Shown here: positions 1 to 58,911 of the stretch, piece by piece
Numbering within the stretch: the first letter of the stretch is position 1
How the letters are laid out: every line of letters starts with the position of its first letter
Assembly (NCBI GenBank): GCA_045863235.1
Contig: BTUM01000005.1
Span: forward strand, 1 to 58,911
Direction: 5' to 3'
DNA: 58,911 bases
Source of the DNA: Candidatus Xenobia bacterium
GTDB lineage: Bacteria; Vulcanimicrobiota; Xenobia; Xenobiales; QWHO01
The notes under the pieces: generated by a model
The model's input: the letters and a program-made list of their open reading frames with translations, nothing else
What the model was told of the DNA's origin: nothing
Databases searched by the model: none
Translations under genes and position numbers: made by a program

Positions 1-210
1 CCGGCACCGCTGCCCCGGCGGGCTCAGCCGGCCCGGGCGCCGTCGAGCAGGCCGGCACCGCTGCCCCGGCGGGCTCAGCCGGCCCGGGCGCCGTCGAGCA
101 GGCCGGAATCGCTGCCCCGGCGGGCTCAGCCGGCACGATCGCTGTCGAGCAGGCCGGCACCGCAGCCCCGGTGAGCTCAGCCGGGGCGAACACGGTCGAG
201 CAGGCCGGCC
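1..210 (+). repeat. Coding tandem repeat, 51-bp period, about 4 copies (17-aa unit ending VEQAG)
   Basis: 'gtcgagcaggccgg' recurs at 42, 93, 144 and 195, each 51 bp apart. Confidence 0.8.
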
Positions 211-473
211 AGGCGAGCGCAGCCGGCCCGAGCGCCGAGCAGGCCGGCAGCGCTGCGCAGACGGACGTCCCGGCAGTCTCAGCCTCGAGCTGGACAACCT
301 CTTCGGACCCGGCTCAGGCGGATGGCAAGGCCAGCCCGGTTGATGGCCGTGAGTCGTCCTCGGGTCCGGCCGGTCAGGCTGCTTCCCCCAAGCGCGGTCG
401 CCGCTCCAAGAAGGACGCCCCTTCTGAGCATCCGGGTGACGAGGATGGCGGCATCGTGGGAATGATCGGCTGA
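1..473 (+). CDS. Partial CDS (5' end outside window): C-terminus of an Ala/Gly/Pro-rich repeat protein with a basic tail (KRGRRSKKD)
   Basis: The open frame runs from base 3 with no stop and translates to repeated 'AG(T/I)AAPAGSAGPGAVEQ' units. The listed ORF 171..473 is in the same frame and shows codon-biased GC3. Confidence 0.5.
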   Translation, partial: GTAAPAGSAGPGAVEQAGTAAPAGSAGPGAVEQAGIAAPAGSAGTIAVEQAGTAAPVSSAGANTVEQAGQASAAGPSAEQAGSAAQTDVPAVSASSWTTSSDPAQADGKASPVDGRESSSGPAGQAASPKRGRRSKKDAPSEHPGDEDGGIVGMIG

Positions 474-630
474 TCTGACCGGCCGGTAGGAGGGGCCAGG
501 CACCCCGGCGAATAGCGCGGAAAATTTTTCGCCATCACCCCCCCGCGAAAGCGCTTTGGCTCTCGATTCAAGTCTCCTCGACTTGACCCTCTTTCAAAGC
601 GAGTCGGGGTTACCCCTGGAGGAAAACACG

Positions 631-1929
631 ATGAAACGTCTTCTGGCTCTATGCCTTCTGCTCTTTTTGAGCTTCCAGCTCACCGGCTGCACCCGCCCCC
701 CCAATGACGCCGGTACCACCGGGGCCGGAGCGACGACCGGTAGCACGACCGGGGGCACCGGCACCACCGGGGGCACCGGCACCAGCGGCCGGACCCCGAC
801 CAAGGGCGACGCCGCCGGGCCCGATGCCTACGCCGAGAAGGCCATCGATGGCGATGAGGTCAAGTTCGGGGTCTATCTCTCCATCACGGGTGAGAGCGCC
901 ACCTTTGGCCAGGGCACTCAGGCCGGGATGGAGCTGGCGGTCGACAAGATCAACCAGGAGGGTGGTCTGCTGGGCAAGAAGATCAAGCTGATCGTCGAGG
1001 ACGACGAGGGCAAGCAGGACAAGGCGGCTGCCGCCGGCCAGAAGCTGATCGAGCAGGACAACGTACTGGTCGTGCTGGGGGAAGTGATTTCCACCAACTC
1101 GCTGGCCGTGGCCCCCATCTGCCAGAAGGCCCACGTGCCGATGATCAGCCCCTCCTCGACCAACGTGAAGGTGACCCAGGTGGGCGACTTCATCTTCCGG
1201 GTCTGTTTCCTGGATGACTTCCAGGGCGAGGTGATGGCCCGCTATGCGGCCGACAACCTGAAGGCCAAGACGGCAGCTCTGATGGTCGAGAAGTCGAGCG
1301 ACTACTCGGTGGGTCTGGCCGAGAGCTTCCAGAAGACCTTCGAGTCCAAGGGTGGCAAGATCGTGGCTGAGGAGAGCTTCACCAAAGCCGATACCGACTT
1401 TTCCAGCGTGCTGACCAAGATCAAGGGCTCCAATCCCGACGTGATCTTCCTGCCGGCCTACTACAACTCCGTCGGGCTGGTAGCCACCCAGGCCCGGGCC
1501 CAGGGCATCACGGTGCCCTTCCTGGGCGGTGACGGCTGGGAGTCGCCCAAACTCATCGAGCTGGGAGGCAAGAACCTGGAGGGTTGCGCCTTCTCGACTC
1601 ACTTCAACGTCAACGCCCCCGAGGGCGTTGTGGCCGACTTCGTGAAAGCGTTTCGGGCCAAGACGGGCGAGGATCCTGACGGTCTTTCGGCCCTGGGCTA
1701 TGACGACGTGATGATGGTGGCCGACGCCATCAAGCGTGCCGGTAAGTTCAACCGCTATGCCATCCGCGATGCGCTGGCTGGCACCAAGGGCTTCGAAGGC
1801 GTGACGGGAACCATCACCATCAACGCCCAGGGCAACCCGGACAAACCGGCCACCATCATGGAGATCAAGAACGGCAAGCTCGAGTACGTCACGAAGATGT
1901 ATCCGGAAGGCGCTCCGGCGGCACCCTAG
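631..1929 (+). CDS. livK: Branched-chain amino acid ABC transporter substrate-binding lipoprotein (LivK/LivJ family)
   Basis: The product begins MKRLLALCLLLFLSFQLTGC, a signal peptide with a lipobox. The rest has LivK-like periplasmic binding fold motifs. GGAGG lies 8 nt upstream of the ATG at 631, and liv permease and ATPase genes follow. Confidence 0.8.
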   Translation: MKRLLALCLLLFLSFQLTGCTRPPNDAGTTGAGATTGSTTGGTGTTGGTGTSGRTPTKGDAAGPDAYAEKAIDGDEVKFGVYLSITGESATFGQGTQAGMELAVDKINQEGGLLGKKIKLIVEDDEGKQDKAAAAGQKLIEQDNVLVVLGEVISTNSLAVAPICQKAHVPMISPSSTNVKVTQVGDFIFRVCFLDDFQGEVMARYAADNLKAKTAALMVEKSSDYSVGLAESFQKTFESKGGKIVAEESFTKADTDFSSVLTKIKGSNPDVIFLPAYYNSVGLVATQARAQGITVPFLGGDGWESPKLIELGGKNLEGCAFSTHFNVNAPEGVVADFVKAFRAKTGEDPDGLSALGYDDVMMVADAIKRAGKFNRYAIRDALAGTKGFEGVTGTITINAQGNPDKPATIMEIKNGKLEYVTKMYPEGAPAAP

Positions 1930-1934
1930 CCTGC

Positions 1935-2834
1935 ATGGAAACAGTCCTTCAGGTTCTGCTCAACGGGCTGGTTCTGGGCAGTGTGTACGCCCTGATCGCT
2001 CTGGGCTACACCATGGTCTACGGCGTGCTCAAGCTGATCAATTTCGCCCACGGCGACGTCCTGATGCTGGGAGCCTTTGCCGGCTTCTACATCGGCTCGA
2101 GCGTAGCCGACTCGGTGCCCATGCCGCTGCTGGTCACGCTGGTGCTGTCCATGGTCATTTGCGCCGCCATCGGTGTCACCATCGAGCGGCTGGCTTACAA
2201 GCCGGTCCGCAGCGCTCCCAGCCTGACGGCTCTCATCACGGCCATGGGGGTTTCCCTCTTCCTGGAATACACCACCGCTCTGGTGCTGGGCCCCACCCCG
2301 CGCGGCTTCCCGTCTGAGAAACTGCTGCCGACGAGCACCGTGCTGGCTATCCCCGGTTTCCCGAACATCTCCAATCGGCAGCTGGTGGTGATGGGCACGG
2401 CGCTGGCTCTGATGGGTTTGCTCTACTACATCGTGGTGCACACCAAGATGGGCAAAGCCATGCGGGCCGTCTCGTTCGATAAGGATGCCGCCCGGTTGAT
2501 GGGCATCAATGTCGATCAGGTCATCTCGTTCACCTTTGCCCTCGGCTCGGCCCTGGCGGCGGCGGGCGGCATTCTGTTCGCTCTCACCTACGGGCGAGTC
2601 GACCCCTACATGGGCATCTATCCCGGCCTGAAGGCCTTCATCGCGGCCGTGCTCGGGGGCATCGGCAGCATTCCCGGAGCCATGCTGGGAGGTCTGCTCA
2701 TGGGTTTCACCGAGTCCACTGCCAGCTACTTCGTCTCCACCTATCGCGATGCGGTGCTCTTCTCTGTTCTGGTCATCATTCTGCTGGTTCGCCCGGCCGG
2801 CATTCTCGGCCGGGGCATGGTGGAGAAGGTCTGA
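1935..2834 (+). CDS. livH: Branched-chain amino acid ABC transporter permease LivH
   Basis: The 299-aa polytopic membrane protein has the LivH-type N-terminus (LLNGLVLGSVYALIALGYTMVYGVL). Confidence 0.85.
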   Translation: METVLQVLLNGLVLGSVYALIALGYTMVYGVLKLINFAHGDVLMLGAFAGFYIGSSVADSVPMPLLVTLVLSMVICAAIGVTIERLAYKPVRSAPSLTALITAMGVSLFLEYTTALVLGPTPRGFPSEKLLPTSTVLAIPGFPNISNRQLVVMGTALALMGLLYYIVVHTKMGKAMRAVSFDKDAARLMGINVDQVISFTFALGSALAAAGGILFALTYGRVDPYMGIYPGLKAFIAAVLGGIGSIPGAMLGGLLMGFTESTASYFVSTYRDAVLFSVLVIILLVRPAGILGRGMVEKV

Positions 2835-3841
2835 TGGGCAGCTACCTCAAGAACTGGGCCATGTTGCTGGGCGCCTGCCTGTTGCTCTTCCTCTTCGACC
2901 GATTCGCCTTCTGGGCCCTCAACGGATTCTGGCAGAACCTCATCTTGCTGGCGGGCATCAACATGGTGGCAGCGCTCGGCCTCAATTTGACCAACGGCTA
3001 CTGCGGTCAGTTCTCGCTGGGCCACGCCGGCTTCATGGCCATTGGCGGTTACGCCACCGCCTTCTTCACCATGATGTTCGCCTGGCCCGAGTGGATGCTG
3101 ACTTTTCCCCACCCGGAGTTTCCCATCGTCTTCCCGATCTCGCTCATCCTGGGCGGAGTGCTGGCGGCTGCTGCCGGCCTGCTGGTGGGCATTCCCAGCC
3201 TGCGGCTCAAGGGCGATTACCTGGCCATCGCCACCCTGGGCTTCGGCGAGATCGTGCGCGTGTTTCTGGTGAACTTCGAGTACATGGGCGCTGCCCGCGG
3301 CCAGACCAACATCCCTCAGTATTCGAACTTTTTCTGGGTCTACTCCATCGTCCTCATCAGCACCGTGGTGATCTTGAACCTGATCCGCTCCTCGCCCGGC
3401 CGGGCCATCATCTCGGTGCGCGAAGACGAGCTGGCAGCCGAGGTGATGGGCGTCTGGACGGTCTACTACAAGGTGGCCGCCTTCTTGCTGGGAGCATTCT
3501 TCGCAGGCGTGGCGGGCGGGTTGCTGGGGCATCTGCTCACCATTTTGACTCCCGAGAAGTTCAACTTCGTGCTCTCCATCGAGATCGTGGTCATCGTGGT
3601 GGTGGGCGGTATGGGCTCGACCAGCGGCGTGCTGCTGGCGGCGGTGCTGTTGACCGCCCTGCCCGAGCTGCTGCGCTTCACCTCGGGCGCTGCGTCCATT
3701 CCGGGTCTCTCGCTCCTGGGTGAGCCCTCCATGCGGATGATCCTCTACTCGTTGATGATGATCTTCTTGATGATCTACCGTCCCAAAGGCCTCTGCGGCA
3801 ACAAGGAGATCTGGGAGCTCTGGGGGCGCAAGAGCTCGTGA
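2834..3841 (+). CDS. livM: Branched-chain amino acid ABC transporter permease LivM
   Basis: Its ATG overlaps the livH stop (TGATG), and the 335-aa permease has a LivM-like core (LRLKGDYLAIATLGFGEI). Confidence 0.85.
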   Translation: MGSYLKNWAMLLGACLLLFLFDRFAFWALNGFWQNLILLAGINMVAALGLNLTNGYCGQFSLGHAGFMAIGGYATAFFTMMFAWPEWMLTFPHPEFPIVFPISLILGGVLAAAAGLLVGIPSLRLKGDYLAIATLGFGEIVRVFLVNFEYMGAARGQTNIPQYSNFFWVYSIVLISTVVILNLIRSSPGRAIISVREDELAAEVMGVWTVYYKVAAFLLGAFFAGVAGGLLGHLLTILTPEKFNFVLSIEIVVIVVVGGMGSTSGVLLAAVLLTALPELLRFTSGAASIPGLSLLGEPSMRMILYSLMMIFLMIYRPKGLCGNKEIWELWGRKSS

Positions 3842-4611
3842 GCATGATGATGCAGGTCAAGCACCTGACCCGCCGCTTCGGTGGGCTGGTGGCCGTGAAC
3901 GGGGTCGACCTCGAGGTCGAGGAGGGCTCGCTGGTGGGTCTCATCGGCCCCAACGGGGCGGGCAAGACGACCTGCTTCAACATGCTCAGCGGCGTCATCC
4001 CCCCAACCGAGGGGGCCATCACCTTTCAGGGCAAGCGGGTCGATGGCAAGAAGGCCTACCAGTTCACCCAGCTCGGTATCGCCCGCACCTTTCAGAACAT
4101 CCGCCTGTTCAAGAGCTTGAGCGTGCTCGACAACGTCAAGATCGCCTGCCACTTCAGCTGTGGCTACTCGATGTTCCGCTCGTTCTTCCACGGCCCGTTC
4201 TTCCAGCGCAAGGAAGACGAGATCACCGAGCATGCCATGGAGATGCTCAAGATCTTCAAACTCGACCACGACGCTCACGAGATCTCCACCAACCTGGCCT
4301 ACGGCGAGCAGCGCCGTCTGGAGATCGCCCGGGCCATGGCGACCCGCCCCAAGATGCTGCTGCTCGACGAGCCGGCCGCAGGTATGAACCCCACCGAGTC
4401 GGCCGAGTTGATGGACCTGATCCGCTTCGTGCGCGAGAGGTTCGCCACCACGGTGGTGCTCATCGAGCACGACATGAAGTTCGTCATGGGTCTGTGCCAG
4501 CAGATCCTGGTGCTCGACTACGGCACCCCCATCGCCTACGGAAATCCGGCCGAGATCCAGGCCAACCCCAAGGTCATCGAGGCCTATCTCGGCAAGGACG
4601 AGGAGGGCTGA
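3838..4611 (+). CDS. livG: Branched-chain amino acid ABC transporter ATP-binding protein LivG
   Basis: It carries Walker A GPNGAGKTT, the ABC signature and the LivG-specific insertion. The start may be GTG at 3838 (overlapping the livM stop) or ATG at 3844. Confidence 0.8.
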   Translation: MSMMMQVKHLTRRFGGLVAVNGVDLEVEEGSLVGLIGPNGAGKTTCFNMLSGVIPPTEGAITFQGKRVDGKKAYQFTQLGIARTFQNIRLFKSLSVLDNVKIACHFSCGYSMFRSFFHGPFFQRKEDEITEHAMEMLKIFKLDHDAHEISTNLAYGEQRRLEIARAMATRPKMLLLDEPAAGMNPTESAELMDLIRFVRERFATTVVLIEHDMKFVMGLCQQILVLDYGTPIAYGNPAEIQANPKVIEAYLGKDEEG

Positions 4612-4612
4612 C

Positions 4613-5314
<702 letters not shown>

Positions 5315-5391
5315 CCGAGGGTGAGCTCCGCCATGCTCTACGCTTCACCCTCGGAGTATTTGTAGTGTAGATTTTTTGATTTGCACTACAA
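5315..5391 (+). terminator. Putative intrinsic terminator of the liv operon (two consecutive hairpins in an AT-richer tract)
   Basis: A 10-bp perfect stem CCGAGGGTGA / TCACCCTCGG (5315-5324 / 5345-5354) starts immediately after the livF stop. A second 8-bp stem TTGTAGTG / CACTACAA follows, flanking a T-rich loop (gattttttgattt). Confidence 0.5.
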
Positions 5392-5528
5392 GGATTTGAA
5401 GGATGGACGAAGTGTCGGGTGCTTTCGACAGCCACCAGGCGGTGAGGAGCCGTAAGGAGCCATGACGATGCAAACAGGCCCGCCGACATCAAGAGGCCTG
5501 ACCCCCTCGCACCGCGTAGATCCCCTGA

Positions 5529-8500
5529 ATGCTGGAACTGGAGGGGATTCGCCTCACTGAGGAGCTCGGGCACGGCTCGCGCGGCGTGGTCTATCGCGGC
5601 CAGGCGCGAGGACGGGAAGTAGCCGTCAAGCTGCCCCTCGAGAATTCGCCCGAGGCCTGGCGTCGCTTCCGCCGCGAGGGTGCGCTGCTGGCCAGCGTGC
5701 ACCATCCTTCCATCGCCCGGGTGTTCGAGCTGAGCCACGGGCCGGACGGGCGGCCTTACCTGGTGACCGAGCTGGTGCAGGGCCCCACCCTGGCCAGCCT
5801 GATCGCTCGCGGGCCGCAGTCCAAAGAGCAGGTACTCGGTTGGCTGCTGCCTCTGGTGGAGGCTCTGGATACCCTGCACCGTCGCGGCCTGGTTCACCGT
5901 GACCTCAAGCCCAGCAACATCCTGCTCTCGAGCGCTGGCGCCCACCTGATCGACTTCGGGCTGGTGGCCCGCAGCGAGTCGGACGACCCGGCTGCCGGAA
6001 CGCTGCTCTACGCCTCGCCCGAGCAATCAGGGCTGCTCAAGAGGCCGGTGGACCCCCGCTCGGACCTCTATTCGCTGGGCGTGTTGCTGTTCGAATGCCT
6101 GTCAGGTCGGCCTCCCTTCACGCCTTCCGACCCCGGAGAGCTGATGCGCCAGCACCTGGTGCTGGTTCCTCCCGACCTGACGCGCCTGGTGTCTGAGGTT
6201 TCGCCGATTCTGGCCGCCATCACGGCCCGACTGCTTCGCAAGGACCCGGACGAGCGCTACCCCTCCGCCTCCTCGCTGCTGGCTGACCTGCAGAGCCTGG
6301 ACCAGCTGGAGGCCACCTGCTCTCGCGGCGAGGCGGTCGAGCTGGCCAGCGTAACTGCCGCCCGGCTCGACTCGATGGTGGGGCGGCGCACCCAGCTGAC
6401 GCGCCTGCGCGAGGAGTGGCAGAAGGTACGCCAGGGCAGGGGAGGCGCCGTGCTGCTGGTGGGCCAGGCTGGCTGGGGCAAGAGCCGCCTGGTGCAAGAG
6501 TTCTGCTCCGGGCTGGGCCAGGCCAGCCTGTTCCAGGGAATGGCGCCACGCGAGGAGACGCCATTTGCGCCCCTGCGCGAGGCGGTGGACCGGGGTCTTT
6601 TGGGTTGCTCGGAAAGTCGCGCCCGCGCCGCTGTGCGAGCGGCTGGCGCCAACGCGGCTGCTCTGGCCGGTTTCTCCGACAGCCTGGACAGGCTGTTGGG
6701 CGCCGCGCGGGCGGGCGAAGTGGGACCCGAGGAGCTGCAGAACAGCCTGGCCTCCTGGTTCATCCGCATGGCCGAGGGCGAGCCCACCGTGCTGGTGCTC
6801 GAAGACCTGCACTGGCTCGATCCGGCCAGCCTGGAGGTGTTGCTGCGCCTGGCCCAGGAGCTGCAGCGCGCTCCCCTCTTTCTGGTGGCCACCAGCCGCC
6901 GTCTGACCGAGCCCCTCGAGCGCCTGGGTCGCGAGCTGCCTGGCGGAGAGTGGCCCCTGGTGCCCCTGGAGTCGCTCGACCGGGGCGAGCTCTCCGAGCT
7001 TTTGGCCGCGGTATTGGGCCCGGGAGCTGTGGACTCGCTGTTGCTCGATCAGCTCGAGCAGAAGACCGACCGCACCCCGCTGGGGGCTCGCGAGTTCTTG
7101 CGCGCGGCTCTCGATCAGGGTGTGCTCTTGCCGCGCTGGAGCGGCTGGGAGTGCGACCGCGAGGCCTTGCTGACGCTGGAGCTTCCCTCGGACATCCTCG
7201 AGCTCATGCTGCGTCGTTTTCGTCAACTGGACCCGGTCACGGCCCGCATCCTGGGCCACGCGGCCCTGCTGGGGCTGTCGTTCGAGCCGGTCGCCCTGGA
7301 GCGGCTCTTTGGGACCCTGGCGAGGGATGCCCTGGCGGCGGGGCGGATGGCCCAGTTGCTGGAGGGAACCCAGTTCGTGCATGACCGGGTGCGCGAGGCG
7401 GCGGCCAGCTCGCTGAGCGAGAGCGAGCGTCGCCAGGCCTGCCAGGAGCTGGCCCGCACCCTCGAGCCCCTGGCCACCACCCTGGAGGAGTGGCACCGCG
7501 TGGCCAGGCTCTACGCCGAGGGCGGGTCCGCGCGCGAGCCCATGCTGCGGAGCCACCGAACGGCCGGTCTTCTGGCCCTGAAGAGCCACGCCTATGAGGC
7601 GGCTTACCTGCTTTTGGAGCGGGTGGCGGAGGAGCAAGACCCGCGCCTGCTCGAGGCCCTCGGGGAGGCGGCTCACGTCACCCGCCGGCGCGAGCAGGCG
7701 CTGGAAGCTTATGCCCGGGCCGTCGAGCTGGAGGGCGACCCTCTGCGCCGCGCTCACCTGAGGTTGCAGCGCTGCGAGGTGGGTCTGACCACGTTCGACT
7801 GGAGCCAGATCCTGCCTGACGCCCGCGAGGCTTTGCGCGAGGCCGGGGCTCGCGTACCTCGGGGAGGCCCCCTGGGAGTGGCCCGAGCGGCTCGTGACCT
7901 GGCCCGCTGGCTCTGGGGAGAGCGCCACCGCCGCCCGCCCGTGGCCGAGAAAGAGCGCCACGCCCTGCTCGCTCGCCTCTACGACCTGACGGCGCGCGGG
8001 AACCTCTTTGCAGGGCGCTTCCCGGCCGCCATGGAGAGCTGCTTTGCAGGCGCGCTCCAGGCTCAAAAACTGGGGCCCCACCGCGAAGCGGTCTCCATCT
8101 ACTGCCTCGTCACCGTCCTGTCGGCCGCCGTGCTGGGGTGTCACGACCTGGCCCTGAGCTACGCTCGCAAGGCCGAGGAGATGGCCCGCCAGGCAGGCCA
8201 TCCTGTGGCCGTGGCCCAGAGTCAGCTCTTCGTTGGACTGGCCCACCTGACCGCAGGCCGGGTGCGCCAGAGCGAGGAGGTGCTGACCCAGCTGGTGACC
8301 CAGCAAGAGAGCTATCTCGCTCCCTCGGACCACTTCCTGGCTACCCAGTTGCTGGCCGTGGCCATGATCCCCCGGGGACGCTATCTCGAGAGCCTGGCCT
8401 GGGCCGACCGTTACGAGCAACGCCGTCGTCTGGTCAACCCCGATGAGCCTCGTCCCGTGCCCATGCTGGCTGTGCGAGCCGCCGCCGAGGCCGCTCTGGG

Positions 8501-10484
8501 ACGCTCGAGCGCCAGCCTGCAAGAGCTCACCCGCCAGCTGCCGGGGATGTCCCCCAATGTGCGAGCCCTGGGCCTGACTGCCCGGGTGCTGGCTTTGCTG
8601 CACCGGGGCGAGCTGCCGGCCCTGCGGTCCCTGCTCACCGACCCGCAGCTGGGTGAGCTGGAGAGCTTCCAGGCCCGCACCGCCAGCGTGGGCGTGGCCT
8701 GGGGCTGGAAGGCCCTGTGCCACGCTTCCGAGACCCCCTCGCAGGACGATCTCGGCCGGCTCGAGCGGGCCATCAAGCTTGGTCGCAAGCTCAACCGCCA
8801 CAAGCTGACCGAGTCGCACTTCCTGCACTGCCAGGCCACTCTCGAGCGGTTGCGTGGCCGGCTTACCCAGGCCGAGTGCTGTCTCGACCACGGCGAGCGC
8901 TTGTGCGATGAGGTCGACAACGACCTGGGCCAGCTCGAGATCTGGCTCGAGCGGGCCCGCCTGGCCCAGAAGCGGGGCCAGCCCACCGTGGCCCGGCGTT
9001 ATGCCCAGTCGGCTCAGAACCTGGCGCGAATCCATTCCTGGCTGCCTCGCCTGCGTCAGATCAGCCGCGAGTTCTCGCTGCTCGAGACATCGGTGCAGGC
9101 GCGCATCGTGTCCACCGGCTCGAGCGGCCACGATCTCACCCGCCTGCGACTCGAGCGCCAGCTGGCCGCGCTCTTGGACCTGAGCCTGGCATCCGCCCGG
9201 GTGCTGGACCCGACCCTGCTGGCTCAGAACGTGCTCGAGCACCTGCTCAATCTTCTCGGGGCCGAGCGCGCCTGCCTGTTCCGCCTGCGCGATGGTCAAC
9301 TCGAGGAGCTGGCCGGCCGCGATCACGAAGGGCGCCTGATCGATTCCTTGACCGGTTATTCGCGCAGCCTGGTCGAGGAGGTCGCCCGCACCGGCGAGCC
9401 AGCCGTCGTGAGCGCCGGCCAGGAAGGCCCGGTGGACAGCTCCTCCAGCGTGCAGATCCACGGCCTCAAGAGCATGCTGGCGGCTCCGCTCTTCTTGCGC
9501 GACGAAGCCGTGGGAGTGCTCTATCTCGACACCCGCCTGGCGCGCGGGCTTTTCACTGACGAGGATGCCGCCTTGCTCGGCGCCCTGGGCAGCCACATCG
9601 CGGTTTCGCTGGAGACGGCCCGGGCCGCCGAGATGGAGCTGCTCTACAAGGCCGAGTCGCAGCAGCGCGAGCTGGCCGAGACCGTGCGCGATCTGGCCAC
9701 CAGCCTGACCGAGACGCTCGAGTCCGACCAGGTCTGGGAGCGCCTTTTCGCGGTGATCGCCGAGCGCCTGCGCGCCGACGCCGCCGGGTTCGAGCCCGAG
9801 GCGGGCGGCTGGCGCCGGCTGGCTGGCTCCTCTGAGCTCGATCCCGACGAAGGGTTGGTCTTGCCTCTGGGAGAGGCGCGGCTGGTCTTGAGCCGCCTCG
9901 ACCCCCTGGAGGAGGCCGAGGTGGATCTGGCCACCACCTTCGCCGGCCAGGCTGCCCTGGCGCTGGAGAAGGCCCGCCTGTTCGCCGAGGTACTGCGTCT
10001 GGCCACCACCGACGGCCTGACCGGCCTCACCAACCGGCGCCACTTCTTCCAACTGGCCGAGCGCGAGCTGGGGCTGGCCCGCCGCCACTCCGAGCCGCTC
10101 TCGGCGGTGCTGCTGGATGTGGACCACTTCAAGGCCTTCAACGATACCTATGGCCACGACGTGGGCGACGAGGTGCTGCGGGTGGTGGCCTCGACCCTGA
10201 CCGGGGCCATGCGCCGCGAGGACCTGCTGGCCCGTTACGGTGGGGAGGAGTTCGTGTTGCTCTTGCCTCGCACGCCCGGGCCCGAGGCCTTCGAAGTGGT
10301 GTGCGAGCGCCTGCGACGGGCGGTCGAGGAGTGCCGGGTGAAAGAGACCCTGCGCGTCACCATCAGCCTGGGGGTGGCCGACCTGAAGCCTGGAGAAGGC
10401 CTGAACGAGCTTCTGGTGCGGGCTGACGCGGCCCTCTACGAGTCCAAGAAGGCGGGACGCAATCGCACCACCCTCGCTCCTTGA
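5529..10484 (+). CDS. Multidomain signalling protein: N-terminal Ser/Thr protein kinase, AAA/STAND-type ATPase (Walker A GQAGWGKS), long helical/TPR-like region, GAF domain(s), C-terminal GGDEF diguanylate cyclase (GGEEF, RxxD I-site)
   Basis: Kinase motifs HRDLKPSNILL and DFGL are present, with a P-loop after about residue 300. The C-terminus reads NRRHF...DVDHFKAFNDTYGH...RYGGEEFVLLLP. Confidence 0.85.
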   Translation: MLELEGIRLTEELGHGSRGVVYRGQARGREVAVKLPLENSPEAWRRFRREGALLASVHHPSIARVFELSHGPDGRPYLVTELVQGPTLASLIARGPQSKEQVLGWLLPLVEALDTLHRRGLVHRDLKPSNILLSSAGAHLIDFGLVARSESDDPAAGTLLYASPEQSGLLKRPVDPRSDLYSLGVLLFECLSGRPPFTPSDPGELMRQHLVLVPPDLTRLVSEVSPILAAITARLLRKDPDERYPSASSLLADLQSLDQLEATCSRGEAVELASVTAARLDSMVGRRTQLTRLREEWQKVRQGRGGAVLLVGQAGWGKSRLVQEFCSGLGQASLFQGMAPREETPFAPLREAVDRGLLGCSESRARAAVRAAGANAAALAGFSDSLDRLLGAARAGEVGPEELQNSLASWFIRMAEGEPTVLVLEDLHWLDPASLEVLLRLAQELQRAPLFLVATSRRLTEPLERLGRELPGGEWPLVPLESLDRGELSELLAAVLGPGAVDSLLLDQLEQKTDRTPLGAREFLRAALDQGVLLPRWSGWECDREALLTLELPSDILELMLRRFRQLDPVTARILGHAALLGLSFEPVALERLFGTLARDALAAGRMAQLLEGTQFVHDRVREAAASSLSESERRQACQELARTLEPLATTLEEWHRVARLYAEGGSAREPMLRSHRTAGLLALKSHAYEAAYLLLERVAEEQDPRLLEALGEAAHVTRRREQALEAYARAVELEGDPLRRAHLRLQRCEVGLTTFDWSQILPDAREALREAGARVPRGGPLGVARAARDLARWLWGERHRRPPVAEKERHALLARLYDLTARGNLFAGRFPAAMESCFAGALQAQKLGPHREAVSIYCLVTVLSAAVLGCHDLALSYARKAEEMARQAGHPVAVAQSQLFVGLAHLTAGRVRQSEEVLTQLVTQQESYLAPSDHFLATQLLAVAMIPRGRYLESLAWADRYEQRRRLVNPDEPRPVPMLAVRAAAEAALGRSSASLQELTRQLPGMSPNVRALGLTARVLALLHRGELPALRSLLTDPQLGELESFQARTASVGVAWGWKALCHASETPSQDDLGRLERAIKLGRKLNRHKLTESHFLHCQATLERLRGRLTQAECCLDHGERLCDEVDNDLGQLEIWLERARLAQKRGQPTVARRYAQSAQNLARIHSWLPRLRQISREFSLLETSVQARIVSTGSSGHDLTRLRLERQLAALLDLSLASARVLDPTLLAQNVLEHLLNLLGAERACLFRLRDGQLEELAGRDHEGRLIDSLTGYSRSLVEEVARTGEPAVVSAGQEGPVDSSSSVQIHGLKSMLAAPLFLRDEAVGVLYLDTRLARGLFTDEDAALLGALGSHIAVSLETARAAEMELLYKAESQQRELAETVRDLATSLTETLESDQVWERLFAVIAERLRADAAGFEPEAGGWRRLAGSSELDPDEGLVLPLGEARLVLSRLDPLEEAEVDLATTFAGQAALALEKARLFAEVLRLATTDGLTGLTNRRHFFQLAERELGLARRHSEPLSAVLLDVDHFKAFNDTYGHDVGDEVLRVVASTLTGAMRREDLLARYGGEEFVLLLPRTPGPEAFEVVCERLRRAVEECRVKETLRVTISLGVADLKPGEGLNELLVRADAALYESKKAGRNRTTLAP

Positions 10485-10527
10485 GCCATTTCGAGAGCTT
10501 TTCAGGTCCAGGCGGTAGACTCGGCTC

Positions 10528-30772: not shown

Positions 30773-31816
30773 CTACGTCAGCTTGCCGCCCGGACGAAGA
30801 CCCGACAGAAAGTCCCCCACCGGCAGGCAGAGCACGTCCTGGACTCGCTGCCGATCTTGCCCGCCGTAGAGGAGGAGAGCTTCAGCCTCGGGGTAGTCTT
30901 GTCGAAAGGCCCTGAGCCCGGAGAGATCGGACGGATGCACGGCCCGGCCTTGCTTCACCTCGATGGCCCAGAAGCCGGAAGGACCGTACAGGACGAAGTC
31001 TACCTCGTTGCCCGCGCGGGTGCGCCAGAAACTGAGACTCGACTCGCCGCCGCTGAGGTCGTTCCAGGCCCGCAGGTGCTGGGCCACCAATCCCTCGAGG
31101 GCGGCGCCCCCCAATTCTTGCTCTGAGTCGAGTGGTCCGCGGGGCCGCAGACTCTGAAACACTCCCGCATCGAACCAGTAGAACTTGGAGTGCGAAACCA
31201 GCTGGCGCCTGGCCCGGCGCGTGAAAACGCCGAGACGGAATGAGAGCAGAAGGTCCTCGACCACCTGCAAGTAACCCTCGACGGTCGTCCGGCTGACCTC
31301 GCACTCACGGGCCACCTCAGACAGGTTGAGCAGGCTCGCGTGGGAGAGGCTGATGGCCTCGAGAAATCGTGCAAACCCACCCAGATTGCGGACCAGACCT
31401 TCTTGCTGCACCTCCTCGCGCAGATAGAGCGAGGCGTAGCCACGAAGCACCTCACGCGGGTCAGGAGCGTCCACCACCAGGGGAAGGAGCCCCTGGCGCA
31501 GAGCCGTGCTCAGCTCAAAGCTGGCGCCCAGCTCAGCCGCCATGAACGGATGCATGGAACGCAGGGCGGCGCGGCCGGCCAGCAGGTCGACCCCGCTTCT
31601 CTTGAGCTTGCGGGCGCTCGACCCGGTCAAGACAAAGCGGGTGCCAGTCTTCTCTTCGAGGATCTGGTGGACCAGGGACAGGAGCTCTGGGACCTTCTGG
31701 ACCTCGTCGATCACCACCGTCTCGGCGCCAGAATGCCCGGCCAGAATCTCCCGCAGTCGCCCTGGGCGCGCGGACAGCCGCTGAGCAAGCTCCGGATCGA
31801 GCAGGTCGAGCCACAC
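30773..31816 (-). pseudogene. N-terminally truncated AAA ATPase with C-terminal DUF4143 (AAA_14 family); Walker A region missing
   Basis: The reading frame opens at Walker B (VVIDEVQ), the conserved DUF4143 tail is present, and no in-frame extension is possible upstream. Confidence 0.5.
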
Positions 31817-31849
31817 GATTCGGAGCTTGGGTCACGAGAGAGGACGACC

Positions 31850-32290
31850 GTGGAAGGAACCCTCAATGGCTTCCCCTTTCGAGCCACTCTCGAGCCAGAC
31901 GGCCGGGGGAATCACCAGCTCACGGTCGACGAAGCCTTGCGTGAGGCTGCCGGCGCGGGTATCGCGGACACCTGGACGGTCGAGATCACGCGGGTTGGAG
32001 AGGAGCCGGAAACCAGGGTGCCGGCGGAGCTGCGCGAGGCCCTGGCCGCCGAGCCCGAAGCGCAGGCATCCTGGGCGAATACCACACCCATGGCACGCCG
32101 CGACTGGATTCTCTGGATCACCTCCGCCAGGCAACCTGAAACGCGCAGCGGGCGGGTCGCGAAAGGTTGCGACATGCTCAAATCGGGGAAGCGACGAGTT
32201 TGCTGCTTTGGTGGTCTGAGCTGGCTGGTGAAAGAGCACCCGGCCGTCGAGACGTGGCTCCCCTTCCCGAAGGCGGTCCGCAAGAAGTGA
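31850..32290 (+). CDS. DUF1905 + YdeI/OmpD-associated (bacteriocin-protection) family protein
   Basis: GTG 31850 has a GAGAGGA RBS. The product 'MEGTLNGFPFRATLEPDG…' is DUF1905-like and '…ARRDWILWITSARQPETRSGRVAKGCDMLKSGKR' is YdeI-like. Confidence 0.65.
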   Translation: MEGTLNGFPFRATLEPDGRGNHQLTVDEALREAAGAGIADTWTVEITRVGEEPETRVPAELREALAAEPEAQASWANTTPMARRDWILWITSARQPETRSGRVAKGCDMLKSGKRRVCCFGGLSWLVKEHPAVETWLPFPKAVRKK

Positions 32291-32403
32291 TGTTCCCCCT
32301 GCGAGCCAGGCTTCAATGAGCTGAACGAAGGTCGGGGCGTCGACTGGGCAGCGGCTGCCGTCGCAGAGGGATTGTTTGCGAGCTAACAGAACCCTGACCA
32401 TGC

Positions 32404-33621
32404 ATGATCGACACCAGGTTCACGACTCGGTCAGTAGATCTCTCCACCCGCGCCTCGGCCAGCGCTCCCGTGACCACGGTCCCCGACGACCCGTTCGAGC
32501 AGTTCACCCCAGGCCGGGTCGAGCCCGGGTCGGTGAAGGCCGCTCCGGTGGTGACGACCGCCGAGCAGGTGCCCTTGTCGCAGCCCGTCCCTGGCCCCTT
32601 CGGACCTCTGCCGATCGAGAGCCGCGTGCCCCTTTTACTCTCTCCCGTGGCCACCGCCCTGGGCAAGCATTGGGACTTCCTTTACTCGCGCGTGGACCCG
32701 GCTCGTCCCACCCCCGACCCCAACAAAGTCTGGTGTGACCGTCAGCGCGAGGCGACCTCGGCAGGCATCGATCACGCCCTGGCCCGCCTGCGCGAGAAGG
32801 GCCACGAGAAAGGCACCGGCAAGGTCGCCGTCCTGGGCGGAGGCTACGAGGTCAACCTGGCGCCGCTGCTCGAAGAGTTCGCCGAAGTCCACGTGGTCGA
32901 TCTGTCCGACAAGCCATTCCCGGTGGTCGAGCGCCAGAACGCCAACGACCCCAACCGCGACCGCCTCAAGTTCATCCAGACCGACCTCTCGGGGATCGAT
33001 CCGATCTACCAGGGAATCGAGATCGAGCGCCTCCACGGCGAACGGGCCTCCGGCCGCACGAGCAGCGTGGACGGTCTGAAGGCCTACTTCGGGAACTTGC
33101 CTGAGATGGTGCCCTCGAGTCTAGAGACGGCCGGCTATACCATGGTCGTCGCTCCCGTGCTGACCGAGGGTATGCCCTACGGGGCTCTCATCACCGATAT
33201 CGAAGCCCGCCGCGACCAGGCCAACCTGGAGTCGGGCATCGACGACAGCCAGAATCGCCGCTCCACCTGGAAGCACGTCAGTGGACACCTGAGCGATGAC
33301 TTCTATTTCGACCCCCAGGTGCGCCAGGGATTCGACCGGCTGTTTCTGCATCAGTCCCAGGAGATCAACCGTCTGCTCGAGCCCGGCGGGGTAGGAGTCA
33401 CCTCGTTCTGGACACGCCCGGACGAACGCCAACCGGATCTGGCTCCCTCGGAGAGCGGCCCGCTCTTCCGTCTCGGCGACAACACGGTGACGGGGGCGAC
33501 CTTCGAGGGGTTCTTCCAGCCCTTCCGTCACGAGAAGATCGGTGAGGCCAAGATTTATGGACCGGATGCCAGGCCCACCGTGCACGTTTACAGCCTGGAG
33601 AAGCCCGGCTCTCAGGTCTGA
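32404..33621 (+). CDS. Hypothetical protein with Rossmann-like (SAM-methyltransferase-like) core
   Basis: 'KVAVLGGGYEVNLAPLLEEFAEVHVVDLSD' resembles methyltransferase motifs I and post-I. The N-terminal 90 aa are Pro/Val-rich and low complexity. Confidence 0.4.
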   Translation: MIDTRFTTRSVDLSTRASASAPVTTVPDDPFEQFTPGRVEPGSVKAAPVVTTAEQVPLSQPVPGPFGPLPIESRVPLLLSPVATALGKHWDFLYSRVDPARPTPDPNKVWCDRQREATSAGIDHALARLREKGHEKGTGKVAVLGGGYEVNLAPLLEEFAEVHVVDLSDKPFPVVERQNANDPNRDRLKFIQTDLSGIDPIYQGIEIERLHGERASGRTSSVDGLKAYFGNLPEMVPSSLETAGYTMVVAPVLTEGMPYGALITDIEARRDQANLESGIDDSQNRRSTWKHVSGHLSDDFYFDPQVRQGFDRLFLHQSQEINRLLEPGGVGVTSFWTRPDERQPDLAPSESGPLFRLGDNTVTGATFEGFFQPFRHEKIGEAKIYGPDARPTVHVYSLEKPGSQV

Positions 33622-33748
33622 ACGCCCGACCCGCACGGTGGGAAGTCGTCGCCCATCTTGTCCTGAGCGCCCATGGTCTTCATGACAGCGTCAAGGCTTT
33701 TCTGTGCAACGGATAACGTTGCATAACCGGCGAACTGGCGCCAGTGGC

Positions 33749-34210
33749 TCAGCGCTTGAGCATCTCGTGGGCGACCAGGCCGAGCACACCGGTCGCGATG
33801 CCGAACCCGAAGCCCAGCAGAGCGCCCTGGACGACGGTATGAGGGAAGCCCACGGAGTGGTGGGCAACCTGCTCGTGCCCGATGACCCTGTCGGTCCGAT
33901 AGGTGGTGTAGACCGGATCTTCCCAGTAGCAACCGGGCTGATAGATCGTCATGTCTCCCACCTGCATGGGGATCGTGCAATGGGAGTTCCAACTGGTGCC
34001 GGTCTGGACCCGGTAGGTCTCGAAGATGGGCTGCTGGCTGTAGGTGACGACGTCCTGTCCCTGGCGGACGGCTCCGACGGCGGCGCCAACGCCCGTGGTC
34101 AGGGCCGCCCACCCGCCCACCAGGGCAGCCTTCTTGCCGGTCGACGCTCCCTGATAGTCCGAGCTGGAGCCGATGTGGGTGTTTATGAAGTTGCTCAGGC
34201 TGGTCAACAT
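33749..34210 (-). CDS. Glycine-zipper (2TM-like) small protein
   Basis: It has Gly-zipper stretches at both ends (ALVGGWAALTTGVGAAVGAV and GALLGFGFGIATGVLGLV). No clear RBS was found. Confidence 0.4.
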   Translation of the reverse strand: MLTSLSNFINTHIGSSSDYQGASTGKKAALVGGWAALTTGVGAAVGAVRQGQDVVTYSQQPIFETYRVQTGTSWNSHCTIPMQVGDMTIYQPGCYWEDPVYTTYRTDRVIGHEQVAHHSVGFPHTVVQGALLGFGFGIATGVLGLVAHEMLKR

Positions 34211-34374
34211 GGCCGGAGCTTAACGCAGGTGGGCCCGGGCCGGGTTAACCTGCTGTTGACAGTTGTTTCCCGGATGTTGCACAAGGCCCGGAACTTCACG
34301 AGAAGGTCCTCAGCCGCGCAGGTGAATCAGTCCGGAAGGGGAGGAATGCCCAATCGACCCTGGAAGCGCCTGAA

Positions 34375-35058
34375 ATGAAACGCAGAACAATTCTCCGAAT
34401 CGGTCTGGCGGGTCTCCTCAGCGGCTCGCTCACGAAATTCTCCGCCGCAGCAGGCACGACCGTCACCGCCGAGCAGGCTCTTCAGAAGCTCAAGGAGGGC
34501 AACCAGCGCTATATCGCCGGAATGAAGACGGGCGGGTCGGGCCGATCCGGCGAGCGACGCGATCAGGTGGCCGAGAGCCAGAGTCCCTATGCCATCATCT
34601 TGGGGTGCGCGGACTCCCGCGTCGCCCCCGAAGTGCTGTTCGACACCGGGATCGGGGATTTGTTCGTCGTCCGCGTCGCAGGCAACATCGTGAGCAATGC
34701 CAATTACGGCATCATGGGAAGCGTTGAGTTCGGGCACCTGGTGCTGGGCGCTCCGCTGATCGTCGTGCTCGGTCACTCCTCCTGTGGAGCGGTGCAAGGG
34801 GCTCTGGATACCATCGCCAAGGACGGGGAGCTTCCGGGCTCCATCGAGGGCGTCGTGGACTCCATTCGTCCCGCCGCGAGGCGCAGCAAAGGGCAGCCCG
34901 GTGATCCTCTGGTCAACGCGACTCGGGTCAACGTCCAGGAAGGCATCAAGCGCCTGCCGCGCTATTCGGAGATCCTGCAGCAGTCTTCTGCCTCGGGCAA
35001 GCTCAAGATCGTTGGCGGCATCTACGATCTCCGCTCGGGAGCGGTCGAGTTCCTCTGA
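34375..35058 (+). CDS. Beta-class carbonic anhydrase, Tat-exported
   Basis: An RRTILR twin-arginine signal is present, with Zn ligands in CADSR and HSSCGA. Confidence 0.85.
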
Positions 35059-35116
35059 CGCTGGGCACGCACCTGGCCGGGAGGGGTCTGTCGGGGGAGG
35101 GCGCGAAGGCTATGGC

Positions 35117-35815
35117 ATGGGCTCACAATGGAAGGCCAAGCATCGCGAGGCAGCTGCGAATGCCAAAGGGAGGCTGTTCGGCAAGCTGTCCAAGGAGATA
35201 TCCATCGCTGCCCGCAACGGCGCCGATCCCGACACGAATGCCCGCCTGCGGTTGCTGGTAGAGCAGGCGCGCAAGGCGTCGATGCCCCGCGAGACGCTGG
35301 AGCGTGCTTTGAAGAAGGGCAGCGGGTCCGGCGAGGGAGCGAACTACGAGCACCTGACCTATGAAGGTTTTGCGCCTCACCGGGTGCCGCTCATCGTTGA
35401 GGCCCTGACCGACAACATCAACCGCACCGGTCCGGAAATGCGCGTTCTGTTTCGCAAAGGCCAGCTGTGCGCCTCGGGCTCGGTGGCCTGGGAGTTCGAC
35501 TACCTGGGCATGATCGAGGCCACGCCGCAGGCGAGCGATACCGACCCCGAGGTGGCCGCCATCGAGGCGGGCGCCCAGGATTTCGAGCCGGGGGAAGAGG
35601 GAGCCACGCTCTTTTTCACCGACCCGACCGACCTGGACCTGGTCTGTCGGGCCCTGCCCGAGCACGGCTTCACGGTCCAGTCGGCCAGGCTCGGCTACCG
35701 ACCCAAGAACCCGGTCAAGCTAGACGAGGCTCAGCTCCAGGAGGTGGAAGCTTTCCTGAGCGCCATCGACGCCCACGACGACGTGCAGAGCATCTACGTG
35801 GCCCTGGCGGGGTAG
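35117..35815 (+). CDS. YebC/PmpR (TACO1) family transcriptional regulatory protein
   Basis: '[23 protein letters not shown]…' matches the YebC N-terminus 'MAGHSKWANIKHRK'. The upstream extension of the listed ORF is Arg/Ser-rich and low complexity. Confidence 0.8.
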
Positions 35816-36044
35816 CCTGTCCTACGTCGGGCTTCCGGCCTGCTCAGCGAGTCCGCGCTGGGAGCCCGCTCGGTGTACGGCCAAGGCCCGGTAGCGGGGA
35901 CCCGGGGCTTTCCAGAACTTTTCAGCCATCCAGGCCAGAATACGCCCAAACGGGTCTGGAGGCACAACCATTCTTACCGCATTGTCCTACCGTCTGCCGG
36001 TAGCGTCCGCTTCGCGGCCGCCTGCCGAGCGGGTGGCAGAGTTG

Positions 36045-39000
36045 ATGGACGGAAAGGGCGAGACGCACGCGCTGCAGCGCCATCTCGAGACCCTCTGTCG
36101 GGTCACGGGCAGCGCCTCGGCGGCGCGCTCGGAGATGGAGTTCCTGCTCCAGGTCGCTCCCGACGACCCCGAGGCTCACAAGCGCTACGTCGAGCTCGTC
36201 AAAGCCGGCGACGGAGTCGAGCTCGACAGCCAGCGCAAAGCCTTCCAGGCGCTCGAGCAGAAGAACGAGCCCCAGTTGCACGAGCAGTACCGGCGCTTTC
36301 TCAAGACCTGCGCTCAGCCTTCGGTGGCCTACAACGAGTTCGTCTGGATGGACCAGAGCCTGCCTGCCAGCTCCAGCCGCTCCCGCGGACTCGAGCGCTA
36401 CCGCCGGCTCATCGAGCACTCCGACGGGGTGGGCTGGGAGCAGCGTCGCGCCGCGTTCAAGAACGGGCTGCTGAGCGCCGCCACCCCCAGCGCTCCGCCC
36501 CCGCCTCCGGCCTTGAAGTCGGCTCAGGACGAGATCGCCCGCCTCACCGGCGACAGCGCCCTGGCGGCCCGCGAGCTGAGCGCCGTCATCGCCGCTCTAC
36601 CTCCCTCGGCCGAGCAGGACAAGCAGCTCAAACGCTACGTCAAACTGCTCGAGAAAGCCGACGGGGTGGAGCTTGCGAGCGTGCGGGAGGCTTTCGTCAA
36701 GCTCGAGCAGGCCAACGATCCCAAACTGCGAGAATCCTTCGACAGCCTGCTCAAAGCCTGCGGGGGCAATGCCGCCCGAGCCCTGAGCGAGTGGCGCTGG
36801 ATCGATTCACAGCAGGCCGACATGGGGCGCTACGCCAGGTTGCTCTCTCAGAGCGAGGGGGCTTCGCCCGACCAGGTTCGCAACGCCTACCTGCACCAGA
36901 CCGACGAGAAGGCCCAGCCTCCCCGCCTCAAGCGAGCTCACCAGGAGATCACCCGGCTGACCGGGGACGAGAGCCTGGCCAGCCGCGAGCTGGACGCCCT
37001 GGTGGCGGCCCTGCCCCCCAGCGCCGAGCCCGACAAGCAGCTCGACCGCTACCTCGACCTGGCCGAGAAGGCCGATGGAATGCAGCTTCCCAGCGTGCGC
37101 GAGGCCTTCGTCAAGCTCGAGCAGTCCGGTGACAAGAAAAAGCGCCAGGGTTTCGAGAAGCTGCTGGAAGCTTGCGACGCCGACGCCTCCCGCGCCCTGA
37201 GCGAGTGGAAGTGGCTCGAGACGGTCCAGGGAGACATGACCCGCTACGCCCAGTTGCTCTCCCAGAGCGGCGATGCCAGCACGGCCCAGGTTCACCAGGC
37301 CTACGTCAACCTGCAGGGCCACCAGCTCGGCAAGGGCGAGGTGCAGGACGCGCTGGCCGATGGCTCCATCCTGGGCCTGCGCAAGCTGGGCCTCAACCGC
37401 TCGCTGGCCAGGCTCGAGGATCTGCTCGGCGACCGGGGCGCGGCCGCCCAGGAGCTCCAGTTTGCCCTCTCTCAGGTCAAGCCGGGCCAGGACCAGGGCG
37501 CCGTGATCGGCCGCTACGTGGAGTTGCTCGAGAAGGCTGACGGGGTGGGGGTCGCCAGCGTGCGCGAAGCCTTCCCCCTGACCGAGGACCCGAAGGTCTA
37601 CAGGTCGTTTTTGGCCCTGCTCGAGACCGGTCGTCAGGAGATCGCTCCCGCCCTGAGCGAGCTGAAGTGGCTGGGCCAGAATGCCGACGAGATCGATCGC
37701 TATCGGAGTCTGCTGGAGGTGGCCGGCGAGCGCTCCAGCGCCCTGACGGCCGCCTATCCTATCCTCAAGAAGCTGCCCGCGGGAGCCATCGAGCAGTTGC
37801 GCCCCTTATTGAACCAGGGTCTGCGCGTGGACGAGGCGGCTCGCGACCTGGAGACCCTCTACGCCCATCTCCCGGCCGGCGAGGATCCCGCTCCCGTACT
37901 GAAGACTCTCGAGCGACTGCGGGCCGAGGCGGGTCCTGATCAACACCAGGGGGTCCGAGCGGCTCTGACTCGCCTGCTGAAGGCCCCGGCCGCCGAGCGC
38001 AAGACCCAGGAGAAGAACTACCAGCTTCTGCTCGAGGTGGAGGGAGATCCCACCCTGGCCCTGCAGGACCTGGAGTGGCTGGTGGCCGACAAGCGCGGCG
38101 ATCTGACCCAGCGCACCCGGTCTTACACCAACCTGCTGGCCGAGAGCACCAATTCCCAGCGTGAGCCGATCCGCCAGGCCTTGCAAGAGCTGGCGACCAC
38201 CCCCGGTCCACCTCCGCGCACCGGCCTGTGGACCCGAATCTGGGGCAGCACCTCACGCGAGGAGGCTTTCGAGAAGCTTTACCGGATGCAGGACGGCAAC
38301 GCGGCCCAGGCGATGAAAGACCTCAAAGCCATCGAGTTCCACCTCGACCCCAACGAAGACCTCAAAAGCGCTCTCAAAGAGTTCGAGAAGCTGCTCGAGC
38401 AGACCGGCGAGCCCACTCGAACCCGGCAGGCCTTCGAGGCCATTCGGGGTCGTCCGCCCGAGGAGCGCAAGGAGTTCAAAAAGGAGCTGTTCGCTCTCAC
38501 CGCCGAGCTCGGCGAGCTCGAGCTGGCCCGGCGTTCGCTGCAGGTGGTGCGCGGCTCCAAGAAGGCCGAGGAGCGCCAGAAGCGGATGGAGGCCCTGATG
38601 GGCTGGGTTCAGAGCGAGAAGTCGGCCCCCGCCGGCGTGGCCATGCTGGAGGCCTCGGCCAACCTGATGATCAACAGCCAGGGCATCGGGGCGGCCAGCG
38701 CTCAGGTGACGGCCATGCGCAAGAAGGGCGTGGCTCCCGAGCTTCTGAACACGCTGACTTACGCCGCCGCCCGTTGCTCGCGCATGCCGGGCAGCCCCTA
38801 TCCCACCCCGGACGAGACGCTCTCGCACTATGTGGAGCTGTTCGGCCACGCGCGCAGCGCCAGCGAGGTGAGCGCCATCGAGAAGATCCTGGACGCCCCC
38901 GGGGCCGGCACGGCTCACGACCGTTCGCAGGTGGTGGCCGGCATCCTCAAGGGCCTTTCCCGGGTGGAGGGCTGTCGCGAAGAGCTGGCCTACCTGGGCC

Positions 39001-39341
39001 AGGCCCTCCAGCCGGACGAGTTCCTCTCGGCCGGCAAGGCCTATGCCCACCTCTTCGCCACTATGGGCGCGCACGGGATGGGGGTCGGCGGAGCGCGCAG
39101 GGAGCTGGAATGGGCCCGCGAGTTCAAGCGTACGAAAGTGCCCGCGGCCGATCTCTCCACCATTCTGACCCGGCTCACCTCCAAGATCCTGATCGGGAGC
39201 CCCATCGACAAGGCACGCGCCATGGTGGAGGAAGAGATGAGCGGCGGCCAGATCATCGGCGAGAAGGACGAGTGGGTCATCATCGGCGGCACGCGCGTGC
39301 GACGCGCGCGCGGAGAGGGGGCTCAGAGTGGAGCTGCGTGA
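36045..39341 (+). CDS. Giant alpha-helical repeat protein (at least four ~120-aa internal repeats) ending in the shared C-terminal motif (…EWVIIGGTRVRRARGEGAQSGAA)
   Basis: The long ORF has no recognisable domain. The start is uncertain: TTG 35982 or ATG 36045. Confidence 0.65.
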   Translation: MDGKGETHALQRHLETLCRVTGSASAARSEMEFLLQVAPDDPEAHKRYVELVKAGDGVELDSQRKAFQALEQKNEPQLHEQYRRFLKTCAQPSVAYNEFVWMDQSLPASSSRSRGLERYRRLIEHSDGVGWEQRRAAFKNGLLSAATPSAPPPPPALKSAQDEIARLTGDSALAARELSAVIAALPPSAEQDKQLKRYVKLLEKADGVELASVREAFVKLEQANDPKLRESFDSLLKACGGNAARALSEWRWIDSQQADMGRYARLLSQSEGASPDQVRNAYLHQTDEKAQPPRLKRAHQEITRLTGDESLASRELDALVAALPPSAEPDKQLDRYLDLAEKADGMQLPSVREAFVKLEQSGDKKKRQGFEKLLEACDADASRALSEWKWLETVQGDMTRYAQLLSQSGDASTAQVHQAYVNLQGHQLGKGEVQDALADGSILGLRKLGLNRSLARLEDLLGDRGAAAQELQFALSQVKPGQDQGAVIGRYVELLEKADGVGVASVREAFPLTEDPKVYRSFLALLETGRQEIAPALSELKWLGQNADEIDRYRSLLEVAGERSSALTAAYPILKKLPAGAIEQLRPLLNQGLRVDEAARDLETLYAHLPAGEDPAPVLKTLERLRAEAGPDQHQGVRAALTRLLKAPAAERKTQEKNYQLLLEVEGDPTLALQDLEWLVADKRGDLTQRTRSYTNLLAESTNSQREPIRQALQELATTPGPPPRTGLWTRIWGSTSREEAFEKLYRMQDGNAAQAMKDLKAIEFHLDPNEDLKSALKEFEKLLEQTGEPTRTRQAFEAIRGRPPEERKEFKKELFALTAELGELELARRSLQVVRGSKKAEERQKRMEALMGWVQSEKSAPAGVAMLEASANLMINSQGIGAASAQVTAMRKKGVAPELLNTLTYAAARCSRMPGSPYPTPDETLSHYVELFGHARSASEVSAIEKILDAPGAGTAHDRSQVVAGILKGLSRVEGCREELAYLGQALQPDEFLSAGKAYAHLFATMGAHGMGVGGARRELEWAREFKRTKVPAADLSTILTRLTSKILIGSPIDKARAMVEEEMSGGQIIGEKDEWVIIGGTRVRRARGEGAQSGAA

Positions 39342-39762
39342 CAGCCGCCTGCCCTATCAGCAGCGAGCCCTCGAGCGCCGCCTGGCGGTGGCTCCGCGGG
39401 TGGTGCTGTCCACCGCCGATACTTACGTCAGCGCCGCATCGCTCTCGACCTCCGGGGTACTGCCTTTGCCGGGCGAGCTGTGGCGGCCCACTGCCGAGGT
39501 GGCCCACGGGCCGCTCCGCCTTGCCTCGGGGGCACTGGCCCTGGCGCACGGCATCTCAGGTGTGCAGACTTTGATGAACGCGCCTTACCGCGAGGACACG
39601 CGCTCTCGCAACCTGCGTCGGCTCCAGGGAATCGCCGACCTGGTGGCAGCGGCGGGTCTGGCCGGACAGGCCTTCGGATTGGGTCCGTGGACGGCCGCTC
39701 TGGCCGTGGCCGGAAGTTTGACTGCAACCACAACCAGCTGTCTAAGGAGGACAGGGTCATGA
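39328..39762 (+). CDS. Glycine-zipper small membrane protein, paralog 1 of 3
   Basis: GTG follows a GGAGAGGGGG RBS and overlaps the end of the giant protein. The 'AGQAFGLGPW' motif is shared with the next two genes. Confidence 0.6.
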   Translation: MELRDSRLPYQQRALERRLAVAPRVVLSTADTYVSAASLSTSGVLPLPGELWRPTAEVAHGPLRLASGALALAHGISGVQTLMNAPYREDTRSRNLRRLQGIADLVAAAGLAGQAFGLGPWTAALAVAGSLTATTTSCLRRTGS

Positions 39763-40142
39763 TCACCACGTTAAGCAACATCCCGTACAGCCAACGCAAG
39801 CGCGAGGCGGCTGCGAAAGCGGTGCCAAGACTGGCCATCAACGCCGTGGACGGCTATGTGGCCGCCGCTACGTTGCAGGGCTTTGGCGGCCAGGCGGCTG
39901 CGGGCACTTTCAGCGTGCTCTCGGGGGGGCTGGCGGCCTTCCACGTCGGCTCGGGCATCCGCTTCATGATGAAGGCGAGCGACTCGCGCGACGAGGTCGA
40001 TAAGAAGCGGTTGCAGACCATGGCCATCGGCGAGGTGCTGACCGGAGTCGGCTTTGCCGGGATGGCCTTCGGACTCGGCCTGTGGGCGATTCCCGTGGTC
40101 GCCCTGGGCGAGATCACCACCAACTTTGCCCGGTTCACGTAA
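39759..40142 (+). CDS. Glycine-zipper small membrane protein, paralog 2 of 3
   Basis: An AAGGAGG RBS sits 8 nt upstream. The start and stop overlap as ATGA with paralog 1. The 'AGMAFGLGLWAIP' motif is present. Confidence 0.7.
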   Translation: MITTLSNIPYSQRKREAAAKAVPRLAINAVDGYVAAATLQGFGGQAAAGTFSVLSGGLAAFHVGSGIRFMMKASDSRDEVDKKRLQTMAIGEVLTGVGFAGMAFGLGLWAIPVVALGEITTNFARFT

Positions 40143-40152
40143 GGAGGAAGCC

Positions 40153-40572
40153 ATGCAGGTATCCGCAGCTCAGATTCCAACCTCTGTCTATCACGCCCCC
40201 ACCAGCTCGGCCGGCACCTACGCCGACCAGAAGCGGGGCAACCGCTACCAGTCGGCCGGCAAGCTGGCCCTGGGCGCGGCCGACCTCTACATCGCGGGAG
40301 CCACCGCCTTTGCCAACACCGGCACCCTGGGAGAGATCATGCCCTGGATGAGCGGTGCCGCGGCGGTCTATCACGGGATCAAGGGCATCAGCCAGGTGTA
40401 TGCCGAGTATGGCGAGCGCACTCCTCAGGAATACGCCACCGGCACCGGCAACTTCATCATGGCTGCAGGCTTCGGGGCGCTGGCCTTCGGGCTCGGTCCC
40501 TGGGCTCTACCCATCATCGCCATCGGCCAGGCGGCGGTGCTGGCAGGCGACCACTACGGAGGCAAGCGCTGA
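40153..40572 (+). CDS. Glycine-zipper small membrane protein, paralog 3 of 3
   Basis: An AAGGAGG RBS sits 5 nt upstream. The 'GALAFGLGPWALPIIAIG' motif is present and the protein ends '…HYGGKR'. Confidence 0.7.
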   Translation: MQVSAAQIPTSVYHAPTSSAGTYADQKRGNRYQSAGKLALGAADLYIAGATAFANTGTLGEIMPWMSGAAAVYHGIKGISQVYAEYGERTPQEYATGTGNFIMAAGFGALAFGLGPWALPIIAIGQAAVLAGDHYGGKR

Positions 40573-40681
40573 CACTGGTCGATTGGCGCGTGAACCCGTG
40601 AAAGACGGTGGCGACCAATGTGTTGAGCGTTACGTGCTGAAATCTCCCGATTGCTCAGCCACGAGGTTCGCCTGAGGGAGC

Positions 40682-41809
40682 TCAATGAGGCTGCGCAAGG
40701 TAACGCTCGGGCTCCTGCTCGAACTTACGCCGGCATTGGGCCGAGCAGAAGTAGTGCGTCTGGCCGCGATAGCCCCATCGATCGGATACCCGGGCAGCGG
40801 TCAGGCTCATTCCGCAGACCGGATCGACGAACTCCAAGCCGTCAGCAAGACTTGGCACGCTCGGGCTGCTCGTAACGTCCCACTGAAGTCGGGGCGCTAC
40901 AGTTGCCCAGACCAGGTCGGGCAGGACCTGCTGACAGAGCACCTGAATCCGCCGGCTCAGATCGATCGCCCCCTGCAGCGAACGTTCCGAGCTCCCCTGG
41001 CAGGCCTGGACATGCTCGACGACCAGCTTCTGGATGGCCTGGTCGAGCTCATCCGGACGCCAGAGCCAGGCTTCCAGCGCAGCCACGAAGAGCTGTGCTC
41101 GCAGGGCCGCGCCGACGGCTTGCAGGATCGTCTGCCGCCAGAGCCAGCTCCCGCGCTCGGGATAGACATGGCACCATACGTCGACCTCGCCGCGCAGCAG
41201 TCGGGCGCAGTCGCCCGGCTCCTGCCGCAGGAAGACCTGGCGCAGCTCGCGCTGGTGCTGCTCGAGAACCGGCTCGAGCTCCCCCGAGGTGCGCGAGCTC
41301 GCCAGGCTCTCGGGGACCGGCCAGCTCTCTCGGCAACGGATGCGCAGGCCTTCCAGACGTTGCCAGGCAAGGAGTCCGCATTCCCCATAGAGACGCTGTC
41401 CTACGGCGGCGTCGATTTGATCCTCGAGCGTCCCTGTCCCGGATGACCCGGGTTGCAGGTGGGCCAGAAGCATCGGTCCAAGGCGGTCGAGTTGCTCCGC
41501 GCCCAGACCCGTCTGAAGGCGGCGATGAGACTCCAGAATATCCTCGCGGAAGAGACGAACGGCCTCGTTGCGCTGAGCGCGCTGGCACTCAGCCTCCTCT
41601 GCCGTCACCCAGCCGCTTGCGGTTTCCACCTTCTGCGTCGCCTGGTGGACGAAGCTTTGAATCTCCTCGTAGGACTGTGCTAACCGGGCCATGGCGTCCG
41701 GTGCCGACGACCTGGCCGCCGGCTCCGAAGGGCTAAAACCCTGCAAGAGATGACGGAAGAAACCTCCAAACATCGTCAGGGCTTCTTCTTCATCATTTCG
41801 GCATTGCAA
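40682..41809 (-). CDS. YHS (TRASH-like) metal-binding domain protein with large N-terminal helical domain
   Basis: The C-terminus 'VDPVCGMSLT…YRGQTHYFCSAQCRRKFEQEPERY' is a YHS domain. The gene lies downstream of cusA on the same strand, and the start is uncertain. Confidence 0.55.
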   Translation of the reverse strand: MQCRNDEEEALTMFGGFFRHLLQGFSPSEPAARSSAPDAMARLAQSYEEIQSFVHQATQKVETASGWVTAEEAECQRAQRNEAVRLFREDILESHRRLQTGLGAEQLDRLGPMLLAHLQPGSSGTGTLEDQIDAAVGQRLYGECGLLAWQRLEGLRIRCRESWPVPESLASSRTSGELEPVLEQHQRELRQVFLRQEPGDCARLLRGEVDVWCHVYPERGSWLWRQTILQAVGAALRAQLFVAALEAWLWRPDELDQAIQKLVVEHVQACQGSSERSLQGAIDLSRRIQVLCQQVLPDLVWATVAPRLQWDVTSSPSVPSLADGLEFVDPVCGMSLTAARVSDRWGYRGQTHYFCSAQCRRKFEQEPERYLAQPH

Positions 41810-41981
41810 CCGTTGGCCGAGCAGGCCATGGGCGCCCCGCTCGGAGACGAGGAAGACCTGGCGTTATCGCCGGGTGAAGAGCTGGCTGGCGCCGGGGTTG
41901 GACTGCCCGACTCCCCCGAGCACCCGCCGGCCAGGAGTCCGGCCACCGCGGCCGCCATCAGCTTGTGGAAATCCCGTCGTT

Positions 41982-44900
41982 TCATGGTGTCTCCTCCTTT
42001 TTCATGACTCGTCTGACCCAGCGGGACAGATCGTCGATGTAAGTGTGCATGATGGGAATGTCAAAGAGCGAGAGGATTGTGCCTACCAGCAGACCGCCCA
42101 CCACGGCTGTGGCCAGGGGCTGGTAGGCGTCGAGGCCCGTGCGCGGCGCGAGGGCCACCGGCAGCATCACGATCAGCGAGATCCCGGCCGTCATCAGGAT
42201 CGGCCGCAAACGTTCGGGGCAGGCCCGCACGATCGCTTCGTCGCGTTCCATCCCCTGCTCGCGATAGCGCAGGATCTGGTCGATCAACAGCACAGCAGTG
42301 GTGATGTCCATTCCGGTCAACACGATAATGCCCAGGATGGACACTGTGGAGAACGCCTGTCCGGCCAGCCACAGGGCCGTGAAGACGCCGGCCAGCTCGA
42401 GCGGCAGCGAGGCGATCATCTGGAACGGCTGCAGAAACCCTCGGAACTGCACGACCAGCACGAGATACATCAAGACCAGGGCAAACACCAGACCCTGAAT
42501 GAGGCGACGAAAGCTCTCCATCATCTGGGTCATGTCGCCCCGCATCTCCATCCCGTAACCGGGCGGAAAGTTCAGCTCTCGGTAGGCGTTGGCCACCAGA
42601 TTCATCACGACGTCCATCGAGGGCAGGTTGCCGATCCGGTAGTAACCCGTGACCCCGATGACTCGACGCAGGCCATCATGCTCGATCACGCTGGGGCCGA
42701 CCGTTTGCTCGACGGTGACGACGGACTTCAGGGGCACGGTCCTGCCGTCCGAGGTGGTCAGGTAGACCCCCTCGAGGTCCTCGGCGTTGGCGCGTCGGTC
42801 CTGCTCATAGCGCAGCAGGATGGTGTTCTGGCGAATGTTGGGCAATCGATAGAACTGCTCGGTGAGTCCACCTCGCAGGGAGTAATAGGCTTGCTCGGCG
42901 ATCTCCGCGGGTGAGAGACCGAGCTCGCGCGCTCGTTGCCGATCGACGTGCAGACGCATTTCCGGCAGGCTGAGACTCCAGGTGGTGCCGGGTTGGAACA
43001 ACTCGGGCATCTTTTGCGCGATCCGCAGCGTCTCGGACCCCAGGCGGTCAAGCTCTCGAAGGTCGGGTCCGTAGATGTAGACGTGGATAGGCGCAGCGGC
43101 CGTAGCCATCACATCCGAGCCCATCTCCTTGATCTGAAGGCGACGAATCCCCGGTATCGTGGCCAGGGCCTCGCTTTGAATGGCGTCCATCACCTGCCAG
43201 ATCGTTCGGTCTCTCGAGTCTTTGTCCGAGAACGTCAGCATCATGCTCGCCCCGTTGACCTGGGGCATGGAATAGCCCGTAAAGAAAGGTGTCCAGCTCT
43301 CGAACATCGACTCCTGGCCGATCTCGATGCTGGCCTTCTCGAGCTCGGGATGCTTCAACATGATTTGCTCGAGCTGGTGGACGGCCTTCTCCGTAGCCGC
43401 AAACGAAGTACCCGGTTGCATCTCGAGAAAGCCGTTGGCCTGGCCGACGTCCGCCAGCGGCATCATCTCGCTGCCGATGAAGTAGTAGAACGTGATGCCG
43501 ACGATCAGCGTGGCCAGCACCCGGCAGAAGTTCACGAATCGATGCCGCAGCGTCCAGCGGATGGCCGAGGCATAGCCGCGCTCGAGTCGGTCGAGGCCTC
43601 GCTGGAAGGGATCGAGCACACGGTAGAGCCAGCGTCCCAGGGGATGCCGACGCTCTTTCTCCCGCACCTCCTCGGGCCGCAGCAGGTTGGCGCACAGGAG
43701 CGCCGTCAGCGTGAAGGAAACCAGCATCGAGGCCAGGAGGCCGAAGATCAGGGGCCAGACCAGCTCGACGAACATCAAGCCCACGATGCCCCCGGAGAAG
43801 AGCAGCGGCGACAGTGCCAGCACCATCATCAGGGTGGAAGCGACGACCACCAGGCGCACCTCCGCGATTCCCTCCATGGTCGCGGTCCTGGGGTCCTGGC
43901 CCAGGCGCAGGTGCCGCTCCACCGAATGGATGTCGATGATGCTGTCGTCTACCAGGCGTCCGATCGACAAAAGCAGCCCGATCAGGGTCCCGCTGTTGAA
44001 GGTCATGCCCAGGGGCAACATCATCAAAACGGCCAGCGCCAGGGAGGTGGGCACCGTCACCATGGCGATCAGCGTTCCGCGCCACTCACCCAGGAAGAAG
44101 AGAACGGCCAGGGCGGTCAGCACAACCGCCAACCCCAGCTCATGCCAGACGTTCGCGAACAGGATGTTGACGAAGCTGGCGTTGTCGTAGGCGACCTCGA
44201 ACTTGAGCCCGGGGTTCTGGCGCTCGAGCTCGCGAACCACCCGCATTACCTGCGGCACGACCTGGGCCGAGCTCGCGCCCGGGTTCTGGATGACCGAGAC
44301 CTCGATGGACGGGATGACCTCGCCCTGCGTACCGGGGAGGTGCTTGAGGTAGTGGTAGGCGCTGCGTCTCTCCCAATGGGTGTCCAGCACCTCGGCCACA
44401 TCCCGCACGTAGACCACTCGCTCGCCCTCGGCCTTGATCGGGATCGCGCGCACGTCCGCCGCGCTGAGCACCTGAGAGTCGACCCGCACGATCGCTTCGC
44501 GTCCCCCCGAGGTCAGCGTTCCGGCCGTCTCGGCCGTGTTGAAGCCGTCCAGCGCCTCGCGCAGGTCCAGGATGGAGACCCCGAAGCCGGCCAGCTTCTC
44601 GCGGTCCACGACCACCTGCAACTGGCGGCGGTAGCCGCCGAAGACGACCACCGAGTAGACGTCGGGCAGGCTTTTGATGCGAGCAATCCCGTGGTTGTCG
44701 GCGAACTCGCGCACCCGGTCGGGAGTCCAACCCCGGGCCGGGTCTCCGGTCAGGGCCAGCGACAGAATGGGTACGTTGAGGGGGTCCACGGGGATGACGA
44801 ACGAAGGCTTGAGGTTGGCTCCAGTTGCGGGCATATTGGCCGCGGCCACGTCGAGTAAGCTTTGCACCTCGACGCGCGCTTTGCGCATGTCGTGTCCGTA

Positions 44901-45197
44901 GGGAAACTCCAGGGTAACGATCGAGAACCCGTCCTGGGAGGAGGAGCGAATGAAGCGCAATCCGGGAACGTGCACGAGCTGCTCTTCCAGTGGCTTGGAA
45001 ACATACGTTTCCATCTCCTGAGCCGAAAGGCCCGGCATGGTGGTCACCACGCCCAGCATCGGACTTTCCACGTAAGGCGCGAATCGGCGGGGGATGCGCT
45101 CGCTGATTGCCACCCCGGCGAGCCATAGGAGGGCGACGTAGATGGCCACCACGGCATAGGGATGGTCGATGGACCAGCGAGGCAGAGCTCGCATCAT
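41982..45197 (-). CDS. cusA: Heavy-metal efflux RND transporter (CusA/CzcA family)
   Basis: The 1071-aa RND pump has an HME-type N-terminus (IDHPYAVVAIYVALLWLAG…). Its start overlaps the membrane fusion protein gene's stop (ATGA). Confidence 0.85.
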   Translation of the reverse strand: MMRALPRWSIDHPYAVVAIYVALLWLAGVAISERIPRRFAPYVESPMLGVVTTMPGLSAQEMETYVSKPLEEQLVHVPGLRFIRSSSQDGFSIVTLEFPYGHDMRKARVEVQSLLDVAAANMPATGANLKPSFVIPVDPLNVPILSLALTGDPARGWTPDRVREFADNHGIARIKSLPDVYSVVVFGGYRRQLQVVVDREKLAGFGVSILDLREALDGFNTAETAGTLTSGGREAIVRVDSQVLSAADVRAIPIKAEGERVVYVRDVAEVLDTHWERRSAYHYLKHLPGTQGEVIPSIEVSVIQNPGASSAQVVPQVMRVVRELERQNPGLKFEVAYDNASFVNILFANVWHELGLAVVLTALAVLFFLGEWRGTLIAMVTVPTSLALAVLMMLPLGMTFNSGTLIGLLLSIGRLVDDSIIDIHSVERHLRLGQDPRTATMEGIAEVRLVVVASTLMMVLALSPLLFSGGIVGLMFVELVWPLIFGLLASMLVSFTLTALLCANLLRPEEVREKERRHPLGRWLYRVLDPFQRGLDRLERGYASAIRWTLRHRFVNFCRVLATLIVGITFYYFIGSEMMPLADVGQANGFLEMQPGTSFAATEKAVHQLEQIMLKHPELEKASIEIGQESMFESWTPFFTGYSMPQVNGASMMLTFSDKDSRDRTIWQVMDAIQSEALATIPGIRRLQIKEMGSDVMATAAAPIHVYIYGPDLRELDRLGSETLRIAQKMPELFQPGTTWSLSLPEMRLHVDRQRARELGLSPAEIAEQAYYSLRGGLTEQFYRLPNIRQNTILLRYEQDRRANAEDLEGVYLTTSDGRTVPLKSVVTVEQTVGPSVIEHDGLRRVIGVTGYYRIGNLPSMDVVMNLVANAYRELNFPPGYGMEMRGDMTQMMESFRRLIQGLVFALVLMYLVLVVQFRGFLQPFQMIASLPLELAGVFTALWLAGQAFSTVSILGIIVLTGMDITTAVLLIDQILRYREQGMERDEAIVRACPERLRPILMTAGISLIVMLPVALAPRTGLDAYQPLATAVVGGLLVGTILSLFDIPIMHTYIDDLSRWVRRVMKKEETP

Positions 45198-47374
45198 CGG
45201 ACCACGACCGTTCCCCGCAGCATGTCCATCCCGCACTGAAATTTCAATGTGTGGCCGGGGTGCGCGGGCAACTCGACCGTCACGGGCTCGTTGAGAGGCA
45301 GCTCTTTTCGCAGTTCGAGCTCGGGGAAGATCACTTCCGTGCCACAGGTCGACTCTGTCGTGCGCAGAAAGGTGACCTTCACGCTGTCTCCTGCGGGCAG
45401 AGTCAGGCTGGCCGGCTCGAAGCCCTTCTCGGTGACGCGGATCGTTGCGGTCTCCACGGCCGCTGGCGTCGATACCGCCACGGGGTCGTTCTCTCGCAGG
45501 CCTGTCGAGCTCGAAGTGATCACGAGCTCGCCCTCCTCCAGGCCGGACCGCACCCCGGTGGTCTCACCGTTGCTGACCCCGAGCTGGATCGCAACCCGGT
45601 GGGCTACGTGGCCATTTCCTTCCGGTCGGGCGACCCAGACCCAGCGGTCCTCCCCGTGCTCCGAGATGGCCGATGTCGGCACGAAGAGGGCGTCCTCGCG
45701 CGCTGCCGTAACGATTTCGAGCCGGACCAGGTTTCCCGGCAAGAAGCGATGATCGCGGTTGGGGATCACCGCTTCCACGACCCCCTGCCGCGTCGCGGGG
45801 TTGACGGCCGGGCTGACCGAGGTCACCCGGGCCGCCACTCTGCGACCACGCGTGTCCACGAACCGGACCGGGTCCCCTTTCGATACCCGGCTCAGGTCGG
45901 CTTCGCTCACGTTGGCCTGCAGGCGGATGGGATCGATCTGGGCCACATCCACAATTGCGGTCCCCGGCTGTACGAGCACGCCGGGGCTGATGCGGCGGGC
46001 GCTCACCACCCCGTCCAGGGCGCTGCGCACCTCGGAGTAGCCCAGGCGCGCTTGCGAGCTGCGCAAGCGGGCCTGGGCTCCGGACAGGGAAGCGGAGGCC
46101 TGGCTCACCTGGCGCCGGCGCATTTCCAGCGTCGCTTCGACCGACTTCACGTGGGCATGGTGCGCCTCGACCTGGGACCGGGCTGCCTGCATTTCGGCTC
46201 GGGCTGCCTCGACCTCGGACAGGGCCTGGCTCAGCTTCTGCTCCGCTGCCTCTGTCCCGGCCTGGTCGCGCTGCAGGTCTTCCTGAGACAGGCCGCCGGT
46301 CTGCGCGAGCGCGCCCGAGCGGACGAGCTCGCTGCGCTTGAAGACCGCTTCGGCCCGGGCCGCCTCGACCTGCGCCCTGGCCTGGTCGACCCGGGCGCGC
46401 GCGGTCTTGACCGCAGCCTCCTTTTCGGACCGCTCAGCCTCGGCCAGCTCCACCTCGGCCCGCGCCTGGTCCTCCTCGGCCCGGGCCACGTTCACCGCCT
46501 CGAGCGCCTCGCGGGCGGCAGCCTCGCTCTCGAGCCGCTCGGGCTCGAGCAAGGAGACATCCAGTCTCGCCACGACCTCGCCTTTGGATACCTGGTCACC
46601 GACGTAGAAGGGCATCCACTCGATGATCCCCTCGGTGCGAGGATACAGCGGTTGCTCCTGATAGGCAACCGCCTGGCCGGCGTAGCTCACGCTGGCTTCC
46701 ACTCGTCCGCGCCGGACCGGGACCGTCTCGACGGCGAGAGTGCCGGGTGGGGCCGGCATGCTCATCTCCATCACCTGGGCCTCGATCGGCGTCATGGCAC
46801 CGGGCCTCCGAAAGTGCCGCACGACATAGATCGCGCCGGCGGCCATCACGGCCAGGAGCAGGAGGCCACCGAGCACCTGGCGGTTGGCCACGGTTCGCCA
46901 GGATGGCAGATGGCCGGCTCGATGGAGCGCGAAACCGGCCCCGAGCAGAGCCGCGAGCCCGACCATGCCCAGAATCACGGGCCAGGGTGAACCGCTTTCG
47001 GCGGCCGTGCTCTGGCCCGTGGCCAGGTCGAACGTGACGGTTCCCTCGCCGGCCTCTCCCTGGATGGTCACCTTGACCCGGTATGCTCCGGCCATCGAGA
47101 AGCCTGCTCCCACGCGGTACACGCCGGGCTCGCCGGTCGGGCGCCCCGTCTGCTCGCGTTCCCCCATGTCCATCGTGGGCATCCTGGCCAGAGCCTTGAC
47201 CGTGGCACCATCAACCGGCTTTCCTGTCTTGTCAAGCACGCGGACCACCAGCTCTGCGGGCCCGACCGGGACCACCTCCGGGTCGACGCGGAGCTCCACG
47301 CGGTATGGCCCCGCCGTACCGGTCAGACCGAAGGCAACCGCAGCCAGCCAGAGCCAGATCAGAAAGCGTCCCAT
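45194..47374 (-). CDS. RND efflux membrane fusion protein with N-terminal FixH/YtkA-like periplasmic domain and C-terminal CusF-like metal-binding domain (SilB-like architecture)
   Basis: It has a signal/TM segment, a Met-rich beta domain, an HlyD-like coiled-coil and barrel core, and a C-terminus '…AHPGHTLKFQCGMDMLRGTVVV' (a His plus M-x-M site). A GGGAGG RBS precedes ATG 47374. Confidence 0.75.
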   Translation of the reverse strand: MGRFLIWLWLAAVAFGLTGTAGPYRVELRVDPEVVPVGPAELVVRVLDKTGKPVDGATVKALARMPTMDMGEREQTGRPTGEPGVYRVGAGFSMAGAYRVKVTIQGEAGEGTVTFDLATGQSTAAESGSPWPVILGMVGLAALLGAGFALHRAGHLPSWRTVANRQVLGGLLLLAVMAAGAIYVVRHFRRPGAMTPIEAQVMEMSMPAPPGTLAVETVPVRRGRVEASVSYAGQAVAYQEQPLYPRTEGIIEWMPFYVGDQVSKGEVVARLDVSLLEPERLESEAAAREALEAVNVARAEEDQARAEVELAEAERSEKEAAVKTARARVDQARAQVEAARAEAVFKRSELVRSGALAQTGGLSQEDLQRDQAGTEAAEQKLSQALSEVEAARAEMQAARSQVEAHHAHVKSVEATLEMRRRQVSQASASLSGAQARLRSSQARLGYSEVRSALDGVVSARRISPGVLVQPGTAIVDVAQIDPIRLQANVSEADLSRVSKGDPVRFVDTRGRRVAARVTSVSPAVNPATRQGVVEAVIPNRDHRFLPGNLVRLEIVTAAREDALFVPTSAISEHGEDRWVWVARPEGNGHVAHRVAIQLGVSNGETTGVRSGLEEGELVITSSSTGLRENDPVAVSTPAAVETATIRVTEKGFEPASLTLPAGDSVKVTFLRTTESTCGTEVIFPELELRKELPLNEPVTVELPAHPGHTLKFQCGMDMLRGTVVVR

Positions 47375-47375
47375 G

Positions 47376-48692
47376 TCAGTACCTCCCGGTCGCAAACAGA
47401 AAGTCGGATTCGGCCAGGCCCCGGCGGTAGGCCGCTTGAATCCGGTTGGTGCGCGCTCGGCGAAGCGTGGCAAGCGCGTCCAGCACCTCGAGGTGGATCC
47501 CACGCCCCAACTCGAAGCGCATGCGGGCGATGCGAAGCTCCTCCTCGGCCGCGGTCACTTCCGTTCCGGCCAGCTTCTCATTTTCGAGGGCCGCCTTCCA
47601 GCGCGCTCTCTCACGTTCCACCTCGGCGGCCACGTCGTATTCCAGCTGGCGCGCTTCGAGCAGCCGGGCCTGGCGCATGGCCTCTGCCTCCTCGCGTCTG
47701 GCGCCTCGCTCGCCCCCGTCATAGAGCGACCAGGAGAGCACTAAACCCACCTGATATCCGCCGTCGAAAGGGGTGGGCCCGGCCAGCTCCGGCTGCCTGG
47801 CCTCGGCCATGGCGTAGAGGGCCAGTTGCGGGGCGTACTCGGACAGCACCTCAGCCACACGCCGATCCGCCGCCTCGGCCGCATAGCGGGCCACAGCCAG
47901 GTCGGCTCGCTCGGCCAGCGCCGCGCTGACGATGTCCTCGAGCTCTCCTTCGGGTAGGGGTTCGGGAACGGGAGCCGTCAGAGTGAAACTGGACCCGGGA
48001 TCGACGCCCATGGCGTTCTTCAGGTTGATCATGGCTGTCTCCGTCCCAGCGTTGCTATCGTTGACTTTCTGCCGCGCCGAGGCCACCTCGGCCTCTACCC
48101 GGAGCACGACATACCGAGCCACCCGTCCGACGGACTGGCGCTCGCGGACGATGCGGAGCAGCTCCTCTTGCTGGGCCAGCTCCCAGGCTGCGGCGTCCAG
48201 CTCGGAGCGAGCCTGGAGCAATTCGAAGAACGCCTTGCGGACGTCACGCGCCTTCTCGCGCATGGTGAGAGCCAGACGTGCCAGCGCGGTGCGCTCTCCC
48301 GCTTTCGCCTGCGCCAACCGGGCTTGCAGACGTCCACCGGTGTAAAGCGGCAGCATGAGGCTGAGATTGGTGCTCAGCCCCCCGCCGGGCAGGTTGGTCC
48401 AAAAACCAGGCTCGACGCCGGGCGCGCCACTGACGATCATGTCAGTATCACCGGCGTTGAGATACACACCCAGGCCGAGCTTTGGGCGGAAGGCAGCCTC
48501 CGCTTCGGAGGTACGGGCTCTGGCAGCCCGCATCTCCGCCTGGCTGACGGCTACCGCAAGGTGGTGCGCCAGGGAGTACTGGACAGCTTGTTCGAGGGTC
48601 AGCTCACCCTCAAGCTTCGGCCGTTCAGGTTGGCCGAAGGCCGGGAGGACGAGGAGCAGCCCCAATACCCCCAGGAGAGCGCGTTGCAGCAT
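47376..48692 (-). CDS. TolC-family outer-membrane efflux protein (CusC-like)
   Basis: It has a signal peptide (MLQRALLGVLGLLLVLPAFGQ) and TolC-like tandem repeats. Confidence 0.8.
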   Translation of the reverse strand: MLQRALLGVLGLLLVLPAFGQPERPKLEGELTLEQAVQYSLAHHLAVAVSQAEMRAARARTSEAEAAFRPKLGLGVYLNAGDTDMIVSGAPGVEPGFWTNLPGGGLSTNLSLMLPLYTGGRLQARLAQAKAGERTALARLALTMREKARDVRKAFFELLQARSELDAAAWELAQQEELLRIVRERQSVGRVARYVVLRVEAEVASARQKVNDSNAGTETAMINLKNAMGVDPGSSFTLTAPVPEPLPEGELEDIVSAALAERADLAVARYAAEAADRRVAEVLSEYAPQLALYAMAEARQPELAGPTPFDGGYQVGLVLSWSLYDGGERGARREEAEAMRQARLLEARQLEYDVAAEVERERARWKAALENEKLAGTEVTAAEEELRIARMRFELGRGIHLEVLDALATLRRARTNRIQAAYRRGLAESDFLFATGRY

Positions 48693-48734
48693 ACGCTGAG
48701 CCTCCTGATGGGAATGTCCCGCTTGAGGAGAAGC

Positions 48735-49070
48735 TCAGACCGGAGGGGGCAAAGAGAGACGGAGAGGACTCAACCAGCTTCCGGGGGAGTGAAGGCTCAA
48801 CTCGACCAACCCGGTGACCGCAATCGCGACGGATGCCCTCGGGCAGACTAGCGGAACGGGTCGCGCGATGGTCTCGAAGGAGGCGGCGGGGGTAGCCAGT
48901 GCCAGGCCGCTGACCGGTGCCGGCGTGACGGGACCGGCGCAGCATGTGCTTGTGACCGGAGCGCTACAGCAGCAGTCGGAGGTTCCACAGCACTGCCCGT
49001 CCTTCGCCCAGGCTGTGCCGGGCAAGAGGAGCAAGAGCAACAAACTGAGCGCCAGGTTCCTCACGGTCAA
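48735..49070 (-). CDS. Small secreted cysteine-rich protein (candidate periplasmic metal-binding protein), first gene of the cus-like operon
   Basis: It has a classic signal peptide (MTVRNLALSLLLLLLLPGTAWA) and a Cys cluster (CCGTSDCCCSAPVTSTCC). An AGGAAA RBS is present. Confidence 0.5.
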   Translation of the reverse strand: MTVRNLALSLLLLLLLPGTAWAKDGQCCGTSDCCCSAPVTSTCCAGPVTPAPVSGLALATPAASFETIARPVPLVCPRASVAIAVTGLVELSLHSPGSWLSPLRLSLPPPV

Positions 49071-49089
49071 GGTTTTCCTGACCTGCTCT

Positions 49090-49147
49090 GGAGAATCCTT
49101 CCGCCTCTTTCCGGGAGGGGTGTTGATGCCCGCACAGAGGATTCTCC
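49090..49147. promoter_or_regulatory. Perfect 10-bp inverted repeat GGAGAATCCT…(38 nt)…AGGATTCTCC in the divergent intergenic region between the two metal-efflux operons
   Basis: The arms are at 49090-49099 and 49138-49147. The repeat spans most of the ~100-bp divergent promoter region. Confidence 0.45.
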
Positions 49148-49171
49148 AAATCTCTCGTCCAAGGTTGGCAT

Positions 49172-49492
49172 GTGCGTCAGTCCGGCCGATCTGCGATCGT
49201 CCTTCTGCTCGGGTTGGGCCTCTGGCTCGCCTCGTGGGGCCACGATCTGTTCGAAGATCACCATCACGAGCACGCTCCCGAGAGACTGACCTTCACGCGG
49301 GTCAGCGACGCGACCACCGAAGCTCTGGCCACCTGTTGCCAGGTCACGATTCCCGTCGCTCTCATCGCCCTGGCTCTCAGCCCCGAGCCCCTTTCCGCGC
49401 TGATCGCGCGGGCTCGCCGCGACGATGGTCCGCCGGCCCGGTCGCTTCTTCCTCCAGGCCTTTGTTGGCGTGGTCCTCCTCCTCCAGCATAA
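49172..49492 (+). CDS. Possible small His-rich membrane protein (HDLFEDHHHEH), leader of the czc-like operon
   Basis: The start is GTG with a weak RBS. It has two hydrophobic segments and its His-rich motif resembles the N-terminus of the downstream membrane fusion protein. It overlaps a long antisense artefact ORF. Confidence 0.3.
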   Translation: MRQSGRSAIVLLLGLGLWLASWGHDLFEDHHHEHAPERLTFTRVSDATTEALATCCQVTIPVALIALALSPEPLSALIARARRDDGPPARSLLPPGLCWRGPPPPA

Positions 49493-49530
49493 GCAAACCG
49501 CCCTGATTTTGCTTTTGTCGAGGGTCGCTT

Positions 49531-50808
49531 ATGTTTCGCCGATTGTGTTGCTCGGCGGGGCTGATCGTGCTTGCTCTCACCCCGCTCTGGGCCGAACCGG
49601 CCCTGACCATGGAGCGGGTCGTGAGCCAGGCTCTCAGCTCCGGCCCGAGAGCTTCCGCTCTGGCTTTGAGAACCGACGTCGCCCGCGGGCGGCTGGTGCA
49701 GGCCGGAGCCTTCCCCAACCCCCGCGTGGGTGCCGAGCTGCAGACCACCGGTCTGAACGGCCTTCAGTGGTATGGCCTGACCGCGGCTCAGGAGCTCGAG
49801 CTGGGCGGCAAGCGGGCCGCGCGTGTGCGGGCTGCCGAAGCCGAGCTGGAGCTGGCCGATTGGCAGGTGGCCGACGCTCGCCGCGGCCTGGTGCTCGAGG
49901 TCAAGTCGCGCTTCGTGACCTGGCTCTTTGCCAGTGAGCTGGAGAAGCTGCGCCGCGAGTCTGTTGAGCTTTCCGACCGCCAGCTGGAGCTTGCCCGCAA
50001 GCGCCTGGAGCTGGGAGACGTGGCCGGAGTCGATGTCACCTGGCTCGGCGCCGAGCGCGAGCGCCGTCAGGCTGCTCTGGAGCTGGCCTCCGGCGCGGTC
50101 CTGGCCGCCAGAGAGAGCTTGTCTGCTCTGACCGGCCAGCTCGGCCAGGCCGGCCCACCGGCCGGGACGCTGGGCCGGGAGGGTCCTCGGGAGGCCCTGG
50201 AGGAGCTCATCGCCCGCGCGCTGGCTGAGCGGCCCGATCTTCTGGCGGCCGCCGCCCAGACCCGCTCGCGGGTGTGCCAGGTGGAGGTGGAGCGCAGTCG
50301 GGCCGTCTCCAACCTCACTTTGACCGGCGGCCTGGCCTATCAGGACAACAGCCTGGGGGCCGAAGCCTTCCTGCCCCGAGGCGTGGTCCAGGGCCTGGAG
50401 GACCGTACCTGGGTGATCTCGGCCGGGTTCGAGATCCCCCTGCCGCTCAACGATACCAACCAGGGCAATATCGAGCAGTCCGAGACGCTGGTGCGCCAGG
50501 CCGAGCTGGAGGAAGAGGCCCTGCGTCTGGAGGTGCGCGCTCAGGTGGCCGAGAGCTATCAGCGCTGGCAATCGGCTCGCAGGGCGCGCCTGCGGTTGAC
50601 CGAGGAAGCCCTGCCCCGGGCCAGGGAGAGCCTGGAGATCATCGAGCGGGCCTACCAGCTGGGCAACCGTTCGGTGCTCGACCTGTTGCTGGCTCAGGAA
50701 ACCTACCTGAGCCTGCGATTGAGCCAGCTCGAGATGGCTCGCGATGAGGAGCAGAGCCTGGTGGCGCTGGAGAGCGCCCTGGGCCGGCACCTGGAGGATA
50801 CCCCGTGA
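49531..50808 (+). CDS. TolC-family outer-membrane efflux protein (CzcC-like)
   Basis: It has a signal peptide, TolC-like repeats, and the correct position in the operon. Confidence 0.8.
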   Translation: MFRRLCCSAGLIVLALTPLWAEPALTMERVVSQALSSGPRASALALRTDVARGRLVQAGAFPNPRVGAELQTTGLNGLQWYGLTAAQELELGGKRAARVRAAEAELELADWQVADARRGLVLEVKSRFVTWLFASELEKLRRESVELSDRQLELARKRLELGDVAGVDVTWLGAERERRQAALELASGAVLAARESLSALTGQLGQAGPPAGTLGREGPREALEELIARALAERPDLLAAAAQTRSRVCQVEVERSRAVSNLTLTGGLAYQDNSLGAEAFLPRGVVQGLEDRTWVISAGFEIPLPLNDTNQGNIEQSETLVRQAELEEEALRLEVRAQVAESYQRWQSARRARLRLTEEALPRARESLEIIERAYQLGNRSVLDLLLAQETYLSLRLSQLEMARDEEQSLVALESALGRHLEDTP

Positions 50809-52619
50809 GAAATTTGCTCATTATCTTGCTGCTCCTTTTAAGCCTGCCCGCTCCGGGCCATGAAGGCCACGAGCACGAGGACTTGCGCGAGACGAAGACC
50901 GACGAAGACCCGGAACGGGTGCTGAGCGAGCAGCGCGAGCTCAAGTGGCAGGGCCGCTCCTTGCGCCTGACCCTGCGGGCCTACCCGAAGGGGGCGCGGG
51001 CCGGCGAGCCCGTGGAGCTGACGATCCGGCTGGAAGAGCGGATCGATCCCCCCGACCCTCTTCTGGGAGAGGCCGCCCCCGTGGCCGACCTGCCCTTCGA
51101 GCTCACGGTGCAGGGACCGTCTGGCTCGCAGCTCGAGCTCCAGAATCAAGACCTGGCCCTGGGCGAGGGCAGGTGGCTCTTCACGACCGCCCGGCCGGGG
51201 AGCTACCAGCTCCTGGTGCAAGCAGCCGGCCCTCCGCCGCTCGAGGCGGCCTTCGCCTGGTCGACCCCCGCTCCGCTGGCCAGGCGCGTGGCCCTCTGGG
51301 CCAGCGGCGCGGTGCTGGCGCTCTGGGCCCTGGTGAGCCTGCTCTTTCTGCGGCGCTGGACCGCTCGCGATCAGGCCGCCGGCTGGGTGGTGGCCACTCT
51401 GGCAGCCGGCGGTCTCTTTTACTGGGGAAGCTTTCCCCCGGCGCTGGCCCTGGCCCCGACCGGCCCGGCCGCCGCCGAGCCCGGAACCGAACGCTCGGTG
51501 GTGGTCCCGGTCGAGCTGCAGCGCTCGCTGGGATTTACCACCGGGGAAGCCCGGCTCGAGCAGGTGAGCCTGGCCCTGGAGGTGCCCGGTCAGACCCTGG
51601 CTCCGGCCGGCAGCGAGCAGAAGATCCAGTCCCCGGTCCTGGGAACCGTCATGGGAGAGGCAATCCCCCAGGTGGGCGACCGGGTCCACCCGGGCCAGGT
51701 GCTGGCCGAGGTGCAGGAGCTGCACCTGACCGCCGAGGAGACCCAGCTCAAAGGGCACGAGCTCGAGGTGGCTGCCCGGCGCTATGAGCTGGAGGTGGGA
51801 CGAGTCGAGCTCGAGCGCCAGCGCCTCCAGCTTGAGGGCGAGCTGGCCGCCGGGAGCACCCGCCTGGCCCAGATGCGCTCGCAGCTCAAGCGCTCGGAGG
51901 AGCTTTACGCCATCTCCGCCATCCCGCTCAAGGAGCTGGAGGCCGCCCGCTTTCAGGCCCGCGCCGCCGAGCAAGAGCAGGCCGGCCTGAAGAAAGCGCT
52001 CGAGCGATTGTCTCGTCCTCCCGGCCTGCCCGAGCTTCCGGCGGCCGAGCACGAGCACCGTTTTGCTCTGCGCAGCTCGCTGGACGGAGTGGTGTCCCAG
52101 CGAGAGCACGCCCGGGGCGAGGTGGTCGAGGCCGGGGCCTTGCTCTTCACCATCGTTGACCTGAGCACGATCTGGGTGGAGGCCCGGGTGAGCGAGAGTG
52201 AGCTCCCGGCCGTGCGCCGGGCGGGACGGGCTGAGATCGTCAGCCCGGGCGCCGAGCGCAAGTACGCCGGGCGGCTGGTCAGCGTCCGGCCCCGGATCGA
52301 TCCTCGCTCGCGCACGGCCGGAGTCCTCTTCGAGGTGGACAATCGCCGACTCGAGCTGCTCGAGGGGATGTCGGCCCGGGTGCGCCTGCTGGGCGGGCGG
52401 CGCGAGGTGGTGACCGTGCCGGCTGATGCCGTGCTGGGCTCGGGCGACAAGAGCGTCTTCGTGCAGGTAACAGCTGAGGAGTTCGAGGCCCGCACGGTCG
52501 AGGTGGACCGCGTGCAGTCGGGTCGCGCCTGGATACGCACGGGCCTCGAGCCGGGCCAGAAAGTCCTGGTTCGGGGAGCCGGTCAGCTCGCTTCCGAGCT
52601 CGCAAAGCGGGCCCGCTGA
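50805..52619 (+). CDS. RND efflux membrane fusion protein (CzcB/CusB-like) with His-rich N-terminus and FixH-like extra domain
   Basis: 'HEGHEHEDLRE' follows the signal peptide, and a TM segment is followed by an HlyD-family core. Confidence 0.8.
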   Translation: MRNLLIILLLLLSLPAPGHEGHEHEDLRETKTDEDPERVLSEQRELKWQGRSLRLTLRAYPKGARAGEPVELTIRLEERIDPPDPLLGEAAPVADLPFELTVQGPSGSQLELQNQDLALGEGRWLFTTARPGSYQLLVQAAGPPPLEAAFAWSTPAPLARRVALWASGAVLALWALVSLLFLRRWTARDQAAGWVVATLAAGGLFYWGSFPPALALAPTGPAAAEPGTERSVVVPVELQRSLGFTTGEARLEQVSLALEVPGQTLAPAGSEQKIQSPVLGTVMGEAIPQVGDRVHPGQVLAEVQELHLTAEETQLKGHELEVAARRYELEVGRVELERQRLQLEGELAAGSTRLAQMRSQLKRSEELYAISAIPLKELEAARFQARAAEQEQAGLKKALERLSRPPGLPELPAAEHEHRFALRSSLDGVVSQREHARGEVVEAGALLFTIVDLSTIWVEARVSESELPAVRRAGRAEIVSPGAERKYAGRLVSVRPRIDPRSRTAGVLFEVDNRRLELLEGMSARVRLLGGRREVVTVPADAVLGSGDKSVFVQVTAEEFEARTVEVDRVQSGRAWIRTGLEPGQKVLVRGAGQLASELAKRAR

Positions 52620-55600
52620 TGCTCGACCGCCTGATTCTCTGGTCGATCCGCAACCGGCTGGTGGTGGTCGTGCTGGCCGTGCTGCTGACGGTCTGTGGAG
52701 GCACGCAAGCGGTGCAGATGCCGGTGGACGTCTTCCCCGACCTGAACCGGCCCACCGTCAGCATCCTCACCGAGTCGCACGGCCTGGCCCCGGAAGAGGT
52801 CGAGACGCTCATCAACCTGCCCCTGGAGTCGGCTCTGAACGGGGCGACCGGGGTGGAGCGGGTGCGCTCGGTGGCCGGGATCGGCCTGAGCATTCTCTGG
52901 GTCGAGTTCGACTGGAATACGGACATCTTCGTGGCCCGCCAGATCGTCAACGAGAAGGTTTCGGCCGTGCGCGGGCGTCTCCCGCGCGGCTCAGAGCCCG
53001 TGCTGGCGCCCATCTCCTCGATCATGGGTGAGATCATGCTGGTGGGGCTGACCAGTCGCACCGGGGCGACCTCTCCCATGGAGCTGCGCAGCCTGGCGGA
53101 CTGGCGATTGCGCCCGCGCCTCATGGCCGTTCCGGGTGTCTCTCAGGTGATCGTGATCGGGGGCGAGGTGCGCCAGTATCAGGTGCTGCTCGACCCCGAG
53201 AGGATGCTCCACAACCAGGTGAGCGTGGCTCAGGTGGAGCAAGCTCTCTCGCAGGGCAACCAGAACACGTCCGGGGGCTTTCTCGACCGTCAGGGGCAGG
53301 AGGCGCTGGTGCGCAACCTGGGCCGCATCGCCAACCTGCCCGACCTGGCCCGGCTGGTGGTGGACTACCGCCCCGAGGGACCGGTGCGGCTCGATCAGGT
53401 CGGCTCGGTTCGCTTCGGGCCCCAGATTCGGCGCGGGGCGGCCTCGGTCTCGGCCCGCCCGGGAGTGATCCTCAGCGTGCAGAAGCAGCCGGGCGCCAAC
53501 ACGCTCGAGCTCACCGGGCGCCTTCAGAAGATGCTCGAGGAGGCCGGCCGGGAGTCGCTGCCGGCCGACGTGGCCCTCACGCCGCTTTTCGAGCAGAGCC
53601 ACTTCATTCGCGCGGCCGTGACCAACGTTGAGGAGGCCCTGCGGGATGGGGCCCTGATGGTCGTGCTGGTGCTGCTCGCCTTTCTCCTCAACCTGCGCAC
53701 CACCCTCATCACCCTGACCGCCATCCCGCTCTCGCTGGTGGTGGCCACCTTGACCATGCAGCACCTGGGGCTGACCATCAACACCATGACGCTGGGGGGG
53801 CTGTGCGTGGCCGTGGGCGAGCTGGTGGACGATGCCATCGTGGACGTGGAGAACGTCTTTCGACGCCTGTCCGAGAACCGTCGCAAACCCCAACCAGAGA
53901 ACGCGGAGCGAGTGGTTTTCCGGGCCTCCAGCGAGGTGCGCAACTCGATCGTTTACTCCACGCTCCTGATCGTGCTCGTCTTCTTGCCCCTGTTCTTCCT
54001 GGGAGGGATCGAGGGTCGACTCTTCCAGCCACTGGGCATCGCTTACGTGGTGGCTCTGGTAGCATCTCTTTTGGTCTCGGTAACGCTCACTCCGGCCCTG
54101 TGCACCTATCTGCTGGCCAATGCTCCCTGGCTGGGCCAGAAAGCTGAAAGCCCGCTGGCAGCCTGGCTGAAGAGGCTCCAGGAGCGGGTGCTGCGCCGCA
54201 CGTTGCGCCATCCGGTGCTGGTGCTGGGGCTGTGCTTGCTGGCTTTCCTGCTGGCCCTGGCCAGCCTGGCCACCCGGGGCCGCGAGTTCCTGCCGCCCTT
54301 CAACGAAGGGACCTTGACCGTCAGCCTGATCACCGAGCCGGGCACCAGCCTGGATGAGTCCGACCGCATCGGACGGGCGGCCGAACGGGTGCTGCTGGCC
54401 ATCCCCGAGGTGCGGGCCACCGGCCGACGCACCGGTCGAGCCGAGCTCGACGAGCATGCCGAGGGGGTGCATTACTCCGAGCTGGATGTCGACCTGCGGG
54501 CCGGTCGATCGCGCGATCAAATCCTGGCCGACGTGCGCAAGGGCTTCGGCCCGTTCCCCGGGGTGGAGGTCAACCTGGGCCAGCCCATCTCGCACCGCCT
54601 GGATCACATCCTGTCGGGCATCCGGTCTCAGGTTGCGGTCAAGGTGTTCGGCCCGGACCTGGCCACCCTGCGCAAGCTGGGTGACGAGGTGCGCTCGACC
54701 ATGGCCGGGGTCAGCGGCGTGGTGGATCTTGCGGTGGAGAAGCAGGTTCTGATTCCCCAGCTGCGCATCCAGGTCGACCCGGTCCGCGCCGGCGAGTACG
54801 GCCTGACTCCCGGCGAGCTCAGCTCCACCCTCGAGATCGCCCTGGGCGGCGAGCCCCTGGGCCAGGTGGTGGAGGGCCAGCAGGTATACGACCTGGTCTT
54901 GCGTCTCGACGAGCCTTTCCGAGACCGGCCCGAGTCGATCCGCCGCTTGCTGATCGACTCGCCCGCCGGCCTGGTTCCCCTGGGAGCGGTGGCCAACGTG
55001 GAGGAGGAGCAGGGCCCCAACCAGATCATGCGAGAGAACATGCTGCGCCGCATCGTGGTGCAGTGCAACGTGGCCGGGCGCGATCTGGGCAGCACGGTGG
55101 ACGAGATCCGCCGCCGCCTCGAGCGGCTCGAGCTTCCGCCCGGCTACCACTATACCCTGGAGGGACAGTTCCAGAGCCAGCAGTCGGCCTCGGCCACGCT
55201 GCTGGGCTTCTCGCTGGTCTCGCTGGTCGCCATCTACGTGCTGCTGTATCAGCACTTTCGCATGCACAGGCTGGTTTTGATGGTGCTGGCGGCAGTACCG
55301 CTGGCCATCACCGGGGGGGCTCTGGCCCTCACGCTGACGGGCCAGAACCTGTCGGTGGCCTCGCTGGTCGGCTTCATCACCCTGTGCGGCATCTCGTCGC
55401 GCAACGAGATCATGCGGTTGTCCCACTACCTGCACCTGATGGAGAAAGAGGGCATGCCTTTCGGCCTGGAGCTGGTGTTGCGCGGCAGCCGCGAGCGCCT
55501 GATCCCGGTCATGATGACCGCCCTCTCGGCCGGTCTTGCCCTCATTCCCCTGGCCGCCTCCGCCGGCGCCCCCGGCAAGGAGATCTTGCAGCCGGTGGCG

Positions 55601-55729
55601 GTGGTCATCCTGGGAGGGCTGCTCGTCTCCACCCTGCTCGAGACGGTCGTCACCCCCATCTTGTTCTGGACGTTTGGAGCCCTGGTTGCCGGTCGCAACC
55701 CTCATCACGACAAAGGAGAGTCCTCATGA
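52619..55729 (+). CDS. czcA: Heavy-metal efflux RND transporter (CzcA/CusA family)
   Basis: The 1036-aa RND pump begins with the HME-type N-terminus MLDRLILWSIRNRLVVVVLAVLL. Confidence 0.85.
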   Translation: MLDRLILWSIRNRLVVVVLAVLLTVCGGTQAVQMPVDVFPDLNRPTVSILTESHGLAPEEVETLINLPLESALNGATGVERVRSVAGIGLSILWVEFDWNTDIFVARQIVNEKVSAVRGRLPRGSEPVLAPISSIMGEIMLVGLTSRTGATSPMELRSLADWRLRPRLMAVPGVSQVIVIGGEVRQYQVLLDPERMLHNQVSVAQVEQALSQGNQNTSGGFLDRQGQEALVRNLGRIANLPDLARLVVDYRPEGPVRLDQVGSVRFGPQIRRGAASVSARPGVILSVQKQPGANTLELTGRLQKMLEEAGRESLPADVALTPLFEQSHFIRAAVTNVEEALRDGALMVVLVLLAFLLNLRTTLITLTAIPLSLVVATLTMQHLGLTINTMTLGGLCVAVGELVDDAIVDVENVFRRLSENRRKPQPENAERVVFRASSEVRNSIVYSTLLIVLVFLPLFFLGGIEGRLFQPLGIAYVVALVASLLVSVTLTPALCTYLLANAPWLGQKAESPLAAWLKRLQERVLRRTLRHPVLVLGLCLLAFLLALASLATRGREFLPPFNEGTLTVSLITEPGTSLDESDRIGRAAERVLLAIPEVRATGRRTGRAELDEHAEGVHYSELDVDLRAGRSRDQILADVRKGFGPFPGVEVNLGQPISHRLDHILSGIRSQVAVKVFGPDLATLRKLGDEVRSTMAGVSGVVDLAVEKQVLIPQLRIQVDPVRAGEYGLTPGELSSTLEIALGGEPLGQVVEGQQVYDLVLRLDEPFRDRPESIRRLLIDSPAGLVPLGAVANVEEEQGPNQIMRENMLRRIVVQCNVAGRDLGSTVDEIRRRLERLELPPGYHYTLEGQFQSQQSASATLLGFSLVSLVAIYVLLYQHFRMHRLVLMVLAAVPLAITGGALALTLTGQNLSVASLVGFITLCGISSRNEIMRLSHYLHLMEKEGMPFGLELVLRGSRERLIPVMMTALSAGLALIPLAASAGAPGKEILQPVAVVILGGLLVSTLLETVVTPILFWTFGALVAGRNPHHDKGESS

Positions 55730-56277
55730 AACCCACAACCCTGGTGACCCTGATCTTCAGCCTGCTGGTGGGAGCCGCCCTGGCCGGCGATCCCGCCCAG
55801 CCCACCCTGGAGCAGATGAAGAAGCTCTATCCGGCCGCGGCCAGCTTCGTCAAGAAGCCCCTCGACCTTTCTGGCCACACCCGCGAGCACATCGAGGAAG
55901 CGCTCGGCTTCAAGCTCGACGGTCACGACCTCAAGACCCCCGCTTACGTCGTGCGAGGGGCCGACGGTCGCTCGCTGGGAGCCGTCTGGCCCACCGACGT
56001 GCACCTTCCCGAGGGCAAGTATGCCGACGTGCTGGTTGGGGTCGATACCAAAGGCGCGGTGGTGGGAGTGCTGGTCTGGGGAGGCCCGGTGCCGGCCATC
56101 CAGGAGGGTGCCTATCTCGAGCAGTACAAAGGCAAGAACGCGGACTCTCCCATTCGGGTCGGCAAGGACATCAAGCCCGCTGCCGGTCAGAAGGGGCCCT
56201 CGGCCGATCTGGCCGACAGCGTGCGCCGGGCAGTGCTGGTGCTCAGCCACGGTCTGCTGAAGGCGCACCAGCACTGA
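55726..56277 (+). CDS. FMN-binding-domain lipoprotein
   Basis: The ATGA start overlaps the czcA stop and an AAAGGAGAG RBS is present. 'ADVLVGVDTKGAVVGVLVWGG…EQYKGK' resembles the FMN_bind domain of NosR, RnfG and NqrC. Confidence 0.55.
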   Translation: MKPTTLVTLIFSLLVGAALAGDPAQPTLEQMKKLYPAAASFVKKPLDLSGHTREHIEEALGFKLDGHDLKTPAYVVRGADGRSLGAVWPTDVHLPEGKYADVLVGVDTKGAVVGVLVWGGPVPAIQEGAYLEQYKGKNADSPIRVGKDIKPAAGQKGPSADLADSVRRAVLVLSHGLLKAHQH

Positions 56278-56867
56278 TGCAAGACGGACTTGTTGTGAGG
56301 GTGCGCCGGCTTACCTGGCTGTGCGCGTTTCTCGTTGTCAGCCAGGTGGTCCTGATCGCCTGGGCGGTGAATCCGCGGGGCGCGGGTCGCCTGACGCTCT
56401 GCGATCGGCAGGGAGTTGAGCGCATTCGTCTCGAGGCGGACGGGCCGCTGATCTCTCTTCGCGATCCTCAGGGTCGCGAGCGGATGCGTCTCTTGCTCCT
56501 GAACGAGGGACCTGTGCTGCACATGGTCGACGAGGCGGGCCAGGCCCGGCTGGCCCTGGGTGCTGAGGCCCAGGGCTCCGGGCTGGCCCTCTTCGACGAG
56601 CGAGAGACGCTGCGAGCCGAGTTGCGTTTCCAAAGAGGCAGCTCGAGCCTTCAGCTTCGTGACGACAAGCAGACGGTTCGGGCAGGACTGGCCGCGTCCA
56701 TCGACGGTGCGGGCCTTTTTCTGCGGGATGAAGGGGGGGCTTTGCGGGCCGAGATCGTGACGCTGAAGCAGAACCTGGTGCGGGCCATGCTCAGCAATCG
56801 GGAAGAAAGGGCTGTGGTGGGCCTGGCCGTGGACGGGAAGGGCAAGGTGGCCCGGGTATCTCCGTGA
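56277..56867 (+). CDS. Hypothetical membrane-anchored protein with short internal repeats
   Basis: TGATG overlaps the previous stop. The N-terminus has a TM helix. Confidence 0.5.
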   Translation: MQDGLVVRVRRLTWLCAFLVVSQVVLIAWAVNPRGAGRLTLCDRQGVERIRLEADGPLISLRDPQGRERMRLLLLNEGPVLHMVDEAGQARLALGAEAQGSGLALFDERETLRAELRFQRGSSSLQLRDDKQTVRAGLAASIDGAGLFLRDEGGALRAEIVTLKQNLVRAMLSNREERAVVGLAVDGKGKVARVSP

Positions 56868-56942
56868 GAATCGTTGTGGATTGGTCTACCATGCGGAGCG
56901 GCTCCATCAACCTGGGAATATCGGCCGTGGTATACTGGGGTG

Positions 56943-57734
56943 ATGAACAGCATCGACCAGCTAGCCCGGGACTGCGGCCTGGACCTGGTGCTCCAGTTCG
57001 GCTCCAGTCTGAGCTCGGAGTGTCCGGGCGACCTCGACCTGGCCCTGGAGGGCCCGGGAGACCGACCCGATGATCTGGTCGAACAGTTCTGCCACGCTTT
57101 GCAGAGAGGTGACCTGGATCTCGCCTGGCTGCCCACGGCCGGCTGGCTGCTCAACTGGGAGGCGGCACGAGCTCCCCGCGTTCTCTTTGAGTCCACCCCG
57201 GGGAGCTTTGCTGAGTTTCGCAACGCCGCCTGCCGCCGCTGGATGGAAGCCCGGCGGCTGTGGTCGAAGCGGGACCGAGCCTACACACGGAGAGTCCTTC
57301 ATGGGGAGACTGGCTTGAATCGTGACCTTATCCTGCGCCGCCTCGCGCAGATGACCCAGCACCTGAGAGAGCTGGAAGAGACCCTCCCCGGCAGCGAGTC
57401 AGAGTTTATGGCCAGGCATCTGATCTACCACGCCGCCGAGCGTCTGCTCGAGCTCCTGGTGGAGGACGCCGCTGCCATCAACACCGAGGTCGCGCTCGCG
57501 GTGGCAGGAGTGCCCGCCTCGGACTACTACAGTTCGTTCTTCTCGCTTCAAAGCGCAGGTTGGATCGACGCTGATCTCGCCCGAGCCCTGGCCCCGTGTG
57601 CCAGTATGAGGAATGTCCTGGTGCACCGCTACGAAACTCTCGAGTTACCGGCTCTCTACCGCCGACTCCGAGAGTCGATCCCGTTCTGGCGTGACTACCT
57701 CCGTCGCGTCGAAGAGCAGGTCGAGCCCTGCTGA
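56943..57734 (+). CDS. Fused minimal nucleotidyltransferase (MNT) + HepT/HEPN (DUF86) protein
   Basis: The N-terminus has 'QFGSSLSSECPGDLDLAL' (GS…D.D nucleotidyltransferase motif). The C-terminus has 'RNVLVHRY' (the Rx4HxY HEPN motif). Confidence 0.6.
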   Translation: MNSIDQLARDCGLDLVLQFGSSLSSECPGDLDLALEGPGDRPDDLVEQFCHALQRGDLDLAWLPTAGWLLNWEAARAPRVLFESTPGSFAEFRNAACRRWMEARRLWSKRDRAYTRRVLHGETGLNRDLILRRLAQMTQHLRELEETLPGSESEFMARHLIYHAAERLLELLVEDAAAINTEVALAVAGVPASDYYSSFFSLQSAGWIDADLARALAPCASMRNVLVHRYETLELPALYRRLRESIPFWRDYLRRVEEQVEPC

Positions 57735-57745
57735 TCTGACGCGCG

Positions 57746-58911
57746 CTACAGGCCCGGGATCAGCAGCTTGCCCACCAACCCCACCAGGCCGCACACGGTC
57801 ATGGTGGGCAGAATGCCCACATGAAAGCGCAGCAGGGCCAGCATCGCGGCCAGGCTGAGCAGCAGGGCGAAGGGGTCCAGGGCGGATCCCTGGCTGAAGA
57901 GGGTGTGCAACCCGAACCAGACGGCCAGGTTGAGGATCACCCCCACCACGGCGGCCGTGATGGCCGACAGAGCCGCGTTGAGGGCGGTGCGGTGGCGCAA
58001 CCACTGGATGTAGGGCGCCCCGGTGAAGATCCAGAGAAAGCAGGGGGCATAGGTGCACCAGGTGGCCAGTGTCGATCCCAGCACGCCGGCCATCCAGGGC
58101 TCCAGGCCGCCGGGGTGGCGGTAGGCCCCCAGGTAGCCGACGAAGCCCACCACCTGGATGAGGGGACCAGGCGTGGTCTCGGCCAGCCCCAGCCCATCGA
58201 GCATCTCGCCCGGGGCCAGCCAGCCGTAGGTGGCCACCGCCTCCTGGGCCATGTAGGCCAGCACCGCGTAAGCCCCGCCGAACGTCACCACGGCCAGCTT
58301 GGAGAAGAAGATGCCCAGCTGGCTGAAGACCGAGCCCTGGCCGGTGGCCAGCACGATGGCCAGCAACGGGCCGAGCCAGATGGCCAGCCAGATCAGGACC
58401 GTAGCCAGGCTGCGGGCCAGGGGCGGAGCCGGGGTCGTCGCCTCATCGGCTACCTGATGGCCTCGCAGCACCTGGAATCGGGCCGGCCACAGGCGGTTGC
58501 CGAAGAGTCCGATCAGGGCTGCTCCCACCACGACGAGCGGGTAGGGGAGGTTGAAGAGAAAGAGCGAGCCAAAGGCCGCCAGGGCGATGAGCCGCATGAG
58601 GTTGTTCTTGAGGGCCTTCTTGCCCACCCGGAAGACCGCTTCCACCACCACGGCCAGCACGGCCGGTTTGAGCCCGTAGAACAAAGCCTGAACCAGCGGC
58701 ACCTGGTGGTAACCCGCGTAGAGCGCGCTCAACCCCAGGATGGCGAGATAGCCGGGCAGCACGAACAGGCACCCCGCCACCAGCCCGCCCCGCACCCCGT
58801 GCAGCAGCCAGCCGATGTAGGTCGCGAGCTGCTGGGCCTCGGGGCCGGGGAGCAGCATGCAGAAATTGAGGGCGTGCAGGAACTGGGTTTCGGTGACCCA
58901 CTTCTTCTCGT
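57746..58911 (-). CDS. chrA: Chromate transporter ChrA (partial; N-terminus beyond window end)
   Basis: 'LLPGPEAQQLATYIGWLL…' is a ChrA-family polytopic protein, and the reading frame stays open to the window edge. Confidence 0.75.
   Translation of the reverse strand, partial: EKKWVTETQFLHALNFCMLLPGPEAQQLATYIGWLLHGVRGGLVAGCLFVLPGYLAILGLSALYAGYHQVPLVQALFYGLKPAVLAVVVEAVFRVGKKALKNNLMRLIALAAFGSLFLFNLPYPLVVVGAALIGLFGNRLWPARFQVLRGHQVADEATTPAPPLARSLATVLIWLAIWLGPLLAIVLATGQGSVFSQLGIFFSKLAVVTFGGAYAVLAYMAQEAVATYGWLAPGEMLDGLGLAETTPGPLIQVVGFVGYLGAYRHPGGLEPWMAGVLGSTLATWCTYAPCFLWIFTGAPYIQWLRHRTALNAALSAITAAVVGVILNLAVWFGLHTLFSQGSALDPFALLLSLAAMLALLRFHVGILPTMTVCGLVGLVGKLLIPGL

Follow-up and report, generated by a model that had tools for sequence, protein, structure and literature searches.

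The locus considered here raises the question of why three small paralogous genes should stand directly behind one very large gene, and what their products might do together with it. The window analysed is a stretch of 58,911 nucleotides (contig BTUM01000005.1) from a bacterium of the uncultured lineage Xenobia, Eremiobacterota. The large gene and the three small ones, designated P1, P2 and P3, are a conserved four-gene module without a match to any described protein family. Its features are as follows.

35982..39341, + strand: giant gene, 1119 aa, soluble all-alpha solenoid; GC3 0.87
39249..39311, + strand: C-terminal tail motif of the giant, QIIGEKDEWVIIGGTRVRRAR, residues 1090-1110, containing ..WVIIGGTRVRR..
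39312..39321, + strand: ribosome-binding site of P1, GGAGAGGGGG, within the end of the giant gene, as read from the sequence
39328..39762, + strand: P1, GTG start, 144 aa, its first 14 nt shared with the end of the giant gene
39744..39750, + strand: ribosome-binding site of P2, AAGGAGG, 8 nt upstream of the ATG
39759..40142, + strand: P2, 127 aa, its ATG overlapping the P1 stop codon as ATGA
40141..40147, + strand: ribosome-binding site of P3, AAGGAGG, 5 nt upstream of the ATG and overlapping the P2 stop codon TAA
40153..40572, + strand: P3, 139 aa

Gene order, junctions and distribution of the module

An initial annotation, made from the window alone, had described P1-P3 as translationally coupled paralogs of 127-144 aa. 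Its coordinates and sizes hold, genes called independently on three metagenome contigs yield all three products, and the near-perfect AAGGAGG sites that it reported for P2 and P3, the overlap between the giant gene and P1 and the ATGA overlap between P1 and P2 are all present. The GTG start of P1 is backed by ATG-initiated orthologs with an identical N-terminus, while for the giant gene callers place the start at the ATG at 36045, which gives a protein of 1098 aa. Paralogy also holds, with pairwise identities of 31-33% among P1, P2 and P3 and BLAST E values of 7e-18, 2e-12 and 2e-10. No promoter-like or terminator-like sites were found internal to the four-gene unit, and the overlapping or tight junctions that run from the giant gene through P3 suggest translational coupling.

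This arrangement is retained wherever the triplet was recovered. The order solenoid-P1-P2-P3 is found at nine of nine triplet loci, among flanking genes that are unrelated, and each cassette is headed by an ortholog of the giant (27-66% identity). Contigs with these genes include some from anammox/bioreactor samples (DRR491769, DRR438484, SRR13860397). The solenoid and P1 genes overlap by 4-14 nt in all nine cassettes and P1 and P2 by 4 nt in eight of them, while P2 and P3 are separated in every cassette by 9-14 nt carrying a GGAG(G) ribosome-binding site. A purine-rich stretch equivalent to the P1 ribosome-binding site also occurs in orthologous cassettes, and the P2 site is kept in other cassettes as AAGGAGG or GGAGG. 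The three small genes form separately conserved orthogroups in fixed order, and across cassettes the solenoid and the small proteins diverge in parallel. The family is small, comprising 43 clusters among 1.84 billion representatives, and a repeat search with a broadened family profile added one new member only and no tie to a named family. More distant members occur singly or as natural two-domain fusions (P0062, P0066 and P0067); they do not form an ordered triplet and lie away from any solenoid homolog, so the family fold can work without the solenoid.

The initial annotation had also held that the family is not recognisable from sequence, and our searches bear this out. When P1-P3, the giant and the other proteins sharing its tail motif were scanned against Pfam, NCBIfam, PHROGs and PADLOC, nothing significant emerged; the PHROG matches of P1-P3 were confined to families of unknown function at E 0.005 or weaker. 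The family profile, run with a cutoff of E 10 against all PDB sequences, had no match. The literature on Xenobia and Eremiobacterota yielded nothing about the solenoid or P1-P3 genes, and the window holds no tRNA or Rfam elements.

A predicted four-helix membrane protein in three versions

The feature that first linked the three proteins is a glycine-rich motif, AFGLGxW, located at residues 115-121 of P1 (AFGLGPW), 103-109 of P2 (AFGLGLW) and 111-117 of P3 (AFGLGPW). This shared motif, noted from the window sequence, is conserved across an alignment of 33 family members, in which G113 and W117 never vary and A111, F112, L114 and G115 each reach 90% conservation or more. To describe it as a glycine-zipper hairpin, as was originally done, understates the fold: an AlphaFold2 model (pLDDT 86, pTM 0.75) predicts the whole protein to be an up-down four-helix bundle, with P3 helices at residues 23-53, 58-82, 91-111 and 115-135 (H1 to H4) and the AFGLG motif forming the turn between H3 and H4. 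The glycines of P3 are spaced mainly i, i+7 (G99/G106/G113 and G125/G132) inside this bundle, and no Pfam Gly-zipper model was listed when P1-P3 and all 33 aligned members were scanned with hmmscan at E up to 1, so that the profile search proposed at the outset matched no such family. WXG100 proteins, considered for the GPW turn, were set aside, the turn reading GPW-A/T and the WxG motif being absent. The same fold had further been said to recur in the window at 10528, 21514 and 33749. Proteins at these positions do contain Gly/Ala-rich hydrophobic hairpins, but with hhalign probabilities of 0.1-0.5% against the family their likeness is compositional and not a sign of homology.

All three proteins very probably reside in the membrane, as predicted from their hydrophobicity, charge asymmetry and modelled fold. 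Lysine and arginine average 3.67 per protein in the N-terminus, 3.55 in the loop between H2 and H3 and 1.12 in the C-terminus, compared with 0.09 in the loop between H1 and H2 and 0.00 in the H3-H4 turn; this contrast of 8.3 against 0.09 between the presumed cytoplasmic side and the other favours proteins that span the inner membrane four times, with both termini and the H2-H3 loop expected to face the cytoplasm. It is very unlikely, on our assessment, that the proteins are instead soluble Ala/Gly-rich four-helix bundles, either serving the solenoid as chaperones or adaptors or being secreted, like translocators, to insert into a foreign membrane. Such a reading draws on the low mean hydrophobicity of the helices (0.9-1.2 on the KD scale, with H1 and H2 weakly hydrophobic) and on polar, Pro/Ser-rich N-termini like those of other orphan proteins in the window. 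However, the charge asymmetry is the signature of insertion into the producer's own inner membrane, each helix carries about one to two charged or His residues (range 0.85-2.2), far too sparse for the surface of a soluble bundle, and the KD19 values of P2 and P3 exceed 1.6, reaching 1.7-1.9 in the H3-H4 region. A chaperone-like role, suggested initially, is likewise a poor fit for a four-pass membrane protein. Foldseek searches with the four-helix model gave no significant match (E >0.4), the best matches being mostly small integral-membrane subunits.

Within this fold the family can be defined by DxY in H1, SGxxAxxHxxxG in H2 and AAGFAxxAFGLGxW at the H3-H4 turn, elements that family alignments and the AlphaFold2 model place in each of P1, P2 and P3. 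The small proteins begin with conserved, basic and presumably cytoplasmic N-terminal peptides ([LI]PY[SQ]QR..). Each orthogroup in addition has its own signature: P1 ends in ..LTATTTSCLRRTGS and carries DxY at residues 31-33 and His74; P2 ends in ..GE(I/V)TTNFARFT, with DxY at residues 31-33 and His62; and P3 ends in ..GQAAVLAGDHYG, with Asp44, Tyr46 and His74. The Asp and Tyr of H1 and the His of H2 are invariant across the 33-member alignment. In the two most divergent cassettes (L013 and L021) P1 lacks Asp and His while P2 and P3 keep both, and the confinement of this loss to P1 suggests that two of the three subunits have a functional site, P1 acting as a structural partner. The best explanation for P1, P2 and P3 is that they are the products of an old triplication of one small four-helix inner-membrane protein.

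The solenoid, its tail and the possible role of the small proteins

The giant comprises an N-terminal half with internal repeats of ~145 aa (for example, residues 188-305 and 334-443 are 63% identical) and a conserved core formed by its C-terminal ~650 aa. Neither a signal peptide nor a transmembrane segment was found (maximum KD19 1.08). AlphaFold2 predicts ~63 short helices (pLDDT 77.5), a fold matching only generic helical-repeat proteins, and sequence searches with the giant returned close orthologs only. At the C-terminus of the model, residues 1089-1119 have pLDDT <50, with strands at 1099-1101 and 1104-1106, and are modelled with low confidence as a flexible segment with a short beta-hairpin. 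A regular expression for this tail, [VILT].[VIL]GG[VITA].[VLI], matches five of the 34 proteins of the window, in each case within the last 25 residues, compared with 0.03 tail matches on average in a shuffled control; the other four genes lie at 10528, 16680, 21514 and 22129. A sortase-type C-terminal signal was considered for the tail and set aside, as no transmembrane segment follows it and the window has no sortase gene, and so was an encapsulin cargo peptide, the window being without an encapsulin gene.

The initial annotation proposed that the small paralogs accompany tail-motif proteins. This holds in other genomes for one specific solenoid family: all nine triplets follow a homolog of the giant, eight with the full motif (kept in the giants of L004, L006/7, L012, L013, L017, L018 and L019) and one, L021, with a degenerate version. 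It does not extend to tail-motif proteins in general, since none of the four other tail-motif genes of the window is followed by members of the P1-P3 family. With the motif present on at least four proteins without such neighbours, the tail is probably read by something else, and contact with P1-P3 is not required.

Our preferred reading, which we hold tentatively and at a little below an even chance, is that P1, P2 and P3 form a hetero-oligomer that docks the solenoid at the membrane. The genes for the solenoid and its three partners would be co-transcribed, the small proteins would assemble into one membrane complex of about 12 helices, and this complex, as anchor or receptor, would keep the soluble solenoid attached to the inner membrane on its cytoplasmic side, the likely contacts being the basic N-terminal peptides of the small proteins and/or the exposed beta-hairpin tail of the solenoid. 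We infer the formation of the oligomer, its direct binding of the solenoid and the anchoring role from several lines of evidence. The invariant gene order among unrelated flanks counts for a complex that includes the solenoid; the three fixed-order orthogroups, with the natural fusions, count for a hetero-oligomer; and the model as a whole agrees with the predicted membrane nature, charge asymmetry and fold of the small proteins, the conserved junctions, the lack of internal promoter-like or terminator-like sites, the parallel divergence of solenoid and small proteins, the loss of Asp and His in P1 only, and a solenoid that is soluble, signal-less and flexibly tailed. Against the model, anchoring alone leaves the invariant intrabilayer Asp, Tyr and His unexplained, H1 and H2 are weakly hydrophobic, the tail motif also stands on window proteins without P1-P3 neighbours, and distant family members lie away from any solenoid homolog.

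Several other roles have to be weighed against the same evidence. The signal-less solenoid, bearing a conserved flexible C-terminal tag common to other orphan proteins, and the overlapping genes for small multi-pass membrane proteins directly downstream of it would also be expected if P1-P3 were an export conduit, a channel of holin-like or another Sec-independent type through which the solenoid would leave across the inner membrane, in the manner of TcdE-type export of large clostridial toxins. Holin-dependent release of large toxins without a signal has precedent (PMC3369941, PMC9527704). We nevertheless regard export as unlikely, if still a serious contender: P1-P3 show no significant similarity to any PHROG or Pfam family, those of holins and LrgA among them; none of the nine loci has a gene for an endolysin, a peptidoglycan hydrolase or an LrgB-type partner (precomputed Pfam annotations of called genes, and window scans); holins with three obligatory distinct subunits are unusual; a 1:1:1:1 coupled operon better suits a stable complex than a catalytic exporter; and the other tail-motif proteins have no partners of the P1-P3 type. 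The holin-like reading first offered for these genes thus finds neither a family match nor a cell-wall hydrolase adjoining any cassette. The companion suggestion of immunity, in which P1-P3 would be antidotes that shield the producer from the giant as a membrane-active toxin, like the tandem immunity genes of polymorphic-toxin loci, accounts for several tandem small membrane paralogs directly after a large orphan protein, but is very improbable. Every cassette has three fixed and distinct orthogroups, not variable arrays. In the giant, the C-terminal ~650 residues form a conserved core and are not polymorphic, the predicted fold is a plain alpha-solenoid, and any toxin, Rhs, PT-TG or secretion-associated domain is lacking.

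The invariant Asp, Tyr and His are instead the starting point for a reading that we consider unlikely, in which P1-P3 would be an ion- or small-solute-conducting hetero-oligomer whose buried Asp and His in P2 and P3 relay protons or bind metal, with the solenoid as a cytoplasmic regulator or scaffold, or as a stator- or transporter-like output element energised by the complex. From their positions along the antiparallel H1 and H2, Asp and His would lie at similar depth in the bilayer; residue loss from one subunit only, here P1, is what hetero-oligomers typically show when active subunits are outnumbered by structural ones; and paired SMR transporters are a precedent for overlapping four-helix paralogs with a membrane-embedded carboxylate. 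Against this, neither sequence nor profile searches connect P1-P3 with SMR, MotB/ExbD/TolR or any transporter family, the Asp-His contact follows from helix positions only, and strict linkage to a solenoid of 840-1135 aa is left without explanation. More speculative again, and in our view doubtful, is the idea that the cassette is a piece of an undescribed protein-sorting or membrane-docking system of Xenobia, in which a beta-hairpin tag (h-x-h-x-E-xxx-h-x-[VI]-G-G-[VIT]-x-[VL]-x-[KR][KR]) would mark many otherwise unrelated orphan proteins and P1/P2/P3 would be a heterotrimeric ~12-helix channel or receptor that translocates or activates the solenoid by means of its buried Asp-His pairs.

Significance and relation to known systems

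Together these analyses define a previously unannotated orphan family of solenoid-linked, predicted four-helix membrane paralogs, encoded in a four-gene operon, strictly conserved, of a bacterial class without a cultured member. If the paralogs are the membrane partner of the solenoid, they would clearly exemplify a hetero-oligomeric anchor or channel that arose through gene triplication, and would offer an experimental handle on an unexplained C-terminal tag carried by five of 34 window proteins. If they are merely structural anchors, the result is a useful annotation and not a conceptual advance.

Among known systems, holin-like exporters (TcdE of Clostridioides difficile and 'type 10' holin/endolysin secretion) resemble the module in encoding small multi-pass proteins, with a charged cytoplasmic C-terminus, beside a very large signal-less protein. 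The general holin description of a small protein with at least one transmembrane helix and a charged C-terminus fits P1-P3 (127-144 aa, four predicted helices, basic C-terminus) and is non-specific. In contrast to these exporters, P1-P3 are three obligatory four-helix paralogs without holin homology (no match to the Pfam Phage_holin_* and LrgA profiles or to PHROG holin families, with LrgA/CidA covered) or a partner endolysin, and the candidate cargo is a helical-repeat scaffold and not a toxin; likewise, the variable C-terminal toxin domain and delivery domain of polymorphic toxins were both sought on the giant and neither was found. The Pfam families Gly-zipper_Omp, Gly-zipper_OmpA and Gly-zipper_YMGG share with P1-P3 Gly/Ala-rich hydrophobic helices with small-residue packing motifs, but match 0 of 33 family members, in which the glycines are spaced mainly i, i+7 within a four-helix bundle.

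Paired SMR transporters of the EbrAB/YkkCD type, ~110-140 aa long, have four helices, the first of which carries a conserved carboxylate within the membrane; adjacent and often overlapping paralogous genes encode them, and they act as obligate hetero-oligomers. P1-P3 share the four helices, as predicted, the helix-1 carboxylate and the adjacent paralogous genes, but differ in being three, in their long polar N-terminal extension, in a strongly biased fixed topology and in a giant soluble partner, and had no Pfam, NCBIfam or PDB-sequence match to the Multi_Drug_Res/EmrE profile or to EmrE-type solved sequences. SdhC and SdhD of succinate dehydrogenase, finally, have three helices and not four, the partner here is a non-enzymatic solenoid, and the sole similarity is a chance-level match of one family member to Pfam Sdh_cyt (E 0.065); yet they, too, are small helical-bundle paralogs with a conserved His within the bilayer, as predicted here, encoded in one operon with a soluble partner that is tethered to the cytoplasmic face of the membrane.

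Gene arrangement and synteny

Three small genes, P1, P2 and P3, lie directly behind a giant gene, whose product we call the solenoid, and are followed by an efflux operon on the opposite strand:

35982-39341, + strand, giant (solenoid) gene, 1119 aa
39328-39762, + strand, P1, GTG start, 144 aa
39759-40142, + strand, P2, 127 aa
40153-40572, + strand, P3, 139 aa
40682-48692, - strand, Cus-like RND efflux operon directly downstream of P3

The initial annotation had described P1-P3 as tandem, translationally coupled paralogs, and the tandem arrangement holds, with junctions that suggest such coupling: the three ORFs sit exactly where it had placed them, with the same products in independent gene calls on three metagenome contigs; P1 starts 14 nt before the stop codon of the giant gene, with GGAGAGGGGG upstream; the ATG of P2 overlaps the TGA of P1 as ATGA and is preceded by AAGGAGG; and the AAGGAGG ribosome-binding site of P3 overlaps the TAA of P2 within the 10-nt P2/P3 gap. 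Mutual identities of 31-33% and pairwise BLAST E values of 7e-18 to 2e-10 identify the three as true paralogs, all carrying the shared motif AFGLG.W. No promoter-like or terminator-like site interrupts the operon in the window.

The initial annotation named two conditions that would refute it, namely that the small proteins are not membrane proteins or that they show no conserved co-occurrence with tail-motif proteins in other genomes, and it withstands both. Regarding the latter, the contexts of every retrievable family member contained nine triplet loci (those listed being the window, equivalent to L001, L008 and L009; L004/L005; L017; L019 + L010, one cassette split across two contigs; L020, truncated; L006/L007; L012; L018; L013; and L021), and in all nine a solenoid gene heads P1-, P2- and P3-type genes in that order. 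Solenoid and P1 genes overlap by 4-14 nt in 9/9 cassettes and P1 and P2 by 4 nt in 8/9, while a gap of 9-14 nt with a GGAG(G) box separates P2 from P3. Since the flanking genes vary between lineages, the four genes travel together; two complete, divergent cassettes (L019 + L010 and L013) occur in a single MAG, GCA_039809865.1. The small proteins diverge in step with the solenoid. In four cassettes, the genes immediately preceding the solenoid encode a divergent GerE-type regulator and a conserved protein rich in His/Asp motifs (..HGPRHW..FHDSRR..):

L004:5242-5736, 164-aa protein
L017:1665-2159, 164-aa protein
L019:1611-2108, 164-aa protein
L020:2085-2579, 164-aa protein

The window holds no homolog of this protein, and YebC takes its place. 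The Cus-like operon (YHS-domain protein, AcrB-family pump, membrane-fusion protein with YtkA and cupredoxin domains, and outer-membrane factor) is not kept beside other cassettes and is therefore considered unrelated to them. The window is otherwise a chromosomal segment of ~66% G+C (falling to 0.585 at 24-26 kb) with ordinary neighbours, including a branched-chain amino-acid ABC transporter, a kinase-GAF-GGDEF protein and carbonic anhydrase; its two RND efflux operons include outer-membrane factors, which implies a diderm cell envelope.

Family distribution, predicted fold and probable membrane topology

Among 5.8 billion proteins, a word-indexed search recovered 35 relatives of P1-P3, none with a name beyond 'hypothetical' and each from a Xenobia/Eremiobacterota-type source. 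When 1.84 billion cluster representatives were searched exhaustively with an HMM, just 43 relatives were recovered at E up to 1e-3; a P3-type gene occurs in only 3 of 185,579 species genomes. Related contigs among species-representative genomes are labelled Eremiobacteraeota or Vulcanimicrobiota, and the proteins closest to those of the window are named 'bacterium CPR1', 'Candidatus Xenobia bacterium' or 'Candidatus Eremiobacterota bacterium'. Contig L008 (CAYYHB010000174.1) carries the label 'uncultured Burkholderiales bacterium', yet its P3 is 95% identical to that of the window and its giant ends in the same tail; mis-binning or mislabelling of this MAG contig is the probable reason.

The relatives resolve into three orthogroups distinguished by their C-termini (P1, ..LTATTTSCLRRTGS; P2, ..GEVTTNFARFT; P3, ..GQAAVLAGDHYG), and Asp44, Tyr46, His74, Gly106, Gly113 and Trp117 (P3 numbering) are invariant in an alignment of 33 sequences. 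In the two most divergent cassettes the P1 orthologs (L013:8001-8441 and L021:8001-8393) have replaced the Asp of helix 1 and the His of helix 2, a loss confined to P1, with P2 and P3 of both loci keeping these residues. The distant members were found in a MAG with the label Armatimonadetes; three of them (P0062, P0066 at L011:8001-8765, and P0067) are natural fusions of two family domains, 221-262 aa in length, and these distant members, single or fused, do not lie beside any solenoid homolog. As a separate observation, many of the orphan proteins, among P1-P3, their family members and the window proteins starting at 10528, 16680, 21514, 22129 and 32404, share an M-[QKN]-[VI] start followed by a polar Pro/Ser/Ala-rich stretch, which may be a signal or simply reflect composition; the N-termini of P1 and P2 share [LI]PY[SQ]QR, and the giant carries (Y/F)RLPVA near its start.

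AlphaFold2, given the family alignment, predicts an up-down four-helix bundle (pLDDT 86, pTM 0.75; helices at residues 23-53, 58-82, 91-111 and 115-135). The 'Gly-zipper hairpin' of the initial annotation thus survives as helices 3 and 4, with GLGPW as their turn, but the whole fold is a larger bundle. Mean Kyte-Doolittle hydropathy is 0.9-1.2 in the helix cores, where ~1-2 residues per helix are charged or His (range 0.85-2.2), and the helix 3-4 region of P2 and P3 exceeds the classical threshold of 1.6. Family mean K+R counts are 3.67 at the N-terminus, 3.55 in loop 2-3 and 1.12 at the C-terminus, whereas the two loops on the other side average 0.09 and 0.00. Such extreme asymmetry is the positive-inside pattern of an inner-membrane protein that spans the bilayer four times and keeps its N- and C-terminus in the cytoplasm. 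Hydropathy, sparse helix charges and basic-residue asymmetry agree with the expected membrane nature of P1-P3, which very probably integrate into the membrane. Judging from their positions along the antiparallel helices 1 and 2 of the model, the invariant Asp and His would be buried about equally deep, in the half of the bilayer nearer the cytoplasm.

The giant itself has neither a signal peptide nor a hydrophobic segment (maximum KD19 1.08), and matches no Pfam, NCBIfam, PHROG or PADLOC family. It contains internal repeats of ~145 aa (for example, residues 188-305 and 334-443 are 63% identical) and is modelled as an all-alpha solenoid of ~63 short helices (pLDDT 77.5), for which fold searches matched only designed helical repeats and TALE-like proteins. 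Cassette solenoids are homologous at 27-66% identity; the shortest, of 639 aa, aligns (E 2e-11) with the last ~650 residues of the giant, so that this region is the conserved core and the N-terminal repeats a lineage-specific expansion.

The tail motif and its carriers

The last 31 residues of the giant fall below pLDDT 50, except for a tiny beta-hairpin (1099-1101 / 1104-1106) formed by WVIIGGTRV. This tail motif, h-x-h-x-E-xxx-h-x-[VI]GG[VIT]x[VL]x[KR][KR], ends 5-13 aa before the stop codon of five window proteins:

11401-11451, tail motif of the 10528 protein
20397-20459, tail motif of the 16680 protein
22006-22053, tail motif of the 21514 protein
23533-23580, tail motif of the 22129 protein
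39249-39341, tail motif of the giant

The motif is real: its core expression matches 5 of 34 window proteins, always within the last 25 residues, against an average of 0.03 in shuffled proteins. None of the carriers has a signal peptide or recognised domain, and beyond the tail they share essentially nothing, with the marginal exception of a C-terminal similarity of ~115 aa between the giant and the 16680 protein (30% identity, E 0.015). Elsewhere, an ORF of more than 440 aa at L009:10529 ends in the motif (..FLAVGGVRLKVRSS at its stop), and the motif also lies near the end of a 224-aa protein of the 'Armatimonadetes' MAG (L015, with entries at 2120-2794 and 3819-5042, both on the - strand), in which a T2SS-F-like protein ends in ..LQIGGVSLR.

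The initial annotation had also placed the P1-P3 fold at 10528, 21514 and 33749, a claim that we abandon, as the hydrophobic hairpins there are Gly/Ala-rich but without profile similarity to the family (hhalign probabilities of 0.1-0.5%). Its proposal that the paralogs follow tail-motif proteins stands for one solenoid family but not for the motif as such: neither a family member nor a small hydrophobic ORF lies behind genes 10528, 16680, 21514 and 22129, and the link is therefore to the solenoid. Some factor other than P1-P3 probably recognises the motif, which may represent a lineage-specific sorting or docking tag; it is the more intriguing element, largely outside the P1-P3 finding.

Several further features were noted around these genes. 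In both the 10528-11451 and the 21514-22053 protein, the centre is occupied by a Gly-rich hydrophobic hairpin of ~40 residues, which would place both protein ends, tail included, on one side of the membrane. Judged by eye, the sequence of the 1259-aa protein of 16680-20459 is helical towards both termini, while the middle region differs in sequence and may be non-helical. ORF 11013-14354, which encodes a long low-complexity stretch rich in Gln and, at the C-terminus, a von Willebrand A domain, overlaps the 3' end of gene 10528 and therefore probably starts beyond 11451. Window scans of 14354-16680 and 23580-24987 revealed no ORF with convincing coding statistics and no family match.

Possible roles and relation to known systems

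The overlaps, the fixed gene order and the parallel divergence favour joint action of the four proteins in a set stoichiometry, and the three separately conserved orthogroups, together with the natural two-domain fusions, argue for a hetero-oligomer; replacement of Asp and His in P1 alone follows the usual pattern of one hetero-oligomer subunit turned purely structural. We tentatively favour a reading in which P1-P3 would form a complex that serves as membrane anchor or receptor and holds the solenoid at the cytoplasmic side of the membrane, because the solenoid is soluble and signal-less and the N-terminal peptides and loops of P1-P3, conserved and basic, are predicted to face the cytoplasm.

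The same signal-less solenoid could instead be the cargo of a holin-like or other Sec-independent conduit formed by P1-P3, which we consider rather unlikely; TcdE-type holin-like proteins are described as exporting signal-less giants (PMC3369941, PMC9527704). There is a somewhat slimmer chance that P1-P3, with their invariant intramembrane Asp and His, conduct ions or solutes under the regulation of, or acting through, the solenoid. Soluble or translocator-like bundles sit poorly with the positive-inside signature, and we give them little credence; a role as immunity proteins seems the least probable of all.

The observation of P1-P3 is solid and the family new, and together with the solenoid they are best regarded as a family and operon that are new and restricted to one lineage, with a function that we only infer. 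On testable membership criteria, the cassette falls outside SdhC/SdhD-type, paired SMR and TcdE-type systems, and its proteins outside the Pfam glycine-zipper families. Conceptually, it resembles the SdhC/SdhD type in its operon-encoded paralogous, putative membrane anchors, and TcdE-type exporters in pairing small membrane proteins with a signal-less giant; with paired SMR proteins it shares four predicted helices, a carboxylate in helix 1 and overlapping paralog genes. The cassette is a new variation on a general theme, in which small paralogous membrane subunits are combined with a large soluble partner.

Follow-up and report, generated by a model that had tools for sequence, protein, structure and literature searches.

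Each of the two divergent efflux operons in the window (the whole stretch of 58,911 nucleotides that was analysed) begins with a small exported leader ORF. We lean towards the view that these leaders serve as metal sensors acting in cis on their own operons rather than as stable periplasmic proteins, and that the apparent palindrome between them would be two copies of a motif, one for each operon. A preliminary description of this DNA had proposed divergent metal-related tripartite RND operons with a small secreted ligand-rich ORF first in each, and both this arrangement and the gene orders on the two strands are borne out by ORF coordinates and domain matches. On the minus strand a Cys-rich small ORF is followed by the genes for an outer-membrane factor (OEP), an adaptor, an RND permease, a 69-aa lipoprotein and a YHS protein; the plus strand carries a His-rich small ORF, then OEP, adaptor and RND genes and those for a 183-aa and a 196-aa protein. 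The divergent intergenic region measures 107 nt (49065-49171) and the gaps between leader and OEP gene are 42 nt (minus) and 38 nt (plus). As had been claimed, the ORF search of the window gave no adjacent regulator gene: MerR, ArsR and two-component regulators are all missing from its main ORFs, and a search for a MerR-type dyad found none. We count the absence of a regulator gene from the window in support of sensing by the leaders themselves.

The Cys-type leader ORF occupies 48735..49064 on the minus strand and encodes 109 aa from the likely GTG start at 49064; a mechanical ORF call gives 48735-49070, opening at a TTG at 49070. It is a genuine gene under purifying selection, with a dN/dS of 0.19-0.33 in frame compared to 0.84-2.2 in the other frames; its three indels are each 3 nt long and keep the frame. 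The earlier claim that this ORF is conserved thus holds, and it is kept in L001-L003 and L005-L013. A signal peptide cleaved between AWA and KD precedes the ligand motif CC-x4-CCC-x8-CC with its seven cysteines, and the C-terminal tail SWLSPLRLSLPPPV stands directly before the stop codon, SWLSPLRLSLPPP being the conserved tail of this leader. The conservation falls into modules. A comparison of the window with L008/L010 gives identities of 62-64% for residues 1-42 and 87% for residues 95-109, but only 4-13% for the intervening residues 43-94 (23% between L008 and L010). In these three sequences the total length is nevertheless constant at 109-110 aa and the last CC lies 64-65 residues from the PPP, in other words the spacer from motif to tail is fixed in length while its sequence is almost unconserved. 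The mature protein is predicted to be disordered, the AF2 model giving a signal-peptide helix only (mean pLDDT 47.6), and against Pfam the ORF has no match at all, DUF2946 included. The tail (LSLPPP-V-stop) lacks the Arg of RAPP or RGPP, and with a bare PPP rescue by EF-P is the normal outcome.

The His-type leader ORF (49172..49492, plus strand, 106 aa, GTG start) has the same layout of signal peptide, ligand motif and proline tail. Its signal peptide is cleaved between SWG and HD, the ligand motif is HDLFEDHHHEH with an additional TCC motif, and the tail reads WRGPPPPA, including RGPP, before the stop codon.

[quoted passage not shown] This contrasts with the preliminary description, which had suggested that the Cys-rich leader could be a novel metal buffer without obvious characterised relatives. 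The CutF-like (DUF2946) class takes in CopL, CruR, CzcI, SilD and CusD (PMC9973294; bioRxiv 10.1101/2025.02.05.636593; PMC9426467). Like CutF of Rhodobacter capsulatus and its kin, the present leaders are small exported ORFs of roughly 106-118 aa, first in a metal-homeostasis operon, with a Sec signal peptide as well as a Cys and/or His motif about 65-70 residues ahead of a C-terminal PPP that is followed by one or two residues and the stop codon. They also share an intergenic gap of less than 100 nt and a hairpin, here predicted, that covers the following gene's ribosome-binding site. In CutF itself C45 and P114 are 69 residues apart and the tail is GPPPRL-stop (bioRxiv 10.1101/2025.02.05.636593). 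In the CutF-like survey RND OEP genes are the commonest downstream neighbour and the ligand motifs are Cys, His or mixed, with His-only clusters linked to HupE/UreJ genes and not to OEP genes (PMC9973294). There are differences as well. These leaders show no significant sequence similarity to the class and do not reach the Pfam DUF2946 threshold; in place of CxxxC or CXXC they have CC-x4-CCC-x8-CC or a His run as ligand motif; the Cys-type tail is SWLSPLRLSLPPP where the class has EPEGPPPRL or RAPP; and the host is a Candidatus Xenobia, whereas the survey covered mostly Pseudomonadota and Bacteroidota. Moreover, the CutF mechanism was demonstrated in a multicopper-oxidase operon, not in an RND operon.

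Leader ORFs of this kind are common in related operons. In 44 of the 73 that were scanned, Armatimonadota for the most part, such an ORF precedes the adaptor gene, the gene that follows it directly usually being that for the OEP, and 34 of these 44 ORFs end in R[AG]PP (RAPP or RGPP); the opposite-strand control produced two matches, one of them with an R[AG]PP tail. Profile-profile comparisons among the Cys-type, His-type and RAPP-type leaders were not significant. In the related operons, stem-loops with energies between -27.5 and -43.5 kcal/mol pair the leader stop codons with the next Shine–Dalgarno (SD) sequence. The stem-loop predicted on the minus strand of the window (48697..48737, an RNAalifold consensus of seven relatives) would pair the stop codon region of the leader, UGAGCU..UCCU, with the OEP SD AGGAGG (48701-48706) plus CUCA; among the seven relatives it shows no covariation, and its z-scores are only -0.4 to -1.9. 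Folding of the plus strand (49486..49535, z-score -1.2) predicts pairing between the leader stop region AGCAUAAGC and GCUUAUGUU, the latter including the OEP start codon, with an inner stem over the SD GAGGG (49520-49524).

Signal peptides, dense Cys or His clusters, co-transcription with the efflux genes and a strongly conserved Cys motif would also be expected of stable periplasmic buffers or chaperones of the CusF, SilE or CzcE kind, which would pass metal on to the pump, the sort of role suggested for the Cys-rich protein in the preliminary description. We consider such a function unlikely. It is at odds with the predicted disorder of the mature part and with a spacer that is conserved in length, free in sequence and makes up half of the protein, and the most conserved C-terminal feature, a proline run one or two residues before the stop codon, is needless for a chaperone. 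The small ORFs do not resemble CusF, CopC or families of that kind, and the export of CutF itself ends in its degradation (PMC9973294). A different objection concerns the His-rich ORF, whose frame might be open by chance in an intergenic region of high GC, leaving only the Cys-rich leader as real. Its GC3 is 0.68, compared to about 0.85 in the neighbouring genes, further frames are also open in the region, the annotation of the source genome does not include it, and it is known from just two alleles, that of the window and one other at 91% aa identity. However, 16 of the 24 substitutions between these alleles fall at codon position 3 (11 codon changes are synonymous and 10 non-synonymous), and the frame, signal peptide, His cluster and RGPPP are retained, the changes including H31Q in the His cluster, C98G and P105S. 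The ORF is called as a gene in L092, the allele P0004 has a sub-threshold DUF2946 match (E=0.01, 17 bits, cutoff 23.7 bits) that extends to the C-terminal end of the profile, and layout, motif distance and intergenic hairpin are the same as for the Cys-type leader. A chance frame therefore seems to us improbable, slightly more so than a buffer.

The intergenic region contains an inverted repeat with perfect arms, TGGAGAATCCT at 49089-49099 and AGGATTCTCCA at 49138-49148, separated by 38 nt; a perfect inverted repeat had been reported correctly, with arms of 10 bp where there are in fact 11 nt. The repeat alone is statistically unremarkable because a first-order Markov simulation gives a chance expectation of about 2.5 such matches per window while 4 overlapping 11-mer matches, at 3 places, were seen (11-nt perfect arms, loops ≤60 nt). 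Its meaning is derived from comparative data. The left arm (49089..49099), which reads AGGATTCTCCA on the minus strand, goes with the Cys-type leader, ending 24 nt upstream of its GTG, with the AGGATTC core 28 nt upstream; the right arm (49138..49148, plus strand) goes with the His-type leader, at 23 nt and 27 nt, respectively. In ten aligned leaders without other common upstream sequence, AGGAWTC is invariant and its core ends 25-28 nt before the start codon. In the relative L005/L011, 95% identical at the nucleotide level, 49105-56892 is absent and a 1.1-kb Uma2 gene stands in its place. According to BLAST of L005/L011 against the window, this 7.8-kb segment (49105..56892) holds the whole plus-strand operon. 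The homology of L004 to the window begins at 49133, and in the CPR1-type relatives L004 and L091-L096 the right arm is kept and the plus-strand operon sits behind a different gene. In assembly GCA_013328875.1 each operon is present, on separate contigs. Since a 95%-identical relative lacks the plus-strand operon, the operons are neighbours only in this strain, and by these alignments they appear to have become so through a strain-specific 7.8-kb insertion or replacement.

Each arm thus travels with its own operon, and for this reason the repeat is not one palindromic operator; it is best read as two copies of the AGGAWTC-core motif, one per operon, and the shared operator of the preliminary description dissolves into arms of separate modules that are adjacent in this genome only. 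The competing idea of a single palindromic operator, or a DNA or RNA hairpin, through which one regulator would control both divergent operons together draws on arms that are perfect over 11 nt within a 107-nt intergenic region and on an exact 10-mer with no further copy in the window. We hold it to be very improbable, since the arms are 49 bp apart from centre to centre and each stays conserved together with its own operon in genomes that lack the other one or carry it at a different place. The homology to relatives also ends within the loop itself, the two limits being about 49104-49109 and 49133; chance alone would be expected to yield inverted repeats of this size, and a search of the leaders gave no conserved RNA structure. 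It is conceivable, though we would give it rather less than even chances, that AGGAWTC acts in cis as a separate element of which each operon has one copy, either a putative site for a common trans-acting factor or a promoter element specific to the lineage and placed immediately upstream of a short leader that contains an SD, by which the operons would be co-regulated. Its core is invariant while the flanks vary, and the rearrangement breakpoints in the window, L005 and L001-type loci all lie within about 10 nt upstream of it. A TATAAT-like box 5-12 nt before the leader start in other Armatimonadota loci points the same way, and its position suggests that the leader ORFs there may head their transcripts. 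On the other hand, the element has no sigma-70-type promoter match and outside leaders occurs at chance frequency. The intergenic region of L008 and L010 is only about 50 nt long. About 60 nt further upstream, L001, L003 and L006 have a site resembling a MerR-type promoter, which would put AGGAWTC within the 5′ UTR there.

On the minus strand, the OEP/TolC-like outer-membrane factor (47376..48692, 438 aa; Pfam OEP E=6e-49) is followed by a 726-aa membrane fusion protein (45194..47374) composed of a signal peptide, a YtkA domain (E=4.6e-15), two TM helices, the adaptor core (HlyD_D23, E=5e-17) and a C-terminal Cupredoxin_1 domain (PF13473, E=5e-14), an architecture found in >80 clusters. The C-terminal domain had been described as CusF-like. 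The 1071-aa RND permease (41982..45197; ACR_tran E=3e-196), previously named CusA, reaches 328 bits on the CusA/CzcA model TIGR00914, with a cutoff of 701, and its best PDB relative is MdtB; as judged by sequence it is not of the CusA/CzcA type. The link of this pump to copper comes from context: the YtkA and cupredoxin domains, the YHS gene, and DUF305 and MerR genes of relatives. The start of the TAT-signal lipoprotein gene (41776..41985, minus strand, 69 aa, C-terminal MACSANGCNAEMM motif), which had been overlooked between the RND and YHS genes, overlaps the RND stop codon (ATGA), and in L006 and L008 a 77-79 aa ORF occupies this position. The YHS-domain protein (40682..41773, minus strand, 363 aa; C-terminal Pfam YHS match, E=7.8e-12), placed after the RND gene in the earlier account as well, is syntenic in L006 and L008 and is the last conserved gene of the operon.

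On the plus strand, the OEP (49531..50808, 425 aa; E=1.5e-47) precedes a 604-aa membrane fusion protein (50805..52619) made up of a HEGHEHED motif, a beta-sandwich of about 115 residues, two TM helices and a CzcB-like core, with no extra C-terminal domain. A FixH/YtkA-like domain had been attributed to both adaptors; the minus-strand protein has it, but domain searches with the plus-strand protein gave no YtkA or FixH match, and the hhalign alignment of the two adaptors is confined to the adaptor core. Its beta domain is a generic Ig-like beta sandwich in a single-sequence AF2 model, with PmoD as best structural match (E=7e-4). The RND permease (52619..55729, 1036 aa) is of the HME type (CusA/CzcA family; TIGR00914 765 bits, cutoff 701), with ZneA and CusA as top PDB matches. 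The 183-aa secreted protein (55726..56277), whose start overlaps the RND stop codon and which is kept after the RND gene in L091 and L092, was previously called an FMN-binding lipoprotein; it has neither an FMN_bind match nor a lipobox cysteine. A 196-aa protein with one N-terminal hydrophobic segment (56277..56867) again overlaps the preceding stop (TGATG). The plus-strand OEP, CzcB-like adaptor and CusA/CzcA-family RND resemble CusCFBA/CzcCBA (CusA 3K07, ZneA 4K0E). In contrast to these systems, a CusF gene is missing, a periplasmic beta domain is present at the N-terminus of each adaptor together with two TM helices, and the minus-strand RND, which fails the CusA/CzcA model, is nearest to pumps of the MdtB type.

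The strong arrest motifs RAPP and RGPP are not relieved by EF-P, and small secreted proteins that precede metal genes show an enrichment of them close to the C-terminus (PMC12992588). The His-type W-R-G-P-P-P-P-A-stop resembles such arrest peptides (ApdA, ApdP, CruR; PMC7897499, PMC10951233, PMC12992588), whereas the Cys-type leader has LSLPPP without Arg; arrest is a prediction here, and the downstream genes encode efflux components and not Sec or YidC factors. With SecM-secA, MifM-yidC2 and VemP-secDF the leaders would share an exported nascent chain with a C-terminal arrest sequence and a stalled ribosome that opens a hairpin over the downstream ribosome-binding site; those systems sense translocation capacity, while the presumed signal here is metal on the exported ligand cluster. 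We infer the following sequence of metal-dependent stalling and stem-loop switching. The signal peptide would target the nascent leader to SecYEG, and the ligand cluster (CC-x4-CCC-x8-CC or HDLFEDHHHEH) would reach the periplasmic side while the proline run (LSLPPP-V-stop or WRGPPPP-A-stop) is being decoded. Metal bound to the exported part may then slow the release of the proline-stalled ribosome, which, paused at the stop-codon region, would melt the stem-loop pairing with the SD or start codon of the outer-membrane-factor gene, and translation of the efflux genes would go up.

A Candidatus Xenobia MAG (isolate AMXMBFR33; phylum Vulcanimicrobiota in the NCBI taxonomy) carries two metal RND operons, and a CutF-like leader ORF stands at the head of each. 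Real as it is, the finding is largely explained already: the leaders are new members of a functional class that is known, though they are divergent in sequence and unannotated. ORF calls and Pfam searches over the window confirmed the gene order claimed for both divergent operons in the preliminary description. On the minus strand, the Cys-rich leader ORF (Cys-type; 48735-49064, 109 aa from a GTG codon) is separated by a 42-nt gap from the gene for the outer-membrane factor (OEP, 47376-48692), followed by those for the adaptor (45194-47374), the RND pump permease (41982-45197, with an ATGA start/stop overlap), a 69-aa TAT-signal lipoprotein (41776-41985), the start of which overlaps the RND stop codon, and a 363-aa YHS-domain protein (40682-41773), all of them tightly packed. 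The lipoprotein has an LAGGC lipobox and a C-terminal MACSANGCNAEMM motif; overlooked earlier, it is the second tiny ligand-bearing protein of this operon, and an ORF of 77-79 aa occupies the same position in two homologous loci, L006 and L008. On the plus strand, the His-rich leader ORF (His-type; 49172-49492, 106 aa) lies 38 nt ahead of its OEP gene (49531-50808), followed by the adaptor (50805-52619), the RND permease (52619-55729), a 183-aa secreted protein (55726-56277) and a 196-aa protein (56277-56867). A 12-nt perfect inverted repeat (56231-56242 / 56266-56277; CAGTGCTGGTGC / GCACCAGCACTG) finishes right at the 183-aa gene's stop codon and overlaps the following start (TGATG), and a hairpin at this junction could make translational coupling possible.

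The Cys-type ORF is a conserved genuine gene, as had been supposed. Its pairwise dN/dS is 0.19-0.33 in frame versus 0.84-2.2 in the other two frames, and all three indels observed in these comparisons are 3 nt long, which rules out an artefact of high GC content. There are three database homologues (72-83% identity) and uncalled copies in loci L005-L013, all with OEP and adaptor genes downstream. The protein consists of four parts: a signal peptide, a Cys cluster, a barely conserved middle and a near-invariant C-terminus. By inspection the signal peptide is canonical, with an R followed by LALSLLLLLLL and then PGTAWA/KD (the slash marks its end); AF2 models the signal helix only (residues 3-15), with a mean pLDDT of 47.6 and a shallow alignment. 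The CC-x4-CCC-x8-CC cluster is invariant in at least nine relatives, and the C-terminus SWL(S/T)PLRLSLPPP(V/A/AA)-stop, which reads LSLPPPV-stop at its end in the window, is almost so. Between the window and L008/L010, identity is 62-64% over residues 1-42, falls to 4-13% over residues 43-94 and reaches 87% over residues 95-109. The proteins nevertheless keep a total length of 109-110 aa, and 64-65 residues always separate the last CC from the PPP in this comparison. A spacer kept in length but not in sequence is how one would expect a ruler joining two functional ends to look. The ORF has no Pfam or NCBIfam match, and its HMM found nothing outside its own cluster among 1.84 billion representatives.

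Evidence for the His-type ORF is thinner, as it comes from a single other allele (P0004) with 91% amino acid identity. That allele is present in L004 and L091-L096, relatives carrying the plus-strand operon, with identical upstream sequences and leader ORFs that are identical except for a conservative V10I change in L004. Between the two alleles, 16 of the 24 nucleotide changes fall at codon position 3, with 11 codons changed synonymously and 10 non-synonymously, a pattern that weakens the high-GC artefact explanation for this ORF. The plan is the same as that of the Cys-type: a signal peptide (by inspection R..R, then AIVLLLGLGLWLA, then SWG/HD), the HDLFEDHHHEH cluster (one H replaced by Q in the other allele), about 68 residues and a WRGPPPPA-stop tail. 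RGPP near the C-terminus is found in the His-type only (WRGPPPSA in the other allele), the Cys-type tail LSLPPP lacking R-(A/G)-P-P. By BLASTP or hhalign, homology between the Cys-type, the His-type and the RAPP-type leaders (small ORFs ending in R[AG]PP in related operons) was not significant.

These features correspond to a described class. CutF of R. capsulatus (118 aa, Sec signal peptide, C41xxxC45, tail P109EPEGPPPRL118) is a co-translationally exported copper sensor in which copper binding prolongs stalling at PPP, the stalled ribosome melting a stem-loop that shields the SD sequence of the next gene (PMC9973294; bioRxiv 10.1101/2025.02.05.636593). CutF-like proteins have been defined as smaller than 150 aa, with a signal peptide, PP among the final 15 residues and a downstream gene that shares the strand (Ozturk et al. 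2023, PMC9973294); the survey yielded 5,334 proteins with Cys, His or mixed motifs, and the commonest downstream gene was the OEP of an RND system (PMC9973294). CruR, CopL, CzcI, SilD and CusD are members of this class. RAPP and RGPP are robust arrest motifs unrelieved by EF-P, and small secreted proteins encoded upstream of metal genes are enriched for them at the C-terminus (PMC12992588). Both window leaders agree with every rule of the CutF-like definition (109 and 106 aa; gaps of 42 and 38 nt), and the C-terminal PP motif is kept in all relatives of both. The idea that the Cys-rich protein is a novel periplasmic buffer without characterised relatives is not supported, both ORFs fitting the published definition. 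What the window leaders share with CutF are rules and layout; profile searches do not support sequence-level membership of DUF2946 (PF11162), the family of CutF, CruR and CopL: neither window ORF matches it at E≤10, P0004 scores 17 bits (E=0.01), below the 23.7-bit gathering score, and ten RAPP-type leaders from Armatimonadota gave no match.

For both operons RNAalifold and RNAfold predict a hairpin between leader and OEP. In the Cys-type operon UGAGCU..UCCU pairs with AGGAGGCUCA, while in the His-type operon AGCAUAAGC pairs with GCUUAUGUU and the inner stem covers the SD sequence. Their z-scores (-0.4 to -1.9) are unremarkable and covariation is absent; from the predicted folds we infer that they may act as SD shields. 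In the RAPP-type loci, long stem-loops (-27.5 to -43.5 kcal/mol) lock the GAGG of the next gene together with the leader's final codons and stop codon, with compensatory change in two of six outer pairs; as the MAFFT alignment recovered the outer stem only, individual folds were relied on instead. No Rfam family matched across the whole window.

The wider distribution of such leaders was seen through the minus-strand adaptor. A homology search found its YtkA + adaptor + Cupredoxin_1 architecture to be common (more than 80 clusters), and a genome scan gave 80 loci, nearly all labelled Armatimonadota. A scripted search of 73 loci for small ORFs with a hydrophobic N-terminus, three or more Cys/His and PP within the final 15 residues was successful in 44. 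The ORF lies 0.1-3.6 kb upstream of the adaptor gene, in most loci just ahead of the OEP gene, and in 34 of the 44 its tail is R[AG]PP. As a control, the opposite strand of these regions gave two matches, one with an R[AG]PP tail. In L025, L028, L033, L034, L054, L060, L063, L064 and L081 the gene after the RAPP-type leader seems to use ATC or ATT as its start codon, about 60-90 nt past the leader stop and 7-9 nt after the GAGG locked in the stop-codon stem-loop; such a near-cognate start would tie this gene to the upstream ribosome. In several of these loci, another small Cys peptide (...KKxGSCGSPNCAC) is encoded in frame from that ATC. Close relatives of the operon also occur in oddly labelled MAGs (Burkholderiales for L011, L013 and L019, a Methanoregulaceae archaeon for L037, Eremiobacteraeota for L012). 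While the bulk of the family is Armatimonadota, these discordant labels suggest mis-binning or horizontal transfer of the cassette.

The inverted repeat between the two operons does exist (11-nt perfect arms at 49089-49099 and 49138-49148, 38 nt apart), and it had been proposed as a candidate operator shared by both. Given its length and composition, the window is expected to contain about 2.5 repeats of this arm size by chance and has three distinct ones, so the repeat alone proves nothing. A shared palindromic operator is unlikely for another reason, namely that the arms belong to different modules, each being the conserved 5′ edge of its own. In L005/L011 (GCA_964471395.1), which are ~95% identical to window positions 44383-49104 and 56893-58911, a 1.1-kb Uma2 gene replaces the 7.8 kb containing the whole plus-strand operon (49105-56892 in the window; the coordinates reported with this variable segment are 7175-8267 in L005 and 1022-2080 in L091). 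In L004 and L091-L096, the plus-strand operon stands behind an unrelated 1018-aa gene and homology to the window starts at 49133, and in GCA_013328875.1 the two operons are on different contigs (L007 and L091). It follows from these contexts that the operons are adjacent only here, juxtaposed by a strain-specific insertion or replacement of 7.8 kb. The plus-strand operon of L091 is found 3.8 kb from an IS91-family transposase, and a 12-nt string, TGATGCCCGCAC (window 49123-49134), recurs in the unique segment of L005 near the junction.

The core of each arm, AGGA(A/T)TC, is invariant in ten aligned leaders, ending 25-28 nt upstream of the start codon, and keeps its position even in L008, L010 and L013 where the surrounding DNA is unalignable. 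Outside leaders it occurs only at chance frequency in the 0.97 Mb of loci, which rules out a general signal before other genes. RNAalifold predicts no pairs in the 5′ leaders around the motif, and searches of the intergenic region found neither sigma-70 promoters nor terminators. An ECF-type -35/-10 reading was not adopted: in the window its putative -10 lacks conservation, and the motif is separated from the start codon by an SD sequence. Candidate roles for the motif are a site bound by a common factor or a promoter element specific to the lineage. A MerR-type promoter-like site, TTGACT-CTGGACnnnnGTCCAG-TAGACT, is located upstream of the Cys-type leader in L001 (~300-335), L003 (~248-283) and L006 (~4850-4885), where it follows a DUF305 gene; its 20-nt spacer contains the dyad CTGGACnnnnGTCCAG. 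L006 and L008 have a MerR-family gene ~5 kb downstream of the operon. Both the dyad and a MerR gene are absent from the window.

The functional labels first given to the pumps and their neighbours needed several corrections. The plus-strand permease does fall in the CusA/CzcA heavy-metal RND family (NCBIfam TIGR00914, 765.1 bits against a cutoff of 701.45), with ZneA and CusA as top PDB relatives. The minus-strand permease, described as CusA, reaches only 328.3 bits against the same cutoff; its best PDB relative is MdtB, with CusA outside the top 60. The C-terminal domain of the minus-strand adaptor (residues 681-768) is Cupredoxin_1 (PF13473, E=5e-14) rather than a CusF-like domain of the SilB type, and Pfam gave no CusF-family match in this protein. 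A YtkA/FixH-like N-terminus, proposed for both adaptors, is borne out for the minus-strand one (YtkA, 56.5 bits against a cutoff of 25.9). The N-terminal region of its plus-strand counterpart has no sequence match to PF13115 or PF05751, and the AF2 model of this region (pLDDT 70) is a generic Ig-like sandwich, best matched structurally by PmoD (E=7e-4). Finally, the 183-aa protein does not appear to be an FMN-binding lipoprotein: it has no FMN_bind match, no Pfam hit better than E=0.15, and its signal peptide ends AALAG/DP, without a lipobox cysteine.

A Pfam scan of the whole window revealed no metal-responsive regulator among its main ORFs, in line with the earlier remark that none is adjacent. 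Genes that it did identify include those for an ABC amino-acid transporter, a kinase-GAF-GGDEF protein, a YebC-family protein, glycosidases, HepT and a chromate transporter. At 5529-10484 (plus strand) a 1651-aa protein combines Ser/Thr kinase, AAA ATPase, GAF and GGDEF domains and is unrelated to the leaders. The absence of a metal regulator agrees with leader-peptide control. In the deposited genome the two OEP genes have consecutive locus tags (10210 and 10220), so neither small ORF is annotated there; leader ORFs are likewise unannotated in L005-L010 and in most contigs of the CPR1 type (L004 and L091-L096). Such ORFs are systematically missed by gene callers, and metal-regulatory capacity is therefore under-reported in such genomes.

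It is a tentative and rather doubtful proposition that the Cys-type ORF represents a new, database-undetected family of metal-sensing arrest leaders which, together with AGGAWTC, forms a self-contained portable control module. If so, the family would be characterized by a CC-x4-CCC-x8-CC sensor, a fixed 'ruler' of 64-65 residues and a non-RAPP tail, W-x10-PPP. What most deserves follow-up is the spacer of fixed length, along with the motif conserved upstream. A spacer of fixed length and free sequence makes a simple, testable 'molecular ruler' prediction. With a portable module, RND metal-efflux operons could move between genomic contexts, as they have here, and still be responsive to periplasmic metal without a dedicated transcription factor. 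Should the leaders work like CutF, metal efflux in Candidatus Xenobia, a lineage that has received little study, and in the related operons of Armatimonadota, would be switched on translationally by the nascent leader. This would explain the missing nearby regulator gene and would extend to tripartite RND pumps a mechanism characterised by experiment, to date in a single multicopper-oxidase operon.
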